From NCBI GenBank assembly GCA_000091205.1, contig AP006496.2: a DNA stretch of 64,000 nt; one strand, written 5' to 3'. Origin of the DNA: Cyanidioschyzon merolae. Lineage: Eukaryota. The first letter of the stretch is position 1; each line of letters starts with the position of its first letter. Shown here piece after piece: positions 1 to 64,000 of this stretch. The notes below the pieces were generated by a model, which ran no database searches, was not told the DNA's origin, and worked only from the letters and a program-made list of their open reading frames with translations. The position numbers and the translations under genes were made by a program.

Positions 1-535
1 CTCCAGGAACGTCCTCGCCTACCGGCACAATGGAGTGTATTCGATTTCGAAAATAAGTGGATGCGCTGGGGTGCACACATCAGAACGTCGAAATGGAGGC
101 GAAAGTTCGAGGACTTCTTGAATTGATGAGTTCCACCACAGGTAACGGACACGTGGAGTGCGTGAACCGAGACTTGCACGCCACGAATTATATGAGGCGA
201 TGTGTTGTGCTGATGACGAGACTTAAAGAGCTGACGCCATCCAGCTTTGTGGAGCAGCCTCTCAGGCAGGAATTGCGCCTGGATGAACTGAAGCCGATAG
301 CAGGTGAGCGATCCAAAAAGGCTGGGTGGTGTCAGCACGAGGGTATCCATTTCATCCACATGACCGTAGAACATTTTGCGTTTGACTTACATACATAGGT
401 TCTATTCTGGAGTGACAGAAAGAGCTTGTGGTTGGCGATAACTCTATCCCAGTTCGTGGCAGACGTTATCTTCGGGCACCCGTGCTTGGTACGCGTCTTG
501 CGACGTTCTAGTTGATCTTGAAAGCGCTGCTTGCA
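1..535 (+). mobile_element. Copy C of the Fanzor/TnpB-like element; 3' portion only, truncated by the window start. It holds the C-terminal RuvC-III region and the conserved 3' tail.
   Basis: ORF 57..398 aligns to the C-termini of copies A and B (VEME...AKVRGLL...VNRDLHATNY versus VNRDFNAAINI; tail FVEQPLRQELRLDEL versus FMGQPLKVELYDTKL). The conserved tail motif ttgatcttgaaagcgctgcttg at 512-533 matches B 28219-28243. Confidence 0.6.
57..398 (+). pseudogene. Degenerate TnpB/Fanzor C-terminal remnant. RuvC-III has decayed to NRDLHATNY, and about 40 aa are deleted relative to copies A and B.
   Basis: Amino-acid alignment to copies A and B across the zinc-finger and RuvC-III region. Confidence 0.55.
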
Positions 536-587
536 CTGAATGGAGTGCGCCCCTGCGGATGCAAACGTGTACCTGTGCATGCATCGA

Positions 588-790
588 CGTTCATACAGTG
601 CACGCATCGCTATGCATACGTTCATACAGTGCACACATCGCTATGCATACGTGTCCGTGCACGCATCGCTATGCATACGTTCATACAGTGCACGCATCGC
701 TATGCATACGTTCATACAGTGCACGCATCGCTATGCATACGTGTCCGTGCACGCATCGCTATGCATACGTGTCCGTGCACGCATCGCTGT
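588..790. repeat. Minisatellite of alternating 31-bp and 28-bp units (gcacgcatcgctatgcatacg + ttcatacagt or tgtccgt), about 7 copies.
   Basis: Direct reading: the unit starts at 600, 631, 659, 690, 721, 749 and 777. Confidence 0.85.
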
Positions 791-1044
791 TCGGCGCCCT
801 GCGTGCTCGCCCGAAATCGTCACTGCGCTGCCTTGGCGCGCACGCGGGGTCCGGAAGCGGCAGTGCGCAGCGCACCGTTTTGGCTCCTCTTCGGGAGCGC
901 GCTCTCGGCTACCAGTGCCGTTCTCTACCAAAAGTCATAGGGAAATAGGTGTGGTTGTTGATTTTGAAGAGGTTACCGAAGCAGTTGCAGTGAAAGAGCA
1001 CGTTGATTGGATATAACTTGTAGCAACGGGAAGCGCGCCTATGC

Positions 1045-4000
1045 ATGCAGTCAAGCGCTAGCGCCGCGGTGTGCGGTTCAGCAACCGTTGGGGATCCCAG
1101 TTCGCGGCGAATCAGTTTCATTCTTACACGAAGAGGATCCCTGGGACTTCAGGAACTCTGTACGGCGTGGGTAGGAACGGCACGCTCTATCCACGGAACG
1201 TGGATCTATCCTGACGGGAGCGGATCGAGCGTCACGGAGCGAGCCTCAGCGGACCGACGGAAAACCGGAGCGGTCAGCGAAAGTGCTGTTCACAGCAACG
1301 ACTGGTTTGAAGAAGCCACCCAGGTCACCCATACAATCGTCACTGAGCTTCTACCCGCGCGCTTTGAGATAGCACACGGCGCTCGCTTATTGTGTGCGAT
1401 AGCGACTGGCCACTGGATCCTGCGGGCATCATACCTGCGGGCATCCGCGAGTGCGGGCTGTTGGCTCGACAATGAGATCGACCATGAATGGGCAGCTTCA
1501 CTAGAGTCGCTGAGCGATGCAGAACGCAGCGTCGCGTCTGCCGCACGATGGTGGCGTGAGTCATTACAGAGCGGTCGGTGCAAACGCCTGTTGCAAGATT
1601 TGCGGGTTTATTTGCTCTGCCCAGCTGTCAACGGAGCATCTAATGAATCGCGGGGGAGGACGTGTGCCTCATGGATGGTCGCTGTTGCTTCCAATGCGCG
1701 CGCCGTTGCTGCCATTGTTCGGGCTACCGGTGCCGAGCTCTGCGGCGTCGGGTCAACCTGCACAGCGTCTGATCACTCGATCGATGTCGTTGTCGAAGTG
1801 TACAGCGAGAATGGGCAAAACAGAATTCCACCAAATACCAGTTGCCTTGAGATGCAACAAGGCCGATGGCTTAGCGCTCTGGATATTGTAGTGGGCCTCA
1901 TTGGCTGCGCTGACGAGCAGCTTCGCTTTGCTCAATTGCGAACGACTCGAAACATCCCAGGTTCGGAGAGTCATCATGCTACAAATAGTTGCAGATTCGG
2001 CTCTTCTGGCGGTGAGAATTCCACGTGCGTATCCGCGCTGGCATGGACGGAGACGGCGACTTCCACGAAGAACGAGGCGGTTCCGTCCAGTGACCCGTCG
2101 CCGTCTGCGGGTCGCCTGCGACAAAGTCCGGGTGAGCGGCAGGAATTGTCGGATGCGCCAGCGCCGGCGACCGTGCTTGCGGCTCAACGCGCTGAATGCC
2201 TCCAGCAGCGACCAAGCGGAGCGTTATCCGGCACGCTATCTCCAGATGGGAGCGTGCTCGAGTCAGCTTGCCATGATGATGATGCACTGGGAGAGGTACG
2301 GCACGGGGTCGGTGCACAGAGGCTCCCTTCAAACTCATTACTTTCGCAAGACGAGACGCATGCTGTCACTCTGAAGCATCCCGACACAACTGGCAACACC
2401 GGAATTTTTACATCATATGGCTCGACGCCCGTTGCTTCCAGCAACAACAGCAGCAGCGGCAGCTCTACCCGATCCGCTCGAATCGTGGCGACAAAATTCG
2501 CCGCGGCTCACGCTCTAGGTGAGTCAGAATCCCGAAGTAGCGGCGAGATTGCGCTGTTGCCTGCAGCAGATTCTGGGACTCTCACGGCACTCGAGGACGA
2601 GGCCCCCCTCGAGCAGCTGTCTGGCATTCGCCGGGACGGGATCACTCGGCAAGACCCAGACAACTCATGCAGCGCGTCGTTCACACGAGTCCTGGGTACG
2701 CTCAGCGAAGACAACCGCTCCTGCGCGCCGCTGAGCGACCACTCTCCGAGCGGGTCTATTGAGAACGCTTGCTGGCCACCGTACCGTCAGACTCCAGATG
2801 ATGCAGCTGCAGACGGGTCGGCAAGTCCCTTTGATGAGTTCGATCTCAAAGGCCTTTGGCAAGCGCGCGAACGAGCCACGGCTGCTTTGCCGGCGCACGG
2901 TACGCGGACGCTGTCGCCACGTAAGCGCCAACGTATTCATCAATCGATAGAAACGCACGACGGCACTTCACGCTGCACCACCAGAAGGGTTTTATTCGGC
3001 TCGATAGCGTCCCCGACGACGCCAGAGGGAGTGGCATCTCATTCAGTCGAAGCGCAGACAGCGGGAGCGTCTTCGCACCGGGCGCTTCCAGAGTCTCGAG
3101 CGCGCGTCGAAACTCGAGTGGAATCGCCCGAACGAATTCCTGTGGACAGCAAAGCGTCTCCGCGATCCTCGCTAGACTGTGATGATGTCTCCACAAGTTC
3201 CAGTCCGATGATGGCAAGTGTCTGCGGCAAGCGCATCAAGCATGAGCCATGTTCATGGCCAGAAACGCGCTCCCCTGGGACCACTCCAAAGACGGATACT
3301 CGCGTAACTGGCGCTTCCACCGCAACGAAATTGGAGACGGGTTCGATTTCCTCACCGGATGCCAAGTTCGGAACGTATGGCTCAACAGCGTGGGATGCGG
3401 TGCAACCGCTGCCCCGAACACACCTGGAGAAGAGAGTCTCGCCAGGGCCGCCACGGCGCCAAGCGCCCGCCCTGAGCCCGAAGTTCCACGTTGCAGCCTC
3501 TGATGCTCCAAGTGTCCTGAATCTTTCCCATTTGCTAGACCTGATCCAGGAATTCGAGAGCGCCGTTCAGCGTGATACGAACGAATGGCGACGTGCAGTT
3601 CTGACGCTTGGGTATTCACGAGCGACAAAAGCTCCGCTGTTTCTCCGGGTGGCGGCGCGGAACTTGCGCCGTCTTCGCTTGTTGATGGAGTCGGGTTGTG
3701 TGCGGGTGCCCATGTCGTACGGCAGACGACTGTGGTATGACAGCGGCGCTACAGACGCGCATCGACTGCAGGCAGCATCGTGGCTCTCGTTTGATGATGC
3801 AGCATGGTGCTTGCGTCGCTCGTCGCTGTTGCCGCCCAGGGATATGGGGCAATTCCGGGAGCGTCTCGTGCAGAGTGCCCGCATCCGGGCTCGCGGGCGC
3901 AGCGAGCTTCACCGCCTTGAACCTGTTCAGGCGATTGTCGGACTCGCTCGCGTTCCGCATCGACAACTATTGCGTCTGGCTCCGGATGCGCAACGACGCG

Positions 4001-7000
4001 TGCACACCCTGCGCCGCGTTGTGAGTCGCCAGTGGACTCGTGAGGCCGTTGCCTCCTGGTCAGAAGCGGCCCTCAAAGCGTGGCGAGATCGCCACGAGAA
4101 CGCAAATGCCTACTACTACCGGCATACCGATCCTGGTGAATTTGAGGGCGAGGAGACGCAGTCGCTCCACACGTGGACGCCTGCGGAACGGCGCCTATTT
4201 TTCGCTGAACTAGATCGCTGGCGTGCCAACCAATGGCGCCTAGGCACCTGCTGGGGCATTTTCAGCAAAGCGATTCCGTCACGATGCGGCTACCAGTGTT
4301 CCAATTTTTACCGGGCATGTATCCGCAGCGGCGAGATCCACGATCCAACGTACGGCTTCAATGCCCGAGGAGAGCTGAAGCGACTTTATCCGGAGCGCGA
4401 GGACCCGAACACGCGCGCTCCGCCTGACGCGCTGAATTGTCTCAGCGAGGTCTGGCAGTGGCCCGAGATCCAGTCCATGGAGCGGCAAGTCGATACGTGG
4501 ATTCGGGAACTGCATCCGAGCCTGGCTCTGAATGCAAATTGGTATCGACAGCAGCGCCCTGCAGGCGAACCGCAACGACGCAACGTGCGCGCTGCCTCTG
4601 GTGGACAGCGACAGGCGCGCAGTATTCGCCGCTCACTGCCAGCGACACACATCGACCTGCTTGGGTCGTACCCCGACGCATACATCACCACAACTGATGC
4701 AGCATACGAAGAAGCGGATGTGCGGCATCGACGCGAACGCAGACTCGCGTATCGTTCCGCCTCCGTCGCCTCGACAGGATGCTGTGTGGTCGCACCTGCA
4801 CCTGATCAGCGACGCCTTGAGTCGCGCACTGGCAGCCGCCAAACTTTGCGTTCTCGATCGCAAGCGGAAACGCCCGAACTGGCCTTTGTTGAGGTCGACG
4901 GAGGCGCGCTGATGGAAGTGATGCAAGCGCCCGCCGCAGACCCAGTGGCTGTACCGCAGCGGCGCCGTCTTCGACGTCTCGCCTCACCAGAATCCGACCT
5001 TGTTGACCAGGATGCATTTGGAGTCGATGACGCGCGCTGTCCTACTGTGGCATCTCCAGAGAGCCATAATGCAACAGCGATGCGGTATCAGCAGCGCCCG
5101 AATCGTATCGTTCTTGAGGCAGAGCATGCTGGCACCTCGCTGGGTGCACCATCAGGCCAGAGAAGCGACCGCTGCAATGCAAACCTCGACAAGGTTGCTA
5201 TTGGTGTCGTTCGCTCCATGCGCTCTATGACTGCCCGCAGGCAGCGACTAGAAAGCATTCTGGAACGGATTCGGGCAGGCAAGGCGTCCACGCGGGGACC
5301 AGCACCTGCGCCGGTGCATTCGCTGTTGCAGGCGTCCATGTCAGATGGCAAAGAAGCGTCCTTGTCGGGCAGCACTTCACCAGTGCATGAAGCTCCCGAC
5401 TGGCGCGTACAGCGCCTGCGTCACCTGGTTGGGGCAGCTGATCAGCCTCAGCGCACCGCGCTACTCCCAGCGTTGGAGGCATCTTCTGGAGCGGTCGGCG
5501 GAACATCGCAGAGGTTACCGGCACCGTTGGCGACAGCAGAGGGGCATTCTGGCCGCAAACGCCGCCAACCACAACGACTACTCATTGCTGGACAGACGGC
5601 GGCGACGACGACGACGACAGGAGCAGCAGCAGCAGCAGCAGCAGCGATGAACGCATCTGGTGCAATAGTGCCGCCGATGGAAACGGAGACCCGCTCTGCA
5701 CAGAGGTCAGCAGTCGCACAGCATTGTTACACGGAACAGATTGTACAAGAGACAGGAAACGACTTGCCGGGTGATGAAGGCGACGCTGCGCATCAGCGTA
5801 CAAGTCGATTCTGGGCGCACCAGCATCAGCAGCGTTCACCCGCGAGCATCGTACCTGCGTTCAGAGCCAGTAAGCAACAGACACGCCTCCCGGAATGGCG
5901 TCCGCAGACGCTTTCGGACCATTTGTTGCGACTTTGTCGATTGCTGGACTTGTCGTCGTCGTCGTCGTCGTCGTTATCGAATGCGTGGTGCGATAATGCG
6001 CTCGGGCTTCCACCAGCCGGGGTGCCGCTCGAACGGGCGACACTCGCGCACCCCGAGTGCTTCGACGCTGGCAGATCACACCCTCTACCGCTGATTGTCG
6101 CGGAACGTTCGACTGTGACGGCAGCAGGGACGCGCTCGCAGGCTACAGATTCGTGGAATGCTGCTGACGCTTTTATTGACGGCTTGGACGGTGTGGATGC
6201 GTCGTCGTCGTTGTTGCAGCAGGACAGCGCGCCGCCAGCAACCGCTACAGACGCAGCTGGACGCAGCCGGTATGCTGGCGATAACCCAGACTCTAGCTTC
6301 TACGCAGCCTGGAGTGGCTACTTGAATCAAATGTTGCAGAGAATCCTTCAACGGCGCTGCGGGGATGCTCCTGCAGATCCGCATGCGGAAACGAATGTGA
6401 GCGGTGCGTGGAACGCGCACGACGAGCATGCTTCTGGAACCGGTGCGTCGCAAGCGTGGAGCTGTTCGCTTTCGACACGCGACACGAGCTGCCAGTTCAC
6501 GCTCTGGCCGATGTTGCAAACGCTGTTGGAACGGCTGGCGAACGACGTGGTGCTCTTGTACACGGACGCGGACCCAGTGCTAGGACAGTGGCTGCGACAA
6601 TCGGGTTCTCGCTTCGCCGATGGTCAAGAGGGAGCGGAGCCCGCTCTCCCGCACCTCATACAGCTGGTGATGCGATTGACGGCGCTGCATGCCGACACGC
6701 AAGTCGTTGTGGCGGCGCATTCGCTGGCGACGTGTGTGCACGAGGCGCTCGACGGCACCAGTGCCTCGTCGTCGGGAATATGTTGCGCGCGAGACGCCCT
6801 GTGGATAGCCGTCGCTGTTGGTCTTGAGCGAGCATCGGCAGCGCATGTTCGTCTCCCGACGTTACCGTTGACGATTCCGCAAACGATACCGGTAACCGCT
6901 GCAAACGCGGCGGAAAGCGTGAATGAGCAAGCAAATGCCCAGCAGCAGCTACGTTCGGCACTACGTCTTTTCTGCTGGCACCTGCTTTGTAGCGAAGCGC

Positions 7001-8588
7001 TTCATTGTGCGCCCGTGTTGCTGACAAGTCCGATGTGCTGGCGCCTTGGAGCATCGGCGCTGGCCGAAAGCCTCCAAGGATGGCGGACACTGCGTCAGGA
7101 ATGCACGTCGTCGTCGTCGTCGTCGTCGTCGTCGGGGTCAGCAACGTTGACGATGCCTGCGTTGGCGGCGCTTCTCGCACGCTGGCATGAGCGGGTGCTT
7201 GCGTGCTGCACCCGACACTGGCGCCAGGTTGTGAATGCGGCATGTACGCATCATACTGGCGGCTTCTCGTTGGACACCTGTGCTCCGCTGCTGGAGCAGG
7301 CGCTTCACCTCGGCGCTGAGGCCGCGACCTGGATCGCTTTTCCGCTAGCAACCACCACGAACGCTGAAACAACACTAGGACATGCTGCTCAGCGTCGGCT
7401 TGGTCGTCATGATTGGCGTCTGCAGGCACAGGCGCTGGACGAATGGGCCACGGAGCTGATGCGACCGTTCAGTCCCGAAAGTGACGCGCTTGGCTGCACG
7501 GTGCTGCGTCCTGCTGCTGCTGCTGCTGCTGCTGCTGCCGCCGCCGCCGATTATGATGGTAATCATAACGACGGTCATGATGATCACGGTACACCCGCAT
7601 CGCTCCAAAATATCTGCAATGTTGACTCGTCAACCGCTGTAGTTGCCCTGGCGGGCGTACCCAATGCATGGCATTCGAATACGCTGGGTGCGCCGTTTTC
7701 GCAGCCGTCCACATCAGTCGACGGATTCTATGTCCAGGGCGCTGCGGCGCTGAGCGCACCTGTCACTCTTGGCGCGTTATTTGGCGTGCTACGCTCTGCT
7801 CTGGAGATGTTGGCCGTCTGGAGAACAAGCTGCTGGCAGCGTTTCATCACCAATGCATCGAGTCCGGTGGCAGCATGCAGCGTGGTGGTGGACGACGCGA
7901 ACGCCACCCATGCTGGAGCGCGCTTGCTAGCCAGCACACTCGAACGACGCTGGCTGCAGTTGCTACGCGCGTCGTTGGCACGTCTCTGGCAGGTCAGCGG
8001 GCCCGCAGACGACACAGCAGGCGATGGTGTCTGCCACTGGATCGACCGTAGCTACGGCCCATATGTGTTCTACCTGTACGGGACAGCGCTGCTGGCGCAG
8101 ATGCTCCCTGATCCAGAACGGCAGGCACTCTACAGACAGGTGCGGCATCGCTGCCCTAACTGGATACTGCCGACGCTCCTGCGTCTACACGGGGCGTTTA
8201 TGATATGGTGCTGCACTCGTGTGCGATTCCTCGAGACGTCGCAGCATGCGGCATCATCTGCAAACGAAACGGCGATGGCGTCTCCAGGCAGTGCAACGCC
8301 GCCGCTGCTGCTGCTGCTGCTGCATGGACTTGTCCATGTGCATGCGACGGAATGGGTGACGCTTTCGCAGCAATTGCTGCGCTGGCTGGAGACGGCTGGT
8401 GCGGCACCAGCCGGATTGCTTCCGTCAGCGGGTATGGCGTATGCATCGGAACGCGCGCCCCTGCCGGCAGTCTTGGCGCAACGCGTCCTTGCGCAGCGGC
8501 TCGAGACCAACCGCGTGATGCTTGGACAGATTCCAGCGCTCGATCATGTGACCGCATGGGTCGAGCGTTGCGTGGCAAGCAGCAGCAA

Positions 8589-8620
<32 letters not shown>

Positions 8621-11559
8621 ACAACACCATCCCGAGTGTCGGCAAATGTGCGATTGGCGCGTCCACTTGGACGTGCTGGGAGACGCTGTGGCAAGCGCTG
8701 CCTTGGTACTGGACATGGCTGACGCGAGTCTTGGAAAACGCTGCGCTTGGGAGCAGCGGATCGACTGCGCCCAGCACGCGGTACGCGATCACGCCTGCAC
8801 TAAGCATGGTCACCAGCGGTGTCGTTGTACGCGTCGCCCGTTTCATTCAAGTGGTACTGGCGAGTGCGCTGCTCGAGCTGACGCCCTGTGCAGAGAGCGC
8901 AGGCGCCCAGTCGGATGATGCGCGGGATCCACCGCGTGACCCAGACGCATGGATATGGGCACCAGAAATGACGGCAACGACAACGGTCGACTGGTGGGCA
9001 GCACACACCCAGCGCGCACTGCTGTTACACGCGATTGGCCCGTCGAGTGAGCGCCTCGCCGCGTTTCTCGAGCTGGTGCTTCCGCAAAACCAGTCTGGTG
9101 CTGCTGGTAACTCGACTGGTCTGCTCTGGTTTGTTCCAGCGTCACTGCAGGAGGCACACGCGCACCTCGTTGCCGATATGGTGCGTCTCTTGCATCAGGT
9201 CGAAGGCGCTGCGACGGTCCATCGTTTCTTGACGCGGCTGACGCCTCTCCTTGGAGGACGCTCTGAATACCTGGAAAGCTGGACGGGCATTCGGGCCTGT
9301 CAACGGCGTTGGTCGATCGGATTTCTCACTCGACTGGTGTTTTTGGCGAAACTGCAAGAGCCGGTACGCATACCTGGCAACGTGCACGCTCCCAGAGGCG
9401 TATCAGCGTCCGAAATCCACTGCTGCGGCAGCGACGAATGCAGCGAGACTGCTGACGCTTACGGAGCGCTGGGCGAGTCGTCGGCAAACGCTCTGTGTAG
9501 CGACCAGGAGGCAGCACTGCGACTGGCGGCCGCGTTGCAGCATCTTCTGACACAGACGCTGCTGCATGGACTGGTAGCCTCGCCGCTGCTTTGGGCCTCG
9601 GAACAGGCCGGCGCTCGTGAACGACCGGCCAGTCGCCTATGGTCGAGCATGGAGCCGCTTGTGCGCGCCCTTTGCCAGAGCGGCGATGTTGAAGACGAGG
9701 ATGCAGGAGCAGCAGCAGCAGCAGCAATGCCGTCGTGGCCGCTCTTTCTGGCGCGGTATGCAGCACGCTTCTGCAACGGGCTGGTGCGGCATCCAGCGAC
9801 AAGCGTAGCAACATCGACAACAATAGCGGCTGCAGCACCGCTGACGCATGTGCGGCACCTCTGGCTACCGTTGCTGGCGCGTTTGCGGCAGCTGGTGCCT
9901 ACAGCTTCGGCTGCGACGGTTAACAGCGAAACAAGCTGGCGCCGGCACCAGGTGTCGACGCTGCTGGCCAAGCTGGTAGACGAGCTGGAGGCGCTGCTGA
10001 CAAGTGCGCTCGCCTGGAATCATATGTGGTTGCAGGGGCGGCGTGCGGCAGTCACGGGTGATGAAACACCTGCTCTGTCGCGAGCTGCTCTGCAACTGTT
10101 CCAGTACCTCGTGGAGTTTGCTGGTATTCTTTTGGTGTTGTGTGCGCGCCTTTTGCGGGTACCAGGGCGCGCTCCGTTCTGGTCGCGAGTGATTCGTCTT
10201 GGTCGTCGAGCGCTGGAGGAGTACGCAAACATCGTTGCTGGTCAACGGCGGCAACTGCTACAGACAGAAACGTCCTATGCGCCTGGTAGGTCGCGTTCCC
10301 TGGAACACTTGCGTTGTGTCTGGATCGCTACGGTATTGCGAGGTCTCGCCCAGATGGATCTAGTGCCTAACGATAGCTACTATGCGAGTTTTCGGCGACA
10401 CTTGATTGCGGCAAGCCTCGCCCAGGATGCCCTGGATGCGCTTGTACTGGGTCTATGGCCTGGTTTGTCACCGACTTTGTTGCAGCAGCCGGTCGGCGAG
10501 AGCACGGCTGCCAGGTCCGAACGACCAGCGGTTGGTGCTTGTGTTCGCGAGTCGGATGCCGCTGCTGAGGCGACTGCGTTGCTCGCCCTGCTCGATTGGT
10601 ACTGTCGACCGGAGACGCTGTTCCCTGCAGGCACTGCTGCTCTGCAGCGACTGGAACGTTTTCAACAGGAGTGGCTAAGCGATCTGTGCAGCCGGTGCCT
10701 AGCCCAGGCGCAGTCCGAGCGTTGTGTGAACCTGTTGCAGCGCTGGCTCCAAGGTCGGCTTTTGACGTGTACCCGTCAGTCGTGCTTGTCGCATCTCAGC
10801 GGTGCTGTGTATTACGCAACGATGGCGAGAACGCTTGCCGTTGCCTGGTGGTCCGGTTGCATGCGCCACGTTGCTGTGCGTCTGAATCACGCAGGTTCAC
10901 CATCGATGACGACGACGACGACGACGACGCCAGAACAGCAACAACAACAACAACAACACAGGGCGGCGTTGCGCCCTGCAGACCGAGTGGCGACGGAAGT
11001 GATCAGCGACCAGTGCTCGGGCCGACGATTTGCACAGCGTTTTCGCAACAGCGTCGACTTGGCTGCTGCTCTAATGGAGTGGCTCGCGGCAAGCACCCGA
11101 GTGGATGCCCCCGCTCAAGCGACATGCGAGGAGACGTTGGCATTGCTGCTGGAAGCGCTAGCTGCACATGTCAGTGCCGGTTCATGTCCACATTGCGGTG
11201 ACGATCCAAGTCCGGCATCGATATCGTCTGACGAGCGCGTGCAGTTGCTACGTCGTCGACTGGCGGAACAGCGAGCACGCTCTGCCTGCGCAGCGGTACA
11301 CGCGGTATGGACGGATCATCTGGAGCGACTCGCTCGCAAGGAAGCGATGGACGCCAAGTTGTTTACCCATCCTAGTTGTTGTCGAAACTGGCTGGTGATA
11401 CAAGTCAATGACGTAGTGGAGAGAGCGGCTTGCTGGCGTCGGCGACCCGGTGATATCTGGCGGACCGCTGGACCTAGCGTCTTCGATGGAATGAAAGACG
11501 CTACGACGACGACGAGGACGCCACCGCCATGGTTGTGCTGGTCTGTACCTGAACGCTAA
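1045..11559 (+). CDS. Giant low-complexity protein of 3,504 aa, rich in Ala/Ser/Leu/Arg, with a SANT/Myb-like domain. No other recognisable catalytic domain.
   Basis: Uninterrupted 10.5-kb ORF starting at a true ATG. SANT signature WTPAERRLFFAELDRW...W...IFSKAIPSRCGYQCSNFY near 4.17-4.35 kb. In-frame homopolymer runs: polyT (aa), polyQ, polyA and polyS. Confidence 0.6.
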
Positions 11560-11910
11560 CCGGATCAGAATGGATGTTGAGAACGGGAACGTTGGCTTCG
11601 ATGCTCATTTCCTGTACTTGACGGAGACTCGCGGGGTTTTTCTCGCTGTCATGGTGGCACAAGGCGACGTGTACAGCGCGTCCAAGGTGATTCTTGTAAA
11701 TAGACTGTGTGTTCTGGGATCAGTCGTGCAACGCTGCGTAGACGCCGGAACGCTAGTCCAGATTCAAGACTAGACTCGTGAAGCAGTAACGCCAAAGACG
11801 CGGGCATTGATCCTGAACTCTGAGTCCGAGCTCTTTCCCGGTTTTGTGTTACCAAAGCGAGAATAGATTAGGAGGAACTGGTGTTTGTTTGAGTAGATGT
11901 ACTGGAATTC

Positions 11911-12490
11911 TCTTCTCGCATGCAATAGATCGTGTTGCTAGATAGTTGCTCCTTATCAAAGAATGCGGGAAACGGATCCAAGTACTGAATAAAGTGTACT
12001 AGTCAAGGTGGACTTGCCAGTAACAGATCCTCTCTAACCCCAACGTGCTGACCTCTTTCTTCTCGCATGCAATAGATCGTGTTGCTAGATAGTTGCTCCT
12101 TATCAAAGAATGCTGGAAACGGATCCAAGTACTGAATAAAGTGTACTAGTCAAGGTGGACTTGCCAGTAACAGATCCTCTCTAACCCCAACGTGCTGACC
12201 TCTTTCTTCTCGCATGCAATAGATCGTGTTGCTAGATAGTTGCTCCTTATCAAAGAATGCTGGAAACGGATCCAAGTACTGAATAAAGTGTACTAGTCAA
12301 GGTGGACTTGCCAGTAACAGATCCTCTCTAACCCCAACGTGCTGACCTCTTTCTTCTCGCATGCAATAGATCGTGTTGCTAGATAGTTGCTCCTTATCAA
12401 AGAATGCTGGAAACGGATCCAAGTACTGAATAAAGTGTACTAGTCAAGGTGGACTTGCCAGTAACAGATCCTCTCTAACCCCAACGTCGA
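11911..12490. repeat. Intergenic satellite with a 146-147-bp unit, 4 tandem copies.
   Basis: The unit tctcgcatgcaatagatcgtgttgctagatagttgctccttatcaaagaatgctggaaacggatccaagtactgaataaagtgtactagtcaaggtggacttgccagtaacagatcctctctaaccccaacgtgctgacctctttctt repeats at 11914, 12061, 12207 and 12353. Confidence 0.9.
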
Positions 12491-12745
12491 CATCGCAATA
12501 GCGCAAAAACGACCCGCCACCGACGTCGGCGCTTCTGTTGGACGCGAACTGAACGTTGACAACGCTTATTGGCCATTTGAGTTTGTTTTCGTGTCGAATA
12601 CCGGAGTGGTAAAGTGTTCAGCCGCTCTTTTGGATCTTAGAAGACTGCTGCTGCTGCTGCTGCTAGTTGAGTTCCACAACGTGCCCAAGGGCGTAGCGTG
12701 GGCGTGTGCAGAAGCACCGAAGAAGGGGTGCTCGTGGCAGAGGGC

Positions 12746-14731
12746 ATGCTCACCGGCTGGACCGTGCACTCGCCGACGGTTCTGAGCTGGGTTCTCGTCG
12801 GGTTTCACGCCAAACATGGACACCAAATTGAATGTGCAGAGTTAGCGGATGAGCTGTCGGTGAACTGGCAAGTGAACCAGCCAGAAGAACGCTCCGGAGC
12901 TTCAGCGCAGAACCTCAGCAATGACTGGCTTCGCGAGGTGGCCGTGCGAGCGCTTCCCGACGGTGCCCATGAACGCGACCACGACATCGTGTACTTCACC
13001 GTTCGACACTGCGTCACTGTCGACACGTTGTACGGTGTAGCTTGCTACCGACAGCGTCAGGTGGACTGCAGTCGCATCGCTAGCGCTGAGGAGGCTGCTG
13101 CAACAGCCCGAGGTCTCGTCCAAAAGTCTGTGGTATTGTTGAGTCGCTGGCCTCTGTATGCGCTTCTAGCGAGTCGACTAGAGCCGGTGGTTGCCAGTTA
13201 CTTTGCGAAACATAACTTTGGGCAGGTAGACTGCTTCCGGACCTTGGTTACGACGCTGAATGAAGAGGTAGCGGCTGCATTGGGCGACCCTGAAGTGCAA
13301 CGACTGCCGGTATCGACACCAGTGCCAGTGCAGCGACTACCAGCGTGCCTGGATCGCTACGTCTTTGGCGACACGTGTCTCCAACAGCTGGTGACGCGGC
13401 TTCGACGGGACTTGTTGCGCCTGATCAAACTCGTTTTATTAGAAAGGCGCGTTTTGGTCGTTGGGTCACCAGTCGAGCTCGTGGCTAAGGCAGTGCTTTC
13501 GCTGGTCAGCGTTTTCCCGGCCGAGTGTCTGGAGCCGCCACCGAACTCGGGGCGGGACGCTGCACTTGACCTAGCGACGTGCTGTACACTAGCACAACTT
13601 CCTTTTGGTCTGTTCGACCTGTATGGAAGCACGGGCGTGATTCGTGTTGAACCGTATGTGCCGCTGGCGTCTCTACAACCAACGTTAGCCGAACGAGACG
13701 CTGATACTGCTGCTGCCACAACAACGCGCTGGATCGTTGGGGTATCTACACCTGTCGGTCGACTATTTGCGGATGCTTGTCGGTCTGCTGGGGTCTTTGA
13801 ACGCTCACCGGTGCGATCCCTATTCGTAACAGGGCGCTCGGCGTCTGCGCAGACACCACACTCGGTACCTGAGTCGATGTCTCCGGAGCGCAGCGACACC
13901 AGGCCAGCCAAGGCTTCGTGGCGGCCGATGAACGCCTTCCCGCAGCCGCCAGATGCACTGGTGCACCTTGAGCGAGGTCGGGTCTATTTCACGCCGGAAC
14001 TCGCGTCACTTTTAGAGCTAACTCGTTCAGAGAAACGTTTCATAGATGAGCTGGTCCATGCGACTGCACGCGGAGCACTGAACGAGTCAGCAGTGCGAGC
14101 ACGCCTTCAATGGTACATCGTGAAGCTTGCCTTGATAGCTGCAGTGGCTGGTGATGATGCCCCCATGCCCGCTGAACAGCAACCTGCTCTGATCGATGAA
14201 CTAGGTCTCCCGTTTTTCCAGCACTGGAATCGTCATACAACGCATTTTCGACGCTGGCACGCTTCATTGCATAGGGCACATGCGACGCTGCGACGCAACG
14301 CACTGGGACATGTGTTGCGGTACGCGTCGAGCATGCCGACTGCCGTCGATGAACAACAGCAACAACAACATTCGATGCGCGCCTCCTTCGAGGAGCTGGA
14401 CGCGGGGCTGGGGCTGCATTCGCTTCGCCAGGCTTGGATGCGCTGGTGGCGCTCCGCTACCTCCACGGACGATACTCGACGGCAGTCGTCGTGGAGAGTG
14501 CATCACGGAACTGCGGTCACTCGAGTCGAGAGCCGTGGAGCCAGCGATGCTTGGCAGCGCTCCTGGGCACTGCCGTCCATCTCCGCGGGTACCATTGCCG
14601 ACGAAGCATGGGCGTCATCTGGCGAAGCGTCAACGATTCCGCAGGCGAAAGCGCACCTGATGACGCCAGCGGTTGCCGCTGCCTTCACGTCGACGGATAT
14701 CACGTTATTGCGGGATCGCTTGTCGCCCTGA
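12746..14731 (+). CDS. AVL9/DENN-domain protein, with uDENN and cDENN regions.
   Basis: VLVGFHAKHGHQIE (uDENN-like) and KLVLLERRVLVVGSPVELVAKAVLSLVSVFP (cDENN-like). First in-frame ATG is at 12746; the ORF track's M at 12698 is GTG. Confidence 0.6.
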   Translation: MLTGWTVHSPTVLSWVLVGFHAKHGHQIECAELADELSVNWQVNQPEERSGASAQNLSNDWLREVAVRALPDGAHERDHDIVYFTVRHCVTVDTLYGVACYRQRQVDCSRIASAEEAAATARGLVQKSVVLLSRWPLYALLASRLEPVVASYFAKHNFGQVDCFRTLVTTLNEEVAAALGDPEVQRLPVSTPVPVQRLPACLDRYVFGDTCLQQLVTRLRRDLLRLIKLVLLERRVLVVGSPVELVAKAVLSLVSVFPAECLEPPPNSGRDAALDLATCCTLAQLPFGLFDLYGSTGVIRVEPYVPLASLQPTLAERDADTAAATTTRWIVGVSTPVGRLFADACRSAGVFERSPVRSLFVTGRSASAQTPHSVPESMSPERSDTRPAKASWRPMNAFPQPPDALVHLERGRVYFTPELASLLELTRSEKRFIDELVHATARGALNESAVRARLQWYIVKLALIAAVAGDDAPMPAEQQPALIDELGLPFFQHWNRHTTHFRRWHASLHRAHATLRRNALGHVLRYASSMPTAVDEQQQQQHSMRASFEELDAGLGLHSLRQAWMRWWRSATSTDDTRRQSSWRVHHGTAVTRVESRGASDAWQRSWALPSISAGTIADEAWASSGEASTIPQAKAHLMTPAVAAAFTSTDITLLRDRLSP

Positions 14732-15953
14732 TAGCAATGACGACACTCATCGCGCGGGAGAGGCGGTGGAGGTGGCGCTCTATGAGCAGCACAGATATTT
14801 CTCGATGTATCATTGTAAACGCGGGACTTGTAGATTCGTGTCTTTGGCACCAACGGACACCTCTTCTGTACAGAGCGGTGCATGCTGGAATGCTTGTACC
14901 AGTTTATCCTTATTGTTTTCGTTTGTTTCTCGTGCAAGGAGTTCAATAAAAGGAATGTGTCTCGTGGACTGGACAGAGATCGCGGAAAGCTTTGATGTTG
15001 TGGTCGCTATTGGCTTGCGATAATGAGCGACCTGACTATCCCAGGGCTCGGTATTGTCGAGCGTTGGGCATGCGCGCTCTCAGGGCCGTATCGAGAAGCG
15101 CGGAATACCTGGCACACTTCATGCCGTGAGCACACGAGCGATCCAGTGGCACACGCGGACGATCTTTGGTAGGTGTACATGGTGCTGCACTGGGGTTGCA
15201 AAGCGTTTCTTCTGCATGAAGGCAAGAGGCGTGCATTCGCTAACTTGTTCAATGCGTTGGAAAATAAAAAATGACTCCCAATTCGCGTCATGTGGTGGTA
15301 GCCTCCAGCGATGGATGTGCGGTTGCGCGCAAGAGCTGCCTGGTCTCTGCTGCTTCGAGGAGCGCGTAGAACGAGTGCAGGAATCGATGCTGCAAGATTC
15401 ACGTCAACTCATTCAGGACGACGTACAGGCATCACGAGCTCTGGTCAAAATTGAAATACGTAGAGAAGAAGAGAGCGCAACAGAGACGGATGCATGAAAT
15501 GGTGTACGGTATGCTGAGCGTACGTCAGCATGGGTTCCAAGTGAATCCAACGGGCTTGCACAGGTGTGTGTGTGTGTATGTGTTTGTGTGATTCCATCAG
15601 CTACGAAGCACCCATGTACGTTCTATATGGGGAATCGCATGCCCCGACGAACACCGGAAATGTATTGTGCTTCGAGAGCGCCCGTCGGTTTTGTGTGGAG
15701 CGAACTGGCGAGTGAATCGTTTAGTACTCAGTTTGGGCCCTGCGCTGAAACGCTGCAGAGTTTCGATGCAAAGTATCAGTTGCCAGAATCGAGGCGTTGA
15801 AATCTCGCTTGGATCGAGGCACTCTTCTGGTGCGGTCAACAGCCAAGCAAGGCTGGGGCACCATACAGATACACCGGCAACGGAGTTCCTGGAATTTTCG
15901 TGAACAAAAATGGTGTCCCGTGATCCCATGCTCCAGAGTCCAGATCGTTGGGG

Positions 15954-16436
15954 TTAGGATACAGGCTCCACGCTGGCCATGATGCCCTCTGCTAGCAGAC
16001 GTCCACAGCAGCACTCGGCGAGCCGCTCACTCGGCATGAGCACCTCGGCTCGTCCGCACCGCTCCAGTATTCGAGCGGTCGCCACGGCCGTGCCAAAGCC
16101 CATTTGCGGGACATGGCTTACGAGAGCGCGCACAACGTGCTCCGTGGAGTGGCCCTGCTCGAGCGTCTGTGCTCGGAAGAGCACAACTCGATAGACCGGC
16201 GCGCGTATCGTCCAGTTTTCGGGGCCTGTGGTCGACGGCTGGGCGCTGCTGGCTCCAGCGGCGCTGGGCGCAGCGGCGACAGCAGCGTTCGCCGGAGCGC
16301 TGCGACTGGACTCTCCCTTAGTATCACGGAAGAAAGACGGCAAGCGTTGGACGCGTTCCAACTCGCGAGCAGAGGCGCGCGGAGCGCCTCGTCGTCGGGC
16401 AGCAAGCCACGCTGCCGTGGTCTCCAACAGCACCAT
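15954..16436 (-). CDS. clpS: ClpS-like ATP-dependent Clp protease adaptor with an N-terminal presequence. The ORF stays open upstream to 16742.
   Basis: C-terminal core YRVVLFRAQTLEQGHSTEHVVRALVSHVPQMGFGTAVATARILERCGRAEVL...RLLAEGIMASVEP matches the ClpS fold consensus. ATG at 16436. Confidence 0.55.
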   Translation of the reverse strand: MVLLETTAAWLAARRRGAPRASARELERVQRLPSFFRDTKGESSRSAPANAAVAAAPSAAGASSAQPSTTGPENWTIRAPVYRVVLFRAQTLEQGHSTEHVVRALVSHVPQMGFGTAVATARILERCGRAEVLMPSERLAECCCGRLLAEGIMASVEPVS

Positions 16437-16851
16437 CAGCTGCACGCGAACAACTGCAGGCGCAGGTCGAGCCGGTTGTGCGTTTCCGTGAGGACTCCCA
16501 TTGGGCGTTGCTGCGTGCTGCTCAGGAGGTTGCCCAAAACGACGCTCCTCATCAACACCGTCGTCACTGCTGCCGCTCGCCGCTGTACTAGCGTAACACG
16601 AACAGCGCCGACGCTTCGGAGCAACCACGCCCGCGGGCGCTCCGCTGACGCTCCAACGGTGCCCAGGTTGTAGGCGTTGCAAGGTACACACGACGAAAAC
16701 CATACCGGTGTTTACGCCAGAGTCGAGCGTCACGATGTGCAACTTTCAGCAACACTTATGCGCAGTAGATAGTACGTACGGGCGCCGCAGCCAAACGCCT
16801 TTCGAAAGTCGAACGACGTCGGGCGTGTACAGTAGCGGCGACCGGCGGCCT

Positions 16852-19189
16852 AGACGTAACGCTTCCAGCTGGTGTGCAGACGCCTCCCAGCGTTTCTCGG
16901 CGGGCCACGTACTATTTCTTCTAATTTCGTCTCATATACTTCTACTTTTCGAGATTGTCCAACAAAATTCCCTCTTGTCTACTCTGGAGGTCTGTTCTCC
17001 AGCACTGCCCATCTCCGGATATTGATAGCGGCGTTAAAGTCACGATTCACAAAATCCATACGTCTCCTGCAATCTCTGGTTGTACTTTCTGATGCAAGTA
17101 GTCCACGAACTTTCGCTCTCCTTTCAATTTGCTCTTCCGTCAGCGGTTCGTGCTTTGCTATTTCCGAACGGCTCGTTGGCACTTTTCCATCTCCACTGTC
17201 TGAAGTGTACAACCCATTTCATGGTGTGTATAGGACGTTCGGAACTCATGTACAGGTATCGTGAAGAAACGCCTTGCGCACTCTTTGTATGTTCTTGCCG
17301 TTGGAACTGGCGCAGTCCCTTTTTTCGACGCCGAGCACCCTGCTCTGTACGCTACTACGAGCCTCTGACTTTCATCCTCCTTCAGGGCGCTCAACTGATT
17401 GAAAAAATTCGCGAACGCCCGCTGCTTCCCACAATACAAGTTCATTCACAAACGAGCCCACCGGGGCTTGGTATACTCCTCCCACAGCGCCTCCCAATGA
17501 GCAGCGCGAACTTTCATGAATTTCCGAAAAGCTTCAAAGTCCGCTCCTCGGCTAGTCACCTCGCTCAAAGCTTCCATGTGATCCTTCACTCCTGAATTCC
17601 ATTTCTCGATTTTCTTCCTTGCATTCATTATACCGGATTCTCGATAGTATCTTGGTCTCGAGAACCTCAAAAGACGCATGTCTCTCTAACGAAAGTTACC
17701 ACCAGTACTATCTTCCGCACGCTTCGGTGCTGCGATGGTGATGATATTCGTATTCCCGGGGTCCGCGCCAACGACAAAGTCGTTATCTTGTACTTTCTGT
17801 GCCGCAGGATCCGCCTTCTTGTTTTCTTCATGCTTCGTCGCGCCAACGACAAAGTCGTTATCTTCCACTTTCTGGGTCGCAGGATCCTCCTCTTTCTTTT
17901 CTTCATGCTCCGCCGCGTCAACGACAATGTGGTTATCCTCCACCTCCTGCGTCGCAGGATCCTCCTCTTTCTTTTCTTCATGCTCCGCCGCGTCAACGAC
18001 AAAGTCGTTATCCTCCGTCTCCTGCGTAGCAGGGTGCGCCTCCTTCTCATCTTCATGCCTCGCCGCATCAACGACATGGTCGTTATCTTCCACCTCCTGC
18101 ATGAGAGGATCCTCCTCTTTGTTTTCTTCATCCTTCGTCATGGGCGCAGTCGAGGGCGGAATTGGACGATCTTTCTTCAACCGCCGATAGTGTATACACA
18201 TGGCTACTCCATCGGTTTCGATCAACCCAGTAAATACCTTTTGTTTGGTCTCTTTGAGACGTTTGAAATTGAAGATATTCTTCCAGTACGTCTCCCGGTT
18301 ATCACCGGAGAACTCCTTGTTGCTAACATTGAACTCCGGACAGATCTCCTTCATGATGCCATGAAGGATCCTGGAGTCGATACTCACAAAATGTGACTTG
18401 ATGTTGCACAACGGAACCACGTTGAACCGCTTACCCATTAGGAAAGCCTTCTGTCTCTCCCACTCTTCATTTTTCCTCACTCAGCTTCATCTCCGCCTTG
18501 CGTTCGAGTTCTCGATTCAGGAATACGAAATAGAGCAGGATGAGTTGATAGCATCTTTTTTCATCTTTTTTGAACTCTGATATTTTTTCTGTTGGATTCG
18601 CCAGCCCCATGACTGCACGGTGCTCTTGTATAACCGCACGGATTACAGAAGCCTCATTCGTGCTCTCGTTTGGCGCCTTCTTGTCGACAAATTCGACCTC
18701 ATCTTCATACTTTCGATCGTTCGTGATGCCATTGATAATCGCCCATATTCCTTTGCGAGACAGGCCCGGGTAGAGTGGAAACACGGTGCGTATTATGAAA
18801 CGTTCGAGGTTCATTGTCAAATGGTTCTTCAGGTTCGTGATGTGCTTCATCGCCCCGTAGCCGTAAATACCCCGGTCACCCTTGTATCGAGTACCGTTGA
18901 AGCTGTAAAAGGGATGTTTTTCGTGGGGGCCATGCACTAGCACATTTTCCCTCCGCGTTTTCTCTCCACCAAGCATCAGGTGTCGAATAAAGGTGATGTC
19001 GAAAAACTCGTCTGGAATCTCGACCGTTTCGATGTGCGTCACGTCTTTGTACATCTCCCTCGCCAAATGCATCAGCCCTGACGACGCCTTGACAATACTC
19101 TTGGAGTACGAGTCGACGCGTTTTTCGATAGCGTCTCGCAACTTTTCCCTGTACGGATCCTTGATATGGCCAAGAAGAAAGGCTCTCAT
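16852..19189 (-). pseudogene. Fanzor1-like (TnpB-like) RuvC nuclease gene, disrupted. Ruv[18 protein letters not shown], RuvC-II region IPVHEFRTSYTHHE, zinc finger, RuvC-III VNRDFNAAINI.
   Basis: Main ATG at 19189. One frameshift near KAEMKLSEEK/EWERQ. Nonsense TAG where B has CAG (GGNFR*RDMRLL). Frameshifts at PRWARL/MNLYCG and after MEKCQR. Nonsense TAG where B has TTG (RPPE*TRGNF). The coding tail ...RGNFVGQSRKVEVYETKLEEIVRGPPRNAGRRLHTSWKRYV* is conserved with B at the amino-acid level. Confidence 0.75.
17745..18125 (-). repeat. In-frame 75-bp coding tandem repeat, about 5 copies, encoding roughly [25 protein letters not shown], inside the Fanzor-like ORF just upstream of RuvC-I.
   Basis: Period 75 nt (for example 17877 and 17952). 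Copy B has about 2 units (27.16-27.26 kb). Confidence 0.85.
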
Positions 19190-19399
19190 CACCTTCTCGT
19201 CGTACAGTCGTCTTTCTTGCCGCCTTCGACGTAGGACCTCTCCCCTTCGGTTCTTTTTCTTCTCCTTTTCTTCTGGGCTCGGCACTGTTTTTCGTTTTTT
19301 CTGGCAGCCAGCGATACTGGGCCTCCAGGATCGTCGACTTGCTTTTTCATAGCTTTCCTTTTTCAGTTTTTTTAAATGAACCCGCTGTGAATGCTTCGG

Positions 19400-19406
19400 T
19401 TATATA
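19400..19406 (-). promoter_or_regulatory. Conserved TATATAA box about 50 bp upstream of the uORF ATG (19350) of element copy A.
   Basis: cgcagTATATAAccgaagc in A aligns to cgcggTATATAAcagaagc in B (25857-25863) within the conserved 5' end. Confidence 0.45.
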
Positions 19407-20799
19407 CTGCGAAAAAACACTTGGCCAGACTTGTTTGAGGGTTGAAACACCAATGAACTGAAAACTATATTTTTGTTCGACTCCGACGCAAATACAACTT
19501 TTACAGCTGAACAACACGCTCCTGGTCAGCATCGCGGTTCCTTTCAACGGCGGCATGTGCATCGCGTCAGTTGACTGCCTGATCTCCGAGATGCGTTCAT
19601 TAAGCGCAATGCGTCCATCGCACGAGACGCCACTCCAGTCGATGAAGGACACGTGTCCGACACCCCGCATTGGCACATGCGTGTTCGCATCGCATTGCAG
19701 CCAAACTAAAGTATCGTAGATAGGAAACTCACGTAGAACGATCTCTTGCTATAGACGCTGTCGCTGGTGCCGAAGCTACTGCCCATCGCAGTACCGCCTG
19801 GACATACATGGAAATGTTGGGACCTAACGCGATACCTCGTGATGCTTCTATCAAAAGCGTAGCGTTCTCTGCGGCTTACCGTTGTGTGGATGACGTATGC
19901 ATCACTCTTCTCACTAGGAATTTCGTTAGTTTTATTCATCGTAACCAAACTAGGTACGGTGGGATTCCTGAACACGGACATACGTTTAATGCCGATGCTT
20001 GTCACGCATGCTACACTGACGCTGGAATGAGGAACTGACCTGAATTGTGCTTCTATCCTGCGTCATAGGCTGGTACTGATGACCGTTCAAGTCATTTCCA
20101 TGCTGCTGTCGTTGTCTAACTTATGGTGCCTGCTTCGTCCTCCGGATCCGGTGATCTTGGCAGAGGCATAGCACACTCGACCGGCCCCCTGCTATCGGTT
20201 TCAGCTTCTCCTTGTTCACCTCTGGCCTGGGAGGTTCCCCCAGAAAGTTGGACCGCGTCAGCTCCGCCGGTCGCGCGTTCATCACCATTCATCATCTGAT
20301 ATTGATGGCGTTTTGTCTGAAACGCTCGTGATAGAGCTGAGGTCAAGAAGCGATCAATCTTGACCGACGCTATCAAACGAGCGGTACCAGAAGCTGAGGG
20401 CTGCAGCCGGCACCAGGTGCTCTGATGCCTACATGCTGGCCGTGAATAGTGCGTGACGAAGTCGCACAGCATGCCACGGTTTCCTAGTACGTAAACCAAG
20501 CACGTATTCGAAACGTTCGGGTTCAGTGTGATGACGAGTCGCCGCTACGGCATTCTGGGAAAATCATCCGAGTGCGCTATGGTTGTTCGAACATCGAGCA
20601 TCATCACGTGTATGGGTGCGTTTCACTGCACGAGTTGCAACGATCATCGAATCCACCATCATCCAAAAGTGACGAAAATTTACAAGCGTACCGGGCTCGC
20701 ACCTCCAGGTCAGGACGTGCCCACCAGCACGCAAACAAATTTCGTGCCCTGCTGTGCTTTCACCAAAAACGAAAGGAAACATGCGTTTCCTCGACCAGG

Positions 20800-21079
20800 G
20801 ATAGAGGGTTCCGAATTCCTTCAGATACTGCCGATGTTTCGTCCGAACCCAGACCAGCATCTGCAGTGTGCCCACGAGCATACACAGGATGCCTGCGATT
20901 GTTCGCATCATCGAGATCAATCCTACCCACGCCAGTACCTCAAATATGCAGTTCGGATACGACACGAACTCGAAAAGCAAGCCGAATGGGATCCGCCACC
21001 AGCAGCGGCCGCGAAACCCGATTGCAAACCGCTCCCGCAAGCCATTTGGGCAAACGAGTGGTGCAGCGCGCATATTCAT
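20800..21079 (-). CDS. Exon encoding the C-terminal domain of a 3-oxo-5-alpha-steroid 4-dehydrogenase-family protein (SRD5A/TECR/polyprenol reductase-like). Gene structure is incomplete.
   Basis: GLLFEFVSYPNCIFEVLAWVGLISMM...LVWVRTKHRQYLKEFGTLYPWSRKRMFPFVF matches PF02544. The ORF has no stop after the conserved end, so either an intron or a C-terminal extension follows. Confidence 0.45.
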
Positions 21080-21664
21080 ATAATGCAGCAGCAGTAGCAG
21101 CAGCAGAGTGCATCTAGGGGTGTGCGTGGATGGTGAGCATGCGTTGCGCAGCTACGATGTGCTTTCGTTGAATGCGGCAGATAGCTGCATGGATCGTTGC
21201 GTGCGGTGCGCTGCTGTGATGCGCTTTACGGGCGGCGTTCGGGAAACCTGCTTTTGCCTCACGGGAGCGCGCGTCAGTGTCGAGTAGCCCGTCGGCAGGG
21301 CCGGACAGCATCTCTTGCAAACGAGTCCGCTGGCAGCGAATCGAGCAGGCGATACGACGTTGCGCTCGTCATCGGATATCGGCACTGCAAGGCACACGGA
21401 TACCTGTAGAGCTCGTAGTTGATCGGTCTGCAACACGGTTCGGCATGCGCCTCGCCAGGGAACTGCAGAGCAAGTGTGTGCGTGCACAAACGATGCGCGC
21501 TCTGGGCTGGAAAACGACGCTGCGTCGCAGCTTGTGTCCGCAAAATATACGTACTCCTCTGGTTCGGTATCGGAAACCGCAGTAGCTACTCGCGCAGGTG
21601 CTGCTGACACAGGTATCGATTGCGCGGCGCCTGAGCGCAATATCCAACCGCCGCGACTCTGCGC

Positions 21665-21994
21665 TCACATGTGCGCTTCGATGCCACGGAGGATTTCTTC
21701 GGCCTTGGCGCCGTTAATCGTGAGCACGCGGTCACCATTCTTGTAGAAATGAAAGCTCGGTACGCTGCGAATACCAGCGGCCTTCATCATCATAGATGTT
21801 TCCTTGGACTTATCCCCCACCACTTTTAAGAACACCACGTCGGTGTACTCCTCACTCCATGATTCCATCTTCGGTTCCATGAGTTTGCACGGCCCGCACC
21901 AGGTGGTCCCGTAATCGACAACAATGAGCTTGTTCCCCGCTTCCGACAGGATGCGTTCCATTTCCTCTTGTGAATCAACTTCCCGAACCGCCAT
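21665..21994 (-). CDS. trx: Thioredoxin (h-type fold). The ORF extends upstream to 22240, with a His7 tract.
   Basis: WCGPC active site. Full thioredoxin fold alignment: LIVVDYGTTWCGPCKLMEPKMESWSEEY...VVFLKVVGDKS. ATG at 21994. Confidence 0.8.
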   Translation of the reverse strand: MAVREVDSQEEMERILSEAGNKLIVVDYGTTWCGPCKLMEPKMESWSEEYTDVVFLKVVGDKSKETSMMMKAAGIRSVPSFHFYKNGDRVLTINGAKAEEILRGIEAHM

Positions 21995-22428
21995 CCTAGG
22001 CCGAAGCGAACCCAGAGGCCTGCGGCGGCTGTAGCTGTAGCTGCAGCGGTGGTGGTGGTGGTGGTGGTGTCCAGACCCAACGCCCTGCTGCACCGTTCCG
22101 AGGGCGTGTCGGCGCCATAGCGGCGCTTTACTGCCACTAGCAAGCAAGGCCCGTGTACACACCGCGCCACTACCGAGGTCAGCGCGTTTCCCGACCGATC
22201 CCGCAACAGGTACTGATACAAAGCAACTGATTCCTACCATTTCCGTCTCTCAGGGTCCTGCTTGTGTGGAGTACACGTTGCCCAGCAAAGCACCAGCGTA
22301 GAGCAGTCGCCACAACGATCTCCGCGCCTGTGCGCTGCGGCTGGCGCACTGCCGCATCTCATCGAGGCGAGATCGCGGCGCCTGGAAGTGGACATCAGCG
22401 GCGGCAGCGGCGGCAGCGGCAGCAGGTG

Positions 22429-22630
22429 TCACGAGCACGGGGTGCGGACATATACCAACGAACATACGGTGTGTCGATGGGTGCTGCTTTGGGTGTCACG
22501 CGCACGGGGTTCCGAAGTATATCAGTGAACATACGATGTGTCGATGGGCGCTGCTTTGGGTGTCACGCGCACGGGGTGCGGACGTATATCAGTGAACATA
22601 CGGTGTGTCGATGGGCGCTGCATTGGATGA
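22429..22630. repeat. Tandem repeat with a 67-bp unit, 3 copies.
   Basis: gtcacg(c)gcacggggtgcggacgtatatcagtgaacatacggtgtgtcgatgggcgctgctttgggt at 22429, 22496 and 22563. Confidence 0.85.
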
Positions 22631-24406
22631 GCGTCGATTGCGATCGTTTGCCAGATGAAGCATTTCTAGAAGCGGATGTACACCTCCTAACGCATGATAT
22701 TTCCTGTATGGATGCGTCCGTTGCTTGACAAGGCCAGGGTGATCTCGACTTCGGATCGGATGCTGTTGATGATACGCCAATGATCGAGAGATCATTCGGG
22801 TATCGAAAGCATGATCGGTCTCGTGTACCAGATAGATTGCAATCGCGAATACTGGAACCGAGGAGCACCCCAGTACGCGAGCGCTCGCAACACGTGTCCC
22901 CACTGAGCGAGCGCCTCACTGGGCGACATCGGCCTCGTGGTGAAGCGTCGCAGCGTGCCCCTATTCATAAGCAACGACGATGCTGCAGTCCTGGCGCTGC
23001 GATTGTGCCGTTTGTGGTCTGCTAGTATTATTTTGACACGGTTCGACACCTGATACCGAGGGCTCGCGCTGCCGCGGGATGCCCAGCTCCGGTTTTCGAT
23101 CCCCGCCTTCGAGCGCTGCCTTTCGGATTCAACGACCGGCTCAGCAGCGAGACTAGTGACGAATCGTCTGAAAGCGCTGCTAGGACGCTGCGCACTGCCT
23201 CTGTGTACACGCGTAGGCGGTGGGTATCTGGATGCGACGCGCTCGGCTTTGCTCAGCGGAGCGCTTTTGTGCAACCATTGCGCATGTTGCTGCTCGGTTG
23301 CGACTTGGTCTGGATGGCAGTCTATTCGAGTCTGAAAGTCACGCATTAGGTCATGAGGGTCATTTTCACTTTAGTGACATGCAAAACGGAAAGCAGGTAC
23401 TCAATGTTCCAATGGGGTTTGCTTGCGTGCATCCATAGACGGCCCGCATCAAGCTTCCGCTCGATGCTGTTTCTGGCGCTGAGCATCGCGGGCACGCGGC
23501 ACTCGGCACTGTGAGGTGAGCAGCGACCTGCGCGAGCGCAACACATTACGGCCGCAGGAAGAGGTGTCGATCAAAGGGGTCGAACGGATTCCACTGCCCA
23601 TGGGTCACTCGGTGAAGCCGTTCGCATGTACCCGTTCCCAGTCATCATCAGCGTGTTGGGTATCGATCAGCGTTTGCGTTTCGCGCTTGAAGCAACTGCC
23701 TCTCTTCATATACCACGGATGCATCCGTATGCTCGGCTTGTATGGACCACGAACTGGATCCCATGTCAAGCAGGCAAACGGACGCGCTCTTTCGTGACCA
23801 ATACACAGCATCTGCTGAGCGTCGCTCGATCGCTTTCTTCCTTCCAGTCCGCGAATGCTCCGATGCGTGCTCGTTCGACGCGAAGTCGCACCAGAGAAAC
23901 TGCATCGAACAGAGTCCGTCATGCATCGTCGCAGGAAACACAGCATTATCATAAACACGCACGCTGCCTCGGGTCTTTTGAGCCTTGCGCACATCAAAAG
24001 TCAACAGGCCCGCTGCCGGGTGCATCGCGACGATCGTCAGCGATCAGTGCGTACCGTCCGAGATCGTGATTCCCTAACCAGCATGAGCGCGTCGTTCCTT
24101 GTACATCATCCACACTATAGTGCTGCGTCATCCACGCTCAGTGCTCACACGACGCGCCCAGCTCTAACAGATGCGCCGCCTGACTATTGCGCAGACAACC
24201 GGAGGCACACATCCGCGAAACCAGACATCGCCGGTATTTCCCCAGGCAAGTCATTTGCTGAACGCGCGGTCATTCAAGGGAGCCTATCGGGAAATGCCTA
24301 GAAATGACGAGCCCCTATGGCAGGTGCATGAGCCTTCACTGCCACCGTTCTATGCCTTCTGTCCTGAGACGCGCCGGCGCTGTCGCGGCCGTCGGTAAGC
24401 CAGCGC

Positions 24407-25065
24407 TCAAGCACCAGCGCTGTAACAATGCTGGCTGGGATCCGAGCCCAAGATGACGTAGGTGTAAATTTCGTCGTTCAGCATTTGTGCGGTATACGAT
24501 GCGATAAACTTGTACCGACCAGAGGTCAGCGCTGAACGGAATACCCGTTCCATCTCTGGAACCACCAGCATTGCAGCTTCAAAGGCCTCCCGTCCAAAGA
24601 GGCCCTCGCCGCCGTATGCATACGGACTCGACCAGTTGAAATAGTGCGCTGGCAACTTTGTGGCATGCGCAGCGCCCATATAGTCGGTGCTGGTCCAGCC
24701 GCCCACGGCGAGCGCTGACTCGACAGCTGCCCGTCCGAGCGCACTGCAGTTGCCAGCGGCCACGTCTGCTATCGGACACTCCACCATGTTATCCACGACG
24801 TTCGCAGCACCAATGATCAGTCCCTTGTTCAGACACAGGTCATGATCAAGGTCTGCAAGCGCATTCATGATGGTAAAGTCGTATTGCGACACGTTCAGGG
24901 CCATAGCGTCGGTCTCGTTGATGTAGATGCCACCGAGCGCCCTGCTCGGCACCCGCAGGATACTCTCTTCGAGCGTCTCGAGGTTCAGCGGCGTAACCAC
25001 TGTCGCAGCACAACGAGACAAACATCCCGCAAGCCCCCACAGGCTAAGAAAAGCGAAAAGAAGCC
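24407..25065 (-). CDS. Secreted Cys-containing protein with a signal peptide and N-glycosylation sites; unknown family. Paralog of the gene at 30544..31191.
   Basis: Signal peptide MRAWLLFAFLSLWGLAGC. Shared C-terminal motif LGSDPSQHCY and overall about 40% identity with the paralog. ATG at 25065. Confidence 0.55.
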
Positions 25066-25856
25066 ACGCTCGCATATTAATCAGAACAGAGCCACGTTCC
25101 AGGAAAAACAGCAATGTCTCTATCGTGGGTGGTGCTGCATTGGGGATCAAGGCGCACCGCGTGTGCGTGCGTCTGTGCGCGGAGCGCCCTGCGGCGAACA
25201 GGCCCCGGTGCAGGCCCTGCGAGACGCCGCGGTGGCACCACCGGCGCACGCCTCGGGAGCCGGCACACTCGATCCGTGGCGATCGAACAGGCCCAGCGGC
25301 AGCGCCAAAATGGGCGTTCGGGACGTCGGCGGCGCCACCAGCATCAGCGATCGGCGCCAGATTAGGAAGCGATGCGTGCCGGCGCGCGCTGTTTCCGACG
25401 TTCCAGGCGTCGACGCGTCGATGTCGGTGGTGGTGGCTGCGGGCGCCTGCATCTCCACTTAGGTGAGGGCGGTACTGAGATGGGCAGGAGCGTCGGCACC
25501 AGCGACATAGCATAGAGCAGGAGTGCATTCTACGTGAATTTCCAATCTAGGACACCTGATTTCAGCTGCAGTGCGATGCGAACACGCATGTGCCAATGCG
25601 GCTTCGGACACGTGTGCTTCATCGATCGGAGCAGCGTCTCGTGCAGTGCACGCATCGCGCTCGGTGAGCGCACCCCGGAGATCAGGCAGTCCATTGACGC
25701 GACGCGTATGTCGCCAATGAGGGGAAACGTGATCTTGATCAGTAACGTGTAGCCGCAATGTAAAATTGTAATTTCATTGAGTTCGTATCCAGGTATAGTT
25801 TTTATTTCAATTGTGCTTCACCCTTAAAACAAGCGTAGTCAAGTGTTTTCTCGCGG

Positions 25857-25863
25857 TATATAA
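25857..25863 (+). promoter_or_regulatory. Conserved TATATAA box 56 bp upstream of the uORF ATG (25919) of element copy B.
   Basis: Aligned with the copy A TATA box within the conserved 5' end. Confidence 0.45.
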
Positions 25864-26079
25864 CAGAAGCGTTCAAAGAACGTTCTTTTTCAAAAAAAAA
25901 TCTAAAAAAAGGAAAGTTATGAAAAAGCAAGTCGACGATCCTGGAGGCCCAGTGTCGCTGGCTGCCAGAAAAAACGAAAAACAGTGCCGTGCCCAGAAGA
26001 AAAGGAGAAGAAAAAGAACCGAAGGGGAGAGGTCCTACGTCGAAGGCGGCAAGAAAGACGACTGTACGACGAGAAGGTG

Positions 26080-28177
26080 ATGAGAGCCTTTCTTCTTGGC
26101 CATATCAGGGATCCGTACAGGGAAAAGTTGCGAGACGCTATCGAAAAACGCGTCGACTCGTACCCCAAGAGTATTGTCAAGGCGTCGTCAGGGCTCATGC
26201 ATTTGGCGAGGGAGATGTATCGCGACGTGACGCACATCGAAACGGTCGAGCTTCCGGACGAGTTTTTCGACATCACCTTTATTCGACACCTGATGCTTGG
26301 CACAGGGGAAGCGCGGAGGGAAAATGTGCTAGTGCATGGCCCCCACGAAAAACATCCCTTTTACAGCTTCCAGGGTAATCGATACAGCGATGACGGAAAT
26401 ATTTACACATGCGGGGTAATGAAGTACATCACGAACCCGAAGAACCATTTTACAGTGAACCTCGAACGTTTCATGATACGCGCCGTGTTTCCACTCTACC
26501 CGGGCCTGTCTCGCAAAGAAATACGGGCGATTATCAATGGCATCACGAAGGATCGTAAGCATAAAGATGAGGTCGAATTCGTCGACAAGAAGCCGTCACG
26601 CAGGAGCACGAATGAGGATTCTGTAATCCGTGCGGTTGTACAAGAGCACCGTGCGGTACTGGGGCTGGCGAGTCCAACGGAAAAGATATCAGATTTAAAA
26701 AAAGATAAGGAAAGATACTATCGCCTCGTCCCGCGATATTTTGTGTTTCTGGACCGAGAGCTCGAACGCAAGGCAGAGGTGAAGCTGAATGGGAAAAATG
26801 ACGAGTGGGAGAGACGGAGGGCTTTCCTAATGGGAAGCGCTTCAACCTCGTTCCAATGTGCAACATCAAGTCACATTTTGTGAGTATCGACTCCAGGATC
26901 CTTCATGGCATCATCAGGGAGATCTGTCCGGAGTTCGATATAAGGGAGACAGAGTTCACCGGTGAAAACCGGGAGACATACTGGAAGAATATCTTCAATT
27001 TCAAACGTCTCAAAGTGACCAAACAAAAGGTATTTACTGGGTTGATCGAAACCGATGGAGTAGCCATGTGTATACACTATCAGCGTTTGAAGAAAGATCG
27101 TCCTGGTCCGCCCTCGGCGAACCACGAAGATGAGACGGAGGCGGTTCCTGCCACGTAGAAAGTGCAGGAAAACGACTTTGTCGTTGGTGCGGCGAAGCAT
27201 AAAGATGAGGAGGAGGAGGATCCTGCGACGCATGAGGTGGAGGATAACGACTTTGTGGTAGGCGTGAACCCCGGGAACACGAATATCATAACCATCGCTG
27301 TATCCAAGCGTGCAGAAGATGGTACTGACGGCAACTTGCGTCAGAAGACATGCGACTTTTGAGGTGCTCGAGAGCAAAATGCTATCGAGAATCCGGTATC
27401 ATGAATGCAAGGAAGAAAATTGAGACATGGAATGCAGTAATGAAGGATCACCCGGAAGCTTTGAGCGAGGTGACGAGCCGCGGCGGGGACTTTAACGCTT
27501 TTCTGAAAATCATGAAACTTCGCGTTGCTCGTTGGGATGCGCTGTGGGAGGAGTATACAAAGCCTCGGTGGGCTCGTCAACGTATGAAACTATACTGTGG
27601 TAAGCGGCGCGCGTTCGCGAATTTTTTCAATCAGTTGAGCGCCCTCAAAGAGGATGAAAGTCAGAGGCTCGTAGTAGCATACGGAGCAGGGCGCTGGAAG
27701 ATCCAAAAAAGGACTACGCCAGCTCCATCGACAAGAACGTATAAGGAGTGTGCACGGCGTTTTGCTACAATACCTGTTGATGAGTTCCGAACATCGTATA
27801 CACACCATGAACGGTGATGTACGCTCCAGAGAGTCGAGATGAAAAAGCGCCAGAGGAGCCCTGAGGATATAAAAAAGTACGGAGCGCAAACGGAAGAGCA
27901 AATGGAAAGGAAAGCGAAAGTTCGTGGACTGATCGCATTGGCGAGTACAATCAATGGCAAGAAACGTATCGAATTCGTGAACCGAGACTTTAACGCCGCC
28001 ATCAATAGAAGGAGATGTGCGGCGATGGAGACGAGACCTGCGGAGTTGACAAGAGAGAATTTTATGGGGCAACCTCTCAAGGTGGAATTATACGATACGA
28101 AGCTGAAGTCAGTAGTAGGTGGCCGGTCGAGAAAGACGGGGAGGCGTCTGCATTTCAGTTGGAGACGTCTCGTCTAG
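26080..28177 (+). pseudogene. Fanzor1-like (TnpB-like) RuvC nuclease gene, disrupted. RuvC-I has mutated to GVNPG (D to N). RuvC-II IPVDEFRTS, RuvC-III VNRDFNAAINRRRC.
   Basis: Main ATG at 26080, overlapping the stop of a 53-codon basic uORF (25919..26080, TGATG). A 1-bp indel at AFLMG/KRFNLV. Nonsense TAG at VPAT*KVQ where A has CAG. A 1-bp deletion at RQKT/MRLL. TGA at HHER*C where A has ATGGGT. Elsewhere continuous where A is broken. Confidence 0.75.
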
Positions 28178-28724
28178 GACGAGTTCGCCGCCACTGCTGT
28201 ACACCGCTGGCGGCAGCGTTGTTCTTTTGGAAAGCGTTTGTTGTTCGTGGTGCTCTTGCCGTTTGTCTCATGCGCGTTTGAAGGTGCGAATTTAGCAAGT
28301 CGAGTTGGGCTCGTCACGGGTGTGTGTGCACCGCAGGCGCGGGCAACGTGGTACACGACGCTCGTACCTCCACGGATGCTTCCAAGTGAACCACTGGTGC
28401 CGGACTGGTGTTCCTCTCAGAGATAGTGGTTTAACCGTTTCCGTTTCCCCGCGGTTGCTGAGCGCAGAAGGGACAGCTTTGCTGTACGAATGGACGAATA
28501 TCGCTTCGAGGTGCACTGTCCAGCATACCGGGCATAGAGGCTGATAGATCGGGCGCTTTGGTATCGGTGCGTTGCGAAACCGCGCAAGGTTCAAGAAGCA
28601 TGCAGTCCGCTTTACTTTCTGGATTTTTGGCACCAGTGCCCATATACGGTTGCTCGAACCGAATACAGTGCTTTCGCTAGGCGCTAGCGGCAACGGAGCT
28701 CAATGATCATGCGCTGCTCCAGTG

Positions 28725-29156
28725 TCAGAGAGAAATGGAGCTGGTGTGCTGATTCGGGTGTATTCGCTGAAGTTTTGATTTCTTTCCCTTGTGATGCGCA
28801 CCAGCTTTTGCGGACATCTTCCGCGCCCGCTTCCTTTTCGTATCTCGCATATCGGCCTCGGAATACGCCGGTGCCGTGTCTCGCCTCAGCTGCGGTGTCA
28901 GCAGCGGAAGGATGTTGATGACAGCGTTGGAGCCCGCGTTTCGTTGTTTCCCACTGCTGTTGGAGCATTTTACGCAGAGGCGCAAGTTCCTATCTACGAT
29001 TCGCTTTCCTTTTTCTGCTTCATTGTATGGAGCGTCGGTGTGCTCTTCACAGCCGTCATACGTGACTGTGGTGAGGTGTTTTCGTATATCCATCACTAGA
29101 CCCTTTCTCCTCCTCCTCCAAGGTTTTTTTGCGATGTGGCGCATGAACGCTTGCAT
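28725..29156 (-). pseudogene. Relic of a second, divergent TnpB-like family: zinc finger plus degenerate RuvC-III. Possibly extends to about 29.85 kb.
   Basis: RIVDRNLRLCVKCSNSSGKQRNAGSNAVINI follows the C..C-(x)-NAAxNI layout. It is 17/30 identical to the relic at 60.7 kb. Weaker upstream similarity LLAVVYEKKSHTC...GTAPAGSRP to Fanzor LVVAYGAG...RTTPAPSTR. Confidence 0.4.
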
Positions 29157-30543
29157 CAGCGCTCGGTACGTGTCCTCGACTGGTACAGATGGCTCTTTTC
29201 GATGTTTTCATCAGGCGCCGCGCCCGGTGCTGTGCCCAGTGATCACGGCTCGCGTCAGACGATTCCCTCGGCGAGTACTCTGTCCACCGCACATGCAAGC
29301 GAAGGCTGTTCCACTCGATACGGGATTAGCGGCACCCGATATCGTCCGTAATCAAACAAGTGCGGGAAGGGTAATCCAGTTTAGAGAAAAGTTGAGAACA
29401 TTCGATCCGTCTCCGTTCCCTTCGCGCACAGCAATGACGCACTCTCTAAAGGGAGCGGTCGCTTCGATGACGCAAGTCGCACTCTGAATCCAAGACGATT
29501 TTCCATGCGAACACACGGGACGAGAGCCCGCTGGAGCAGTTCCCGCAAAATGTTTCGTACAGGTGTGAGATTTCTTTTCGTAGACGACCGCTAAAAGAGG
29601 CGGATTTGTGTTTTTCGAACGGAATCGATAAATTGACATGACAAGTTCAGTGGTCTTTTGGCAAGAGTTTTTGATCAAGAGGTCATGGTGCGACGTCGAG
29701 GATGCTTCTGCGTCATTCCAGCGGGGCGAGTTGCCGCGCGCACGAGTTTCCATGCAGGATATTGATCGAAAACTTGAAGAATACATGGTTTGAGCGTGGG
29801 GCACGTAGGGATCGGAAAAGGACGGAGGAACACAGGTATGCATTGGATAACGATATCGGTTATTTCACGAACCCTCGCTCGAGGGCGTCGCAAATCATCG
29901 CGATTCAACGGACGTCACGAATTCCAGCTCTGTACTGTATCGAAAGAGCCTCCCAAAGTAAATATGGCCGAGAATCACTGACCTACATATCCATCCGTAC
30001 GCCCGTATTGTTGCGCTTAGAATACCGCGGTTGTAGACCCAAGAACGCGTTCGGAATAGAGTCGGAAAGCAGGAGCAGAGTGAGCAGTTCAGTGCTCCAG
30101 TTGAGAGCCTGGCACGCGTATGAGCTCGACGCGCGCATCCATCGCCTGCCGCCGTGCACGGCAATTTGCCAGCGGCGGAAATCATCGCGCCATCGACAGG
30201 AGCCACTGTGCGCGCTGAACGACGTCGCCTTGCTGTGGGCGCGCCTCGACCCGAACGCGTCGGTGTTTGCTTCACAAAATCGCGTGCAGCAAAGGCATCG
30301 AAAGACGGGGATTCGGAGCGGCTCATGAGCGCGCGCACCATGGAATGCGTGACACGTGTCCCACAGCGGCGCGGTGACGTGCACGTGCCGAATTTGGCAG
30401 CGCTGTGTGTTGTATTGGGATGTGGATGCGGTGCGAAACGCTCGGTGTGTATCGACACGAACGCATTTGCATGTTTTTTTGCGACTGTAGCAGATACTTC
30501 AAGGCTAACCTGTGTCTTCGACTACAAGTCGTTTATTATTCCG

Positions 30544-31191
30544 ATGGTTTCGAACAGGTCTGCGTTTAGGCTAGCCGTGCTCGCTCTTGCGCTGATACTC
30601 TTTACTATGATCTGGGACGCTGCTGTCTATCGGGGAACCTCAGCGCTGCCGCTGAGCACCCAGGTACGCGCTGCAGAGAACAGAACGCACCACCTCCCCG
30701 ATGCCGTTGCAGCGGCGCTCAACTACACGCAGTTCGAGTACACGCTCGCAAACTCACTGTATAAAATCAACCCGCATATATGCCTGAACTATGCCTTGTC
30801 AGTTGCGGCAGCGAACCTGGCGGATCTCCTCACCTACTGCACGCCAGATCAGGTTGGGAATAACAGCTGTAGCGCTCTGACGCCCGGTGCTATCGCTCGG
30901 ACGCTGCTCGCTGCGGGATGGACCAGCACGAATATCCAGCTCGTGGACCTCGCAGCCAAGGTGCCAGCAAGGTATTTCAATTGGTCGACCAGTGACGGGC
31001 TCTCGGGTCTGCAAGCGTACCACGTCGGTCTTCAAGCTGCACCATACGTTGTGAACCAACTGCGGCCTTACCTACATAGTGGACAACTCAACCTGGTTGG
31101 GGTAGGTGCAGTGGCTCTCCGCACAGACTACGTGTACGCGATGGTTGCCCTGGGCGGGGATCCATCGCAACACTGCTACGAAGCGAGCTAG
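30544..31191 (+). CDS. Secreted or membrane-anchored Cys-containing protein; paralog of 24407..25065.
   Basis: N-terminal hydrophobic segment AFRLAVLALALILFTMIW. C-terminus LGGDPSQHCYEAS. ATG at 30544. Confidence 0.5.
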   Translation: MVSNRSAFRLAVLALALILFTMIWDAAVYRGTSALPLSTQVRAAENRTHHLPDAVAAALNYTQFEYTLANSLYKINPHICLNYALSVAAANLADLLTYCTPDQVGNNSCSALTPGAIARTLLAAGWTSTNIQLVDLAAKVPARYFNWSTSDGLSGLQAYHVGLQAAPYVVNQLRPYLHSGQLNLVGVGAVALRTDYVYAMVALGGDPSQHCYEAS

Positions 31192-31974
31192 TGAACGGCG
31201 TATCGTGGCATGCAGGCATCGGGCTTGCGAACGGGCGCATGGTGTCGATCTGCACGGTGAGCGGGATGTACGAGGCGCTGCCCATCACTGCGCACAGCGG
31301 TACCCCATGGGAATGCTCGCTCCGCGCTGTGACGCAGCGAGTGCCGGCGACAGACACCGTGCCATGCCGTGCTGTGCTTTGCTGCCTGTGTATTGGAAAC
31401 GTGTATGGTTGGAATCCTCGGTGCTGGAGCACCGACAAACTCGACACCTTGGAGTATCGCCATGTGAGCTATGCGGATACGGGACACGCGTGCGTGCAGA
31501 CGTGTCCGTGCATCGACGCTTGTGACAGCGCCACGAAGGCTAGCGTGCGATCCTTGGTATCTTGGCGCCTTCTGCAGGCACCAGGCGCCGCCGACGGAAA
31601 GCGCATCGGGGCATGTTCTGCACGCAATGGTGCTCGCTCTCGAGAGCGTGCTGCGGGAGATACGGACGGCATTCGAGTGCAAACCAGCGGTGGACGTGAC
31701 GTGGGATCCGCATCGTGTGTTTATTAGCTTTTGTCTGCTGCAGTCGGATGTCGTTTCTATGTCGTCGACGCGAATGCTCCCTATCACATTTCTGGGGTAT
31801 TTTTGGGACACCCACTTTTACTAGCAGCCCACTGATGCGCACCGTCTCTCGGCAGGATGAGGCAGCATCGATTCCGAGGCGTGCGCGTCGCGACTCGGCT
31901 GCACGCACTGGCGGGCATGCAGCTCGATGCATGCATGCATGCGGTCAAGTTGAAGCGGCTGCTGAACGCATTTT

Positions 31975-32150
31975 ACGGGATGATCATATCGACTGCCTGT
32001 GCGTCTTCCCCGTAAACATACTCTATTTTGGTGAAAACCCTGACATACTGCAGAACGCATTTTGCATGATGATCATATCGACTGCCTGTGCGTTTCCCCA
32101 CAAACATACTCTATTTTTGTGAAAACCCTGACGTATGCTGGATACCTTCG
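31975..32150. repeat. Direct repeat of 88 bp, 2 copies.
   Basis: gatgatcatatcgactgcctgtgcgt...aaacatactctattttggtgaaaaccctgac at 31990 and 32078. Confidence 0.8.
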
Positions 32151-32996
32151 TCGAATCCATTGCTTGCGCCTGTGAATCGGAACAGGAATCGCAGAAACAG
32201 AGTTGCGATCCAGTGAAGCGATCCCGACGGCTTTGCAATGAATCCCGTGTCTGTGCGGCCTTCTCGTGGACTGTACATGCGCATCCGAGGGGTGCAGCTC
32301 CGTCGCATGCGTCCCGCGCCATCCAAAAATGACACTACGGGGTATCGCCCTCGTCGATCGTTGTCAGGAAAGCGACAGCGCTTCTGATTTTGCAAAGCGC
32401 GCATACCTAGGTCCTTGAATTCCAGACGCGGTCCACGAGGTCTACCCCAGTCAGGTCCATGTGCGAACGCGTTTATCGACGGTCGCACCGCATCGATGCA
32501 GTGATGATGGGAGCGGCGACGAAGGCGCTGCACTTCGGGTCGATAGCCGCAACGGCACCGCAATACTGTGCGATCTGCGGTTGGCGACTTTTATCTCAGG
32601 CACGGCATCTCGAGGTCTTTTATTGCTTGGTCAATCAAAGGTCAAAGCCCGACGACGAGACCGGTCTCGGGTTCGTAGCACATAGAAGCGTCTGCGGCTG
32701 ATGCGAGATCGCTTCCGTGGTAACAGGCACCACTCGCACATCCTAAGAATCCTGATTAGGCGGATCCAGCTTGTTTCACAGACAAAGAATGTAGTGCATG
32801 CTGCGCCCTGCGCGGGCGCAGAGGTCTCGTTGCTCGAGTTTTGCAGCGTGAACCGCTGCGCAAACGCGCTACCGACCGCGTCGCGTTGCTGACCCAGCTC
32901 GCTTATGCAAAGAGCGCCGCTTTCCCGCAGGCAAAGATCATTTCCGGGATGCCAACACTGCCACCGCCTTCGCCATTATCACCATTACCACGAAAA

Positions 32997-34091
32997 CTAG
33001 CGCTGCAACGGAACCAGGCCATCCGCAATCATCTGCTGAACATGCTCTCGAATCGTCAGATCGACACCGCGATACTCCATGCCAAGAAGCGTCTTCGATT
33101 TCGCGACATTGAAGCAAATCGGAATACCAACTCGATGACGAATCATCTCCCACGGCAGTCCGATAAATGGACCCGCCAAGTACATGAGCCACTTGGGAAG
33201 CTCTCGTTGTGGTAATCGGAAGCGCTGACCCCATTCGGCTCGCACCGCAGACGCCACTTCCAGAATGGACTTGTACCCAGCAACGACAATATACCGGCCA
33301 CTGGGGACGCGCTTCTTATCGCTGCCAGCACGGAGATGCGCCAGCGCAACGTCCCGAACGTCCACGATGGACTGCTGCCAGGCGGGCACACCCAATGCCA
33401 AGCGGCCGCCAAGCAGCTCTCGCATGAACTCGACTGAACCGGACTCGGTCTCCGTGGTTAACGAAGGCCCCAGGACGAATCCCGGCAGGATGGTGACCAA
33501 GTCCCAGCTCTTGTCCCGGTTCTCAGGGGCATGCGCGAGTTCCCAAGCGCGCCGCTCTGCTGCCGTCTTGCTGAAGCTGTACGGATCATTCTGCGGCGTT
33601 GATGTGGTGTTCCAGTCGGTCTCGTCATAGGTAGGCACCGGGTTGCCGTGCTTCTGATCATAGAAGCCGGTGACGGCAGCGATGGACGACGTCACCACAA
33701 CGCGACGGAGAGTCCGGCGCGTCTCAGGCCGCAAACAAGCACGCAACACGTTCTCCGTTCCCCGGACAGCCGGGTCGATAAAGCGTTTCTGACCACTTTC
33801 TCGAGACTTGCTGATTTGGAAAGGTGACGCAGTATGGTAGACCACTGAGCACTGCTTGATTGGTTCATTGAAGCTTTCCGCGTCCAGCAGGTTCGCTTGG
33901 TGAAGGACGAGTTGTCCGCCCTGCGAAGCGTGCTCCTCTGCGAGCCTCTTCAGGGGCTCTGTTTTCCGGTTCAAGTCCCGAACTGTGGCGTGAACGGTGT
34001 ATCCCTGCTCTAGAAGGTACTTTACGAGCCAGCATCCGATGTAACCGCTTGCACCTGTGACACAGACCGATTTATCTGCAGAAGAAGTCAT
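32997..34091 (-). CDS. NAD(P)-dependent epimerase/dehydratase-family reductase (cinnamoyl-CoA reductase/DFR-like).
   Basis: VTGASGYIG Rossmann motif and catalytic YSFSK (YxxxK). First ATG at 34091; the upstream M in the ORF track is GTG. Confidence 0.75.
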   Translation of the reverse strand: MTSSADKSVCVTGASGYIGCWLVKYLLEQGYTVHATVRDLNRKTEPLKRLAEEHASQGGQLVLHQANLLDAESFNEPIKQCSVVYHTASPFQISKSRESGQKRFIDPAVRGTENVLRACLRPETRRTLRRVVVTSSIAAVTGFYDQKHGNPVPTYDETDWNTTSTPQNDPYSFSKTAAERRAWELAHAPENRDKSWDLVTILPGFVLGPSLTTETESGSVEFMRELLGGRLALGVPAWQQSIVDVRDVALAHLRAGSDKKRVPSGRYIVVAGYKSILEVASAVRAEWGQRFRLPQRELPKWLMYLAGPFIGLPWEMIRHRVGIPICFNVAKSKTLLGMEYRGVDLTIREHVQQMIADGLVPLQR

Positions 34092-34894
34092 CTGGAGCAA
34101 ACATAGGTGCACGACTCGAGCGCGTGGGTACTGCCGTCTGGGGTGCAGCAGCGTTCGGCGGCGGGTTGCCGCCCTACACGCGGCAGATTTGTTGTGCGGT
34201 GCGCGTCACTCGGGGTTACGCAAACGCGTTAGGCTGTGCACTCACTGAGGCACGTTACCCAGCACAGAAAAGACTGACCCAGTGGTCGCGGAGGTCGAGC
34301 TCGGACCCGGGCGCAAGCGCTCGCGCCGCCAGCAGCCTTGCGCCTTGCCTCTTTGCCCGACGGGTAGACCAGTGTCGGGGAACTAGGCTTTGCGCGTTTT
34401 TAACGGGGCGCTGTGCCCAGCGCGCTTGGCTTGCGGCGATGGATCAACGGAACGCTATGAGTGAAGTGCTTCTGCATATGCTGGTAGCATCTCCGAGTCT
34501 CATGCGCTAGGCGTGTGCGTGTTTTGTCGGGATTCTAGTATGCAGCAGCTATCGGTGCTGTGGCGCCGGCGTACATCCAGTGACATCGCCCATCTTCCTG
34601 TTGTTGTTCCTGCAATGCATCGCTGGATTCTCGGTCACAGGAGCGAGGAGATGCTTTACAGCCGGGAATACGCGCTAGTGTGGCGACACACAGCTTTTGC
34701 GCCGCCTGTTCGCCGCATCAGCGACGACGTGCACACCAGACCTCAGAGACCGACACAAGTCCTTTGACGCGCCGTTGATAAAAGCTGCCCAAAATCTGGA
34801 CAGTGCTCCATGGCCAACCCGCGTTGAATCACTGCAGCACCGTTGCGGCCAACGTGAAAACACCACAGTTGTCGACTATCTTTTATCAACAGAC

Positions 34895-35827
34895 CTAGTT
34901 TGCCTGCGTTCCCCGATGACTCGCCAATCTGGAGGGCCAAAGTGGCCCACCAGCCGCCCATTCTGGATTGTAACCTTTCCGCAGATACTCGGCATGCATG
35001 CGTTCCGCGAGATAGCGCGCGCGTTGTTCGTAGAGGCGCGCATCTGCCCAGTAGGTAGCCGGGTGCAGAAGGCGCGAATCGAGCCCGGGAATCGCACGCG
35101 GCACCCGCAATCCGAAAATCGGATCTGGCGCGGACACCTGACTCGTAGGGATCGCATCCGTGGCGATGGCACGCACGATTGCCCGCGAAACCTCCAGGTC
35201 CATGCGTGCGGCACCGTCGGCAGCGCCGCCGCCCGCCCAACCGGTATTCACCAGGTACACCTGGGTGCCGTGACGCTCCAGTTTCTCATTGAGCAATTGT
35301 GCATAGACTTGACCATTCAACGGCATGAACGCTGCTCCAAAACAGGTGCTGAAAGTGGCGGTCGGCCTCAGCACACCACGCTCCGTTCCAGCAACCTTGG
35401 CAGTGTACGCTAGAATAAAATGATAAGCAGCCTGGAGTGGTGTCAACACAGACACCGGGGGCAAGACGCCAAAAGCATCGCATACGAGGAAAATGAATGC
35501 CTTGGGCGGTGGACCCTGGCGTGATGCCTCCCACTGCGGTATATTGTGGATTGGGCAGGTCGCTCGGGTGTTCTCGGTTTTGGAAGCGTCATCAAACTGG
35601 ACAACGCCGTGTCCATCCACGACGACGTTTTCGAGAATCGTGGACGGCTTTCGAATTGCACTGTAAAGAATCGGTTCCTTCTCCGGCGACAGGCGGATCA
35701 CTTTGACGTATATACCACCCTCCATGTTGCGGATCGCCGTTTCGTCCCAGGAGTGCTCGTCGTCCCCGATGAGTTTCCGCTCGGGGTCCGCGGATAACGT
35801 TGATTTTCCGGTTCCCGACAAGCCGCT
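34895..35827 (-). CDS. pckA: Phosphoenolpyruvate carboxykinase (ATP), exon 2.
   Basis: GLSGTGKSTLSADPERKLIGDDEH kinase-1a and downstream PEPCK-ATP motifs: ENTRATCPI, DAFGVLPPVS, TAKVAGTE, NTGWAGG. Confidence 0.85.
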   Translation of the reverse strand, partial: SGLSGTGKSTLSADPERKLIGDDEHSWDETAIRNMEGGIYVKVIRLSPEKEPILYSAIRKPSTILENVVVDGHGVVQFDDASKTENTRATCPIHNIPQWEASRQGPPPKAFIFLVCDAFGVLPPVSVLTPLQAAYHFILAYTAKVAGTERGVLRPTATFSTCFGAAFMPLNGQVYAQLLNEKLERHGTQVYLVNTGWAGGGAADGAARMDLEVSRAIVRAIATDAIPTSQVSAPDPIFGLRVPRAIPGLDSRLLHPATYWADARLYEQRARYLAERMHAEYLRKGYNPEWAAGGPLWPSRLASHRGTQAN

Positions 35828-35901
35828 AGATTTCACGCAATGGTTAGTGTTCCGTTTTGCTGAATCGGCCTGCTGCGTGCTTCTGCGATGTTCCAAACTT
35901 A

Positions 35902-36720
35902 CGCAAAACAAATAGTGTCCGGATTCGTGTCCGATAGGGAGCGCGTCGCTGCGCAGTGTAACGGCAAAATGCCTTTCAGCGGCAGCATTCCGTTCATGAT
36001 GGTGAACACCGATTTTTTCATTTCACCCGCGTAGCTCGTGCCAGCGATAAGCGCCAAGCGACGCTCGAAACCGAGCACAATAAATATATCCGAGTTCAGT
36101 CCCATTGCCCGATAATGTCGATTGCGCAAGCCGCTAGCGTAAACCACGGTAAAGTCCGGCTCGCCGAAGCTCGCTGCCTCCGCCGGACTCGATAGCGGTA
36201 TAAATATGTTGCTGGCGAAGGCATGATGCCAGGCGAGTTCGGTCACGACGCGGAGCTTGAGACGGTTCGGTCCGCTGGATACGAGCCCGTCGAAGACGAA
36301 CAGCTCAGGCAAGGCTGATAAATAGTTGGCAACCTGTTTCTGAAGTTCGTCGACGATTGTTCGCTCTATTGGCTGGTTGACCTCGCCCCAGTCGATGCGT
36401 TCCGCTAGGGGCGAGCCCTCGCGACGTTCGATGTAGCGGTCACGCGGCGACCGGCCCGTGAACTCTCCGGTATCCACGCAAAGTGCACCCGGTGGGTCTC
36501 TCGCTTCAACGCCCTCACGTCGTTGTAACGCCAGTGCTTTCGCCTCGGAGAACGGCAGGTTCCGGTGAATGGCACCAGGCGCACGCTGGAAGCCTAGCTG
36601 CCTCACCAAGAACTGCTCTACGGTTTCCGGAGACGTTCCGCCGCTGCTTAGGCGGCGTTGCCAAGTGCGAAGCAACCGTGGACCGCTTCTCAAGCTGGTT
36701 CGAAGGCGAGGAAACCACAT
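35902..36720 (-). CDS. pckA: Phosphoenolpyruvate carboxykinase (ATP), exon 1, with an Arg-rich N-terminal presequence. The intron is 35828..35901.
   Basis: GEFTGRSPRDRY, TSYAGEMKK and LPLHCAA motifs. The donor gc|GTAAGT at 35901 and acceptor tctAG| at 35828 restore the frame, giving ...ICFA-GLSGTGKST. Confidence 0.8.
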
Positions 36721-37258
36721 TATATTCTATTGAGCTCCTGGATAGCGTCCGTGTCCAGCGAGCGCTCTAGGTCGATGGAGGCGGCCATAACGATGTTCGC
36801 GCCTCAGATTGCTCAATTGGCGAAACGTTTACCAAGGCCAGCGTTCTCCGATTGTGTGCTTTTCTTTTTTTTTTGTTTTTCTTCAGTGCGCGATGACGTA
36901 TCTATCAGGTCCCCTACTTCCCAGTTGCATTACACATACTTCTTCTCGGATGTACTGGTCGTTCATCGCAATGCATGCAACGCATGCGCGATGTCGCACG
37001 TGGAATCCGCCGAACAGCCATACAGTGCGCTGGCGCGCATTGATCGCACTGCCTCCGTCTATATTGTCGCAAAACATTTAATATTATATAGTTCTGTACC
37101 GTTGGTGCAAGAGGTCCATGGAAGCGCGCAGCGCAGTGCGCCATCCCCAGCGAAAAGCGACTACATCTTCCAGACGATAGCTGAATGACCTCGCCTGCTG
37201 GACGGTATTTTCGGACTGCAGCGTCAGCCACAGAGACGAACGCGCCACGCACACCATC

Positions 37259-39550
37259 ATGGACTTGTCTAAAAGGGCAACAATAGCGCAACAACTTGAG
37301 TCTGCTGGAAGTGTACGGCGTAAAGAGCGGTCAAAGGACGTCGCTGTCTACAGGAGACGCTGCTTCCCAGTGCTGGTGACACTCCTGATGGGCTTGGCGC
37401 TTGGCCAGTTCCTGGTCTGCTTACATTCAGTGCAGGAAGCAGTTGCAAATGGGCCTCCTGAAGCGCAGAACGTTGTGTCACGGCCGGAAGAGGCGGTACC
37501 GGCCGCAATGCTGGGTTCTGGCGGTGCGGCCGCTGGCAGCTGGGGTGGTGTAGCGTCGCTGGCCGAGACGGTCACGGCGGATGAGGCCAAGGCGGCTGGG
37601 TCGGCGTCGTCTCCAGAGCATCCGCCGGACACCAGTGCTGCTGACGGGGCAACGGGGCCACCGCGCACGGATCCGCACGCGGAGAAGCACCTTGGCCTCG
37701 GTCTCTTCTACTCGATAGTGGCGCTCCTGATAGGCATCTTGCTCTCTTATCTTCTGCTGCAATACGGGTTTCACGCTCTACCAGACTGCATCGTGTATGT
37801 GATCATTGGTCTGACTGTTGGCGGGTTTTTGCGGCTCGCTGGAGACGACTACGCAGCGGTATCGCGAGCGCTCCCGAACCAGGAACAGTTTATGCTCTTC
37901 ATATTGCCCCCTGTGATCTTCGAAGCTGGGTATTCGCTGAACAAAGGCGACTTTTTTGCACAGGCTGGTTCCATTATTAGCTTCGCGGTGTTTGGAACCA
38001 TCATTTCCGCTCTAGCGTTTGGACTGGGCATGTGGTTCCTAGGCGTGCTCCACCTCTCGTACCGGTTGTATTTATTTGAGGCACTCGCTTTCGGATCTCT
38101 GATATCGGCTGTGGACCCGGTGGCCACCATTGCGATCTTCAATGCCCTCAAGGTGAACCGTACACTTCATTACTTGGTTTTCGGCGAGTCGGTGCTCAAT
38201 GACGCGGTCGCGATTGTGTTGTTCCAGACTTTTGGGGGCATGGTTGGCAGCGAGAGCGCAACCTCCTGGTGGCAACCAGTTGGTCATTTCGTGTATATTT
38301 TTCTGGGGAGCACAGCGATCGGCGCCGCGGTTGGCATGCTTTCAGCGCTCATGTTCAAGTACACCCGCCTCTACCGCTATCCAGTCCTGGAACTGAGTAC
38401 GTTGCTTCTGGTAGCGTACTTGCCTTATACATTTTGCGAGGGACTCGGCTTGAGCGGCATCATGAGCATTTTGGCAAATGGTGTCATGATGGCCCACTAC
38501 ACGCACCACAACCTTTCCTCAGTGACCAAACTGACTTCACAGCAATCGTTTAAGATGATCGCTTTCATTACGGAGACGTTTATTTTCATCTACCTGGGTC
38601 TCGCGCTGACGCTCTTCGCCCACTCTTGGCATTTCATGACTGTTTTCTGGGGTATCCTGTTGACGCTTCTGTCCCGGTTTGTGAACGTGTTCCCTTTATC
38701 GGCGATTCTCAACCGATATCGCCGTGAGAAGATCAACGCCACGAATCAGTTCGTGCTGTGGTTCTCCGGGCTCCGAGGCGCGATCGCTTTCGCGCTGTCG
38801 TTGAACTTTCCGTCGGCGGACTCGGGAGACCCTGCCCGAGATCTGGAAACCCGGCGAGCGATTATCTCCACAACGCTGGCTATTGTGATCTTCACAGTGA
38901 TCGTGCTGGGCGGTGGAACTTTGCCCCTACTTCGATTGCTTCGCGTCGAGCAAGCAGAGTCCGCAGACAACTATGAAATGTCCCGGGTGCACGCCGACGC
39001 CGTAAGTTCAACGGATCAGGCGGCAGCGACCACGGTGAGCTTTGCGGACGCTGATGCTGCTGGCCAAAGAACCGCTATCTTTGTGGGCTTTGAAACAGAC
39101 TCGCCTGTTTTTCGTCCGGCACAAGACGCGACAACGACAGGGGACGGCTCGGCGACATGGAACGCCCCGACGATACAAACATCCATGGACGCGCACCGAG
39201 AAGCGGCGGCGAGTGCTTCGTCTTTGCAGCACCCCGTTGCGTCTGGGCATGCTGCATCGATGACTGCTGAGGAGAGCATGTCGTGGCTGCAGCGCCTGGA
39301 TGAACGAATCCTCCAGCCATTCTTCCGAGCGCAGCATCGACAAGTTGGGCGCCAAGGTATAGAGCGGTTTCTCAAGGACGGGGAACGTCGGCTTTTGTCG
39401 CCCACGGAACTTGCCCAGATCGTCTCCCGAGCTGCTTGGGATGAGAGCGACGAGGATACCGGATCGTCCCTGCCCGAGACCGCAGAACATGCGGAAATGG
39501 GTCAACTGGGGCAACAGACACTGGAAGATGGCTCGACATCGGGTCGGTAA
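37259..39550 (+). CDS. nhx: Na+/H+ exchanger (CPA1/NHE family).
   Basis: FMLFILPPVIFEAGYSL, ISAVDPVATIAIFNALKV, VFGESVLNDAVAIVLFQTF, WFSGLRGAIAFALS. Confidence 0.9.
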   Translation: MDLSKRATIAQQLESAGSVRRKERSKDVAVYRRRCFPVLVTLLMGLALGQFLVCLHSVQEAVANGPPEAQNVVSRPEEAVPAAMLGSGGAAAGSWGGVASLAETVTADEAKAAGSASSPEHPPDTSAADGATGPPRTDPHAEKHLGLGLFYSIVALLIGILLSYLLLQYGFHALPDCIVYVIIGLTVGGFLRLAGDDYAAVSRALPNQEQFMLFILPPVIFEAGYSLNKGDFFAQAGSIISFAVFGTIISALAFGLGMWFLGVLHLSYRLYLFEALAFGSLISAVDPVATIAIFNALKVNRTLHYLVFGESVLNDAVAIVLFQTFGGMVGSESATSWWQPVGHFVYIFLGSTAIGAAVGMLSALMFKYTRLYRYPVLELSTLLLVAYLPYTFCEGLGLSGIMSILANGVMMAHYTHHNLSSVTKLTSQQSFKMIAFITETFIFIYLGLALTLFAHSWHFMTVFWGILLTLLSRFVNVFPLSAILNRYRREKINATNQFVLWFSGLRGAIAFALSLNFPSADSGDPARDLETRRAIISTTLAIVIFTVIVLGGGTLPLLRLLRVEQAESADNYEMSRVHADAVSSTDQAAATTVSFADADAAGQRTAIFVGFETDSPVFRPAQDATTTGDGSATWNAPTIQTSMDAHREAAASASSLQHPVASGHAASMTAEESMSWLQRLDERILQPFFRAQHRQVGRQGIERFLKDGERRLLSPTELAQIVSRAAWDESDEDTGSSLPETAEHAEMGQLGQQTLEDGSTSGR

Positions 39551-40451
39551 CCGCGCGCACTCGCTTGTGCGCAATCCTTGCGGTTTAGCGGGCACATGAT
39601 GCTGCATATATACATTTGTTCACGAGTTTGCTCGTTATTGTTGGTGTTCGGCGTTCTCGTGTGTGGCCCTGACGACCAGCGACAGGGCACGCGGCATGCC
39701 GGGAGCAGCATTGGACTCATCGTATAAACGCAATGCTTGCACTGTTTCTCCCGAGCGATCCGTCACAGTTTACGAGCTGCCCAGGTAATTCCAGAGACAA
39801 TGCGTCTCTGGTGACGGCGGTCTCTAGTGCTCACAGAGACGCTATGGAACTCGCGCTGCGCTTCATGTTCTGGGCGATAGGTACACAGCAGGAAACCGGC
39901 ATCGCAAGAGCATGCACGTGCCGTCGAGGTCGGGTCGTTCAGGCAAACCCCTTGGGGCCTGTTCGCAACAAGCGCGGCGCCTGCGTTCCCCTCGAGACAA
40001 GTCAGCGCCCGTCTGCAGCCGGTACGTCGGCTTGCGGCAGCTCGGCTGCATGCAACGCTGAACAGCGATGATCAACCTAACAACAACAACAACAACGTCA
40101 TCATCGACTGGAGAGGTGGATGCGCAGCACTCGGATGCCGCCTGCGAAACACATCATACGTCGTTGCGTTGTGCTTACTGAGCACGAAAGCGTCGCTGTT
40201 CCACGTTGCAAGGTGCTTCATCGTCGACTTTAAGAGTACGTCCCATTGCTTCGCTGGCCGCACGCTGTAACCCGTCGAGCCAGTGTTGTACCCAGTGCAG
40301 TATGGAGCACAGCATAACCGAGAGGCCGCGCGTTGCGTCCACTAGTCGGTTTCCTGAACGCCACACCCGCCTGGGACCCCGTGTAGACGCTGCGTACTCG
40401 AAGGCACCTCTCGCGGCCAGGTGCAAGCACTGCAGTATAAGTGAGGAGCGT

Positions 40452-40682
40452 TCAGTTTGATTGAGAGGAGGCTGGTGAACGTGGTCGTCGTGCTTCACTT
40501 GCGAGATAGTTCAGCTCACGTTTCACCAGCAGTTCTTTTGCAAGACATTGATCCAGTTCACGCTTGCAAGCGTTGCACTTACCGAAGAATTTGAGGACCT
40601 TGTGATGATAGTGGCAATCTTCCAACTGCTTGATCAGCTCCCGACACAACGGGTGATCACTGGCTTTCAACACGGGATGCAT
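40452..40682 (-). CDS. Twin Cx9C (CHCH) small protein, Cmc1/COX-assembly-like.
   Basis: CRELIKQLEDC and CNACKRELDQC form two Cx9C pairs. ATG at 40682. Confidence 0.55.
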   Translation of the reverse strand: MHPVLKASDHPLCRELIKQLEDCHYHHKVLKFFGKCNACKRELDQCLAKELLVKRELNYLASEARRPRSPASSQSN

Positions 40683-40775
40683 GTGCACGGCTGCAAATCC
40701 AGCAACAAAATTTAAACTCAACAAACAGTGATAATAACCTGCACAACGCTGCAAGCGTTGACTACGAACGTCTCT

Positions 40776-40803
40776 GACTGACCGACCGACTGACTGACTG
40801 ACT
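40776..40803. repeat. (GACT/GACC)n tetranucleotide microsatellite.
   Basis: ctgactgaccgaccgactgactgactgact. Confidence 0.9.
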
Positions 40804-40942
40804 AGTTGCAGCCCGCGCAACGGCATCACAAACGCGCTTGCTGCGGGGCGTTACGGGAGCGGCACTGCTAGAGAGTCGCGGACGGCGTTTTGGTGGCAGT
40901 TTGAAACCGAAAAACCTCTCTGTCACGATAAAGCAGTCTAGG

Positions 40943-42604
40943 ATGAAGCTCGGGCGGCTAGGAACACCAGTCATGCGACCCGCTTTGCACGTGTGGTGTC
41001 TCTTGTGGCTCTGCGCACTCTTGACGGAGTTCGTTGCTGCAGGCACGATTCAGCGGGTTATTGGCGCTGACCCTGAAACCGAGAGACGTTTCATCGCCCA
41101 GATCGCTTCGTTGGGAGGATTCCGGTGTTCGAACGACAGCGGAACGCTGCTGCCGCCTTCTTTTTTAAACGATGACTACTGCGACTGCCCGAACGGTGCT
41201 GATGAACCGGGCACGGCAGCCTGTGCTGGCCTCGCTCCGCTCTCCCAAAAGTTCTTCTGCCCCGGAGAAGACAACGATAAGCAGACGCTGCCGCTCTCCT
41301 GGGTGAACGACGGCCAGTGCGACTGCTGCGACGGCTCGGACGAGTGGCTCTCAGGTGTCCAATGTGAGAACGTTTGCGACGTGCTGCGCTCGGAACGCCT
41401 TCGGGAGCTCGAGCTGCAGTTAGCTCGTTACCGACAAGGCCTAGAGAAGCGAGCCGAGCTTGTTGAAGAGGCAGCTCGGATCCGACAGGCGGAAGGCAAC
41501 CAGCTCGTAGTGACGAAGCGACAACGACTCGCCGAAGCGGAACGCACCCTAGCCGCCATCGAACAGAAGCGAAGGTTCTTTGAAACCTGGCTCCGCTGGT
41601 TCGATACTTCTACGGAAGCGCTTGCTGACGCTGGAGAACGACCACCTGCACAGCAACAGGATGCACAGCAGCAGGCATCGCCTTCTGGGCTGGCAGAAAT
41701 GGTCACTTCCGAAGTCGAGCGCGAGTTGGCGGCAGTTCCGAGCGAGCGCGACCTTACCACCGCACCCCAGGCGAAGCCTCTCTGGCGACGGTGGTGGTGG
41801 TGGTCGTGGCGGCGGCACCACTTCTGGGAACGCTTCATCGGGGCGTCCGACTCGAGCGCACCCATCGTTGAACTGGATGAGCCGGTCGATCTCGAGAGCA
41901 CTGCTTGTATGCGACTGATGCGACTGCAGGCGCCCATCTGGGTCGTGCAGCGCTTCGAAAGACTCTGGGGACAACACCTGGCACCAATGGAACGCATTCG
42001 ACGAAGCGTTGGGCGCTTTGCAGCTCCGCTGCTGAAACGCAGTGTTCAGCATCGGCACATCCGCACTTGTCTGCGTCTAGCGCAGGGGGGCGTTGCACGC
42101 GCCCACCGAGAGCGCGAGGAGGCTGCGCGGGCGCTCGAGGAAGCGCAGCGCCTCGAAGATGCTTATCTGGGCCCTCAGGATGTATTGTTGGGTATGCGGG
42201 ATCATCCTTGCTTACGGAAGACTGTTGGACAGTACGACTACGAAGTGTGTCTTTTGCAACACGTGAAACAGTATGAACGAGTGAGCAGAGGGAGCCACAC
42301 CGGCATCGTGCTGGGAAGTTTTGCGTACGCGGAGCACGTTTCGGTGAACTGGAGCGGTTCACCTGATAAACTGGCCCTCCAGTACCTGGGCGGGGATATG
42401 TGTTGGAATGGACCCCAGCGCGAAGCTACCGTGATCGTCGAGTGTGACCCGAACCTGAGCATCCTGACCGTAACAGAGACTGAACGATGCAAGTACCGCG
42501 TGACACTCCAGGGGCCTCTGGGTTGCTTCGAGGAGGCGCTAGCGGAGCTGGAGCGGCAACGAGCTCGCCTCTCAGTTCAACAGCAGCCCGCTAGCTCATC
42601 CTGA
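40943..42604 (+). CDS. Glucosidase II beta subunit (PRKCSH-like) with LDLa-type Cys repeats and a C-terminal MRH domain.
   Basis: NDDYCDCPNGADEPG and VNDGQCDCCDGSDEW. MRH region CLRKTVGQYDYEVCLL...DMCWNGPQREATVIVECD...CKYRVTLQGPLGC. Signal peptide MKLGRLGTPVMRPALHVWCLLWLCALL. Confidence 0.8.
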   Translation: MKLGRLGTPVMRPALHVWCLLWLCALLTEFVAAGTIQRVIGADPETERRFIAQIASLGGFRCSNDSGTLLPPSFLNDDYCDCPNGADEPGTAACAGLAPLSQKFFCPGEDNDKQTLPLSWVNDGQCDCCDGSDEWLSGVQCENVCDVLRSERLRELELQLARYRQGLEKRAELVEEAARIRQAEGNQLVVTKRQRLAEAERTLAAIEQKRRFFETWLRWFDTSTEALADAGERPPAQQQDAQQQASPSGLAEMVTSEVERELAAVPSERDLTTAPQAKPLWRRWWWWSWRRHHFWERFIGASDSSAPIVELDEPVDLESTACMRLMRLQAPIWVVQRFERLWGQHLAPMERIRRSVGRFAAPLLKRSVQHRHIRTCLRLAQGGVARAHREREEAARALEEAQRLEDAYLGPQDVLLGMRDHPCLRKTVGQYDYEVCLLQHVKQYERVSRGSHTGIVLGSFAYAEHVSVNWSGSPDKLALQYLGGDMCWNGPQREATVIVECDPNLSILTVTETERCKYRVTLQGPLGCFEEALAELERQRARLSVQQQPASSS

Positions 42605-44062
42605 GCGTTTTGCACGGGTCCAGGGCAATGAGTGCTCCGCTCTCTACCGATGGGAACGGTGGCAATGGTGACGATAACCGTGAAACGCGCAACCAAGCGC
42701 TGCACTTGGCGTTTTCGGAAAGGTTGGCGATGAGGTCGTGCGCAACAGACCTGGTTGCTGGCTTGTAGGTACAGGATCGTTTTCGAACGCAAGCTACTGG
42801 ATGCAGTGCAATGACGAGCGGGGTATTGACTCCCGACGGCACGCTAACTGCTAGAAGTTTTGGACGCTGTCATACCGATGTGTATCATGAGATTTCTGCG
42901 GATACAAGAGAGCGACCAGACATCGCTGAAGCGATTTGAGATCATATACAGACGCTTCTGTATGGTGCGAATTCCGGACCGGTCTCCGCGTCGGGAATAG
43001 CGCTTCGATAGAGCAGAAAACAAAAGACCCCCGAATGCCGAGCTTGACCCAAAAGTCGCCGAGCACAGTCAGCACTGCTTTGCGATGCTTTTATGGGTAT
43101 CGGATCGCAGGAGGCTGGCATCTTCCACGTTGATCGCTGATCACCCGAGCGTGTTTCCCGGCGGCTGGTTCTCGTCTGCATTGCAAGCGGTATCGAATCT
43201 CCAAGGATTTATCCCGGTTACCAGGATAGCTTGTGTTCCAAGCGCACCTAGTATCTACAGCTCGTCGAGCGCATGGAATGCCGCCTTGTATTCAATTTGG
43301 GCACAGGGGAATGGAATCCCAGAACAGACATCCAATGATGATGATGATGATGATGGTGATGATGACGCGAACCCGTCGGATTATAGGCTAATGATGCTAG
43401 AGGTTTCTACGATCGCGCTACGCAAGAGCGTCCTAAAGACATGGACGACTTTGGGTCTGTTCTGGATTTCGTGCGGATACCCGTCCATTCCAGTGCGCCA
43501 CTTTTCACGTACTTGAATGGGCATCCTTCGGAACAGCCTCTTTGCAGTGGATCCACGGTCTTCGAAGCGTCCGAATTCCCCACGATGCCCCGAACGCCAA
43601 GTCATGCGCATCAGGAGCTGCCTCGCCACTTTGGCGGTATCATCGGACGACGTTTCCGACGCTCAAGAATCGAGAACCCGTCGCCGCAGCATAGATCACG
43701 TGCGATCCATCGTTTCAGACCAAGTCGCGAACGAGAAGCGAGTGCGACACCGCAAATCGTGCACTTGCCCCTGGAATAAACGCCTGCGTGCGCGCTCAGA
43801 GAAAAGGTTTCATAAGATTCGTCCCCGAGGAGCGGCACCTTCTCGATACCGCACGCTCTCTGTCTGGTACGAACAAGGTTCTGGAACCGCGATTCCAGTG
43901 GATTCATCATAGCGCGCGGGTGTTGCTTTTGGTTCAACAACGTCAGAGGCATCGGGCTCATTATCGAATGAACCCAGGGCTTTGCTGCGGATCGTGAACG
44001 TCCTCACTCGTATGCGCTATCGTGACGAGCGTCGCTGGTCTCTGAAAGGCCTTGGGCAATAT

Positions 44063-44063
<1 letters not shown>

Positions 44064-44102
<39 letters not shown>
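44064..44102. repeat. (CTG)13 microsatellite.
   Basis: Direct reading. Confidence 0.95.
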
Positions 44103-44581
44103 GTGCAGCCGGTTTCTGCGTTTTCCAGGGAGCGACTTGTATACAGACACAGGATTTTATGTCGCACACGGCTGCATCGTCGTTCTCCGTGACGCATTTC
44201 CGCCCAGATGGCGACTGGCGTGCCCTCCAGGCACCAAGACGCGCGACAGCTCGCAGGGGATTCGTCCCCCCCGGCCCTGAGAACGTATCCTCAACGAACG
44301 GTCTGCGCCCCTGTTCATCTATCCATGCGTTTCTACATCTGTACATCGATGAGTTCTGGGGTATGCTCGAACACGCGAGCAGGCACCTGGTCACACAATG
44401 CCAGGTCGGGAGGCCGTCGACGCAGCGCACCGATGACCGCAAGTGAACGATACATTATGGATGCATAGCGACCATGCTGTGCATTCATGTACAATAAAAC
44501 GTTCCTGAGTCTTTCATGGCGGGATCACGGGCTCAGACCAATACCAATATTGAAGCGCTGCCGGTTTCCAGCGCCCTTTCG

Positions 44582-44950
44582 TCACAGCTCGGTAAACGCA
44601 CGCTTCAACGAGCCCCAGTACTCGAGCTTGCCGTTGCTCTGCAGATAGGCCTGCTCCTTCAGCAGATACCCCACATCCGCGCGTCCGATACTATCAAAGT
44701 GCGCTGCTAGCACCAACCAGTTAAAAGGGTCGTTGCGAGCCGTGGCAGCCGCAACCTGCAGACTTCCGTAATACCGTTGGTTCCTGGGATCCAGCAGAGA
44801 CTCAATGACCCGATCTAAGCGGGAGTATCGCCTATCTCCATGAAAAACGTAGGGATCTGGCACGTATATATTACCAAGGAAGGCAAATGCTAGAAAAAAA
44901 CCGCTCCCAAAAGCGATCCATGGACTCCAACGGGAGACCGGTGCAGCCAT
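44582..44950 (-). CDS. Small single-pass membrane protein, unknown function.
   Basis: Real ATG. Hydrophobic segment WIAFGSGFFLAFAFLG. No clean stop-free alternative frames. Confidence 0.35.
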   Translation of the reverse strand: MAAPVSRWSPWIAFGSGFFLAFAFLGNIYVPDPYVFHGDRRYSRLDRVIESLLDPRNQRYYGSLQVAAATARNDPFNWLVLAAHFDSIGRADVGYLLKEQAYLQSNGKLEYWGSLKRAFTEL

Positions 44951-45533
44951 ATACTCGGCTGAGGTGGCTGCACACTAGACGCCGCGCCGAACGAACGACC
45001 GCTCCGAGCGCAGACGTGCCACTGCACCGGGAGCTCGAAGCCCGGCAACGGATCAGGAGGGTTCCGGGTGTCCTTCTAGGTTCAGAAGCTGGTCCGCTGA
45101 GAGACGCGATACGCGGGCCAGTGTCTCGTGCGTCTACGACAGTGCGCTTCGCGGGGCGTCTCGGTTAGGAGCCAGGTACGCACACTGCGCAGCAGCAGGC
45201 ATGTTTCTAATCTGGAACTTTATGTACTTTATGCGACTAAAGAGACATCCCAACTAGAAAGCGCTCTGCACCACCAGAAACAATGACAAACACCGAGTTC
45301 CTGTGGATGCTTTGCAGACGTGGCAGCACGCTCATTCGAACGCTGCATAGCATGATTACTCGCTATTGGAGCTATGCACGATGTCGAGCAGTATGCACCG
45401 GGAGCAGCAACTGCTGGTGGCGACGCCTGCGCGCGCCCCAGCCGATGAATGAGCGCCATGCTGCGTATCGTGCGCCATTTGTACGCAGTCGCAGTACTGG
45501 CGTGAACTGGTTTCGTTTTTGGAGGCCGAACCC

Positions 45534-46295
45534 ATGTTTTTGGCCCAGACAAGTCCGGCGCCAAGTCGTGTGGCTGCCCTGCGTCCTTCAACCAGTTCAG
45601 AGAGGAAGCAGCATTCCTGGGTGGCTGCGGGAGCACCTTCTCAGAGGCTGTTCAGCAGCTGCAGCGGCGAACGCACGGAACGGCCTGCGTCTGCGCTTCC
45701 GTCGTCTGGTGCAACGACTGGAGCGCTGCACTGGACCCGGCGCTCGCTGATTCAAACAACGCTGTTGTTGGCTGCGGGCTGTGTGGCGGGTTCACCTGCT
45801 CTCGCGGAGAAGGCGACAGCGGAAGCACCAGCAGTTCCGCGGGACGTTCGCAACCAGCTCGAGCTGTACGTGGATCTTCAGCGCGGTTACAAGATGTATC
45901 GCCCGAAGGGCTGGAACGAGTTTGACGGAGACCCAGGGAATACGAAATACGAGAAAAAATTCCAAGACATCATTCAGCCCCTGGAGTTTGTGACCGTGTT
46001 CTCGATCCCTGTGAAACCGGGTAAAACGCTGGCGAGCCTCGGCGATGCGGAAGCTGTCGGGAAGCGTCTTGCGGAGCAGCGCGGCGCAACGCTTGTCGCT
46101 GCCAACCAGAAGGAGTCGGACGGTATTCTTTACTACGTGTTCGAGTACGTGCGAGAGCCTGCACATCAGCTGAGTCTGCTAACGATCAACCGCGGCCGCT
46201 TGTTCAGCGTGAACGCCTGTGCGAGTGAGGCGAGATGGAAAAGGCTGGAAAAGCTCCTGCGAGCAGTTGTTGATAGCTTCGTCCCACAGCTCTAG
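45534..46295 (+). CDS. PsbP-domain protein (PSII oxygen-evolving-complex PsbP-like) with a transit peptide and a twin-arginine thylakoid-lumen signal.
   Basis: LELYVDLQRGYKMYRPKGWNEFDGDPGNTKYEKKFQDIIQPLEFVTVF...GILYYVFEY. RR motif TRRSLIQTTLLLAAGCVAGSPALA. First ATG at 45534. Confidence 0.7.
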   Translation: MFLAQTSPAPSRVAALRPSTSSERKQHSWVAAGAPSQRLFSSCSGERTERPASALPSSGATTGALHWTRRSLIQTTLLLAAGCVAGSPALAEKATAEAPAVPRDVRNQLELYVDLQRGYKMYRPKGWNEFDGDPGNTKYEKKFQDIIQPLEFVTVFSIPVKPGKTLASLGDAEAVGKRLAEQRGATLVAANQKESDGILYYVFEYVREPAHQLSLLTINRGRLFSVNACASEARWKRLEKLLRAVVDSFVPQL

Positions 46296-46452
46296 GTCGT
46301 AACAGAGAGCTGTGGCTTCTATCGTAGACTGATCCACGCGGCAGCGTCTAAGATCCGAGGGGTTTAGGATTGGCGTCTAAACGGTATCCAGGGGTCGTTC
46401 GTCAGCGCCTATGGACTAGATTGTGGTTGTTTGTGGCAGGCGCGAAAACGTC

Positions 46453-46758
46453 TCAGTCCTCAGATCCGATCCGTGCCAGGGTGCTGTCCGTTGTCCCCAG
46501 GGAGGCGGCAGCGAGTGAGCGCTCATTGGCGCCGCTGGCGAGCCGCTGAAACTCCCGACGAGCGTCAGCATACGCCATACCCATACCGATGCCGCTGCCG
46601 AGTCCAGCGATGCCGGCGCGGGCGTGTCCACCGCGAAAGAGAAGCAGTCCAAGCGCACCGCCAGCGGCGAGCCCGTACACCGCCCACTTGATGCCAGTCT
46701 CGAGCGCACGGTCCCATGCATCCGCGAGAACCTGCTCTGAAGGTGAATAGTCTCGCAT
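46453..46758 (-). CDS. MICOS subunit Mic10-like small membrane protein.
   Basis: GxGxGxG-type glycine motif GIAGLGSGIGMGMAY after a first TM segment WAVYGLAAGGALGLLLF. About 100 aa. Confidence 0.5.
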   Translation of the reverse strand: MRDYSPSEQVLADAWDRALETGIKWAVYGLAAGGALGLLLFRGGHARAGIAGLGSGIGMGMAYADARREFQRLASGANERSLAAASLGTTDSTLARIGSED

Positions 46759-49537
46759 GGCGACTTAAAAGCCTTGCCTCTGAACCAGTGCTTGTCCAGG
46801 TTTTACGAAATGCACTGCAAGCACTCGAACAGCGTTCGCACACACACACACACACACAAGCGCTGACACGCGCTGGTGAGGCAGCACGTCGCTCGTACGA
46901 CGCGTTCGCCGGGCGCCGCCTGCAGCGCGTTCGGCGGCAGCCTGCCACGGAGGCAGTCATCGATGAGGTCGTCGACACCCTGGTCAATGTGAAATGGAAC
47001 AGGTCTTCTCATTGTTACGTACGTACCATAGGCATGTGTCTTTTTAAAGGGTCATTCACATCAACGTTCGTGGGCATAGTGTGTGATTGTTTCCTTCTTC
47101 TCCTTCTGATCCGCGGTTTTGCCTCCAGCTCTGGTGTCAGCGGTCTGAGGATATTGATGAAGGCCGTAGTCGGGTCCCGATTTCACGGTATGCAGTTCAT
47201 GTCAACGCATTTCATGCACACATGGTCGTTGTGGTCGACGCTCCTCTTGCCGTTATCATTTTCATTGTATGAAGCATCGGTGCGCGCATCGTTGCGCTGG
47301 CACCATGCTGTGGTCGTCTGCTTTCATATACAGCCACGACACTGGATGCATCGAGATTCACGCTGTGGTGGATGACGGCTTCAGCAAACGCTTGGTTCAT
47401 GCCCTTGACAGGTAAAGCTGGCGCTCATCGATACCGTCATCTGTTTCCGGGCCGGGTATCATTCGCCAGGAACACAGGCTCGTGCTGGGCGACGCAGTTG
47501 GCGCGTACGCTGTCTGCTGCTCACGCATGCAGATGCTGCTCCATTCGAGGGAGGATTTTTGGAATGCGATGTTGCTCATAATGACATAGGTACCGGAAGG
47601 AAAATTCGGGCTGTAGCACAAGCCGGGAAATTTGAATCCGCCTAATTTCCATTGGAAAAGATCGCTACAATGACTGAAATCCGTGTTCAAGCCCCCTTTT
47701 CCATGCAAACAGAAGAGGTGGCAGCCTCTGAGCGTATATCCAGTCAGAGGATTCTTGCTAATGCAGTCGAATGGCGTTTCTCTCGTAGCCGCAAAGCGAG
47801 ACGGATTTGTCTTTCGATTCAAAATCGATTCAGTGGCGTGACAATTTCAGTGAACATACGACATGAGCAGCTGGCCAAGTCGTCCGGGGACAGCGTCGAG
47901 GATTTTTCGTCGCCAGGCCGGCAGCTCGAATTGTTGCGCCCACGAGATGCCCTGGAACAGACAGATCGGAAACTTGAAGAACATGTGATTCAAGCATCTG
48001 GTATCGAAGATACGGCGAAGAATGGAGCGTTCTGAATATGAATTGGGCCACGATATGGGTCGCTGGAGAGAGCCAGGTTCGCGTGCGTCGCGAATCATGC
48101 TGATCACGACGACGTACCGTGTGGTAGCGGCAAAGTGTCGCACGAACGGGCCACTCCGATAACACGACCGAGAATTCTCAGGCTACGTGCGAGTCCGTAA
48201 AGCGTCATTCGCGAACCAAGAATGTCAACGGTGTACATATAGAAAAAAGTACGAGGAAATTCGCCTGGCAGGTACAGAGCGAACAGTTCAGTTTTCCATT
48301 TTAATCTGGCACAGGTGCAGCACTGGATAATCGATGAGCCTGATTGAACTTTTTCAGCTGCGCGCACCAAGTCCTCGACTCTTTTGCAAGCACTTGTACG
48401 TTCTACCATCTTCAGCGCAGTGTTCCGCGATGGACTAACAACCCGGTCTATGGAACTCTAGCGCCCGAAACCTCTGCGCATAGCGTTCCGCGCGATCACC
48501 ATATCCTTCTGGAGCTGGCGGGCAGTGCATGTGCTCCTCGCGTTCTACCAGAGCGTCTCTGCTGCTATGCAAGCGAATTCGCAACACAAACATGAACAAA
48601 ATCAAAACACAACTTTACTTGTAGCTCCATACCGAATACCAACATACGGGGTCTTTCGGCGGCATTTCACAAGCCAGTTCGAAGCGTAGACGTACAAGAC
48701 TGATGTCGACGAGCGTCGCCGCTCGTTGCAGCGCCCACATTACCAACGCACTGGATCACCTTAGCGCGTCGGTTGTGACGCCCCTCGGGGTAAACCAGAA
48801 ATGGTTTCTCGACTAGAATCACGAGACATAGCAGCGAAGTGACGGATGTTGGGATTCAGCAGCGCGCCCCACCTGAGCACGGTACCCGCACGCGATCGTG
48901 CACCCCAAGCCGCGGCGACTCGCAGCACATCAGGGCTAGTGCTCGTTCGAGGCGTGATTTGCTTACGGGCTTGCAAGCCATACTCATATCCTACCAGTTG
49001 TCTCCGTTCATCTCATGTGTTTATGGTTGGTTAGGTTTCGCAAGTATTGCTGCGAACGCGAGCAGAGCGCCTCATTCGCATATGTGCCTGCTCTAGTCTG
49101 CGACACCGAGGATCGGCACAGATATGGGAAAAGATTCACGATCGACTGGCCCGACTGCCAGACTCGCAAACGACATGGCATTCGACATTAGTGCACTGGA
49201 ATCTCTTCACCGGTTACCGAACATATCCGAGCTACCTCGTAAACCAGGTTCATTTCATCATGAGTACACCAGCATCGAAAAGCGCCTGCGTGAACGAATC
49301 AGGTCGTTCGGGTGTCCAGCGCGACGATCGCCGTACCGGCGTTGCGAGGCGTTCCTTGCGTCGCCGCGACCGCAACAGCAACAGCAAAAGCAAACAACCT
49401 TACGTCTGCCTAGGGGCCTACGCTAGGGCCATTGATAGGGAACCGCGAGCCTCCCTTACCGTGACGCTGCCGCTCGACGTGTACGTGTGCGCAAACTCTG
49501 CCTTGCCGCGTGGTCGAGACCCTGATCCCTGTTCGGA

Positions 49538-49924
49538 ATGGTCGCGGATCGGTGCCCTGTCGGGGCGTCGCTAATGCGCAAGCTCGGTTGGTCAGAGGGC
49601 AAGGGTCTCGGTGCTCTCGAACAGGGCCGCCAGAAACCTTTATTGGCACAGCCGAAGTTCGATACCTGTGGCATTGGCGCCAAGGCCTCGGACGCAGCAC
49701 CCGCAGACCTGAGCATCGTTTTGTCCCAGCTGCCAACCTGGGTAGAACCGCTCCAGACAGAGGTTATGGACGACACGAGTAAGCTCTCGCTCGATGACGT
49801 TTTTCGCAAGCTCCACGAGAGACGTCACAGAATGAAGAAAACGAAACGGGACAGACGGAAACGGGATAAGCTGGGAACGCACCAAGCAGCGACACCTGCC
49901 AAGCGACCAAAGAGCGAACGATAG
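49538..49924 (+). CDS. G-patch domain protein with a C-terminal basic (KR-rich) tail.
   Basis: LMRKLGWSEGKGLGALEQGRQKPLLAQPKFDTCGIG matches the G-patch consensus. Confidence 0.65.
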   Translation: MVADRCPVGASLMRKLGWSEGKGLGALEQGRQKPLLAQPKFDTCGIGAKASDAAPADLSIVLSQLPTWVEPLQTEVMDDTSKLSLDDVFRKLHERRHRMKKTKRDRRKRDKLGTHQAATPAKRPKSER

Positions 49925-51192
49925 CACCCGCGCGCGCTTCGGTGCCCTAAACATAAAGCGATTGATAGGACGCTGAGGTGACTGGCCTCTGGTACGCGCG
50001 AAGCCTATGCACGACTTGGCCTTGAAGGGCGTAGCGAGGACGCGCCGACGAATCATCATGCCTGAACGAGCGACACGAGGCTTTGCGCGGCTTTGCTGGT
50101 GGACGCGACGTCGACCAGGAGCGCACGGTCTGCACCCGAGCCATGCGGTCGTCGCTCAAGGGGGATCAGCGGGAGGTTTCCGAACATCACTGGTCTGTGT
50201 ATGCGGAAGCAGGAAAGTCGCGTGGTCGATCGGGGTCTGCTGCAGGGCGTGGAGTGCATCTCGCAGTGGGCAGGCGTCTCGATGACGGCGCCGGCGTCGA
50301 ATACCGGTGCAGCGGCACATCGGCAAGCGTTCTCGCAAAAGCACCGCTGTACACCTGCCCAGGAGCATCGCTTCATCCATTCAGGATTTGCTTCCACCGC
50401 TGATTGTAAAACAACGAGCAATGGTATCAAGTGACGCACTAGGCCTTGCGAGGCTTTCGAATCGGCGCTCGTATGGAAGATGCGGCGGGGCGTCGGGCTC
50501 ACGATTCGAAGGGGTGGTACGACTTCGGCACATGTCCAGCTTGAACATGTACCTGTCGCTATTCTCGGCCGCCGCGGGGTCGTTATAGTAAGGAAACTTC
50601 TGAAGCGGGTCCTCGTGGTGCTCGACGGCGCACAGTTTTGACTGATTTTCTACCGTCGACTTGGCACGGATAGCGTTGCAGAGCGCAGAGGTGTCCCTGG
50701 ACAGATGCTGCGTTGCTGATCGGTTACGGATTCCCGAGCACGCGAACGTTAAACAACCGAATCGGTTCGCTGTTGAGAGTCTGTGGAAAAACGACACGTC
50801 CTTGGAACTTTAGCGCGCTCATCAATATGCCCGCAGGGCGTGAAGCGCGTTCATCTGAGCAAAAGCACGGGGGCAATCGACGCCTGTTTGCTGCGTTACC
50901 ACATCTCTGTTTGAGCTGACGATTCCTCTGCTCGTGATGCTTGCAAGGCGTCGCGCTTCGCACTCGGGATAGGATTGCCCTGGGGCAAACACCGCATCGT
51001 GCAGCATAACAATACCAAAGCATGTTGCCTCTAGAGCAGCTGGCTATTGCGCGTACGTATCGCACGGTGCTCAGTACAGCTAGGATTTCACGTCGGAGCG
51101 TATGCCTTGAGTGCGCTGCATCATGGCTCTGAGCCTTCTCCGACTGTGCACTCCAGGGACCTGACCGTATGGATAACCTGGTCACGCAGCGC

Positions 51193-51909
51193 TCATGTGC
51201 ACTCGTTGTCGTTAGCGTCGGCCTTGGTGGTGTCTCGCGACGTGGTTTGTGGTTCGTTTCGTGGTACGCGGCCGGCGCGCGGGCTCCGTTTCGGGGCTGC
51301 AGTCCGCCGAAGATGCACAACCCTTCCAGATACCAGGGCCACAACCGGCGTTCGATGCCTGTTTACCGCCTCTTGCAGGGCTTTCAGCAACTCCTCATTC
51401 TCATACGTTTCGTCGTCGTCGTCGTCGTTATCATCATCATCGCCTTCGAGTTCCTCGTCGAGCTCGTCGCGAAGGGCGTCCAAGCTCAGCTCCGGCCAGC
51501 CGCTCGTCTCGTCGCGGATCTGCGCCAGCCATGCTTCCAGGGCGGCTCGGTCGCCGTCGACGTCGGAGCCCAACTCCCCGGTTTTGAAGGACGGCAGCTC
51601 CCGCCCGCCAGTTTCCGTAGAGTGGTGCTCGTGGTCGCTCCCGTCGACGACGTCGCTGGTGGACAGCCCCCAGTGCCAACGTCCGCGTCCTTCACCGAAC
51701 AGCGGTGCGGAGCTCGTGTGCCACTCGGAGCGACCGAGCGTGCTACGTTGAAGATGTCCCACAGCGGCGATGCGTCCAAGTGTCAGTTGACCTTGAAGGT
51801 ACGGCAGGTGCCGCGCCGTCAACATCGTCCACTCGCGCAGTGCGTAGCCTGTAGCCCGCTGTGACTCTCGGCGCAGGAGCGCCCGCACAACAGCGGCGAG
51901 GGAAGCCAT
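51193..51909 (-). CDS. Hypothetical protein with an acidic D/E tract.
   Basis: ORF of 238 aa with a real ATG. No recognised domain. Confidence 0.3.
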   Translation of the reverse strand: MASLAAVVRALLRRESQRATGYALREWTMLTARHLPYLQGQLTLGRIAAVGHLQRSTLGRSEWHTSSAPLFGEGRGRWHWGLSTSDVVDGSDHEHHSTETGGRELPSFKTGELGSDVDGDRAALEAWLAQIRDETSGWPELSLDALRDELDEELEGDDDDNDDDDDETYENEELLKALQEAVNRHRTPVVALVSGRVVHLRRTAAPKRSPRAGRVPRNEPQTTSRDTTKADANDNECT

Positions 51910-52791
51910 GTGAAAAAAGCGCCCCCGTTGCTGTACCGGGCGTCAAGCAGGTTCTAGCCCGGCCTCGAGCTTGGCTATCAGGTACTAGACAACGCTTCTG
52001 CGAACGTTTGTTCCAACCACACGCCACCAACCGGACGGAATGGTGTGAGAATTTGGGCGCTGCGATTCTCGCTCTGCGCCTCGCATCGGTATACGGTCCC
52101 GCTGCTGCTCGCGTACGCGTTCGAGTGGTACGGTATTGGATAGATTATTCTTATTTGTACAGTTATGTACCTCACGGATGGAGCGAACGTGCATGCGTGC
52201 CGAATTTCTGTGGTGCGCAGGCTGGTTGAGAGCGCAAGCGGTTATCCTTAGGTGCGCGATGTTTACCGGCATCCAGGGAAGCATACATCATGCCGCATCA
52301 GACCTCCAAGTAGCGCTAGGTACCAGCGTCTCGGACGGAACCTAGGGATCGTGTTTCACTCAAAAGAATTTACGGGCGCCGAACTTGGCTTGAGTCCCTT
52401 GAACAGCGCGTGTACGATGGACGTGAATGCCGAACGGAAACAGAACGTCTCTGTGGTACCCCTGCGGGTGCCCGCTCGCCGAGTCGTGTCACCGCTGCCG
52501 CGACCTGGTCGGAGCCGCGACGCATCGCTCTGTTGGCATTCACAGGGATTTTACGGATCCCTTTTCAGAGGCTAGGTTTCGTCAAACCAAACAACAGCAC
52601 AGGAGGTATGGATCCTTGTTCCGTGTCAACGTTTTTCCAAACTAAAAAACAGCATGGCGTCGCGGCAATCGCCCTCGTTCGAGACGCCCGCATTCCCCCG
52701 TCACGTACGTCAGTGCGCGCGACGCGCCGCTCCAGACACATCTTGCGCCTTTTGCCATCAAGGGTGAAACGTGAAGGGGGTATTGTATTTT

Positions 52792-55317
52792 ATGGCGGAT
52801 ACATCAGATAACATCGGAAGAGAAGCTTCAATTTCGTTGCATCAGGGCATTCAGACAAGAGAGGGCGCCCAAGAGCTGCCTTTTTCAGCGGAAGACTTGC
52901 TTCAAGGACGTACAAGGGGCACTAGCCCCGGCACTGGGTCGCTGGAGAGCAATTCACCCGACGTGACGCCGGACGACGCGGACGACAAAAAGGACCGTAA
53001 CCACGCGAAACTTTTCACGGGTGCATCCACAAGGACGCAACTGAGGCTAGCTCGTTGCCGCAAGGCAATTAGTTTGGAGTTTCACAACATCCACTACAAG
53101 GTTCCTCTCCGGCGACCGCCGCCGCCACGGAGCCGTTGGGAGCGCTACGTCACCCGGCCGTTGCGTTCCTTCTTGCCCGCATCCATCTCCGAGCGTACGT
53201 ACGGAAGCGTTGAGCTTCTGCACGGCATCAGCGGCATCGTTCGACCCGGAGAATTTTGCGCTATTCTGGGCGGCTCGGGGGCAGGGAAAACCACGCTGTT
53301 GAACGCTCTCGCCGGTCGATCGGCGGTACCCATATCGGAAGGCTCGATCCTGTTTAATGGGAGACCGCGAACCCATGCGACGAGACGCCTTATCGGCTAT
53401 GTCATGCAGGACGACATTTTCTTCAGCAATCTGACTGTTGGACAGACGCTCCAGTTCACGGCCGACATCCGGTTGCCACGAACCATGTCTGCCCAGGAGA
53501 AGCGGGAACGCGTCGATGAGGTGCTGCAGTTCCTTAATTTATCAAAGGCAAAAGACACGATCATTGGTGACCAGCAGTTCCGCAAAGGCATCAGCGGTGG
53601 TGAGCGGAAGCGAACCAATATTGCGGAAACGCTGCTGACGAATCCATCGCTTCTGCTTCTGGATGAGCCGACCAGCGGTCTCGATTCAACAACTGCGCTG
53701 GCAGTAGTGCGGCTGCTAAAGGATCTAGCGATCACTGAAGGGCGCACCGTCATCGCGACAATCCACCAGCCGAGCTCCATCATGTGGGCTGAATTCGACA
53801 AGGTTCTGCTTCTCGCGGAAGGCAGTGTGGTCTACTTTGGACAAGCCAGAGATGCGACGGATTATTTTGAGAAGCAAGGTTTCCGTCTGCCCTACGGGTA
53901 CAACCCGGCGGATTACCTGCTGGACTTGCTCGTGAGCGGCGTGCACAGTGGAGGTCGGATGACCGAGGAGCGGTGGACCACAGTTCCGGATCAGGTTCGG
54001 TGGGAGACTCGACGCCTTTTCGGTGGTCTCGATCAGTTCGAAGACCCGTCCATGTATCCAGTAGAGAACGACTATAACTTAACTGCATCGATGGTGCTCC
54101 GAGCGGCTTGGCGGCTGCACGAGGAGGAAATGCTTGCACGCGAACGGAAACTGTACGAGGAAAGAATTCGCGAGCATTCCACAATCGCTCGAGCTGCAGA
54201 TGCCTCCAAACGAGAAATGGAACGCGCAGCAAACGACGTTGAGCGGACGCGACCAACAGAGTCGCTGCGCAATGTGCTGCACAGAATCCGCTCGCACCTT
54301 CCAACAGGTCCGGATCGTCAAACAGCGCGCACCAACGACGACGACGAGAACAACCACGTCGTAATCAAGCTAGATTCAGCTATCAATGAGTTCGATGAAG
54401 ACGATACCGCGGAACTGGAAGAGATCGAACGACACAAGTATCCAGTTTCATGGCTGCAGCAGTTCCGCGCACTAGCTATCCGCGCTATGCATCAGCGAAA
54501 GGGTGTCTTGTTTACGTTCCCAACGCTTATCCAGTGCGTCATTATATCGGTGCTAGTGATGCTAATCTGGATCAATTCACCGAACAACGCGAATGGCATT
54601 CATCAGCGTTTCGGTCTGGCGTTCTTTTCGGGAATATTCTGGGCGTTCTTCGCGCTCTTCAACAGCATCACCTCGTTCCCGTCAGAGCGGGCGGTGCTCG
54701 CCAAAGACCGATCCTCCGGTAGCTACATGCTGTCCGCGTATTTTCTCGCCAAGACATCCGTGGAGAGCCCACTCGAGCTCATCTACCCATACCTATACAT
54801 ACTCATTGTTTATTTCGCCACGGATCTGCAACGAACGGCCCGAGCGTTCTTCCTTTTCGTGATCCTGCTCTCGCTCTTGACGCTCGTTGCGCAGTCCATG
54901 GGCTACTGGATCAGCAGCATGGTGATGGAGTTCAAACAAGCTCAGGTTATCGCGTCCATCTGGATGCTGGCTTCGATGCTGGTCGCTGGTTTCTATATCA
55001 GCGAATCGCAGATTCCGGTGTGGATCCGATGGATTCGTTATGTGTCCTTTGTATACTACGGTTACGTGGGTCTTGTGATGAATGAATTCCAGGGCTCGAC
55101 GTACGCATGTGTTAGCGACAGCTCCACGGCCAAGTCGTACCCGTCATGCGCGCAATCGCCGCCGCAACCCATCACCCCGCACGAGGTCTATCAGGCATAC
55201 AGTGTGAACACAGTGTTCGGCATCGGAGGGAGTATCGGCATGTTGATCATGTTTCTCGTCGTTTTGCGATTTTTCGCGTATTTGAGTTTGAAGTACATTC
55301 AAGCTGTACGCAAGTGA
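52792..55317 (+). CDS. ABC transporter, G subfamily (White/ABCG half-transporter: NBD followed by ABC-2 TMD).
   Basis: Walker A GGSGAGKTTL, signature ISGGERKR, Walker B LLLLDEPTSGLD. C-terminal 6-TM ABC2 domain. An insert of about 200 aa lies between NBD and TMD. First ATG at 52792. Confidence 0.9.
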   Translation: MADTSDNIGREASISLHQGIQTREGAQELPFSAEDLLQGRTRGTSPGTGSLESNSPDVTPDDADDKKDRNHAKLFTGASTRTQLRLARCRKAISLEFHNIHYKVPLRRPPPPRSRWERYVTRPLRSFLPASISERTYGSVELLHGISGIVRPGEFCAILGGSGAGKTTLLNALAGRSAVPISEGSILFNGRPRTHATRRLIGYVMQDDIFFSNLTVGQTLQFTADIRLPRTMSAQEKRERVDEVLQFLNLSKAKDTIIGDQQFRKGISGGERKRTNIAETLLTNPSLLLLDEPTSGLDSTTALAVVRLLKDLAITEGRTVIATIHQPSSIMWAEFDKVLLLAEGSVVYFGQARDATDYFEKQGFRLPYGYNPADYLLDLLVSGVHSGGRMTEERWTTVPDQVRWETRRLFGGLDQFEDPSMYPVENDYNLTASMVLRAAWRLHEEEMLARERKLYEERIREHSTIARAADASKREMERAANDVERTRPTESLRNVLHRIRSHLPTGPDRQTARTNDDDENNHVVIKLDSAINEFDEDDTAELEEIERHKYPVSWLQQFRALAIRAMHQRKGVLFTFPTLIQCVIISVLVMLIWINSPNNANGIHQRFGLAFFSGIFWAFFALFNSITSFPSERAVLAKDRSSGSYMLSAYFLAKTSVESPLELIYPYLYILIVYFATDLQRTARAFFLFVILLSLLTLVAQSMGYWISSMVMEFKQAQVIASIWMLASMLVAGFYISESQIPVWIRWIRYVSFVYYGYVGLVMNEFQGSTYACVSDSSTAKSYPSCAQSPPQPITPHEVYQAYSVNTVFGIGGSIGMLIMFLVVLRFFAYLSLKYIQAVRK

Positions 55318-55765
55318 GGCCGCAGCATTTGGCGCCATCATTGCTGGTCTAGCGGCCATGCTCCCCGCGCCTGAACCCTATAGCACTGTACTGACTCGTG
55401 CACTGCCGGATATTGGAACGCATCCTAGATCATCGATAAAAGACACGGATATAGTGAGGAGTCGCAAGCGTTCCTTCAAGGGCATGACGCTGGAGCGATG
55501 CCCCATCGCGCGGCAGCGGGTATGCGCTCAGCGAGCGTTCGCAGCGGCAGCCGCACGACCACGGGCAGCGTTCCATCACCAGGTCGTTTCCAGTGCTCCC
55601 TTTCCACGGCTTTCATACCCAAGCGCACTTGATCAAGGCCCTGTCTCGCGTTGGCATCACCCGGTTAACCGAGAGCTTGGCTGGGGCGTCTCCGACTGAT
55701 GGCCTATTCCCGGCGTCAAGGCGCCGGCGCGCGTCGAAGATAGCGTCTTACTATCGAAAAGCCGC

Positions 55766-56041
55766 CTAGTCAGACGAAACCCAGCTCTCTTCCGATTTCT
55801 TTGATCCTGCGTTTGCATCTGAAGTAGTGGGTGCCGCTTCTTTCACATCTAGTGCGCGTTGTTTTTTCCGTTGCCGCCACGCACGCAGATGCGTCAGCTC
55901 GTCGGTAGTACTCCACAAGTCTGGCTCCTTCGTGTCCTGATTTTGGGCTCGACGCTTCAACAGCTCCCGTTTAAGCCTTTTCTGCTTAAACGGTAAACGC
56001 CCTGTGCGAGAAACTTTACTGATCTTTGCGGACTTTCCCAT
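55766..56041 (-). CDS. Small Lys/Arg-rich protein, unknown; nuclear or nucleolar type.
   Basis: MGKSAKISKVSRTGRLPFKQKRLKRELLKRR... from a real ATG. Confidence 0.3.
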   Translation of the reverse strand: MGKSAKISKVSRTGRLPFKQKRLKRELLKRRAQNQDTKEPDLWSTTDELTHLRAWRQRKKQRALDVKEAAPTTSDANAGSKKSEESWVSSD

Positions 56042-56984
56042 GAACGAAACGCAGCGGATAATTGCGTTGGGCGTGCGCTGCTGTCGCCGCATGCACGCCA
56101 TGTGCTCTGCGATACAGAAGAAACGTAAGAAAAGAAAAATGCGCATCATCGGAGAACGCTGGCCTAAGTAACCGTTTTGTCCATGAAAAAAAATGCCCTC
56201 TGCGATATGCCTTCGATGCCGCGCTGCTGTTCGATTTTCACCGCGTACACACAAACAAACAAACATACACACACACGTGTGGATACAGGGACCATGCGCG
56301 TTTGCCTGTTCTTCGCTTCAGTCTATGCATGAGAGGAACGATATCGTCCAGCATGGGTCCTGACAGATGGTTCCTGGAAGCGATAAGCGGTGGCAAGGAA
56401 CTGATGACCGCTGAACTCTTTATTGTCCTGCAAATGGCATTCCAGATTGCGCATCGCCTCGTGCGTGCTATGCCGCATGGATGCTACTGTTCGGGAGATG
56501 TGCCGTGCTACGCGCTGCAATGAAAGGTCTTCTCGTGATCGGTGTTTGTCCGGTACCAGCAATGCTTTCATGAATCGTTGATACAAGTTGCAGTCCAGTG
56601 CACAGAGGTTCTGCCGCCTCTGATCGTTTCCGCTTGTATCTCTCGGGAGTGCGACGTGGAGGCGCACAGCCCGGGTCTCCGAGCGCTCATCGAGATTCCC
56701 GCCAGTAGCGTCCAGGGAAACGCGACTCTCCCGACCAAGCGACCACCCCGCTGCATGCCCGCTTGTATATCTGGACGGCATATCAATGCACAGGACGGCG
56801 TGATCGAAGAGGCAGCGTCGAAAGCCGTGCCCGCTTTCACGCTGAGATCACTCGAGGCGCCGGGGAACATACGGCCTCGTGCCGATGCCCCTAGAAGCAC
56901 CACAATGCCGTTCTGGCTCGGTGCAGCGACCACAGCTGCACATCCAGTATCGTCGCAAGCGCCTGCGATACGCCCAGCACGTGC

Positions 56985-57110
56985 AAAATGACCGGAACGG
57001 ACGGATCTCTATACCTATGGAGAAACGTGGCGCGGGGCCTCACGTGGAAAATGACCGGAACGCACAGATCTCTATACCTATGGAGAAACGTGGCGCGGGC
57101 CCTCTAGACT
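56985..57110. repeat. Direct repeat of 63 bp, 2 copies.
   Basis: aaaatgaccggaacg(g/c)ac(g/a)gatctctatacctatggagaaacgtggcgcggg. Confidence 0.85.
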
Positions 57111-57220
57111 GCAGCAGCGCCCGTGCGTGTACGGAGATCCTTTTCCTGGGTGAGCGCAGCATGTGCGTATCCGCGGCATCCAGTATGTTCCGTGGATCTC
57201 GCACTACCAGGAATCACCCA

Positions 57221-58402
57221 TCACATTGACGGGCATTCGCTGGACCTTTGACTGTCCCGTAACCGATCACAGACACCACTGCACCCGCCCGGAGATTCAT
57301 TGGGCTCTACGCTAGCACCTGCAGGTGCATGCAACTTAGAGGTGTTCTCACGTTCCCGTCGTTCCTCGACCCGAATCAGGAAGAAGAGAAAGACTGCGCA
57401 GAGCCCGTCCGGAACATTGTTCGCCCAGACGCTGAAGGGAACCCCCAGCGCAGCCAAATACAAGCTATAGACAACGTCCGATATGAACGTGAAGAGAACC
57501 CACAACGTGGACAAACTTCCACGATGTCCGTAGGTGTAAGTGGTAATAATCTGGGGTATCCACATCACTGTACACAAAAGCGTCGCCAGGTAGCCGCACA
57601 CATCAGCGAACAGGACGGTGAGCCAGCCCGACCCAGTGTCGTAGCCGCCAATCAGACCGGCAGCAGGGACCGCCACCAGCACCACTACCAGCAAGAATAT
57701 CTTGAAAAAGAGCGCCGCATGTGCGGAATCGTCGAAATAATAGCGGTGGTGACGATAGTGCGCGTGCCGACGGTGCTCGCGCGGGACTGCATGCCACCAC
57801 TGCGGGTCGGGGGTCGCGTCGGCCTCGGGGTCGCTGGCCGAGTTCTCATCGGTGCTCAGCAGAGGCGTCGACGGCCCTGGACGCGGACTCGTCAACTTGG
57901 AGACGGTTTCCGTCCGTGGGCTCTTCCAGTGAGCGTCCGCTGGAGAGTCAGAGAACACGATGCCGGCTCGGATTCGCTGCAATTCGCGCGCCTCATCCAG
58001 TTTCTCGTAACGTAGGTACCAGAACCAGAGCAGGCTCACGAGCAGCCACGAACCAACGACCTGCACAAACGGCTGGATCTCAGTGAAGCACACCAGCCAA
58101 CCTCGGGTGCACGCTCGGAGCCATACTCCGCGGCTCTGCACGAGGTAGTCGATCATGGTCAGGTACGTGTACAGGGAGCCGAAAAAGATCGTCCACGCAG
58201 AAAGCCCTACAACACTCTTGCGTTGATATAACTCAATATGTTGCGGTATAAACTGCCCCAGTTGCACGAGTGTCACCAGCGCCGATGCCGCAGACGAGAC
58301 CCACGGGCGCACCGCACTCCAGGCTGCACCGCTCAACTCGTCCGTGCGCATAGTTCCCAGAACGACTGCCCAGGTCGGCGCGTTTGCCATTATCCGGGCC
58401 AT
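57221..58402 (-). CDS. PQ-loop repeat membrane transporter (LCT/cystinosin-like family).
   Basis: Two PQ motifs: QLGQFIPQHIELYQRK... and MWIPQIITTYTYGHRGSLS.... Multiple TM segments. Confidence 0.7.
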   Translation of the reverse strand: MARIMANAPTWAVVLGTMRTDELSGAAWSAVRPWVSSAASALVTLVQLGQFIPQHIELYQRKSVVGLSAWTIFFGSLYTYLTMIDYLVQSRGVWLRACTRGWLVCFTEIQPFVQVVGSWLLVSLLWFWYLRYEKLDEARELQRIRAGIVFSDSPADAHWKSPRTETVSKLTSPRPGPSTPLLSTDENSASDPEADATPDPQWWHAVPREHRRHAHYRHHRYYFDDSAHAALFFKIFLLVVVLVAVPAAGLIGGYDTGSGWLTVLFADVCGYLATLLCTVMWIPQIITTYTYGHRGSLSTLWVLFTFISDVVYSLYLAALGVPFSVWANNVPDGLCAVFLFFLIRVEERRERENTSKLHAPAGASVEPNESPGGCSGVCDRLRDSQRSSECPSM

Positions 58403-58617
58403 AGACAGGAATGGAAGGAAGCATGCAACCCGGTTCAGGTTTCCGCTGGCTCGCAGTATAACGCCGCAGTCCCTTGCTGGAGCAGCATGTCGGTTGACGT
58501 TGGATCGCCGGTGCGCAGCTGGCGCTGGAGTCGGGCAACGCGTTGCTGCTGCGGCTGCTGCAGTCGTTTCTGGTGCGGGCCTTGCGGTGCCTAGTTGCGC
58601 TCAGCGCGCTGCGGTGC

Positions 58618-58692
58618 TGAGTAGGAGGAGGAGTAGGAGGAGTAGGAGTAGGAGGAGGAGGAGTAGGAGGAGTAGGAGTAGGAGGATGCCGC
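58618..58692. repeat. (GGAGTAGGAGGA)n-type microsatellite.
   Basis: Direct reading. Confidence 0.9.
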
Positions 58693-60519
58693 ACGGGCCC
58701 GAGATCACTGCGTCAGTGTGATGCATCTGGGAACGGGAAACAGCGCAGACGGTTGGAGCAGGTGCTGGTGTTTCTGTCCGGCTGGGGTGTACTCGATGGG
58801 TCAAGTGTGCATCGGGTGCACAGCCGCTGCGTGCTTGTTTCTGATAGTGCGTGAAGGACACTGGGGATTTTGCTCGCGCCGATGCCCACTGCTATATATG
58901 GCAAAGCGTTCTGTCTCCGTGATGCATTGGTATCAGCGGCAGAGGCGCCGTTGCGGATGCAGCAGGACAAGCATTCGGCGAACGATAGAACGTATGAAGC
59001 GACCAGTATATCCGAGAAGAAGTTTGGGATATGCAACTTGGGAGCAGGGCGTAGAACGTTGGTTGCTTCACCGCGTGCCGATCATAAGCGCACAGGCGGG
59101 GAACGTGGGTCTGTGTTCAGGTTTTTTCCATGAAAAAGAGAACTGGATTATCTCGGCTGTGCATGCAGGTTGGGGATTGGGCTGGCACTGAGGGCGGCGG
59201 CGGCGGCGGCTTCTCGTGCATCTCGGGGCGTCGGAGTGCCAGAAGAGCATTTGTTCAGGCTCGAGCGTTGCCCAGGAGGATATACTGCAGCGATCGCGCA
59301 GCATCCGTGCCCGACTAGGATTCAGGTTCTGCCAAGCACCAAGTCCTGGTCGAAGAACGACCGACACCCGCGTGCCTCATCATTGTTCGGATCGTGCGAG
59401 CAACCCTTCGTTGTAGTGACGCGAGGCAGGGCGGCGCGAGACAGGCCCAGAGGGCAGTCTCGGGTTCCAGAAGGGCCACCCTCCGAAGACCATTCTCTGC
59501 AAAAGCCGCCACTTGACGTAACAGTCATTCGCATGCGTCCAGCGTTCGAGGCAGGCATTTGCGTCGCTCGGGGCGCGTACTCGATGCCGGTACGCTTCGC
59601 ATGCCGACGGATTCTCTAATGGCTGAGGTGCGGGTCATCGTTGGCAGATTCCAGTCCGTCGCCGAAGCCGAGAGTCGCTTGTCGTTTGCCTCATTCCGTG
59701 TCGAAAACGGGCGCCGAACCACATGTACCACAAGATGACGCCCAAGTCCAGTCGATTAGGCCAATGCCCCGGCACGATCACTACGGATACACCAACTGCA
59801 TTCATGTCATGCGTCTGGTGCCGCAGGCAGCAGGCACTAGCTACAAACGGGTCCTCGCCCGCATCCAGGGCTAGAGACTTGACGCCAAATGCTCGCGACG
59901 CCACGCGTTCCAGTTCCGTGCCTCTCATCCGATGGCACTTGGATGCACGCGCATCTGAGAATAGGGTAACGCTGAGTCGCAAACGGGTGTTCCGCAGCGG
60001 ATGCTGGGCTCCGTGGGAAACGCGTCGCACGTCCGACAGGGTCAGGAGCCTACGCAGACTCGACATCGCCTGGTGATCAGAGACCGCGACCTCGGATCGA
60101 TGTACAGAGCTCCGGAGCCGTTCACGTAACGAAAGACAAATCCTCCTCTCTTTGAGGCCATCAAAGAAAAGGCACTCCAAAGCGGATTGTCATCCATCCT
60201 GGGATATGATTGCAGAGGAACCCGTCTCTTCTGGTTGCATGGAAAAAGGTCAGGTGCACGGGCTTGCGTCATGGTAGCGATCGCGTCCGGTACATGGTGC
60301 CGCACCGCGTTGCGCGAATGGAGTAGAGACGGGTCGATATTTATCGACTCGTGCGTCAGTGTGGATTTTCCTCCCTGCACTTGTTTCATCATGAACAATA
60401 TCGTGCGCCACAAGTCCTCTATTGAATGGAACAGCGTGCGTTTGCGTGTCTAGCGGACAGATAACTTGGCCAGGGCATCGCCCAGAGCGAGCCCCTGATC
60501 GTAGGCGGAGGCATCAGGC

Positions 60520-60846
60520 ATGGAAACGGAGCAGGGCATCGATCGAAGCCTTCACCACCCGCCAGAGGCATGCACCGAGCGCTGGGGCAAGCGTTCACGC
60601 GCCACAGGGCGCGCCCCTCGATGGGGAAGCGGTATGTTGAATATCCAGCACCAACAGAACACAGTCGAGTGTGGGCGCTGCAAACAGCACATCGAGGCTG
60701 AATGCAAGGAAGATGAAAATCGGCAGCGAAGCGTTGATCGCAACGTGCGCGTGTGCATGTCGTGCGCGAACTACAGCTGGAAGCAGCGAAATCGGGACTT
60801 GAAAGCCACCATCACGATCCGTCGAGCGCCAAAAGCGTATCAGTAG
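60520..60846 (+). pseudogene. Isolated TnpB-superfamily C-terminal relic: CxxC...CxxC zinc finger plus RuvC-III. Same divergent family as 28725..29156.
   Basis: ECGRCKQHIEAECKEDENRQRSVDRNVRVCMSCANYSWKQRNRDLKATITIRRA follows the canonical C..C-x20-C..C-x8-RD.xA.I.I layout. Confidence 0.5.
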
Positions 60847-61028
60847 GACAAAGACAAAAGACTGGTTCATGGAAAACCGGAAATAAGAGATACGGACAGG
60901 AAGCAGACGCAGAAAACTAGCCCGTAAAGACCTACATTCACGACACTGGAACACCACCAAATTTTAGCGTGTGCGCCCGAGTCACAAAACCTGTTCCACT
61001 TTTTATTCTTACGCGGCTATAGCACTAT

Positions 61029-62522
61029 TCAGTTGGATTGCAACGGGGCCAGAACACCTCCGGAAAGGTGCCTGATGGCAGCGTACATCCCTACCAGCGC
61101 CCGAGCATATGGATGAAGGCCCTGCCTCGGCGGCGTCACGAGGAAGCGTTCGCGCCCAATGCCCAGCGTGCCCGCAAACCTGCTTATATACAAGTTCCAT
61201 ATCCATTCGAGGACACGCAGCGGTACGAACGCAGCATGAGCGATTTCATGCGACTCCAAGTTCCCATAACACGACACCAGCACGCCGTTCACCAGCAGCG
61301 TTCCCGCCTCCGTCAGCGGCGCATAGGCATCTGCGTGCCGCACGCGCGTCATCGACTCGATGCGCTCGAGGTGTCCGTTCGCGCTGCGCACGTACACGCC
61401 CGGGTGCAGGCGCCGGGCCAGTCGATACCCCCCAGCCCCCAGAGGTGCATCTGTAGCCCATATTAAATGATTTTCCGTGATCTCGAGCAGCTGCCTCGTC
61501 GTCGTGATGCGCAAATACGGAATTGCGCTACCGTGTGGGATACGATCTACGAAGCCGTAGACGCGAGTGGCTACTCGCCTGGGCGTCCCCGATGGGTGCT
61601 CACCCGCGCTCAGGGTCATGACTTGGTCTCCGACGCGAAGTTCGCGCATACGCACAGCGCTGCCGTCGGGGCGCTCGACCAGCGCATCACCCGGGAAACA
61701 GACAAATCCGGATCCACTCGAATACGAGGGCTGGAACGCACCCGCTGCCTTACCGCTGTGCGGCTGATACAGCGGAATTTCGGTTTGTACCGGATTTGGG
61801 GGACATTTCGAGTTTCCGTTGAACTCTCGACACTGGTTTTGAGTGTCATAGGCGATCGTCATGTTGATATTGGAAACAAATCGCAGGTCGAGAAGTGCGG
61901 TGCACTGTGGCGAGATGCCAACGAAACCTGCCTCCGGCAAGTCATAGCTCTCACCGGGATTCAGTGTGAATACAAAGCATATGACTCGACTATCCTGGCC
62001 TATGGCAGCAATTGGTAAACTCGCACTCGAGCCTGTCAACGCAGGGTACGGTCCCGCGGCGATGAAAGCGAGGTTGTCCTCCAGGTACGCGGGCCAGAAC
62101 GCATCACCGAGACAATACGTTGACCCCGGCTGCTGGAGAATGCCGCGGTTGAGAGCAACAGCACCGCTCTCGTTCGTCGGGTTTTCGAAGGTCCACATGA
62201 CAACGCCCTCGTTCTGGTTGAGCCACTTCCAGCTCACACGCAGCCCCTGGTCGCTCACACACTCCTGACCGTCTTCGAGCGGAGCCGGTGGCGGGCTTAC
62301 CGGAGACGGCGCCGGCGCTGATCTCCCAAGGGTTTCCAGCTCCGCGTCTACATTCAATACGAGCCGGCTTGCACAGCCCCGCCCGGTACGCCCTCGGCCA
62401 CTTTCGGGTTGCGTCGCCGCACCGAACACTTCACGACGAGTAACGACAGCACTACTGACGAGGCTGCTGAGGCTCAGAACCAGTACTATCGCCAGTACTA
62501 TTTGCGTACCGTTTCTAGTCAT
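61029..62522 (-). CDS. Secreted Hedgehog-type Hint (Hog) domain protein.
   Basis: N-terminal signal peptide. C-terminal Hint module CFPGDALVERPDGSAVRMRELRVGDQV...ITENHLIWA...YAPLTEAGTLLVNGVLVSCYGNLESHEIAHAAF. Confidence 0.75.
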   Translation of the reverse strand: MTRNGTQIVLAIVLVLSLSSLVSSAVVTRREVFGAATQPESGRGRTGRGCASRLVLNVDAELETLGRSAPAPSPVSPPPAPLEDGQECVSDQGLRVSWKWLNQNEGVVMWTFENPTNESGAVALNRGILQQPGSTYCLGDAFWPAYLEDNLAFIAAGPYPALTGSSASLPIAAIGQDSRVICFVFTLNPGESYDLPEAGFVGISPQCTALLDLRFVSNINMTIAYDTQNQCREFNGNSKCPPNPVQTEIPLYQPHSGKAAGAFQPSYSSGSGFVCFPGDALVERPDGSAVRMRELRVGDQVMTLSAGEHPSGTPRRVATRVYGFVDRIPHGSAIPYLRITTTRQLLEITENHLIWATDAPLGAGGYRLARRLHPGVYVRSANGHLERIESMTRVRHADAYAPLTEAGTLLVNGVLVSCYGNLESHEIAHAAFVPLRVLEWIWNLYISRFAGTLGIGRERFLVTPPRQGLHPYARALVGMYAAIRHLSGGVLAPLQSN

Positions 62523-64000
62523 GAAGTGAAAGAAGCCGCTGAGGCCCTAAAGTTACAATCCAATTTTTTGCCTACACGAGTGACACGTAGCCACAAGCTG
62601 TCGAGGCGACGGTCGAGAATCTGACGCGTGTCCATTGAGGAGAAAACTCTTCACGCGTGTGATGGCTAGTGCGCCGCCAGCCAGCGCGCTCGCCTGGCGT
62701 GGATGAAGCAGCGACATTTCATCATGTTCAGATTTTGTCCGAAGATGGTATACGGGTATATCGTGGAGTGCTGCTCGGATATGTATTTGCCGTTCTCGAT
62801 CAGAGAAGCGCCTGCAGTTTCTCAATGGGCGCTTCTACGATCCACAATGCCCATACTAGTCCAGTCCAGTCCAGTCCATTCTTTCTACGGCGAGTAGACG
62901 CCGGATCGATGTAGTGATTCAGCGGGTGCTCTCCTTTGGTGCAAGTTGTCCGAGTCTACCTGAGTTCCTCTGCAGGCGCGAATGCTATGTAACACGATAG
63001 AAGCGACCACCACTCGTCTCGACGCACCGCGACGTACACGTTACCCGCACCAGACTTGCTGTCTGCATCAATAATTGGAACTATCCAGGGGCTCGCAGGC
63101 ATCGGAGCCTGATATACTTGCCTACCGTATTCTCGGATCGTGCGCTGTTGCTGTTGATGCTGCCGCTGCAACGGTCTTCTGATACAGATACAACGGCTTT
63201 GGGGTGCTTCTCAGGGCGTCAGCTCGAGGCTCTTGTCCGTTGAAGTACGCACTCGCGTTTCGAGTCATGGAAGACGGCACTCTCGACGCCTGCTGCGCCA
63301 TCAGCGTGACTGCAGACTGCAAGCACGTTCGCTTCCATATGACGAGTTCGCTGAAGCGCTCTGCGGACGCGCACCCTGGAGCACGCTCTTCAAGTCGTTC
63401 ATCGGATCCTCGGTCTGCAGAGCGGAAACCGTTTTGCTTTGTCGTACTGGGGGCATGAGGCGAACACCACGCGGCCTTCGCGGCTGACACGCGTACCAGC
63501 ACTGCAGCTCGGGCAGCGACATATGCAGTACTGTTTCCGTCGACCAAATGGAATACGCCTGCCTTGATGCATCAGAAGCGTTCCAGGCGAGTGTTTCGAT
63601 CGAGTCTTGATGGTCTTGGCTCATAGCACCTACACTTTTGGAAAGCATGTCCGTGTGCCGAGCACCTTGAACCTTTACGAAAGTCTGGGACCGGGGTCGG
63701 GACCTCTGCCGTGCGGCTTCCGGGAGCGCCTGCCGTTTCCCTGGAACGCGTAATCGTTATAGCGCCTTGCTATGCGCTAGACAATCCCTCTTCAATAGAT
63801 CACAGAACAGCGGTCTCACACTTGTGTTTATGGTCTCTGCATGCCAGTATTCTCGTGGAATCGAAGCAAAATCAGAGGCCGTAAACGCATTGCTGCAGAC
63901 GCAGCGCTACGACTGGCCGGAGATACGTACAGCCTCGATGCAAGAACCAGTCCACGCGTCCAATCCGTACCGATCAAGAAGACATGAGAGCTGGTTCTAG

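Follow-up and report, generated by a model that had tools for sequence, protein, structure and literature searches.

The closest described relatives of the elements reported here belong to the CMe-1/CMe-1A family of Cyanidioschyzon merolae, catalogued by Bao & Jurka in the 2013 paper that defined Fanzor (Mobile DNA 4:12, PMC3627910). CMe-1 is present in about 150 copies in C. merolae, each about 80% identical to its consensus. The CMe-1A consensus (3169 bp) describes an element of about 3 kb without TIRs, and the CMe-1 ORF encodes a 734-aa protein in a single exon. At other places in the C. merolae genome, intact proteins are still encoded by some of the CMe-1A copies (PMC3627910). A rearranged active site has been described for Fanzor and TnpB2 (PMC10530073; also PMC11423790), and D606 is the catalytic residue of SpuFz1 that was mutated in PMC11423790.

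We analysed a 64-kb stretch of DNA (64,000 nucleotides; hereafter the window), in which an earlier note, made from the sequence alone, had recognised three copies of a Fanzor-like element. These repeats are almost certainly decayed copies, on chromosome 14 of C. merolae 10D, of the Fanzor1-encoding transposable element family CMe-1/CMe-1A of that genome. Six ORFs of the window matched C. merolae 10D proteins exactly (XP_005537390, -391, -392, -397, -406 and -407). These matches support the residence of the elements in C. merolae and, at the level of sequence, identify the host as the red alga C. merolae 10D, chromosome 14, in agreement with the alga suspected in the note. Since CMe-1 was published in 2013 from the same genome, the finding in the window is correct but ordinary and already known; the suggestion that this lineage might lack any catalogued system of the kind does not hold, as the family was described in C. 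merolae itself (PMC3627910). A remark on spliceosomal introns in the host proved beside the point, the CMe-1 ORF being single-exon and long uninterrupted ORFs filling the window.

Copies A and B and their relation to CMe-1A

Two of the three proposed copies were confirmed on their proposed strands with shifted bounds. Delimited by blastn against the CMe-1A consensus and by the end of the alignment between the two copies, copy A occupies 16796-19816 on the minus strand (previously 16791-19690) and copy B 25450-28236 on the plus strand (previously 25570-28245). Positions 16796-19595 of copy A correspond to consensus positions 661-3169, and 25656-28236 of copy B to 648-3169. Against the published consensus (Additional file 2 of Bao & Jurka 2013, PMC3627910), identity was 85.8% for A and 86.3% for B over approximately 2500 aligned bases, with blastn values of 85-86% for A and 84-87% for B. 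The proteins stitched from A and B were 76-77% identical in amino acid sequence to the published 734-aa CMe-1 protein. The window copies share with CMe-1 (Bao & Jurka 2013, PMC3627910) the genome, the motifs, the single-exon ORF and the 3′ terminus, as well as the lack of TIRs and of any detectable TSD. They differ in that similarity spans only consensus positions ~650-3169 and in that A and B are pseudogenes.

Upstream of this shared region, A and B carry a 5′ module of about 220 bp common to these two only (19596-19816 in A, 25450-25655 in B). The 635 bp at the 5′ end that define CMe-1A (= TE-N2_CMe) are missing from both, which start at consensus ~648-661. As A and B have their own module in place of the TE-N2_CMe-like one of CMe-1A, they represent a sister subfamily of the CMe-1 family and not strictly 1A.

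The ORF of both copies also contains a 75-bp tandem repeat, encoding an acidic 25-aa unit directly N-terminal to RuvC-I, with five units in copy A (17763-18137, minus strand) and about two in copy B (27115-27267, plus strand). Relative to the consensus, the repeat region shows two 150-bp insertions, and copy A has four extra units. In the model of P0001, a metagenomic homologue described below, this region is disordered (residues 374-469).

Relics, element ends and mode of spread

The multi-copy nature of the family was evident within the window itself, which holds five copies or relics of CMe-1, and related metagenome contigs yielded 75 loci. Relic C is a decayed 3′ end at 66-339 on the plus strand, covering CMe-1 residues 613-723 (tblastn, 44% identity, E = 5e-16); by blastn it matches consensus positions 2835-3087 at 70%, and it contains a degenerate RuvC-III, VNRDLHATNYM, at 159-194. 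A 3′ remnant thus exists where the third copy had been placed, with a shorter span than the proposed 1-535 and with its identity decayed to 44%. Two further pieces in the window lie beyond the three copies of the first reading. Relic D, at 15098-15708 on the plus strand, is heavily decayed, covers residues 501-697 (tblastn, 29-39% identity, E = 5e-11) and is interrupted by stops and one frameshift. Relic E, at 20178-20309 on the minus strand, is a decayed C-terminal piece covering residues 676-719 (tblastn, 52% identity, E = 4e-8); it begins at AINIR and is similar by blastn to 27997-28131.

At the right end of copy B (28175-28236, plus strand), the stop codon is followed by a hairpin-prone segment, the CACTGCTGTACAC motif and the terminal ...GGAAAGCG; the equivalent in copy A is 16796-16852 on the minus strand. 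The right end of copy B coincides with the published consensus end and with the point where 63 aligned copies lose similarity. Beyond this conserved end follows a variable, 3-nt-periodic G/T-rich tail. The 3′ UTR of about 60 nt, including the CACTGCTGTACAC motif, is conserved and forms hairpins with 76-79% of cells paired. Covariation expected of an omega-RNA was no better in the aligned 3′ UTRs than in shuffles, and RNAalifold structures of the 3′ end shifted with window size and were thus unstable. The segment 28175-28236 is a candidate position for the 3′ part of the omega-RNA scaffold.

The asymmetry of the ends bears on how CMe-1 spreads. It may be proposed that the element moves by 3′-anchored copying (LINE-type RT retroposition or another end-primed process) instead of cut-and-paste, with Fanzor as cargo or homing aid. 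Among partial copies, nearly all retain the 3′ end while 5′ sequence is missing (with starts at consensus 2093, 2236, 2737 and 3073), each of the relics C, D and E derives from the 3′ half, the 5′ modules differ among subfamilies, and the variable tail and the lack of TIRs would fit as well. However, no target-site duplications were detected, the longest common substrings being at random expectation, no reverse transcriptase partner was identified, and most copies start at two discrete points (consensus 1-7 or ~648) and do not form a continuum. Moreover, decay of old copies takes many forms, and the counts are non-independent because related metagenomes contribute many near-duplicate loci. We therefore consider this mode of spread unlikely.

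Still less probable is that a single segmental inverted duplication of host DNA produced A and B as its arms, in place of two transposon insertions. The two copies are inverted repeats aligned over about 2.9 kb at 80-90% identity (blastn E = 0). In favour of a duplication, they stand head-to-head, 5.6 kb apart, and have in common, besides their private 5′ module of ~220 bp, the loss of 1 bp at consensus position 956. Yet the similarity ends on both sides exactly at the published 3′ end of the element, and the alignment stops at a common 5′ end point (19816 in A, 25450 in B) with unrelated flanks. In addition, identity between A and B (~85%) is no higher than that of either copy to the genome-wide consensus (86%), and about 150 dispersed copies are known (PMC3627910).

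RuvC motifs and the relocated glutamate

The three motifs quoted in the earlier note were located in the window: RuvC-I in copy A, IPVDEFRTS in copy B and RuvC-III in copy A. RuvC-I lies at 17731-17778 (minus strand) in copy A, with its catalytic Asp kept, and at 27252-27299 (plus strand) in copy B, where the Asp is replaced by Asn. The canonical RuvC-II strand of copy B, LVVAYGAG at 27668-27691 (plus strand; equivalent to 17338-17361, minus strand, in copy A), has a Gly at the position of the TnpB Glu. A relocated Glu is found downstream in IPVDEFRTS of copy B (27770-27796, plus strand), and it is kept in IPVHEFRTS of copy A (17233-17259, minus strand). The RuvC-III motif, FVNRDFNAAINI, is located at 17018-17053 (minus strand) in copy A, with its equivalent at 27974-28009 (plus strand) in copy B. 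Copy A therefore retains all three catalytic residues.

In an alignment of 82 family sequences, D484, G623, E656, R724, D725, N727 and N731 (P0001 numbering) were invariant. The RuvC-I Asp (GxDPG) is present at the family level, and the Asp of RDxNAAxNI stands at the catalytic position of RuvC-III. We took RuvC-II to be rearranged where Gly or Pro stands in place of the canonical Glu and a substitute Glu follows ~30-45 residues further on, ahead of the TNB domain; in CMe-1, Gly (G623, VVAYGAG) occupies the canonical site and the Glu of VDEFRTS (E656) takes over. In PpFz1 and SpuFz1 the E656 motif has its aligned counterparts in IDEFRTS and LDEYKTS, respectively; the RuvC-III Asp aligns with chain residue D1000 of 8gkh, which by our own count (MBP-fusion offset 394) is D606 of SpuFz1. 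The secondary structure of the P0001 model places β-strands at 479-485 and 618-623 and a helix at 724-737. Judging from these alignments, the CMe-1 triad is of the rearranged Fanzor type, comprising the Asp of GADPG, the Glu of VDEFRTS and the Asp of NRDFNAAINI. The D-E-D residues do line up with the SpuFz1 and PpFz1 motifs as had been anticipated; the triad is not the canonical TnpB/Cas12 one then described, since the canonical RuvC-II site holds an invariant Gly and the relocated Glu of vDEFRT(S/T) supplies the acid.

A His/Cys zinc finger, which had been read after RuvC-II, was not substantiated. The CxxC...CxxC ribbon is absent from CMe-1, being missing in the window copies and in all 82 family representatives, none of which has two CxxC motifs. 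THHELGC...C and RGLLALVST of CMe-1 stand where SpuFz1 has CPRC...GLLGCTNPNC. Fanzor and TnpB normally possess this zinc ribbon, and its absence speaks against the Fanzor1 assignment, but the loss is a peculiarity of the subfamily. To our knowledge, a zinc ribbon is no strict requirement for Fanzor1.

Decay of the coding sequences

Copy A contains three frameshifts (near 19300, 18474 and 17174) and three in-frame stops (17688, 17448 and 16981), and copy B at least three frameshifts (near 25969, 26832 and 27345) and two stops (27156-27158 and 27815-27817). The longest ORF pieces in the copies are 264-299 aa, and no window copy has an intact Fanzor ORF. The roughly 700-aa protein of the earlier note exists once stitched, but only across frameshifts and stops. 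Copy A sits between the genes of the consecutive accessions BAM81355 and BAM81356; hence no gene is annotated there. Both A and B are pseudogenes, molecular fossils without capacity for Fanzor function.

That A and B might instead be working Fanzor1 nuclease genes, still active today, as the earlier note had implied, is extremely improbable. The catalytic residues kept in copy A, the intact CMe-1A proteins elsewhere in the genome (PMC3627910) and near-full-length ORFs in related metagenomic contigs (e.g. P0001, 752 aa) would speak for activity. The frameshifts and stops in both copies, the Asp-to-Asn change in RuvC-I of copy B, the shortness of the ORF pieces and the lack of an annotated gene at copy A speak against it, and the reading frames refute it.

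Assignment to Fanzor1

A profile built from the 82 family representatives matched Fanzor1 chains only among PDB sequences: PpFz1 (E = 2.3e-24), SpuFz1 (9.4e-17) and GtFz1 (9.4e-12). The profile search for relatives returned 2271 representatives at E ≤ 1e-3. In Pfam searches, the ORF pieces of the window had no match to TnpB-related models at E ≤ 1, and full-length homologues also stayed below threshold, the best match being that of Cas12f1-like_TNB to a distant relative (E = 0.0013, 19.3 bits versus a cutoff of 26.3). HMM evidence for the assignment comes from the family profile; the sub-threshold Pfam OrfB/TNB models speak against it.

The window copies themselves being broken, the AlphaFold comparison with SpuFz1 suggested in the earlier note was carried out on P0001, a 69%-identical metagenomic homologue whose ORF is near full length, like similar ORFs in related metagenomic contigs. 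The AF2 model (pLDDT 82.6, pTM 0.81) had its best Foldseek match in SpuFz1 (E = 2e-17, TM 0.58/0.70, ~770 columns covering the whole chain), followed by PpFz1 and GtFz1, Cas12 and TnpB ranking far lower; TnpB 8h1j matched with probability 1.0, E = 0.013 and TM 0.16/0.29 over 269 columns. Sequence profile, predicted fold and the 76-77% identity to the CMe-1 protein all agree with the earlier preference for Fanzor1, and indicate that the elements encode a eukaryotic TnpB-derived Fanzor of the long Fanzor1 type, not Fanzor2 or prokaryotic TnpB. Despite the distant fold relation to TnpB and Cas12f (8h1j, E = 0.013), the reading of the element as a prokaryotic insertion sequence of the IS200/IS605 TnpB type, or as contaminating bacterial DNA, has practically no probability and is refuted by genomic context and the ranking of matches. 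The neighbouring genes exactly match nuclear genes of C. merolae, the protein of ~730 aa has a full Fanzor1 REC/WED lobe, neither a TnpA gene nor a Pfam OrfB match was found, and eukaryotic Fanzor1 proteins provide all the best matches in both sequence and fold.

Proposed function of an intact element

An intact CMe-1 is about 3 kb long and has one intron-less ORF for a Fanzor1 protein of ~734 aa. The protein combines REC and WED domains with a split RuvC domain, its N-terminus is basic and NLS-like, and its TNB domain has lost the zinc-binding cysteines. By homology to SpuFz1, GtFz1 and PpFz1, this protein would bind an omega-RNA derived from the ORF 3′ end and the right end of the element, and the 3′ guide of the omega-RNA would direct cutting of matching DNA beside a short TAM. 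Its likely role is in keeping or spreading the element. None of these steps is possible for window copies A-E, which are pseudogenes or short relics. No activity of any C. merolae Fanzor was reported in the literature searched.

Comparison with known systems

CMe-1 shares with SpuFz1 (PDB 8GKH, 9CEU-9CEZ), PpFz1 and GtFz1 the overall fold, the bilobed REC/WED and RuvC/TNB order, and the aligned motifs of the Asp, the relocated Glu and the second Asp. It differs from them in sequence, with only 13-15% identity, and in the disordered acidic repeat before RuvC-I; the TNB domains of SpuFz1 and PpFz1 have CxxC...CxxC zinc ligands, whereas that of CMe-1 does not. Prokaryotic TnpB (ISDra2 TnpB, PDB 8H1J) and Cas12f are ancestral relatives with the same RuvC core fold and an RDxNAAxNI-type RuvC-III. 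However, TnpB is about half the size of CMe-1, carries at the canonical RuvC-II position a Glu, which is Gly in CMe-1, and possesses its own zinc ribbon and an association with TnpA in IS200/IS605. Green-algal Fanzor1 proteins (such as Tetrabaena socialis TSOC_005131 and the CRe families of Chlamydomonas) belong to the same large zinc-finger-less subfamily as CMe-1, the one retrieved with the profile (2271 representatives), although identity is about 30-35% and the carrier elements differ, being a Helitron in Chlamydomonas and unclassified in C. merolae (PMC3627910).

Copies of a published Fanzor1 family

The window contains two ~3-kb elements, copy A (16796-19816, minus strand) and copy B (25450-28236, plus strand). 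A self-comparison of the window showed them to be inverted repeats of ~2.9 kb at 80-90% identity, arranged head-to-head with 5.6 kb between them. Bao and Jurka, in the 2013 paper that introduced the name 'Fanzor' and defined Fanzor1 and Fanzor2, described one Fanzor1 family in C. merolae, CMe-1 (PMC3627910). According to their description, CMe-1A has about 150 copies that each match a ~3-kb consensus at ~80% identity, with no terminal inverted repeats (TIRs) and no determinable target-site duplication (TSD). The 5′ 635 bp are 95% identical to another repeat, TE-N2_CMe, the 734-aa protein is encoded by a single exon, and some intact ORFs exist in the genome (PMC3627910). The class of the element has been 'unknown' since 2013.

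As a reference we took the 3169-bp consensus and the protein from the supplementary files of PMC3627910. In a blastn search of the consensus against the window, copies A and B corresponded to consensus positions 661-3169 and 648-3169, respectively, at 84-87% identity, and their stitched proteins were 76-77% identical to the CMe-1 protein. All three motifs quoted in an earlier note made from the sequence were present at their places, and FVNRDFNAAINI and further motif sequence stand literally in the published protein. The window elements are thus fossil members of a family that was already listed for the C. merolae genome in 2013, and the note's suggestion that the lineage may not yet be catalogued was mistaken (PMC3627910). 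The discovery value is small, since the family, host genome, consensus DNA and protein were already published and the window copies are dead.

Element ends and mode of spread

Seventy-five related loci were fetched from metagenome contigs, and 63 distinct 3′ ends were aligned. Similarity among these ends stopped at ...GAAAGGCG, where the published consensus also ends. Within the ~60-nt 3′ UTR, CACTACTGTACAC was nearly invariant and other segments were prone to form hairpins, the terminal stem occurring in two sequence variants. When the copies were folded singly, only 6 of 48 had CACTACTGTACAC in a hairpin loop, and the structures that RNAalifold predicted for the terminal 110, 200 and 290 nt were inconsistent between window sizes. 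Explicit pair counts for three candidate helices gave 76-79% pairing, with covariation no better than that of column shuffles. Because of the unstable folds and the lack of excess covariation, we do not claim a structured RNA. By homology, an omega-RNA would be expected to overlap the 3′ end of the ORF together with the right end of the element. In many copies GGCG was followed by a G/T-rich tail with a 3-nt period and variable length (TTGTTGGTG, GTGGTGGTGCTGGTG, GCTGCTGCT and others). Tail units of TTG, GTG or GCT directly followed ...GAAAGGCG in many of the 3′ flanks, which comprised 28237-28260 and 16772-16795 in the window and those of metagenome loci L003-L077.

The common core begins at consensus position ~648. 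To this core CMe-1A adds the TE-N2 module at the 5′ side, while copies A and B add a private module of ~220 bp (19596-19816 and 25450-25655, respectively) that is absent from the CMe-1A consensus and from metagenome locus L001, which has neither module. These alternatives show that the 5′ parts of the family are interchangeable. Two short fragments 77-88% identical to CMe-1A consensus positions 84-258, its TE-N2_CMe-like 5′ module, stand alone at 36913-36963 (plus strand) and 58870-59041 (minus strand), away from any Fanzor ORF. Full-length copies had T/C-rich 5′ flanks, and truncated copies nearly always kept the 3′ end. In agreement with PMC3627910, no TSD was detectable: the longest substrings shared by the flanks measured 4-8 nt, and the random expectation averaged 5.3.

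The end structure of CMe-1 bears on how the element moves. Spread by a 3′-anchored copying mechanism would be consistent with the constant right end followed by a variable microsatellite-like G/T tail, with the frequent 5′ truncation, with the interchangeable 5′ modules and with the absence of TIRs and TSDs; we give it a low probability. The broader proposal strikes us as improbable: CMe-1 would represent a Fanzor1 lineage that lacks the zinc finger and also occurs in green algae, and the 3′-anchored spread of its element would be neither cut-and-paste nor IS605-like. If true, such spread could occur by retroposition, or by homing or copying with the help of Fanzor.

Decay of the copies and their genomic surroundings

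Copies A and B were each aligned to the consensus CDS (906-3110). Copy A, on the minus strand, had three frameshifts (near 19300, 18474 and 17174), three in-frame stops (17688, 17448 and 16981) and 300 bp of extra 75-bp repeats relative to the consensus. Copy B had frameshifts near 25969, 26832 and 27345, in-frame stops at 27156-27158 (TAG) and 27815-27817 (TGA), and a change of the RuvC-I Asp to Asn. Both copies are pseudogenes; that they might be active genes was rejected on account of the frameshifts and in-frame stops in each. A frameshift at consensus position 956 was common to both and is therefore ancestral to the A/B subfamily. The protein of roughly 700 aa described in the earlier note emerges only after pieces are stitched across frames; six-frame translation found an intact frame in neither copy.

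Just before RuvC-I, the Fanzor ORF contains a 75-bp tandem repeat (17763-18137 in A and 27115-27267 in B) encoding an acidic 25-aa unit, EDNDFVV[DG]A.KHEE.KEADPATQ.V. There are five units in A, about two in B, one in the published consensus, four in the metagenomic homologue P0001 and more in another, P0008. This acidic region is predicted to be disordered.

The third copy claimed in the note, relic C, exists as a piece at 66-339 covering residues 613-723 only (44% identity). Two relics missing from its list were found by tblastn: D at 15098-15708 (plus strand; residues 501-697, 29-39% identity, with stops) and E at 20178-20309 (minus strand; residues 676-719, 52% identity). Relics C, D and E are older than A and B.

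Exact-sequence look-ups identified six ordinary ORFs of the window as C. merolae strain 10D proteins with CMN locus tags: XP_005537390 (12746-14728, plus), the ClpS-domain protein XP_005537391 (CMN276C; 15954-16703, minus), the thioredoxin-f-like XP_005537392 (21668-22240, minus), NHE8 (XP_005537397; 37259-39547, plus), XP_005537406 (CMN297C; 57224-58402, minus) and XP_005537407 (61032-62522, minus). By locus-tag convention, the CMN tags point to chromosome 14. Long uninterrupted ORFs fill the window, including one of 3504 aa (1045-11559, plus) that, unlike the neighbouring host genes, had no exact sequence in the protein collection; the annotated gene model there may differ from this ORF. Just downstream of it lies a perfect (100% identical) tandem repeat of about four 147-bp units (11911-12487). 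Other tandem arrays were one of ~28-31-bp units (ACGTTCATACAGTGCACGCATCGCTATGCAT) adjoining relic C (587-766), and short ones at 22425-22629 (67 bp x 3, 86-89% identity) and 56978-57103 (63 bp x 2, 94% identity). Copy A sits between genes of the consecutive accessions BAM81355 and BAM81356, indicating that the reference annotation has no gene there. Only ~90 bp (16703-16796) separate its 3′ end from the start codon of the minus-strand gene CMN276C, and this upstream position places it in the presumptive promoter region of that gene.

Segmental duplication as the origin of A and B was rejected, since their similarity stops at the published 3′ end of the element and their flanks are unrelated. 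A bacterial TnpB or contamination was likewise dismissed, the flanking genes being exact C. merolae proteins and the best matches eukaryotic Fanzor1.

Assignment to Fanzor1

Pfam gave nothing significant for the window ORF pieces and only a sub-threshold Cas12f1-like_TNB match for full-length relatives. A precomputed match to PF26935 (DUF8286) was graded only 'weak' and was uninformative, and the literature searched contained no mention of DUF8286. Single-sequence phmmer against PDB sequences also returned nothing, so that a family profile was required. Database searches found many close relatives in JGI metagenomes that also carry C. merolae-like host genes, and an exhaustive profile search recovered 2271 representatives at E<=1e-3. 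A profile built from 82 diverse full-length representatives matched exactly three PDB sequences, PpFz1 (2.3e-24), SpuFz1 (9.4e-17) and GtFz1 (9.4e-12), the Fanzor1 proteins of Parasitella parasitica, Spizellomyces punctatus and Guillardia theta. The alignments spanned all three RuvC motifs, in line with the D-E-D residues aligning to the catalytic positions.

P0001, a protein of 752 aa with 69% identity to the window consensus, was modelled in place of the window copies. With a shallow 19-sequence alignment AlphaFold reached a pLDDT of 33 and the model was discarded; with the 82-representative alignment, AlphaFold2 gave a pLDDT of 82.6 and a pTM of 0.81, and only residues 374-469, the acidic repeat, were disordered. 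In Foldseek against the PDB, SpuFz1 ranked first (E 2e-17, TM 0.58/0.70), then PpFz1 and GtFz1; Cas12 proteins and ISDra2 TnpB followed the Fanzor1 chains with marginal scores. Sequence profile and predicted fold thus both support placing the family in Fanzor1 rather than in Fanzor2 or TnpB. The note's Fanzor1 reading was borne out, the profile matching only Fanzor1 and the homologue model superposing best on SpuFz1, so a motif-only reading was able to spot Fanzor1 correctly. In other species, the biochemistry and the structures of Fanzor1 have been worked out since 2013 (PMC10530073, PMC11423790). Intact CMe-1 copies of this alga, a thermoacidophile, could if tested be candidate heat-tolerant Fanzor editors.

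Catalytic site and TNB segment

Invariant in the 82-sequence family were D484 (GxDPG), G623, E656 (vDEFrT) and R724/D725/N727/N731 (NRDxNAAxNI). G623, in the strand LVVAYGAG, occupies the place of the canonical TnpB RuvC-II glutamate, and the acid appears to be supplied by E656, just before the TNB domain. The earlier note had picked the correct Glu in its triad; the arrangement, with G623 invariant, is a rearranged one and not that of canonical TnpB/Cas12. A 'rearranged catalytic site' of this kind is known from both Fanzors and TnpB2 (PMC10530073). In the alignment to 8gkh, the aspartate of NRD falls on chain residue 1000; with an MBP-fusion offset of 394 deduced from the alignment start, this is probably D606 of SpuFz1, whose mutation is described in PMC11423790.

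The His/Cys zinc finger claimed after RuvC-II was not recovered: CMe-1 has no CxxC...CxxC, and two CxxC motifs in the TNB segment were found in 0 of the 82 representatives. Judged from these alignments, CMe-1 lacks a canonical zinc ribbon. As sampled by the 82 representatives, the subfamily that the profile search brought together (2271 representatives, Tetrabaena socialis TSOC_005131 among them) is without the ribbon and has in its place a conserved vHH..S.L..V...RGLLWC.ST...FVNRD.NAA.NI.RC. A lineage combining a rearranged RuvC site with loss of the TNB zinc ligands is thereby documented: where SpuFz1 and PpFz1 have CPRC/CPKC ... GLLxCxNxxC, CMe-1 has THHELGC ... RGLLALVST.

Follow-up and report, generated by a model that had tools for sequence, protein, structure and literature searches.

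Introduction

The genome of Cyanidioschyzon merolae is famous for containing almost no repeats. CMe-1A is a Fanzor1 element of this alga, with ~150 copies of ~3 kb that are ~80% identical to the consensus, some of them intact, and that lack terminal inverted repeats (Bao and Jurka, 2013, Mobile DNA 4:12; PMC3627910). A 635-bp 5' module of CMe-1A is held in common with TE-N2_CMe (PMC3627910). In characterised Fanzor1 systems, the omega RNA is encoded at a conserved non-coding end of the transposon, which overlaps the stop codon or lies next to it (Saito et al., 2023; PMC10432273). Here, we describe two facing copies of a Fanzor1 element and the DNA between them in a 64-kb stretch of the C. merolae 10D genome, which is referred to as the window.

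Results and discussion

Structure of the inverted pair

The window was placed on chromosome 14 of C. merolae 10D. Six of its ORFs have exact matches in the protein collections. Five of these are annotated 10D proteins of the 852,727-bp chromosome, and the remaining one, exon 1 of the PEPCK gene, is matched by metagenome gene calls only. The head-to-head inverted pair proposed in the initial annotation is real. Specifically, copy A (16792–20175, minus strand) and copy B (25442–28240, plus strand) share 83.8% identity over 2787 aligned positions (2.8 kb) in a global alignment, which is far beyond chance, and their decayed ORFs lie on the minus and plus strands, respectively, so that the 5' ends face each other. 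The repeat search gave a single collinear series of inverted blocks that spans ~16846–19816 and 25450–28181; the blocks include 910 nt (90% identity), 507 nt (84%), and 285 nt (91%), with the remainder at 75–81%. Two tandem arrays aside, the window has no other pair of repeats that reaches 100 nt. The outer limits of 16791 and 28245 in the initial annotation lie within a few bases of the termini at 16792 and ~28240 that were located from ~48 other copies. Its inner limits of 19.69 and 25.57 kb are corrected here: A–B homology reaches 19816 and 25450, A extends to 20175, B starts at 25442–25450, and the unique DNA separating the copies is 20176–25441 (5.27 kb).

Repeats are typical sites of misassembly, and one of the metagenome contigs used for comparison, L002, is itself probably chimeric: it departs from the window sequence inside a 75-bp tandem repeat of A and continues into genes of another 10D chromosome, a break that is probably an assembly chimera or, less likely, a real element-mediated rearrangement. 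Against an assembly or sequencing artefact in the window, both arm–interior junctions are reproduced by independent contigs from at least 10 samples at 97–99.7% identity, and each junction of an arm with its outer flank is reproduced by a single contig, arm-specific lesions included. An artefact is effectively refuted by these independent contigs, and we assign it almost no probability.

Copies A and B are pseudogenes

Copy A is a full-length CMe-1A-type Fanzor1 element of 3384 bp. Its 3' terminus at 16792 is the same in ~48 copies and its 5' limit at 20175 is common to L030, L018, and L044. The 5' module of A (20175 to ~19613) is present in a minority of copies only; its correspondence to the 635-bp module of CMe-1A is consistent but unproven. 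The decayed Fanzor1 frame of A (16850–19285, minus strand) was traced by tblastn with P0001, an intact-looking 752-aa homologue at an unrelated locus, at 71–77% on the amino-acid level. Two frameshifts (near 18478 and near 17177), a TAG at 17686, and a TGA near 17447 interrupt it, and the RuvC codons (GADPG, HEFRT, and NRDFNAAINI) are retained. The three 3' lesions recur in the environmental contig L092, and the frameshift near 18478 is missing from L002. Within the ORF, five copies of the 75-bp tandem repeat (17763–18137, minus strand) encode an acidic repeat of 25 aa that separates the N-terminal half from RuvC-I. The repeat number varies, with 1.9 copies in B (27115–27256, plus strand, also coding) and ~4 in the intact P0001, and environmental contigs break at the repeat of A. 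Directly upstream of A lies a relic (20176–20310, minus strand) that resembles the 3' part of another element copy, with 69% identity to B 27997–28131. Similar tandem layouts are also found in L030 and L087. In all likelihood, copy A entered in the minus sense at a site 88 bp upstream of a ClpS-like gene, counted from its likely ATG start (16703).

Copy B, delimited as the other arm and by comparison with other copies, is a CMe-1A-type element truncated at its 5' end at 25442–25450, ~350 bp short relative to A. Its decayed Fanzor1 frame lies at 25984–28177 (plus strand) and has frameshifts at 26835 and 27346, a TAG at 27156, and a TGA at 27818; in addition, Asn stands in place of the RuvC-I Asp (GVNPG). 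All four lesions recur in L002, which brings the number of lesions of A and B recurring in environmental contigs to seven of eight. B presumably inserted in the plus sense upstream of the gene CMN280C and then lost ~350 bp of its 5' end. Both A and B are pseudogenes, and their stops and frameshifts differ. Judged from these sequences, neither copy could be active in RNA-guided cleavage.

Identification of the element family

The frame-repaired translation of B has 40 homologues, the best of which are 68–77% identical (P0001, 68%). The element family includes 371 confirmed stretches in metagenome contigs and 80 loci, with differing flanks, and an exhaustive profile search detected 2178 relatives. 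A 49-member profile with P0001 as its first sequence matched three Fanzor1 structures in the PDB, PpFz1 (9cf0, E = 1.1e-19), SpuFz1 (8gkh, 1.8e-14), and GtFz1 (9cer, 2.2e-10), and the next match had an E value of 0.27. In the 49-sequence alignment, the RuvC Asp/Glu/Asp triad consists of D484 and E656, which are invariant together with R724 and N727, and of D725, which is retained in at least 90% of the sequences. The PF07282 (Cas12f1-like_TNB) model was reached by seven of the 49 relatives (best E = 5.6e-5) and not by P0001, P0040, or the window copies, which also lack paired CxxC motifs. The AlphaFold model was unusable (pLDDT 34). No terminal inverted repeats were detected within a single copy by the repeat search.

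The arms can be assigned to the Fanzor1 family CMe-1A by species, size, copy number, divergence, absence of terminal inverted repeats, and Fanzor1 homology, that is, by match to the published description. The family, which the initial annotation had not identified, has been known since 2013. A strongly diverged relic of the Fanzor1 C-terminal (RuvC) region was also detected by tblastn at 15125–15708 (plus strand). A Helitron was rejected as an identity for the element, which does carry a 3' hairpin but ends in ...GGCGTTTG instead of CTRR and has Fanzor1, not a Rep/helicase, as its only ORF.

Conserved 3' end and candidate omega RNA

Conservation extends for approximately 60 nt past the stop codon and breaks off at a sharp terminus. 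In A, this conserved non-coding end (16792–16849, minus strand), defined by the shared terminus and by folding across copies, contains a subterminal hairpin at ~16794–16820; in B, the corresponding end (28178–28240, plus strand) has a weakened hairpin by comparison with other copies. Most of 31 non-redundant copies have a hairpin of 10–14 bp, in two sequence variants, that leaves 2 nt between its end and the terminus. The RNAalifold consensus for the 3' end is weak, and Rfam has no match to it. The first ~10 nt of the 3' flank are A-depleted and G/T-rich. The ~3-kb element encodes a TnpB-like RuvC nuclease, and a guide (omega) RNA at its hairpin-bearing end is predicted by analogy with Fanzor1 and TnpB. 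We infer such a role from this likeness, and the 3' end is a candidate for either the 3' scaffold of an omega RNA or the transposon right end. For tests of a Fanzor1 protein of a thermoacidophilic alga, together with its guide RNA, the sharp hairpin-bearing terminus and the intact 752-aa environmental copies provide a starting point.

Genes and repeats between the arms

The contents of the interval listed in the initial annotation were confirmed. From left to right, they are a Steroid_dh/enoyl-CoA-reductase-like C-terminal fragment (20564–21079, minus strand; Pfam E = 5e-17), the thioredoxin f-like host gene BAM81356 (BAM81356.1; 21665–22240, minus strand; exact match), an intergenic 67-bp repeat of three copies upstream of the thioredoxin gene (22425–22626), and CMN280C (BAM81357.1; 24407–25528, minus strand), which has a signal-like N-terminus at an internal Met. 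The Steroid_dh fragment is probably unannotated in 10D because its protein cluster has no NCBI member. The annotated start of CMN280C (373 aa) falls inside copy B, a transposon relic, and is probably wrong; gene calls of 222 aa begin at 25075 with a signal-like peptide. The 5.3-kb interval appears to be ordinary chromosomal DNA that carries a thioredoxin f-like gene, CMN280C, a minisatellite, and an old gene fragment.

Independent insertion and gene conversion

A 315-bp tract (B 25906–26220, corresponding to A 19363–19049), delimited by the A–B alignment and by comparison with other copies, is 97.8% identical between the arms with seven mismatches. It contains the longest exact A–B block (117 bp, 25991–26107). 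Within this tract, the identity of A or B to any other copy is at most 91.1% (P about 1e-6). Outside the tract, A and B are 81.6% identical, a value that places B 44th of 58 when the matches of A to other copies are ranked. A and B are therefore independent insertions, because outside the tract they resemble each other no more than they resemble unrelated copies, and the 315-bp tract shows a past non-reciprocal exchange (gene conversion) between the arms. The tract is the only evidence of arm interaction. The conversion may have arisen through double-strand-break repair with the neighbouring copy as template.

Alternatively, the pair could stem from a single event, namely an inverted (palindromic) segmental duplication of one insertion and its flank that later diverged. 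The copies are 5.3 kb apart in mirror orientation and share a 5' segment (B 25442–25651) that is missing from most family members, as such an origin would have it. However, this segment is also found in the unrelated L018, L030, L044, and L087 and for this reason belongs to the element and not to a flank, and on neither side does homology continue past the element termini. The rank of the A–B match outside the tract also speaks against a common event, and the 5' truncation, the 75-bp repeat number, and every disabling lesion differ between A and B. We consider an origin by one duplication highly improbable. Two independently inserted, long-dead CMe-1A copies flanking ordinary host genes are the best explanation of the locus, and we hold it with considerable confidence. 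The pair would be without function as a unit, its one detectable effect being the ectopic conversion that homogenised ~315 bp. As the tract demonstrates, nearby Fanzor copies in this compact genome do undergo ectopic exchange.

The layout itself is unremarkable, because an inverted dead pair is expected by chance at the copy number of CMe-1A: by simple arithmetic, ~150 copies in a genome that we take to be ~16.5 Mb give ~8 pairs within 6 kb. Of 81 loci retrieved, seven have another copy no more than 3.5 kb away, and these include a further head-to-head pair in L013.

Inversion, hairpin formation, and mobilisation

The initial annotation had described the arms as two mobile-element copies that bracket host genes head-to-head and are homologous enough to interact, which the conversion tract bears out, and had further suggested inversion, hairpin formation, and mobilisation of the intervening genes. 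All junctions recovered from environmental contigs have the arrangement of the window. The junction of the left flank with the 3' half of A was found in L092; that of the A 5' end with the interior in L002, L003, L004, L010, and L011, with the 5' extension of A reached by L005; that of the interior with the B 5' end in L002–L009; and that of B with the right flank in L002, the sole environmental contig spanning it. Inversion of the interval therefore finds no counterpart at any of the four junction types; the junctions come from separate contigs with one contig for each outer junction, and a rare inversion allele may exist. The environmental contigs recovered contained neither an inversion nor an empty site nor a mobilised copy of the interval. 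A single orientation is fixed in the sampled strains. With 81.6% identity outside the tract and a longest perfect match of 117 bp, the arms are a poor substrate for crossover. Cruciform extrusion is implausible across a 5.3-kb spacer, and the proposed hairpin formation is disfavoured on this general ground.

The pair might be a functional unit that rearranges or mobilises the thioredoxin gene and CMN280C, either as a composite transposon or as an invertible segment driven by recombination. Such a unit would account for the conversion tract, in which the arms have paired and exchanged sequence. It would also be in line with a 4.3-kb block (21106 down to 16817), consisting of the gene fragment and element A, which recurs at L044 with different flanks and indicates that element-adjacent DNA can be co-duplicated. 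The state of the copies nevertheless speaks against mobilisation, since both are dead, B lacks the RuvC-I Asp, and Fanzor encodes a nuclease rather than a transposase. So does the thioredoxin gene, which occurs in a single context and orientation in all 10 of the contigs aligned (14 on record). A composite transposon was rejected in the absence of a transposase ORF, given the several stops and frameshifts in both copies, and with no element–cargo–element arrangement at a second site, the 10 aligned contigs (of 14) being collinear with the window. An invertible segment was judged improbable in view of the one orientation seen at the recovered junctions, the lack of any recombinase domain found in the interval, and arms that are 18% diverged and not long and near-identical. 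We regard a functional unit as very unlikely. It is also unlikely, if somewhat less so, that the arms are still recombinationally active, with the conversion tract as a trace of this activity and low-frequency inversion of the thioredoxin/CMN280C segment in nature, or, separately, that CMe-1A co-mobilises adjacent host DNA. If true, the 4.3-kb block at L044 would make CMe-1A Fanzor1 elements agents of gene-fragment transduction.

Comparison with known systems

Like Ty or IS inverted pairs, which are substrates of ectopic recombination, the arms are inverted homologous elements separated by a few kb, and they show signs of gene conversion. Unlike the Ty or IS pairs that cause inversions, no inversion was seen, and the ~18% divergence should strongly suppress crossover. 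The element resembles bacterial IS200/IS605 elements with TnpB in lacking terminal inverted repeats and in having a subterminal hairpin at the right end with a TnpB-type nuclease gene pointing toward it, but it lacks TnpA (Y1 transposase), is larger, and resides in a eukaryotic host.

The C. merolae proteins show significant profile similarity to SpuFz1 (8GKH), PpFz1 (9CF0), and GtFz1 (9CER) over the WED/RuvC region and have the Asp/Glu/Asp catalytic residues. As in characterised Fanzor1 elements, a conserved non-coding region at the element end overlaps or adjoins the stop codon. In contrast to those nucleases, the C. merolae proteins have no clear CxxC zinc-ribbon pairs between RuvC-II and RuvC-III, carry the acidic 25-aa repeat, and are known from sequence alone, and both window copies are pseudogenes.

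The closest described system is CMe-1A. The window element shares with it the species, the ~3-kb size, many diverged copies (~80%), a single Fanzor1 ORF, a few intact copies (P0001), the lack of terminal inverted repeats and of a recognisable target-site duplication, and a 5' module in a subset of copies. Nothing essential differs from CMe-1A as known from its published description. The pair is an ordinary arrangement of a known element and carries little weight as a discovery; the details that it adds to CMe-1A are the sharp 3' terminus with a subterminal hairpin, the variable 75-bp coding repeat, and the A–B conversion tract.

Arrangement and identity of the two element copies

Two decayed copies of the CMe-1A element, independently inserted in opposite orientation, flank a segment of ordinary host genes: copy A on the minus strand (16792–20175) and copy B on the plus strand (25442–28240). 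A repeat search of 14–31 kb and of the whole window found one collinear series of inverted blocks between them (~16846–19816 against 25450–28181), comprising 910 nt at 90%, 507 nt at 84%, 285 nt at 91% and several blocks of 150–230 nt at 75–81% identity; no other dispersed repeats of 100 nt or longer were found in the 64 kb. Global alignment of A and B gave 83.8% identity over 2787 positions, with values of 95–100% near 25904–26300 of B that drop to 75–80% at both ends. The collinear blocks and the global alignment bear out the head-to-head inverted pair described in the initial annotation, and all of the contents listed for the interval (the Steroid_dh fragment, thioredoxin, the 67-bp repeat and CMN280C) are present. 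The interpretation placed on the pair is only partly supported: the arms have exchanged sequence, and no rearrangement is detectable.

Each arm contains a decayed reading frame (A on the minus strand, B on the plus strand) with motifs typical of TnpB-type RuvC nucleases, namely a 22-residue stretch and NRDFNAAINI. Repair of two frameshifts in B yielded a 731-aa protein with 40 homologues, up to 68–77% identical and all from hot-spring metagenomes, and an exhaustive HMM search collected 2178 relatives. An apparently intact metagenomic homologue of 752 aa (P0001) sits between two unrelated host genes. The solved Fanzor1 structures were reached only by a profile of diverse relatives: the profile of 49 such sequences matched PpFz1 (E = 1.1e-19), SpuFz1 (1.8e-14) and GtFz1 (2.2e-10), with E = 0.27 for the next PDB match, while an earlier shallow profile gave SpuFz1 at E = 6.7 only. 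All sequences of the 49-member alignment have the first Asp and the Glu of the RuvC triad, and at least 90% of them keep the third Asp. The Pfam family Cas12f1-like_TNB was matched by 7 of the 49 relatives; Pfam gave no match for the separate ORF pieces, the repaired protein or P0001, and NCBIfam gave none. AlphaFold2 modelling of P0001 from 18 aligned sequences gave no usable structure (pLDDT 34).

C. merolae has a single Fanzor1 family, CMe-1A, whose ~150 copies are ~3 kb long and each ~80% identical to its consensus; the family lacks terminal inverted repeats and a recognisable target-site duplication, its 5′ 635 bp also occur in the short element TE-N2_CMe, and some of its copies are still intact (Bao and Jurka 2013, PMC3627910). 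Since this description fits exactly the family found here, the arms are copies of a known transposable element, and the feature was in that sense already known.

Decay and independent insertion

The reading frame of A is interrupted by frameshifts near 18478 and near 17177, a TAG at 17686 and a TGA near 17447, and that of B by frameshifts at 26835 and 27346, a TAG at 27156 and a TGA at 27818; in B the RuvC-I Asp is also replaced by Asn. No lesion is common to A and B, and both copies are dead. Environmental contig L002 carries all four B lesions, and another, L092, carries three of those in A; the remaining A lesion is specific to the window's strain. Because the lesions recur in these contigs, the insertions are old. 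They also appear fixed, since all environmental contigs covering the interval run into an arm and no empty insertion site was found among them.

Two independent insertions are the best reading of the pair. Apart from one short tract, the two copies share 81.6% identity, which ranks 44th of 58 among the identities of A to other copies (maximum 84.9%). Their homology ends at the element termini on both sides, and they are unequal in 5′ extent and in repeat number. A segmental duplication, with the extra 200 bp common to the 5′ ends of A and B as duplicated flank, was ruled out because unrelated copies carry the same sequence, which therefore belongs to the element.

The layout itself is not unusual. 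The C. merolae genome is ~16.5 Mb, and by our own arithmetic ~150 copies in a genome of this size would give ~8 pairs within 6 kb by chance; a second copy lies within 3.5 kb in 7 of 81 fetched loci. These include the environmental contig L013, where a head-to-head inverted partner lies 1.3 kb from a Fanzor1 copy that appears intact and is 99% identical to P0001 (18–1641, minus; 2979–5677, plus). As L013 has its own pair, head-to-head pairs recur in the Fanzor1 family. The C-terminal (RuvC) part of Fanzor1 also survives in two much more diverged relics, with 29–47% amino acid identity to family members, at 75–263 and 15125–15708 (both plus), and a further relic lies at 20176–20310, so that the first 28 kb of the window holds five Fanzor-derived remnants.

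Gene conversion and arrangement of the segment

Between 25906–26220 of B and 19363–19049 of A there are 7 differences in 315 positions, an identity of 97.8%. Over the same region, identity to other copies does not exceed 91.1% for either arm (family median 87%), and the observed identity has a probability of ~1e-6 even relative to the closest other copy. We conclude that this is a gene-conversion tract and that the arms interacted at least once. The longest perfect match between A and B is 117 bp. An assembly artefact was ruled out as the source of the tract because environmental contigs entering it from either side are ~99% identical to the window. The exchange amounts to one short tract, and no rearrangement accompanies it at a detectable level.

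It had been proposed that the inverted repeats serve as substrates for inversion or hairpin formation and could mobilise the intervening genes. All junctions recovered from independent samples keep the arrangement of the window, which speaks against inversion: the left flank with the 3′ half of A (L092, 98.9%), the 5′ end of A with the interior (L002, L003, L004, L010 and L011, with L005 reaching the 5′ extension of A), the interior with the 5′ end of B (L002–L009), and B with the right flank (L002, collinear over 14.3 kb at 97.4%). A look-up of the right-flank ORF for more contigs covering the B flank returned nothing on record. Given that the arms are 18% divergent and lie 5.3 kb apart, neither crossover nor cruciform extrusion is expected to occur often, and we found no evidence for hairpin formation by the arms. 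Mobilisation likewise finds no footing, as the thioredoxin gene occurs in one single context in the 10 contigs aligned of 14 on record and the interval contains no recombinase or transposase.

Contig L002 departs from the window sequence inside the 75-bp tandem repeat of copy A, and its positions 14258–20576 continue into genes for PRPP synthetase, glutaredoxin and RRN3, which in strain 10D lie on a chromosome other than that of the window, the one of 866,983 bp. A real element-mediated translocation at copy A would account for this switch. Since the break falls within a tandem repeat and the junction in L092 is the normal one, such a rearrangement is less likely and an assembly chimera is the more likely explanation.

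Genes around the elements

A 4.3-kb block, from 21106 down to 16817, recurs in the environmental contig L044 (1688–5803) at 85–89% identity, with flanks that differ from those of the window (an Mpv17-like gene). The block takes in the C-terminal fragment of a Steroid_dh/enoyl-reductase gene, a small relic and copy A in full. The gene fragment thus seems to move with the element, or to have been copied along with it, and the recurrence could be co-mobilisation or segmental duplication of the two. The Steroid_dh fragment is probably unannotated in 10D, since its protein cluster has no NCBI member, and a search for its parent gave only a 66%-identical partial enoyl-CoA reductase as the nearest intact-type relative.

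The annotated CDS of CMN280C (24407–25528, minus; 373 aa) starts inside copy B. Metagenome gene calls of this protein are 222 aa long and start at 25075 (MRAWLLFAFLSLWG..., signal-like), and the annotated N-terminal 151 aa are therefore probably spurious. The ORF to the right of B (30154–31191, plus) resembles CMN280C (24407–25075, minus) by eye, with ...AANxxD...C...NCSAL...GWTST...SQHCY... in common. If the two are paralogues, copy B would lie between two divergently oriented genes, in their common upstream region.

Six window ORFs have exact matches in the public protein collection. Five are annotated C. merolae 10D proteins with CMN tags, encoded on the 852,727-bp chromosome 14 and including the thioredoxin f-like protein BAM81356, CMN280C and NHE8; the sixth, the first exon of PEPCK, matches metagenome gene calls only. 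PEPCK (BAM81360, 582 aa; 34898–36720, minus) appears as two overlapping ORFs in the ORF scan and aligns in two blocks with a gap of ~74 nt at 35828–35901, which fits a rare short intron of the C. merolae genome. A perfect 147-bp tandem repeat at 11911–12487 (at least three overlapping 283-nt copies at 100% identity) lies immediately downstream of a 3504-aa ORF. Rfam and tRNA scans of the window gave no matches.

Element ends and comparison with characterised Fanzor systems

The element ends were defined with 80 further copies fetched from metagenome contigs. The 5′ region is built of modules and occurs in at least three variants. Most copies start at the equivalent of 25652 in B, and an extra upstream module is present in A, B and a few unrelated copies (L018, L030, L044 and L087). 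Measured against the module-bearing copies, A is 3384 bp long and reaches 20175, and B is cut short at 25442–25450. No 5′ terminus, target-site duplication or target motif could be defined among the compared copies. A different repeat of ~965 bp adjoins the 5′ side of several Fanzor copies in either orientation (L001 4703–5667; L047, L090, L046, L031, L033 and L065).

The 3′ terminus is sharp, at 16792 in A and ~28240 in B, and reads ...GGCGTTTG. The conserved order at this end is ...GTCTAG (stop), GGCG..CGCCACTACTGTACAC, a hairpin of 10–14 bp and TTTG. In most of 31 non-redundant copies, 2 nt separate the hairpin from the terminus; A retains the hairpin, and in B it is weakened. For the 3′ 180 nt, RNAalifold produced a weak consensus structure from which the terminal hairpin was absent. 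Because the hairpin has two sequence variants that pair in different registers, hairpins are reported from single-sequence folds. In the 3′ flanks of ~30 non-redundant copies (e.g. 28241–28255 of the window), the first ~10 nt are A-depleted and G/T-rich, with the recurring patterns TGGTGYG, TTGTTG and TTTCCAGGGG; this bias may stem from a preferred target, or the true terminus may be poorly conserved.

A 75-bp tandem repeat within the coding region is present in 5.0 copies in A (17763–18137) and 1.9 copies in B (27115–27256). It encodes a variable number (2–5) of acidic units of 25 aa just before the RuvC-I motif (residues ~380–480 of P0001). This acidic insertion was not seen in the solved Fanzor1 sequences aligned with the 49-relative profile. 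Rfam gave no match for the 3′ end of the element. In characterised Fanzor and TnpB systems, the transposon-end region is the template for the omega RNA, which may overlap the stop codon and whose guide reaches into the flank (Saito et al. 2023, PMC10432273; Jiang et al. 2023, PMC10530073). By analogy with these systems, the 3′ end of CMe-1A is a candidate source of an omega RNA.

Follow-up and report, generated by a model that had tools for sequence, protein, structure and literature searches.

A 64-kb stretch of Cyanidioschyzon merolae DNA (64,000 nucleotides; hereafter the window) holds two long copies of one repeat, A and B, inverted relative to each other, separated by about 5.7 kb and each interrupted by frameshifts and stop codons. 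Did both once encode a working protein, and was each disabled on its own? A preliminary description of the locus had held that both copies descend from a functional progenitor and were independently disabled, that every lesion in one copy is wild type in the other, and that some of the lesions hint at deamination-type decay.

The pair and its family

Copy A occupies 16795..19798 on the minus strand, as delimited by the A/B alignment, the coverage by family loci and end alignments. Its core, common to most family copies, spans ~16795-19600 (from coverage by non-orthologous family loci); its 5' extension, 19600-19798, is present in only ~12-22 of the fetched loci, the highest count falling near 19600. 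Copy B lies at 25468..28240 on the plus strand, with a core of ~25690-28240 and a 5' extension of 25468-25690. Over ~2.7 kb of alignment the two are 84.8% identical, the substitutions between them comprising 230 transitions and 180 transversions. Upstream of the 5' boundary the family loci fall into several unrelated sequence classes, and no exact termini, target-site duplications or target motif could be defined from the aligned element ends. The annotated hypothetical gene CMN280C starts inside the 5' end of copy B.

Each copy contains one pseudogene. That of A (16850..19350, minus strand) opens with an ATG (19350-19348), closes with the natural stop TAG (16852-16850) and carries three frameshifts and three in-frame stops; its RuvC-I motif GADPG (GAC at 17763-17761) and its RuvC-III motif NRDFNAAINI are intact. 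That of B (25919..28177, plus strand) begins at the ATG at 25919, ends with the natural stop (28175-28177) and has three frameshifts, two in-frame stops and an Asp-to-Asn change in RuvC-I. Just before RuvC-I, A has an in-frame tandem repeat of a 75-nt unit encoding 25 acidic residues (17763..18137, minus strand, about five units). B has about two units (27115..27264, plus strand), and the copy number differs among family copies. The 3' untranslated end of A (16795..16852, minus strand) keeps the terminal stem-loop of the family, with the stem directly after the stop codon degraded; in that of B (28175..28240, plus strand) the terminal hairpin is disrupted.

Five ORFs in the window match C. merolae 10D proteins exactly (BAM81356, 81357, 81361, 81370 and 81371, from a contig of 852,727 bp). 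The window thus belongs to chromosome 14 of this strain, and we assign A and B to the Fanzor1-encoding repeat CMe-1A, a name based on species, size, absence of terminal inverted repeats (TIRs), copy number and protein family rather than on an alignment to the Repbase consensus itself. CMe-1A has been described as a repeat of ~3 kb without TIRs that is present in the C. merolae genome in ~150 copies, ~80% identical to their consensus and with some ORFs intact; the Fanzor1 ORF, its describers remarked, has long been maintained in a family without a transposase of its own (Bao and Jurka 2013, Mobile DNA 4:12; PMC3627910). The present copies agree with that account in species, size, lack of TIRs and the abundance of diverged copies, and in having a single TnpB-like/Fanzor1 ORF that is degraded in the majority and kept long in a few. 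We find no substantive difference; the coding regions of A and B match a consensus of metagenome relatives at ~88-92% identity, rather than ~80%. A metagenome scan found at least 289 related loci, and the window itself holds three relics of the family besides the two full copies. As degraded CMe-1A copies A and B are ordinary and already known. Their loci are best annotated as CMe-1A/Fanzor1 pseudogenes, which has little significance beyond bookkeeping.

Lesions in each copy

In A, the frameshift described near 18.47 kb was confirmed against B and the consensus at ~18474-18477, within 18464..18480 on the minus strand (AGTGAGGAAAAATGAAG versus consensus AGTGAGGAAACAAATGAAG). Set against B it amounts to +1 nt, and against the family consensus to -2 nt; B has itself lost 3 nt there, in frame. 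The nonsense TAG between GGNFR and RD also held up, at 17688-17686 (minus strand): B and 34 of the 39 other copies have CAG, and the stop is present in the orthologous locus L040. A reported frameshift at PRWARL did not, in that there is no indel at this site but an in-frame TGA at 17448-17446 (minus strand), where the family has CGA (a CpG transition) and B has CGT; this TGA, too, is present in L040. Alignment to B and the family bore out the frameshift near MEKCQ as a 1-nt deletion at ~17175-17177, within 17170..17180 (minus strand). The TAG reported at RPPE/T is indeed present in A at 16981-16979 (minus strand) where B has TTG, but it is not exclusive to A. The context reads RPPE, then Leu, Ser, Trp or stop, then TR; the codon is hypervariable across the family (TCG, TGG, TTG, TAG, CTG and ATG), and TAG is found at it in six further copies that are not orthologous to A. 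Hence A may have inherited this stop, or the change may have arisen more than once, so that it need not be private to A.

All five lesions ascribed to B were found, each in B only and on the plus strand: a 1-nt deletion at AFLMG (26831-26834, GGGG to GGG), present also in the ortholog L083; a nonsense TAG inside the acidic repeat (27156-27158), in place of the CAG of A and the family; a 1-nt deletion at RQK/DMRLL (27344-27345, CAGAAAGAC to CAGAAGAC); a nonsense TGA at 27815-27817, where A has GGT and the family GGG, GGT or GGA; and the RuvC-I Asp-to-Asn change (27267-27269), AAC for the GAC of 35 of the 39 other copies, with AAC also in L083. A variant genetic code was considered for the in-frame stops and rejected, since neighbouring genes translate normally and frameshifts are also present.

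Perhaps the genes are intact, and the lesions are errors of the reference sequence or its assembly? Three of the indels do sit in short homopolymer runs (the A-run treated below, GGGG and AAA). However, the A orthologs L040, L041 and L042, from independent metagenome assemblies, align to A at 98.4-98.9% identity with no gaps over 2.4-3.2 kb, and the B ortholog L083 aligns to B at 98.6%, its sole element indel lying in the 5' untranslated A-run at 25901. All frameshifts, all stop codons and the Asp-to-Asn change recur in these orthologous loci. We judge intact genes hidden by error to be extremely improbable, and the independent orthologs lead us to exclude sequencing error as the source of the lesions. 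The A-side element of the L083 contig was set aside as an A ortholog, being chimeric or recombinant beyond about window position 17990.

One lesion is common to both copies, which contradicts the claim that every lesion in one is wild type in the other. Where the family consensus has a run of seven adenines, A (19300-19295, minus strand) and B (25969-25974, plus strand) each have six. The run being one base short, the only upstream ATG (19350 in A, 25919 in B) misses the frame of the main ORF and reads a dead-end frame of 53 codons. The same state occurs in 11 of 39 other copies, so A and B may owe it to subfamily ancestry and not to conversion. Run length is dimorphic in the family, the 119-nt and 120-nt classes being of similar frequency, and the otherwise uninterrupted ORF of locus L001 belongs to the out-of-frame class. 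The short run might not be disabling if translation starts elsewhere.

Functional ancestry, decay and exchange

The claim of an intact consensus held only in part. That of A and B is open only from about codon 22 (the PSPEEKE region) onward, with no in-frame ATG before the basic N-terminal stretch, whereas the consensus that we built from 39 other non-redundant copies is open from ATG to stop. Measured against this 39-copy consensus, A has a dN/dS of 0.46 and B one of 0.33. Substitutions common to at least five other copies have a nonsynonymous/synonymous ratio (N/S) of ~1.0 in A and 0.8 in B (0.91 pooled), and private substitutions have one of 5.5 in A and 3.3 in B (3.43 pooled), where the neutral expectation is 2.8-3.6; polarisation by consensus is imperfect here, each copy being ~10% off it. 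The open consensus, the low dN/dS and the low shared N/S set against neutral private N/S bear out the proposed descent and support the reading that both copies come from functional progenitors and were disabled separately. Selection on shared variants and neutrality of private ones agree with the long maintenance of the Fanzor1 ORF (Bao and Jurka; PMC3627910). The lesions, five or six per copy within ~2.3 kb, do not overlap, as independent decay predicts, which is not statistically remarkable.

Could A or B nevertheless be expressed by recoding, through programmed frameshifting at the A-run or readthrough of stops? The two about equal A-run classes, and the out-of-frame state of the L001 ORF, would suit such a mechanism. 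Yet each copy has five or six lesions of differing kinds, B lacks the RuvC-I Asp, and private substitutions stand at neutral N/S in both copies; we put the chance of continued expression at practically nil.

The mutation spectrum bears on a directed C-to-T inactivation, whether RIP-like or by deamination of methylated CpG. Of the five stops in A and B, three are C-to-T changes on the sense strand (two CAG to TAG, one CGA to TGA), against a spectrum-weighted expectation of 18% (binomial p ~0.04, n = 5), and A has a mild excess of C:G to T:A over T:A to C:G changes (66 vs 50). CAG to TAG and CGA to TGA are, in general, among the few single-transition routes to a stop codon. In the spectrum as a whole, however, pooled per-site transition rates against the consensus are near equal (C to T 0.073, G to A 0.074, T to C 0.072, A to G 0.064) and ts/tv between A and B is only 1.28. 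CpG transitions are slightly enriched in A (7.1% vs 5.3% at non-CpG sites) and not in B (6.2% at both). The copies, the consensus and the window all have a CpG observed/expected ratio of 1.2, and only 14 of 103 single-step nonsense changes across the family are C to T, where the same 18% was expected. The strong C:G to T:A excess and CpG depletion of a RIP-like or methylation signature are absent. We conclude that the symmetric transitions, the CpG ratio and the family-wide nonsense count speak against the hint of deamination-type decay, and directed inactivation appears very improbable.

Identity between A and B is mosaic. A tract in the 5' part of the ORF, 18931..19380 in A (minus strand) and 25889-26338 in B, is 95.1% identical, rank 1 of 820 copy pairs, and identity reaches 98.4% within 19300-19050. 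In the 18900-19199 bin, 18 of ~25 differences from the consensus are common to A and B. Over the 3' 900 nt identity is 81%, less than the family median (83%), and the pair ranks 656th of 820. This pattern, 95-98% in the 5' ORF against 81% in the 3' part at the top of 820 pairs, indicates local gene conversion between A and B over the first 300-450 nt of the ORF. In L083, A-like patches lie at 26163-26306 and 26550-26640; these could be a metagenome assembly chimera, the contig being chimeric at its A-side element.

A local inverted duplication of one resident copy would instead make A and B sisters. The 5.7-kb spacing fits that reading, and the two share the rarer class of 5' extension, the A-run state and the near-identical 5' ORF tract. 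But homology stops at the element ends, the 5' extensions themselves are only 76-80% identical, the low rank of the 3' part is out of place for sisters, and no lesion is in common apart from the A-run, which 11 other copies also have. The mosaic fits gene conversion better than whole-copy duplication, which we hold to be quite improbable. With homology ending at the element ends and 3' identity below the family median, A and B appear to be independent insertions that have not been wholly independent since. Hence the idea of independent disablement survives as to the lesions that each copy acquired on its own, but not as to the common A-run and the converted 5' ORF tract.

Taken jointly, these comparisons make it very probable that A and B are two separate old CMe-1A insertions whose source lineages would have been working elements under purifying selection. 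Once inserted, each copy would have drifted neutrally and gained its own frameshifts and nonsense codons, B additionally losing the predicted catalytic Asp of RuvC-I, so that neither should be able to make protein. Ectopic A-B gene conversion would have homogenised the start of the ORF, and the short A-run in both copies would uncouple the start codon from it. The data show the family identity, the lesions with their polarity and their recurrence at orthologous loci, the pattern of selection, the mutation spectrum and the mosaic of identity; from them we infer the order of these events, and also that the ancestral element worked as a nuclease with an omega RNA.

Kinship with characterised Fanzor1 systems

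Fanzor1, a TnpB-like RuvC nuclease of eukaryotes, uses an omega RNA as its guide. A 10-sequence profile of the family had no match among PDB sequences. After the family was deepened with HMMER representatives from a set of 1.8 billion proteins, a 72-sequence profile that includes the CMe-1A-type ORF P0001 matched PpFz (E 1.1e-23), SpuFz (E 9.2e-19) and GtFz (E 4.4e-13), which argues that the family is homologous to characterised Fanzor1 proteins. An AlphaFold (AF2) model of the member P0041, a 33%-identical relative and not A or B, has a pLDDT of 94 and a pTM of 0.90 (the P0001 model, from a shallow alignment, has a pLDDT of 41). Its top Foldseek matches are SpuFz, PpFz and GtFz (E 5.5e-20 to 1.4e-15, TM 0.59-0.70), SpuFz itself at E 5.5e-20 and TM 0.67-0.70, with Cas12 and TnpB far behind. 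We conclude that the family is predicted to have the Fanzor1 fold (REC/WED plus split RuvC) and that it is a multicopy mobile element carrying a Fanzor1 ORF.

The predicted catalytic triad was assigned by motif alignment only: across 72-96 relatives, neither D364 (GxDPG) nor E525 (DEFRT) varies, and conservation of D568 (NRD) is 90% or higher. A keeps all three equivalents; B has Asn at the first. PF07282 (Cas12f1-like_TNB), the zinc-finger domain that in Fanzor1 lies between RuvC-II and RuvC-III, matches 29 of the 72 family members (best E 9.6e-11). The repaired B protein scores only E = 0.39 against it, the CMe-1A segment has no CxxC pairs, and a Pfam search with the raw ORF pieces of A and B gave nothing significant.

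With the solved Fanzor1 structures (SpuFz1 8GKH and 9CEU-9CEZ; PpFz1 9CF0-3; GtFz1 9CER-T), CMe-1A shares profile homology and a fold match, the GxDPG RuvC-I, DE(F/Y)(R/K)TS and NRD..A..N RuvC-III motifs, and a basic N-terminal stretch resembling a nuclear localisation signal. Identity to them is ~14%. CMe-1A copies differ from them in having the variable acidic 25-residue tandem repeat before RuvC-I and in showing, between their last two motifs, no obvious zinc finger of the CxxC...CxxC type; A and B, in addition, are pseudogenes. The TnpB proteins of bacterial IS200/IS605 and IS607 elements are distant fold relatives (TnpB 8H1J, E 7.8e-5). Like those elements, CMe-1A lacks TIRs and has a structured 3' end with two hairpins near the ORF stop; unlike them, it has no TnpA transposase, a eukaryotic host, a much larger protein and an omega RNA that is only putative.

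Most copies have the two hairpins downstream of the stop codon, the terminal stem occurring in two sequence versions. RNAalifold found no pairs or consensus structure in the alignment of the 3' 100 nt, probably due to the two length variants of the terminal hairpin. Single-sequence folds of the 3' ends were modest (mean z -1.3), and Rfam gave no relevant match.

Might the family, as distinct from A and B, live on in Cyanidioschyzon and in its relatives from hot springs, as a Fanzor1 RNA-guided nuclease adapted to ~45 C and acid, with the A-run as a slippage-type expression switch? Purifying selection on shared variants, the near-complete ORF P0001 (752 codons) and the intact family consensus point that way, but we regard this as unlikely. 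A living family would be an element with IS200/IS605-like hairpins and no known transposase. The many environmental copies could serve to rebuild an ancestral Fanzor1 of a thermoacidophilic eukaryote.

Lesions, orthologs and the start codon

The inverted CMe-1A copies A (minus strand) and B (plus strand) had been described as carrying different disabling lesions. Three-frame translation and base-level comparison confirmed nearly every item on that list. In A, they located a frameshift at 18474-18477 (-), a nonsense TAG at 17688-17686 (-) and a 1-nt deletion near 17175 (-); a further TAG at 16981-16979 (-) belongs to a hypervariable codon, which reads TAG in six unrelated family copies too. The reported frameshift at PRWARL is actually an in-frame TGA at 17448-17446 (-), with no indel and with flanking ORFs in the same frame. 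B carries 1-nt deletions at 26831-26834 (+) and 27344-27345 (+), nonsense TAG at 27156-27158 (+) and TGA at 27815-27817 (+), and AAC for GAC at 27267-27269 (+), which changes D to N in the GxDPG motif. The lesion observation is real and mostly accurate.

Might sequencing errors explain the indels? Metagenome contigs contain orthologous A and B loci together with flanking sequence. Three orthologs of A (L040, L041 and L042) are 98.4-98.9% identical to it with zero gaps, and the ortholog of B (L083) is 98.6% identical, its sole indel within the element lying in the 5' untranslated A-run. All stops and the D to N change were found in these orthologs. Because these loci carry the same lesions, sequencing errors are ruled out as their source. 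Several JGI, ENA and Logan samples (3300005573, 3300005861 and 3300050362 included) contain contigs that match 10D chromosome 14 at 97-99% identity for tens of kilobases; hence close relatives of the Italian isolate 10D are well represented in public metagenomes.

The claim that A and B together give an intact consensus was overstated. The family consensus that had been called for, built from 39 other non-redundant copies, is open from ATG (MKKQVDDPGGPVS...) through PSPEEKE... to the natural stop. Its A-run holds 7 A, compared with 6 in both A (19295-19300) and B (25969-25974), a difference that the preliminary description missed. With the run one base short, the A/B ATG opens onto a frame that closes after 53 codons, and in both copies the main ORF lacks an in-frame ATG upstream of its basic N-terminal stretch. 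Two distant intact relatives, P0040 and P0041, have a Met immediately before the equivalent stretch, which therefore belongs to the protein. The out-of-frame length class was seen in 11 of the 39 other copies, so the short run in A and B may be characteristic of a subfamily, at a homopolymer prone to indels. Family-wide, the run is dimorphic, the 119-nt (out-of-frame) class being about as frequent as the 120-nt (in-frame) class; one metagenome locus, L001, carries the out-of-frame class in an otherwise uninterrupted 752-codon ORF.

Decay and probable exchange between copies

A functional progenitor followed by separate decay had been proposed. We binned substitutions by the number of other copies sharing each. 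Variants common to at least five copies had N/S ratios of ~1.0 (A), 0.8 (B) and 0.91 (pooled), versus 5.5, 3.3 and 3.43 for private variants, where neutrality predicts 2.8-3.6; of 155 pooled stops, 115 were private. These data bear out the proposal: source lineages would have diverged under purifying selection, and each inserted copy would then have decayed neutrally. Against the family consensus, dN/dS was 0.46 for A and 0.33 for B (0.44 for A against B), and all other copies gave 0.24-0.51. Among fetched copies, the longest open frame has a median of 325 codons and only two loci exceed 700, which makes A and B typical.

Separate decay held, but full independence did not. Overall, the A-B alignment starts at A 19798 / B 25468, ends near A 16846 / B 28181 and is 84.8% identical across its 2,706 aligned columns; the differences comprise 230 transitions, 180 transversions and a few indels. 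In the 5' ORF tract, identity rises to 95.1% (19380-18931) and 98.4% (19300-19050), ranking first among 820 copy pairs; the median pair reaches 79% and the runner-up 90.6% (93.6% in 19300-19050). In the 18900-19199 bin, 18 of about 25 differences from consensus are common to both copies. The 3' 900 nt are 81.0% identical, which ranks 656 of 820 and lies under the family median. Perhaps one copy arose by local duplication of the other? This is unlikely, since the similarity ends where the element ends and, within the family, the two 3' halves are unrelated to each other. The mosaic is best read as ectopic gene conversion between A and B, which lie close together in inverted orientation.

Mosaic pairs occur elsewhere: L007/L014 and L013/L032, for example, reach 97-99% identity over the 3' 900 nt and not elsewhere. 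Recombination or conversion among CMe-1A copies seems common. In the environmental B ortholog, A-like patches cluster at 26163-26306 and 26550-26640, and these could come from an assembly chimera. Its 94.9-kb contig (Ga0080006_1136386) matches the window from 32232 to 17990, a point inside the A-side element's acidic repeat, and then switches to a different element 3' half, after which the flanking genes differ (glutaredoxin, PRPP synthase, RRN3). The switch (locus positions 12413-15235) reflects an assembly chimera or else a true rearrangement between copies.

Deamination-type decay had also been suggested. Polarized against the family consensus, C:G>T:A versus T:A>C:G changes numbered 66 versus 50 in A and 70 versus 64 in B, and transition rates at CpG versus non-CpG sites were 7.1% versus 5.3% in A and 6.2% versus 6.2% in B. 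CpG observed/expected was 1.2 in the consensus, A, B and the window alike. Across 41 pooled copies, the four transition classes had even rates (0.064-0.074), and C>T accounted for 14 of 103 single-step nonsense changes, where codon content and spectrum would predict 18%. C>T changes produced three of the five stops in A and B (p ~0.04 by our own estimate on five events), but the balanced overall spectrum leaves this excess unsupported. We conclude that the spectra of A, B and the pooled copies hold no RIP-like or methylation signature and argue against deamination.

Membership in the CMe-1A family

The repaired protein retrieved dozens of ORF fragments, 60-77% identical and all tagged Pfam DUF8286. 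A pattern scan of metagenome contigs gave at least 289 family loci, and an exhaustive HMMER search 3,927 cluster representatives at E <=0.001. A 72-sequence family profile, one CMe-1A-type ORF included, matched Fanzor1 proteins of solved structure from Parasitella (E 1.1e-23), Spizellomyces (E 9.2e-19) and Guillardia (E 4.4e-13). Cas12f1-like_TNB was matched by 29 of the 72 members. The AlphaFold model of P0041 (pLDDT 94) matched SpuFz at E 5.5e-20 and TM 0.67-0.70; Cas12 and TnpB trailed by a wide margin. Bao and Jurka (2013; PMC3627910) had already described CMe-1A in the C. merolae genome, with ~150 copies of ~3 kb at ~80% identity to consensus, TIRs absent and TSDs undetermined. A and B are ordinary pseudogene copies of this published transposon family.

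An acidic 25-residue unit, encoded by a 75-nt in-frame tandem repeat, directly precedes RuvC-I (17763-18137 (-) in A; 27115-27264 (+) in B). It varies from about 2 to 6 units across copies and is missing from P0040 and P0041.

Most copies have two hairpins past the stop codon, GGCGGG..CUCGCC and then a 9-12 bp terminal stem, in a comparison of the 3' ends of A (16795-16852 (-)), B (28175-28240 (+)) and family loci L001-L082. The stem exists in two sequence versions, each folding perfectly: CGTCGTTCGAC-TTT-CGAACGGCG and AACGTTTTTC-TTTT-GAAAGGCGTT. The arrangement resembles the subterminal hairpins of IS200/IS605 elements or the scaffold of an omega RNA. RNAalifold gave no consensus structure for the family 3' ends, and single-sequence folds had a mean z of only -1.3.

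Element limits and surroundings

Coverage from non-orthologous family members pushed the 3' ends to about 16795 (A) and 28240 (B) and placed the typical copy start near A 19600 / B 25690. The 5' extension reaching 19798 (A) / 25468 (B) is present in only a minority of copies. The ATG of CMN280C (BAM81357, hypothetical; 24407-25528 (-)) lies inside B's extension, antisense, with an overlap of 25468-25528; its first ~20 codons are thus transposon derived, and the real start may lie further downstream.

Three more heavily degraded Fanzor1-family relics, with 24-47% amino acid identity by tblastn, lie at 66-368 (+), 15037-15735 (+) and 20178-20309 (-). The last is a C-terminal fragment that shares A's orientation and lies immediately upstream of it; sequence as far as about 20176 recurs in a few other family loci.

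Five window ORFs outside A and B exactly match C. merolae 10D proteins (BAM81356, 81357, 81361, 81370 and 81371), which places the window on chromosome 14 of that red alga. One uninterrupted ORF of 3,504 codons spans 1045-11559 (+); its exact sequence is absent from the protein collection, where its neighbors' sequences are present. A 67-nt unit occurs three times in tandem, at 86-89% identity, at 22425-22629 (+), where the thioredoxin gene lies on one side and the next ORFs on the other.

What the first reader, a model, noticed from the sequence alone, without database searches (positions are those of the whole stretch)
17745..18125. Variable-number in-frame 75-bp repeat that re-duplicates the RuvC-I beta-strand
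Inside the nuclease ORF, a 25-aa unit ([25 protein letters not shown]) is repeated about 5 times in A and about 2 times in B. Each unit ends in DNDFVVDA, a pseudo-copy of the genuine RuvC-I start [11 protein letters not shown] that follows the last unit. This acidic expanding linker lies between the recognition lobe and the nuclease lobe.
Basis: seen in the sequence. Interest (0 to 1): 0.5.

Follow-up and report, generated by a model that had tools for sequence, protein, structure and literature searches.

The report
Variable coding repeat in Fanzor linker
Two decayed copies of a known red-alga transposon nuclease gene (Fanzor1) carry a 75-base in-frame repeat, five units in one and two in the other, that lengthens a floppy acidic linker just before the nuclease's first catalytic strand; it is real but fairly ordinary.

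Summary
Copy A carries 5 head-to-tail 75-bp units at 17764-18138 (-). Copy B carries 2 units at 27117-27266 (+). Neither array has indels, and both are in frame.

The window is Cyanidioschyzon merolae 10D chromosome 14. The two elements are diverged, inverted copies of the known Fanzor1 family CMe-1A (Bao & Jurka 2013). Both are pseudogenes.

Each 25-aa unit has a net charge of about -4.8. Each ends in (F/L)VV(G/D)A, a copy of the residues that form RuvC-I strand beta1. Only the last unit is followed by the catalytic D-P-G.

AlphaFold models put every upstream unit in a structureless, low-confidence segment. That segment lies between the WED hairpin and RuvC-I. Only the last unit's F(I/V)VGA is modelled as a strand.

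Across 87 arrays, 85 of them from related metagenomic copies, the unit count runs from 1 to 6. One orthologous locus, 99% identical over its flanks, has 3 units in one sample and 5 in another. Distant Fanzor1 relatives have a single, unrepeated linker with a median length of 39 aa.

The best reading is a coding minisatellite, made by slippage or unequal exchange, that a disordered linker tolerates. A selected role for the acidic tract is not excluded. Interest is low to moderate. The Fanzor family is already known. No description of the repeat was found, but it is mechanistically unremarkable.

The parts
17764..18138 (-). Copy A array: five in-frame 75-bp units (25 aa each), with no stop codon and no indel.
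   Evidence: TRF. Codon-register coordinates and unit translations.
17731..17763 (-). Copy A RuvC-I motif [11 protein letters not shown]. The catalytic Asp codon (17761-17763) directly follows the last unit.
   Evidence: This Asp (D240 of the ORF) is the only invariant column in the 34-sequence alignment A3. It aligns to GCDPG of GtFz1.
18139..18186 (-). Copy A non-repeated part of the linker ([16 protein letters not shown]).
   Evidence: No secondary structure is modelled from residue 98 of the ORF onward (this part is residues 99-114), with low confidence.
18187..18234 (-). Copy A WED beta-hairpin ([16 protein letters not shown]), the last folded element before the linker.
   Evidence: Strands E84-89 and E92-97 in the window-ORF model, and E350-358 and E362-370 in the P0001 model. 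Aligned to the tDGV hairpin of GtFz1.
16830..19798 (-). Copy A of the Fanzor1 CMe-1A element, a pseudogene. Lesions: frameshift near 18470-18480, stops at 17686-17688 and 17446-17448, frame change near 17160, stop near 16979-16981.
   Evidence: Extent from blastn of A against B. Homology to L002 runs on to about 16797. Three-frame translation. ORF list.
17233..17259 (-). Copy A RuvC-II motif IPVHEFRTS (catalytic Glu).
   Evidence: The column is conserved in alignment A1.
17018..17053 (-). Copy A RuvC-III motif FVNRDFNAAINI (catalytic Asp).
   Evidence: The column is conserved in alignment A1.
27117..27266 (+). Copy B array: two 75-bp units. Unit 1 carries an in-frame TAG at 27156-27158.
   Evidence: TRF..
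27267..27299 (+). Copy B RuvC-I motif with Asn in place of the catalytic Asp ([11 protein letters not shown]).
25468..28196 (+). Copy B of the same element, inverted relative to A and also a pseudogene. Lesions: frameshifts near 26800 and 27360, TAG inside the array, stop near 27815.
   Evidence: Blastn: 86% identity over 1.8 kb and 81% over 1.1 kb to copy A. Three-frame translation.

Best explanation
The feature is an in-frame coding minisatellite inside a Fanzor1 gene of the known C. merolae transposon family CMe-1A.

**Origin (inferred).** A 75-bp segment was duplicated head to tail. It encodes the acidic end of the WED-to-RuvC linker plus the five residues (F-V-V-G-A) that precede the catalytic Asp of RuvC-I. 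Replication slippage or unequal exchange then expanded and contracted the array.

**Why it is tolerated.** The period is a multiple of three. The duplicated piece lies in a disordered linker. As a result, only the unit nearest the catalytic D-P-G has to supply the real beta1 strand. All upstream units simply lengthen a floppy, strongly acidic tether between the WED hairpin and the RuvC core.

**History (inferred).** Multi-unit arrays were carried by master copies that were still under protein-level selection, and they spread with those copies. Individual copies also gained or lost units in place.

**In this window.** Both copies are dead genes, so the repeat has no present function here.

**Status of the steps.**
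- Shown: the repeat, its reading register, the family assignment, variation in unit number, and the state of relatives at this site. Nearer relatives carry a single unit and more distant ones an unrepeated linker.
- Predicted: the disorder (AlphaFold only).
- Inferred: the slippage mechanism, the neutrality of the extra units, and the activity of array-bearing proteins.
For: **Repeat and register.** TRF gives period 75, 5.0 and 1.9 copies, and 0 indels.

**Family.**
- The window is C. merolae 10D, shown by exact matches to CMN280C, NHE8 and CMN297C.
- Bao & Jurka 2013 describe Fanzor1 CMe-1A in this genome: about 150 copies of about 3 kb, each about 80% identical to the consensus.
- The homologue profile hits GtFz1 at E=1.9e-4.
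- The top 7 Foldseek hits are all Fanzor1 structures.
- D, E and D motifs are present. The RuvC-I Asp is invariant in alignment A3.

**Disorder.**
- In the P0001 model (4 units, mean pLDDT 74), residues 374-471 have pLDDT below 50 and no secondary structure. The strand at 479-484 is the FIVGA tail of the last unit plus the catalytic Asp (FIVGAD).
- In the window's own 264-aa ORF, residues 98-234 are unstructured with block-mean pLDDT 32-46. Only FVVGA (235-239) forms a strand.

**Variable number.**
- Among 87 arrays flanked on both sides within one ORF, the counts are 1:29, 2:22, 3:12, 4:16, 5:6 and 6:2.
- L001 and L003 are the same locus, 99.1-99.5% identical over 11.6 kb, with 3 versus 5 units.
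- Of 16 protein pairs whose 60-aa flanks are at least 95% identical, 6 differ in unit count.

**Inheritance.** For 212 of 225 units in multi-unit arrays, the nearest relative lies in another array.

**Ancestral state.** A more divergent subfamily at 52-56% identity carries a single unit. Homologues at 27-40% identity have an unrepeated linker that the unit model does not match. In 103 Fanzor1-like representatives the TDG-to-DPG distance has a median of 39 aa and a maximum of about 98. CMe arrays reach about 126 aa with 4 units (measured in P0001), hence about 176 with 6.

**Only the last unit looks constrained.** Last and single units keep [11 protein letters not shown] (Gly at position 24 in 55/64 and 28/31). 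Upstream units drift to EVEDND(F/L)VV(D/G)A.

**Selection on array-bearing genes.** dN/dS outside the array is 0.34-0.39 among A, B and L002, all of which carry at least 2 units.
Against: - Disorder rests on AlphaFold confidence only. The window-ORF model is a fragment with mean pLDDT 49.5.
- Pooled dN/dS among the five units of A is about 0.50, not 1 (the pairs are not independent and each unit has only 25 codons). The strongly acidic composition is kept across 229 units. Some constraint on the extra units therefore cannot be excluded.
- Most unit counts come from short-read metagenome assemblies. These can miscount near-identical units, such as the extra units in L003.
- I found no full-length intact copy with a multi-unit array. 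P0001 (752 aa, 4 units) has a GTG in place of a start codon and lacks about 35 C-terminal residues.
- The exact ORF of copy A is absent from the protein collection. The 5-unit count at this locus therefore has no independent assembly behind it.
Confidence: 0.75

Rival explanations
1. The acidic repeat is a selected functional module. It could be a nucleic-acid mimic that masks the RNA/DNA-binding surface of the RuvC/WED region. It could be a histone- or chromatin-binding acidic tract. It could be a spacer whose length tunes the geometry between WED and RuvC. In each case copy number would adjust activity.
For: - The acidic character is maintained: mean 7.6 Asp/Glu against 2.8 Lys/Arg per unit over 229 units.
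- dN/dS among the units of A is about 0.5, below 1.
- Multi-unit arrays were inherited through lineages with dN/dS of 0.34-0.39.
- Acid-rich linkers occur at the same site in GtFz1 and P0049, where 31% of linker residues are acidic.
Against: - One unit is the commonest state (29 of 87).
- Most Fanzor1-like representatives have short linkers (median 39 aa). The longer linkers listed there are 5-23% Asp/Glu apart from P0049 at 31%.
- Upstream units have relaxed consensus positions compared with the last unit.
- The count changes between near-identical copies without any visible pattern.
- No experiment bears on the question.
Confidence: 0.15
2. The repeat number, or the repeat itself, is an assembly expansion or collapse artefact.
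For: Tandem repeats are classic sites of misassembly. I could not inspect any long-read or raw-read data. The exact ORF of copy A is not found in any other assembly in the collection.
Against: - The units of A differ from one another at 9-27% of positions, so each 75-bp unit is individually recognisable. The whole 375-bp array is shorter than a Sanger read.
- The same array architecture occurs in independent JGI assemblies, with TRF giving 4.0, 3.0 and 5.0 copies in L002, L001 and L003.
- From my own knowledge, not checked here, the 10D genome was finished to completion.
Confidence: 0.03
3. The repeat acts at the DNA or RNA level, and its coding frame is incidental. It might be reiterated binding sites, or hairpins used by the transposition machinery, by a host factor or by the transcript.
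For: - Most units contain a 6-bp inverted repeat, AACGAC-TTT-GTCGTT, which encodes NDFVV.
- The array folded as single-stranded DNA is more stable than its shuffles (z = -4.06, 0 of 100 shuffles as good).
Against: - The hairpin is only 6 bp. It is broken in unit A3 and in the L002 and L003 consensus units.
- It falls out of the codons for N-D-x-V-V, roughly a 1-in-16 coincidence of codon choice.
- Fanzor omega-RNAs lie at the 3' end of the element, not here (established knowledge, Saito et al. 2023).
- Rfam finds nothing in the window.
- Unit length is strictly 75 nt, or 72 nt in one unit of P0008. This is what a coding constraint would produce.
Confidence: 0.03

Closest known systems
Fanzor1 family CMe-1A of Cyanidioschyzon merolae (Bao & Jurka 2013, Mobile DNA 4:12; PMC3627910)
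   Same: Same organism, same element size of about 3 kb, and multi-copy. Copies are about 80% identical, no terminal inverted repeats are reported, and the protein is Fanzor1. The two window copies fit this description.
   Different: The paper does not mention a tandem repeat; the term 'tandem repeat' has 0 occurrences in its text. The variable 75-bp array appears not to have been described. I could not compare against the Repbase consensus itself.
Guillardia theta Fanzor1 (GtFz1, PDB 9cer) and SpuFz1/PpFz1 structures (Xu et al. 2024; Saito et al. 2023)
   Same: Same fold by Foldseek (E 1e-14 to 1e-10). GtFz1 has the same local order: WED hairpin, then an acid-rich linker of about 35 aa (..ACQEANDEEDSKQVTREELKTSK..), then LLGCDPG.
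   Different: The solved proteins have a single, non-repeated linker. Sequence identity to the CMe protein is only 13-15%. GtFz1's non-canonical Asn is in the third catalytic position. It is not the RuvC-I position that is mutated in copy B.
PpFz1 Fanzor RuvC Insertion (FRI) domain (Xu et al. 2024, PMC11423790)
   Same: A lineage-specific insertion of about 100 aa in a Fanzor1, which shows that the family tolerates large additions.
   Different: [quoted passage not shown] The CMe array lies before RuvC-I, is repetitive, and is predicted to be disordered.
Length-polymorphic in-frame tandem repeats in other transposon proteins, such as the length polymorphism region of mouse L1 ORF1 (from memory, not checked here)
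   Same: In-frame tandem units inside a transposon-encoded protein. Their number differs among copies, and they sit in a structurally permissive segment.
   Different: A different protein, transposon class and unit. The comparison is an analogy only.
P0049, a metagenomic homologue (28% identical to the repeat-trimmed copy A protein) with an acidic insertion at the same site
   Same: The TDG-to-DPG linker is extended to 73 aa and is 31% acidic. The same site is therefore permissive in another lineage.
   Different: It is low-complexity rather than a 25-aa tandem repeat, and it does not duplicate the beta1 residues.

Membership tests
Fanzor1 (eukaryotic TnpB-like RuvC nuclease) | RuvC-I catalytic Asp in a G-x-D-x-G-like motif at the end of the first strand. 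| tested here: met
   Copy A has [10 protein letters not shown] at 17731-17763. The Asp is invariant in alignment A3 and aligns to GCDPG of GtFz1. Copy B has Asn here (GVNPG), so B alone fails this point.
Fanzor1 (eukaryotic TnpB-like RuvC nuclease) | RuvC-II Glu and RuvC-III Asp motifs. | tested here: met
   A has HEFRTS (17233-17259) and NRDFNAAINI (17018-17053). B has DEFRTS and NRDFNAAIN. The columns are conserved in alignment A1. Loose motif counts in 110 long representatives are 103 and 107.
Fanzor1 (eukaryotic TnpB-like RuvC nuclease) | Overall fold and domain order (WED-REC-WED-RuvC-TNB-RuvC) like solved Fanzor1 structures. | tested here: met
   The AlphaFold model of homologue P0001 has mean pLDDT 74. 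P0001 showed 70% identity over the 60% of the repeat-trimmed copy A query that aligned. The Foldseek top 7 are SpuFz1, PpFz1 and GtFz1 with alignments of about 770-890 columns, followed by Cas12o and Cas12f. TM-scores are low (0.23-0.36). I attribute this to the disordered segment and to apo domain placement.
Fanzor1 (eukaryotic TnpB-like RuvC nuclease) | Significant sequence-profile match to curated TnpB/Fanzor models. | tested here: inconclusive
   Pfam gives nothing for the window proteins. Distant homologues get only sub-threshold PF07282 (Cas12f1-like TNB) hits, with E 0.0012-0.027. The precomputed label is DUF8286, marked weak. The family profile against PDB finds GtFz1 at E=1.9e-4.
Fanzor1 (eukaryotic TnpB-like RuvC nuclease) | Encoded in a multi-copy eukaryotic transposable element. 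| tested here: met
   The window is nuclear chromosome 14 of C. merolae. It holds two diverged copies. The literature reports about 150 copies.
Fanzor1 (eukaryotic TnpB-like RuvC nuclease) | Omega-RNA encoded at the 3' end of the element. | not tested
   Rfam finds no hit in the window. Homology between copies ends 20-55 bp after the stop codon, which is compatible with an omega-RNA there. I made no structure or covariation analysis.
Fanzor1 (eukaryotic TnpB-like RuvC nuclease) | Intact ORF and RNA-guided cleavage activity. | tested here: not met
   Both window copies carry several frameshifts and stops. They are relics of Fanzor1 genes, not working genes. Activity cannot be tested with these tools.
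Coding minisatellite (in-frame variable-number tandem repeat) | Head-to-tail units with a period that is a multiple of three and an open frame across the array. | tested here: met
   Period 75 with 0 indels. The frame is open through all five units of A. B has one TAG.
Coding minisatellite (in-frame variable-number tandem repeat) | Unit number varies among paralogous copies and at orthologous loci. | tested here: met
   5 versus 2 units in the window, and 1 to 6 units in 87 arrays. L001 has 3 and L003 has 5 units at a locus that is 99% identical. 6 of 16 pairs with near-identical flanks differ in count. Caveat: these are short-read metagenome assemblies.
Coding minisatellite (in-frame variable-number tandem repeat) | Polymorphism among individuals or strains at this very locus (chr14, copy A). 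| not testable with these tools
   The exact ORF of copy A is not found in any other assembly in the collection.

The most novel reading that the evidence does not exclude
The acidic 25-aa units are not passive spacer. They form a tunable regulatory module of this Fanzor1 lineage. They might act as a DNA/RNA-mimicking tether that competes with nucleic acid for the WED/RuvC surface. Alternatively, decoy beta1 strands might compete with the genuine strand during folding. In either case unit number would set nuclease activity, and slippage would give the transposon a fast-evolving activity dial.
Probability: 0.08. Interest if true: 0.6.

Novelty: new member of a known kind. Interest (0 to 1): 0.25.

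Why it matters
The main value is practical, and it is minor. Natural variation shows that the segment just upstream of RuvC-I in a Fanzor1 can grow from about 50 to about 175 residues. This happened in lineages that stayed under purifying selection (dN/dS of about 0.35 outside the array).

That marks the WED-to-RuvC linker as a candidate permissive site for internal insertions when engineering Fanzor or TnpB editors. This remains an inference until it is tested.

The array also gives a convenient length marker for tracing subfamilies of the CMe-1A transposon in Cyanidiales. It does not change how Fanzor nucleases are understood to work, and both copies in this window are dead genes.

Tried and rejected
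- **Direct Pfam and PDB sequence searches.** Searches with the window ORFs and with frame-repaired proteins gave no meaningful hit. The family had to be reached through homologues, a profile and a structure model.
- **Second word-index homology search.** The search with alignment A1 was swamped by close fragments and added little diversity. The exhaustive representative search served instead: 4308 clusters at E<=1e-3.
- **Independent assembly check.** An exact look-up of copy A's ORF, with three start variants, found nothing. The 5-unit count therefore has no independent confirmation.
- **Codon-position counts.** Raw counts suggested relaxed constraint in the units ([61,32,54] against [57,47,92] outside). 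The Nei-Gojobori estimate is only 0.50 against 0.34-0.39. I do not claim that the units are unconstrained.
- **Fuzzy-regex scan.** A scan for the N-terminal junction timed out and was replaced by the DNA search.
- **Asn in copy B.** I rejected the idea that it is the 'non-canonical N' described for GtFz1. That Asn is in the third catalytic position, not in RuvC-I.
- **Other ORFs across the array.** I rejected the ORFs on the opposite strand and in other frames as genes (17735-18190 +, 17788-18396 +, 17667-18131 -). They are stop-free by-products of a reiterated unit.
- **Omega-RNA covariation.** Not attempted. Only about 4 independent 3' ends were in hand.
Full report
**1. The observation.**

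Tandem Repeats Finder reports one array at 17763-18137 (period 75, 5.0 copies, 83% matches, no indels, score 463). It reports a second at 27115-27256 (period 75, 1.9 copies, 79% matches).

In codon register the arrays are 17764-18138 on the minus strand (five units) and 27117-27266 on the plus strand (two units). Units are 69-91% identical at nucleotide level, and neighbouring units are the most alike (A3-A4 91%, A4-A5 87%).

The five units of A translate to:
- [25 protein letters not shown]
- [25 protein letters not shown]
- [25 protein letters not shown]
- [25 protein letters not shown]
- [25 protein letters not shown]

They are followed directly by [11 protein letters not shown]. Its coordinates are 13-19 bp off, and its 25-aa unit is a rotated consensus.

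**2. Where the window comes from and what the gene is.**

Four window ORFs are exact matches to annotated proteins of Cyanidioschyzon merolae strain 10D: CMN280C, the NHE8 antiporter, CMN297C and a hedgehog-like protein. All lie on an 852,727-bp record, so the window is nuclear chromosome 14 of this red alga.

The repeat lies in one of two diverged copies of an element of about 2.9 kb. Copy A spans 16830-19798 (-) and copy B spans 25468-28196 (+). They are 86% and 81% identical over two blocks and are inverted relative to each other.

Three-frame translation shows that both copies are pseudogenes.
- A has a frame change near 18470-18480, stops at 17686-17688 and 17446-17448, a frame change near 17160, and a stop near 16980.
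- B has frame changes near 26800 and 27360, a TAG inside its first repeat unit (27156-27158), and a stop near 27815.
- In B, Asn replaces the RuvC-I Asp (GVNPG).

Direct Pfam and PDB sequence searches with the window proteins found nothing useful.

A homology search found 50 relatives and a second search found 172. Almost all come from JGI metagenomes, and their contigs carry eukaryotic neighbour genes.

A profile of 17 of them hits Guillardia theta Fanzor1 (PDB 9cer) at E=1.9e-4. The aligned stretch is exactly the WED hairpin (tDGV..), then the linker, then GCDPG.

An AlphaFold model of P0001, the closest long homologue, has mean pLDDT 74. P0001 is 752 aa and carries four units. Its top seven Foldseek hits are SpuFz1, PpFz1 and GtFz1 at E 1e-14 to 1e-10. 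Cas12o and Cas12f follow.

The three RuvC motifs are present and conserved: GADPG, (D/H)EFRTS and NRDFNAAINI.

Bao & Jurka (2013) already list one Fanzor1 family, CMe-1A, in C. merolae. They describe about 150 copies of about 3 kb, each about 80% identical to the consensus, without terminal inverted repeats, and some still intact. They do not mention a tandem repeat. The element is therefore known, but the repeat appears not to have been described. A full-text search for 'Fanzor' with 'tandem repeat' also gave nothing relevant.

**3. Anatomy of the repeat within the protein.**

In the P0001 model the WED hairpin occupies strands 350-358 and 362-370. Residues 374-471 have pLDDT below 50 and no secondary structure. 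The next strand is 479-484, which reads F-I-V-G-A-D. Those six residues are the last five of the fourth unit plus the catalytic Asp.

I also modelled the window's own 264-aa ORF (17686-18480), which carries five units. Residues 98-234 are unstructured, with block-mean pLDDT 32-46. Only FVVGA (235-239) of the last unit forms a strand, followed by a second strand, IITIA (247-251). This is a low-confidence fragment model with mean pLDDT 49.5.

Each unit therefore does carry a copy of the beta1 residues. Only the copy next to D-P-G is predicted to be used.

The unit is strongly acidic, with a mean of 7.6 Asp/Glu and 2.8 Lys/Arg and a net charge of -4.8 over 229 units.

Last units and single units keep [11 protein letters not shown], with Gly at position 24 in 55/64 and 28/31. 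First and internal units drift to EVEDND(F/L)VV(D/G)A. This fits constraint on the genuine strand only. Shared ancestry of the internal units could produce the same pattern.

**4. Variable number.**

A unit HMM was run over 129 family proteins plus the two repaired window proteins. It found 87 arrays flanked on both sides within one ORF. The counts are 1 unit (29), 2 (22), 3 (12), 4 (16), 5 (6) and 6 (2).

TRF on the DNA of three metagenomic loci gives 4.0, 3.0 and 5.0 copies.

L001 and L003 share the same neighbour genes and are 99.1-99.5% identical over 11.6 kb. They carry 3 and 5 units, and the extra units are near-identical copies of the third. Of 16 protein pairs whose 60-aa flanks are at least 95% identical on both sides, six differ in unit number.

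For 212 of 225 units in multi-unit arrays, the nearest relative lies in a different array. Array structure was therefore mostly inherited from multi-unit source copies rather than generated anew in each copy.

A more divergent subfamily at 52-56% identity carries a single unit. Homologues at 27-40% identity have an unrepeated linker that the unit model does not match.

In 103 Fanzor1-like representatives the distance from the WED 'TDG' to the RuvC-I 'DPG' has a median of 39 aa and a maximum of about 98. The CMe arrays reach about 126 aa with four units, as measured in P0001. That implies about 151 for five units and 176 for six. The site is generally length-variable, but I saw tandem amplification only in this lineage.

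**5. Selection.**

Outside the array, over 567 codons, Nei-Gojobori dN/dS is 0.39 (A-B), 0.37 (A-L002) and 0.34 (B-L002). All three copies carry at least two units. Much of their divergence therefore accrued under protein-level constraint in array-bearing lineages. From this I infer that multi-unit proteins were functional.

Among the five units of A, pooled dN/dS is about 0.50. The pairs are not independent and each unit has only 25 codons. I do not claim that the extra units are free of constraint.

**6. Mechanism and rivals.**

The most likely account has four parts.
- A 75-bp duplication was expanded and contracted by slippage or unequal exchange.
- It stays in frame because 75 is a multiple of three.
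- It is tolerated because it lies in a disordered linker.
- It is anchored by the one unit that must supply beta1.

The rivals are as follows.
- A selected acidic module (nucleic-acid mimic, chromatin binder or length tuner) is not excluded, but it has no direct support.
- An assembly artefact is unlikely. The units are individually distinguishable, and the same architecture recurs in independent assemblies. I could not check reads, however, and copy A's ORF is absent from other assemblies.
- A DNA- or RNA-level role rests only on a 6-bp hairpin (AACGAC-TTT-GTCGTT, encoding NDFVV) and a DNA folding z-score of -4.06. The hairpin is short, is not conserved in all units, and is largely a by-product of codon choice. 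At most it may favour slippage.

**7. Comparison with what is known.**

The element is a member of Fanzor1, specifically the CMe-1A family. The window copies fail the 'intact gene' criterion. I did not test for an omega-RNA.

The nearest structural relatives have a single acid-rich linker at the same place (GtFz1). PpFz1's roughly 100-aa FRI insertion shows that the family tolerates large additions, but FRI is a folded domain inside RuvC. GtFz1's non-canonical Asn is in the third catalytic position and does not explain the Asn in copy B.

In-frame length-polymorphic repeats in transposon proteins are known elsewhere. An example is mouse L1 ORF1, cited from memory.

**8. Verdict.**

The feature is real and was correctly interpreted. 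It is a new example of a coding minisatellite, located in a known Fanzor1 family, in two dead copies. Interest is low to moderate. The main use is as a hint that the WED-to-RuvC linker is a permissive insertion site.

Noticed in passing
window 19294-19311 (-) and 25958-25975 (+); L002 5975-5992: Copies A, B and L002 share the same N-terminal frame break. An ATG opens MKKQVDDPGGPVSLAARKN.., while the main Fanzor ORF (..RKTVPSPEEKEKKK..) lies in the -1 frame. The junction is AGA AAA AAC, which gives the heptamer A_AAA_AAC, a classic -1 slippery motif. A -1 slip yields ..LAARKN|RKTVPSPEE... That matches the continuous ORFs of more divergent members (P0037, P0009, P0029). dN/dS among the three copies is about 0.35. 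The frame break may therefore be compatible with expression through programmed frameshifting, transcriptional slippage or a downstream start, rather than being a dead-master mutation.
   Followed up: partly
window 27267-27269 and 27156-27158: Copy B has Asn instead of the RuvC-I catalytic Asp (GVNPG). It also has a TAG stop inside its first repeat unit. This Asn is not the non-canonical Asn reported for GtFz1, which is in RuvC-III.
   Followed up: yes
window 16830-19798 (-) and 25468-28196 (+): The two Fanzor1 relics are inverted, with their 5' ends facing each other. They bracket about 5.7 kb that includes gene CMN280C (24407-25528, -). The start of CMN280C overlaps the first 60 bp of copy B's homology block.
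   Followed up: no
window 11911-12487: A 147-bp tandem repeat with 3.9 copies at 99% identity lies just downstream of the 3504-aa ORF (1045-11559). It is much younger-looking than the Fanzor array.
   Followed up: no
window 587-788; 22425-22626; 31959-32132; 56978-57104: Other non-coding-looking tandem arrays are present. One has periods 31/59/90 at 88-94% matches. The others are 67 bp x 3.0, 89 bp x 2.0 and 63 bp x 2.0.
   Followed up: no
window 17764-18138, within each unit: Most units contain the inverted repeat AACGAC-TTT-GTCGTT, the codons for N-D-F-V-V. The array folded as single-stranded DNA has z = -4.06 against shuffles. This could be a slippage-promoting hairpin, or it could be a coincidence of codon choice.
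   Followed up: partly
window 17735-18190 (+), 17788-18396 (+), 17667-18131 (-): Long stop-free ORFs run across the array in other frames and on the other strand. One encodes a basic repeat, [18 protein letters not shown]... These are by-products of a reiterated stop-free unit and are not evidence of genes.
   Followed up: yes
protein P0049 (metagenomic homologue), linker between TDG and DPG: A lineage 28% identical to the repeat-trimmed copy A protein has a 73-aa linker at the same site. It is 31% acidic and low-complexity but is not a tandem repeat. P0243 (98 aa) and P0295 (83 aa) also have long linkers there.
   Followed up: partly
family level (representative library): The profile of this Fanzor1 clade matches 4308 clusters (50% identity level) at E<=1e-3 and 539 at E<=1e-30. 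Yet Pfam gave only sub-threshold PF07282 hits on three distant homologues, and the precomputed label is a weak DUF8286. Curated domain libraries cover the clade poorly.
   Followed up: partly

What the first reader, a model, noticed from the sequence alone, without database searches (positions are those of the whole stretch)
25570..26082. Conserved element 5' end with a TATA box and a basic uORF whose stop overlaps the nuclease ATG (TGATG)
A and B share about 350 bp of 5' end that includes TATATAA about 50 bp upstream of a 53-codon ORF (MKKQVDDPGGPVSLAARKNEKQCRAQKKRRRKRTEGERSYVEGGKKDDCTTRR). Its TGA overlaps the ATG of the main nuclease ORF as gTGATGa. This holds in both copies (B 25919-26082, A 19350-19187). 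The peptide is strongly basic and NLS-like. The arrangement suggests termination-reinitiation coupling, or a +1 frameshift fusing an NLS peptide to the nuclease. In copy A, an upstream reading frame ends in ctATGAaa, where the uORF start overlaps a preceding stop.
Basis: seen in the sequence. Interest (0 to 1): 0.6.

Follow-up and report, generated by a model that had tools for sequence, protein, structure and literature searches.

The report
Broken start of Fanzor transposon gene
The "upstream ORF" is the real beginning of a known red-algal transposon nuclease gene (Fanzor1, family CMe-1A), cut off from the rest by loss of one A in a run of A's, in two decayed copies, so it is an ordinary pseudogene feature and not a translational control device.

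Summary
Copy A has the same arrangement on the minus strand. The interpretation does not hold.

Both copies belong to the published Fanzor1 family CMe-1A of Cyanidioschyzon merolae (Bao & Jurka 2013). They match consensus positions ~650-3169 at 84-87% identity. In that consensus the "uORF" ATG is the start codon of one 734-aa ORF (MEKEVEDPGGPVSPAAGKKRKTVPSPEE...YDEMVVKACLL).

The window copies lack one A in the tract that encodes the KKRK motif (A7 to A6, at 25969 and 19300). The first ~17 codons are therefore real N-terminus. The rest of the "uORF" is out-of-frame read-through.

The "main ATG" is GTG (Val) in 45 of 61 unique copies. TGATG occurs only at these two loci.

Across 53 unique copies the junction is in frame in 17, at -1 in 20 and at +1 in 16, which marks a poly-A indel hotspot. 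No RNA structure follows the slippery A AAA AAC.

Both copies carry further private frameshifts and stops. None of 33 near-full-length copies is intact. This is a known, ordinary feature of low interest.

The parts
25450..28236 (+). Copy B of the element. 25656-28236 is the CMe-1A family core (consensus 648-3169). 25450-25655 is a different 5' module shared with copy A, which replaces the TE-N2_CMe-like first ~650 bp of the published consensus.
   Evidence: blastn to the CMe-1A consensus, 83.5-87.4% identity, ending at the last consensus base. A/B alignment.
16796..19816 (-). Copy A of the element, inverted relative to B. 16796-19595 matches consensus 661-3169. 19596-19816 is the 5' module shared with B. 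Five other loci share similarity with copy A up to about 20175, so the subfamily 5' end may lie further out.
25857..25863 (+). TATATAA, 62 nt upstream of the start ATG (copy A: 19406-19400). It is the majority state in the 52 unique copies aligned (family context AGTATATAACA). The published C. merolae consensus has TTTATAG here.
   Evidence: Promoter activity not tested.
25919..25968 (+). True start codon and first ~17 codons of the Fanzor1 ORF (MKKQVDDPGGPVSLAAR), still in their original frame. The ATG is kept in 35 of 52 unique copies.
   Evidence: Consensus protein MEKEVEDPGGPVSPAAG.... In-frame copies L017, L005, L006. ATG count.
25969..25981 (+). Two poly-A tracts, A6-CG-A5, where the consensus has A7-CG-A5 (AAA AAA CGA AAA = KKRK). 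One A is missing, and this splits the ORF. The sequence reads A AAA AAC in the upstream frame. Copy A equivalent: 19300-19288.
25975..26080 (+). Out-of-frame tail of the 'uORF' (...EKQCRAQKKRRRKRTEGERSYVEGGKKDDCTTRR*). The same bases read in the nuclease frame give RKTVPCPEEKEKKKNRRGEVLRRRRQERRLYDEKV, which matches the consensus.
26078..26082 (+). TGATG. These bases lie within the codons GTG ATG (Val-Met) of the nuclease frame. The consensus reads GTG GTG AAA (VVK), so the TGA is an off-frame stop and the ATG is a private Val-to-Met change. Copy A: 19191-19187.
   Evidence: GTG in 45 of 61 unique copies; TGATG only in winA, winB (+L007) and L008
25975..28177 (+). Remainder of the Fanzor1 coding region in copy B. 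It is broken by private lesions: 1-nt deletions at 26832 and 27345, TAG at 27156-27158 (inside a 63-nt repeat insertion), and TGA at 27815-27817. The RuvC-I Asp codon is mutated to Asn (27267-27269). DEFRTS is at 27779-27796 and VNRDFNAAI at 27977-28003.
16979..19294 (-). Remainder of the Fanzor1 coding region in copy A. It is broken by private lesions: a 2-nt deletion at 18474, a 1-nt deletion at 17174, TAG at 17688, TGA at 17448 and TAG at 16981. It also has a 300-nt expansion of the 75-nt internal tandem repeat (17763-18137).

Best explanation
The window holds two inverted, decayed copies of CMe-1A, a ~3-kb non-autonomous transposable-element family of cyanidiophycean red algae. The family encodes a single Fanzor1 protein, the eukaryotic TnpB-like RNA-guided nuclease.

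In the functional ancestor, the ATG at 25919 starts one continuous ORF of about 734 aa. Its disordered, basic N-terminus carries an NLS-like KKRK motif encoded by a poly-A tract (AAA AAA CGA AAA).

In both window copies that tract has lost one A (A7 to A6). Ribosomes starting at the true ATG would therefore run out of frame after about 17 codons. They would translate purine-rich sequence into a spurious basic tail and stop at the first off-frame TGA. That TGA lies in the Val-Val/Met-Lys codons of the real frame.

The apparent 'nuclease ATG' is an internal Val codon that mutated to ATG in this lineage. So the uORF/TGATG arrangement is a by-product of a homopolymer deletion in pseudogenes. The two neighbouring copies probably share it through local gene conversion.

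What is shown:
- family identity;
- the single-ORF ancestral state;
- the position of the deletion;
- heterogeneity of the junction across copies;
- the decay of both copies.

What is inferred:
- NLS function of the N-terminus, by analogy with tested Fanzor N-termini;
- a promoter role for the TATA-like motif;
- gene conversion.
For: 1. **Family identity.** blastn of the published CMe-1A consensus (3169 bp, from the supplement of PMC3627910) matches window 25656-28236 and 19595-16796 at 84-87% identity, right to the last consensus base. The repaired copy-B protein is 74.8% identical to the CMe-1 consensus protein over its full length.
2. **Single ancestral ORF.** The consensus ORF (positions 906-3110) starts MEKEVEDPGGPVSPAAGKKRKTVPSPEEQEK...YDEMVVKACLLGHIKD. 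That is the uORF N-part plus the nuclease in one frame. Copies L017, L005/L028, L006/L071, L014 and L016, and proteins P0014, P0041 and P0044, are in frame.
3. **The deletion.** The consensus junction is GGA AAA AAA CGA AAA ACA GTG, against the window's AGA AAA AA- CGA AAA ACA GTG. This 1-nt deletion, at consensus 956 / window 25969 and 19300, is the only ORF lesion shared by A and B.
4. **Variable tracts.** Tract lengths vary among copies: (6,5), (6,6), (7,6), (8,6), (10,6), (9,7). They also vary among sequences that are >=97.5% identical and come from different samples: (7,9), (7,8), (7,7). Junction phase among 53 unique copies is 17 in frame, 20 at -1 and 16 at +1, indistinguishable from uniform (p = 0.78).
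5. **The 'main ATG'.** The codon at that position is GTG in 45 of 61 unique copies. TGATG occurs only in winA, winB/L007 and L008.
6. **Decay.** Each window copy has 2-3 further private frameshifts and 1-3 stops. None of 33 near-full-length unique copies is intact; the mean is 1.7 frame changes and 4.4 stops.
7. **Fold.** A structure model of an intact relative (P0045) matches only Fanzor1 structures significantly: SpuFz, GtFz and PpFz, E from 1.6e-9 to 2.8e-6.
8. **Literature.** N-terminal NLSs are documented for Fanzors; 21 of 22 tested N-termini were functional (PMC10530073).
9. **Homogenised tract.** A-B identity is 93-99% across 25954-26352, with 9-15 shared derived changes per 100 nt, against 72-89% in most 100-nt windows elsewhere.
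Against: - The deletion leaves a canonical -1 slippery heptamer (A AAA AAC) in the correct phase, and the -1 frame is the nuclease frame. Some read-through to full-length protein cannot be excluded from sequence alone.
- The -1 state with the same tract lengths or nearly the same (d = 149) recurs in several diverged copies (L004/L048, L019, L036-L038). L004/L048 has an otherwise almost intact 752-codon frame.
- Sequence-only searches (Pfam, PDB) did not link the protein to TnpB/Fanzor. The structural link was made on a 39%-identical relative with a medium-quality model (pLDDT 64.7).
- No expression or TSS data are available.
Confidence: 0.9

Rival explanations
1. Programmed recoding: -1 ribosomal frameshifting at A AAA AAC (25969-25975), or transcriptional slippage on the A-tract, restores the full-length NLS-Fanzor from A6-type copies. 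On this view the split is a regulatory feature that sets a low nuclease level.
For: The heptamer A AAA AAC is in the correct zero-frame phase. The -1 frame is the nuclease frame and is open from 25906. The d = 149 state recurs in several copies, including L004/L048, whose downstream frame is nearly intact.
Against: - There is no stable structure downstream: MFE -19.2 kcal/mol against a shuffle mean of -19.35, z = 0.05.
- The junction phase is evenly spread over 0, -1 and +1 among unique copies.
- The published consensus and many copies are simply in frame.
- The heptamer is an automatic by-product of shortening A7 to A6.
- Both window copies are dead anyway because of later frameshifts and stops.
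Confidence: 0.05
2. A genuine regulatory uORF: a small basic peptide is translated, and ribosomes terminate and reinitiate at the overlapping TGATG to make an N-terminally shorter nuclease.
For: The stop-start overlap is present in both window copies, and in the same loci from other samples.
Against: - The overlap is confined to these two loci, which are homogenised in this segment.
- The ATG is Val (GTG) in 45 of 61 copies.
- The nuclease frame upstream of that ATG still encodes conserved family sequence (RKTVP.PEEKE...RRRRQERRLYDE), so the ORF did not evolve to start there.
- The uORF tail has no counterpart in in-frame copies.
Confidence: 0.02
3. Assembly or sequencing artefact: the missing A is a homopolymer error, and the real loci are in frame.
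For: Near-identical sequences (>=97.5%) from different metagenome assemblies differ by single A's in these tracts: L017/L027/L039, L014/L025, L053/L057.
Against: - The A6-CG-A5 state of both window loci is reproduced in independent assemblies from other samples (L007, L008).
- The tract is short (6 nt).
- Even if it were corrected, both copies remain broken by other lesions.
Confidence: 0.04

Closest known systems
CMe-1A / CMe-1 Fanzor1 family of Cyanidioschyzon merolae (Bao & Jurka 2013, Mob DNA 4:12; PMC3627910)
   Same: - DNA is 84-87% identical to the consensus over ~2.5 kb, up to the exact 3' terminus.
- The protein is 75% identical over its full length.
- Copy length (~3 kb), lack of TIRs and divergence from the consensus (~80-87%) match, and there are many copies: 144 confirmed stretches in the metagenome scan, against ~150 copies reported.
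- The start codon and N-terminus are the same (M.K.V.DPGG...KKRKTVPSPEE).
   Different: - Copies A and B lack the first ~650 bp of the consensus (the TE-N2_CMe-like module) and carry another 5' module.
- The host is an environmental cyanidiophyte, not shown to be C. merolae 10D.
- The TATA-like motif reads TATATAA here and TTTATAG in the consensus.
- Both copies are pseudogenes.
Fanzor1 RNA-guided nucleases with solved structures (SpuFz1 8GKH/9CEZ, GtFz1 9CER, PpFz1 9CF1)
   Same: - Fold-level match of the family (model of relative P0045): TM 0.4-0.5, E down to 1.6e-9.
- RuvC motifs are present: D (DPGNTN), E (DEFRTS) and D (NRDFNAAIN).
- The N-terminus is basic and disordered.
   Different: - Only 11-16% sequence identity.
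- The zinc-finger segment has His-His/Cys-Cys rather than four Cys.
- Neither ωRNA nor activity was examined here.
Programmed -1 frameshift or transcriptional slippage sites in mobile elements (e.g. A AAA AAG in the IS3 family and dnaX; A AAA AAC in retroviruses)
   Same: A slippery A-rich heptamer lies in the correct phase between two overlapping frames of a transposon gene.
   Different: There is no stimulatory structure. The arrangement is not conserved in the family, and the ancestral state is a single frame.

Membership tests
CMe-1A transposable element (Fanzor1-bearing, Cyanidioschyzon) | Nucleotide similarity to the published consensus along the element, including its terminus | tested here: met
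   Consensus 648-3169 matches window 25656-28236, and 661-3169 matches 19595-16796, at 83.5-87.4% identity.
CMe-1A transposable element (Fanzor1-bearing, Cyanidioschyzon) | 5' 635 bp identical to TE-N2_CMe | tested here: not met
   No match to consensus 1-647 at either copy. A and B share a different 5' module. Other loci (e.g. L005) do carry the TE-N2-like module. This points to a 5'-variant subfamily.
CMe-1A transposable element (Fanzor1-bearing, Cyanidioschyzon) | Single ORF encoding the CMe-1 protein (734 aa) | tested here: met
   After repair of the listed lesions, the copy-B protein aligns 1-753 to CMe-1 1-734 at 74.8% identity. As they stand, both copies are pseudogenes.
Fanzor/TnpB superfamily | Motif D-X(125,275)-[TS][TS]-X-X-[C4 zinc finger]-X(5,50)-RD (Bao & Jurka 2013) | tested here: inconclusive
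   In CMe-1: D431, TS606-607 (spacing 174) and RD671-672 are present. The intervening segment, TSYTHHELGCTLQRVEMEKC..., has 2 His and 2 Cys, not an obvious C4. In copy B the first Asp is mutated to Asn.
Fanzor/TnpB superfamily | Fanzor1 fold (REC plus split RuvC) | tested here: met
   Foldseek of the P0045 model: the top 7 hits are all Fanzor1 structures, E from 1.6e-9 to 2.8e-6, probability 1.00. The next hits have E >= 0.5. Model quality is moderate (pLDDT 64.7).
Fanzor/TnpB superfamily | Significant sequence match to Pfam or PDB TnpB/Fanzor entries | tested here: not met
   No PDB hit at E <= 1 with the family profile. Only sub-threshold Cas12f1-like TNB hits (best E = 0.15) in 3 of 10 members.
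Fanzor/TnpB superfamily | ωRNA encoded at or overlapping the 3' end of the ORF | not tested
   The 3' end (about 28100-28236) was not analysed for structure or covariation.
Programmed -1 ribosomal frameshift site | Slippery heptamer X XXY YYZ in the zero frame, with the -1 frame open | tested here: met
   A AAA AAC at 25969-25975. The nuclease frame is open from 25906.
Programmed -1 ribosomal frameshift site | Downstream stimulatory RNA structure | tested here: not met
   The fold of 25969-26090 is no better than shuffled sequence (z = 0.05).
Programmed -1 ribosomal frameshift site | Conservation of the two-frame arrangement among related copies | tested here: not met
   Junction phases are 17 (in frame), 20 (-1) and 16 (+1) among 53 unique copies. 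The consensus is in frame.
Regulatory uORF with termination-reinitiation | Conserved separate uORF, conserved stop-start overlap and conserved main AUG | tested here: not met
   TGATG occurs only in winA, winB/L007 and L008. The codon is GTG in 45 of 61 copies. The uORF start is the family's ORF start.

The most novel reading that the evidence does not exclude
The Lys-coding poly-A tracts at the NLS act as a heritable or co-translational switch. Tract-length changes, together with ribosomal or transcriptional slippage on A6-A10, would toggle or throttle production of the nuclear-targeted Fanzor nuclease from individual copies. That would be a eukaryotic analogue of phase variation or IS-element recoding. 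It would explain why a nearly intact copy (L004/L048) sits in the -1 state, and why near-identical sequences of what looks like the same locus differ in tract length between samples.
Probability: 0.05. Interest if true: 0.6.

Novelty: already known. Interest (0 to 1): 0.12.

Why it matters
It matters mainly as a correction. These two loci should be annotated as decayed CMe-1A Fanzor1 copies whose ORF starts at 25919 / 19350. They are not a nuclease gene with a regulatory uORF.

Two modest points may be useful to people mining Fanzors:
- The N-terminal NLS-like KKRK of this family is encoded by a poly-A tract that is a strong indel hotspot. ORF callers therefore routinely truncate the N-terminus; for example, P0001 was called from an internal GTG.
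- Neighbouring copies can homogenise their 5' coding ends.

Neither point changes what is known about Fanzor biology.

Tried and rejected
- **Pfam on single ORF pieces, the repaired protein and relatives:** no significant family.
- **Profile search of PDB sequences:** nothing at E <= 1. The family link had to come from structure and from the literature supplement.
- **Exact look-up of the 270-aa 'main ORF':** not on record.
- **First motif regex for DPGG:** too strict, and it missed most copies. It was replaced by a fuzzy nucleotide anchor.
- **A full multiple alignment of all loci:** unusable because of one mis-anchored locus.
- **Introns as the cause of the frame changes in the nuclease ORF:** considered and rejected. 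Each break is a private 1-2-nt indel or point stop relative to the other copy and to the consensus.
- **A trypanosomatid host:** considered at first (intronless genes, GC ~57%) and rejected. The best named PEPCK relative is Cyanidium caldarium, and the element is a Cyanidioschyzon family.
- **The PEPCK homology search:** gave no close named organism.
- **The 5' end of the element:** could not be fixed to one position. Similarity end-points fall into several classes: ~19595-19612, ~19550-19564, 19816 and ~20175 in copy-A coordinates.
Full report
**1. Observation**

- Copy B (+ strand): TATATAA at 25857-25863, and an ATG-initiated 53-codon ORF at 25919-26080. Its TGA shares a base with an ATG at 26080-26082.
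- Copy A (- strand): the same arrangement at 19406-19400, 19350-19189 and 19191-19187.
- Repeat finding and alignment show two inverted copies of a ~2.8-3.0-kb element, about 16796-19816 (-) and 25450-28236 (+). They are 70-99% identical depending on the segment.

**2. What the element is**

- The window is eukaryotic. It has Avl9/DENN, thioredoxin, PEPCK and an ABCG transporter on long intron-free ORFs at about 57% GC.
- The same host genes occur on JGI metagenome contigs.
- The closest named PEPCK is from the red alga Cyanidium caldarium, at 67% identity.
- The long ORF carries the motifs DPGNTN, DEFRTS and NRDFNAAIN. A homology search returned 53 relatives, almost all from metagenomes.
- Sequence-based family searches were negative.
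- An AlphaFold model of the intact relative P0045 (pLDDT 64.7) matched only Fanzor1 structures significantly: SpuFz, GtFz and PpFz, with E from 1.6e-9 to 2.8e-6.
- Bao & Jurka (2013, PMC3627910) describe a Fanzor1 family in Cyanidioschyzon merolae called CMe-1A: ~3 kb, ~150 copies, each ~80% identical to the consensus, no TIRs. Their supplementary files hold the consensus DNA and protein.
- The consensus aligns to copy B (consensus 648-3169 against 25656-28236) and to copy A (661-3169 against 19595-16796) at 84-87% identity, ending on the last consensus base.
- The repaired copy-B protein is 74.8% identical to CMe-1 over its full length.
- The first ~650 bp of the consensus (the TE-N2_CMe module) is replaced in A and B by another module.

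**3. What the 'uORF' is**

- Proteins P0014, P0041 and P0044, and loci L017, L005/L028, L006/L071, L014 and L016, show the same single frame.
- At the junction the consensus reads GGA AAA AAA CGA AAA ACA GTG. Both window copies read AGA AAA AA- CGA AAA ACA GTG.
- One A of an A7 tract is missing, at consensus position 956 and window positions 25969 and 19300.
- Upstream of the tract, the 'uORF' frame is the true frame. That frame is open from 25906 and still encodes RKTVPCPEEKEKKKNRRGEVLRRRRQERRLYDEKV.
- The basic tail of the 'uORF' is therefore out-of-frame translation of a purine-rich stretch that is basic in both frames.
- The TGA is an off-frame stop inside the Val-Val-Lys codons (GTG GTG AAA in the consensus). 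The ATG is a private Val-to-Met change: the codon is GTG in 45 of 61 unique copies, and TGATG is seen only in winA, winB/L007 and L008.

**4. Mutation or programmed event?**

I collected 80 further loci with one metagenome scan. For each I measured the distance from the DPGG codons to the nuclease frame, then removed duplicates at 97.5% identity.
- Among 53 unique copies the junction is in frame in 17, at -1 in 20 and at +1 in 16. This is indistinguishable from a uniform distribution (p = 0.78).
- The variation lies in two adjacent A-tracts, whose lengths range over (6,5), (6,6), (7,6), (8,6), (10,6) and (9,7). They differ even between near-identical (>=97.5%) sequences of what looks like the same locus from different samples: L017/L027/L039 have (7,9), (7,8) and (7,7).
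- The deletion does leave a canonical slippery heptamer, A AAA AAC, in the correct phase.
- However, the 122 nt downstream fold no better than shuffled sequence (z = 0.05), and the two-frame arrangement is not conserved.
- Both window copies carry further, private lesions. B has frameshifts at 26832 and 27345, stops at 27156 and 27815, and RuvC-I Asp changed to Asn. A has a 2-nt deletion at 18474, a frameshift at 17174, and stops at 17688, 17448 and 16981.
- None of 33 near-full-length unique copies is intact. The mean is 1.7 frame changes and 4.4 stops per copy.
- The A-tract deletion is the only lesion shared by A and B. It lies in a tract (25954-26352) where A and B are 93-99% identical and share 9-15 derived changes per 100 nt. 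Further 3', they are usually closer to the consensus than to each other. This suggests local gene conversion between the two copies, which lie 6 kb apart.

**5. The rest of the 5' end**

- TATATAA is the commonest state among 52 unique copies (context AGTATATAACA) and lies 62 nt upstream of the start ATG.
- Its columns are no better conserved than neighbouring columns, and the C. merolae consensus reads TTTATAG.
- A promoter role is plausible but untested.
- The start ATG is retained in 35 of 52 copies.
- The upstream frame in copy A that ends in ctATGAaa is open only in A.
- The family-wide part of the leader starts about 265 nt upstream of the ATG (consensus ~648). Further upstream, the copies fall into classes with different 5' modules. 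Bao & Jurka describe 5'-variable subfamilies for another Fanzor1 family (MCi-2; Figure 8 legend) and the TE-N2_CMe relationship for CMe-1A.

**6. Comparison with what is known, and verdict**

- N-terminal disordered NLS segments are a documented Fanzor feature. About 60% of ORFs have a predicted NLS, and 21 of 22 tested N-termini were functional (PMC10530073).
- The KKRK motif of CMe-1 fits that picture, but its function was not tested here.
- The element is a member of a described family. The single-ORF structure is in the published consensus.
- The split seen in the window is a homopolymer deletion in pseudogenes. The finding is real as sequence but ordinary in meaning.
- The only reading with some novelty is that the poly-A tracts serve as a slippage or phase switch for nuclease expression. 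It is not excluded, but it has no positive support beyond the heptamer. I give it about 5%.

Noticed in passing
window 25954-26352 against 19315-18917: The two inverted copies are 93-99% identical here and share 9-15 derived changes per 100 nt. Elsewhere most 100-nt windows are 72-89% identical, and further 3' each copy is usually closer to the family consensus than to the other copy. This looks like local gene conversion between copies 6 kb apart. The same loci in other samples (L007, L008) carry swapped variants (VPCPEE/VPSPEE, HIRD/HIKD).
   Followed up: partly
window 17763-18137 (copy A) and 27126-27188 (copy B): There is a 75-nt (25-aa, acidic: ..[23 protein letters not shown]..) tandem repeat inside the Fanzor ORF, just upstream of the RuvC-I motif. 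Its copy number varies: +300 nt in A and +63 nt in B relative to the consensus. Some relatives (P0008, P0021, P0040) have even more units.
   Followed up: partly
loci L017/L027/L039, L014/L025, L053/L057: Sequences >=97.5% identical, apparently the same locus in different metagenome samples, differ by single A's in the two poly-A tracts. This is either population polymorphism or homopolymer assembly error; the data here cannot say which.
   Followed up: partly
loci L007-L086 (family-wide): In-frame stop codons (mean 4.4 per copy) clearly outnumber frame changes (mean 1.7). Some copies have up to 8-12 stops with few frameshifts (L042, L043/L046, L045). This hints at a transition-biased decay process. 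The mutation spectrum was not examined.
   Followed up: no
window 58870-59041 (-), 36913-36963 (+), 90-339 (+): These are further short fragments related to the CMe-1A consensus. The first two match the TE-N2_CMe-like 5' module (consensus 91-258 at 77% and 84-134 at 88%). The third matches the 3' part of the Fanzor ORF (consensus 2835-3087 at 70%).
   Followed up: no
window 24407-25528 (-) and 30154-31191 (+): Two paralogous ORFs (373 and 345 aa, with similar C-termini ...LG(S/G)DPSQHCY...) have no Pfam match and flank copy B in opposite orientations. The first one's predicted N-terminus runs into the 5' module of copy B, so its start is probably mis-called.
   Followed up: no
locus L004 4001-6259 (= L048): This is the best-preserved copy found: a 752-codon frame called from an internal GTG (P0001). 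It has the same -1 junction state, an upstream ATG-initiated N-terminal piece, and a premature end after ...RENFIG. It illustrates how gene callers truncate the N-terminus of this family.
   Followed up: partly
window 12000-12487: A perfect tandem repeat, three 100%-identical overlapping copies with a period of 147 nt, lies just upstream of the Avl9-like ORF.
   Followed up: no
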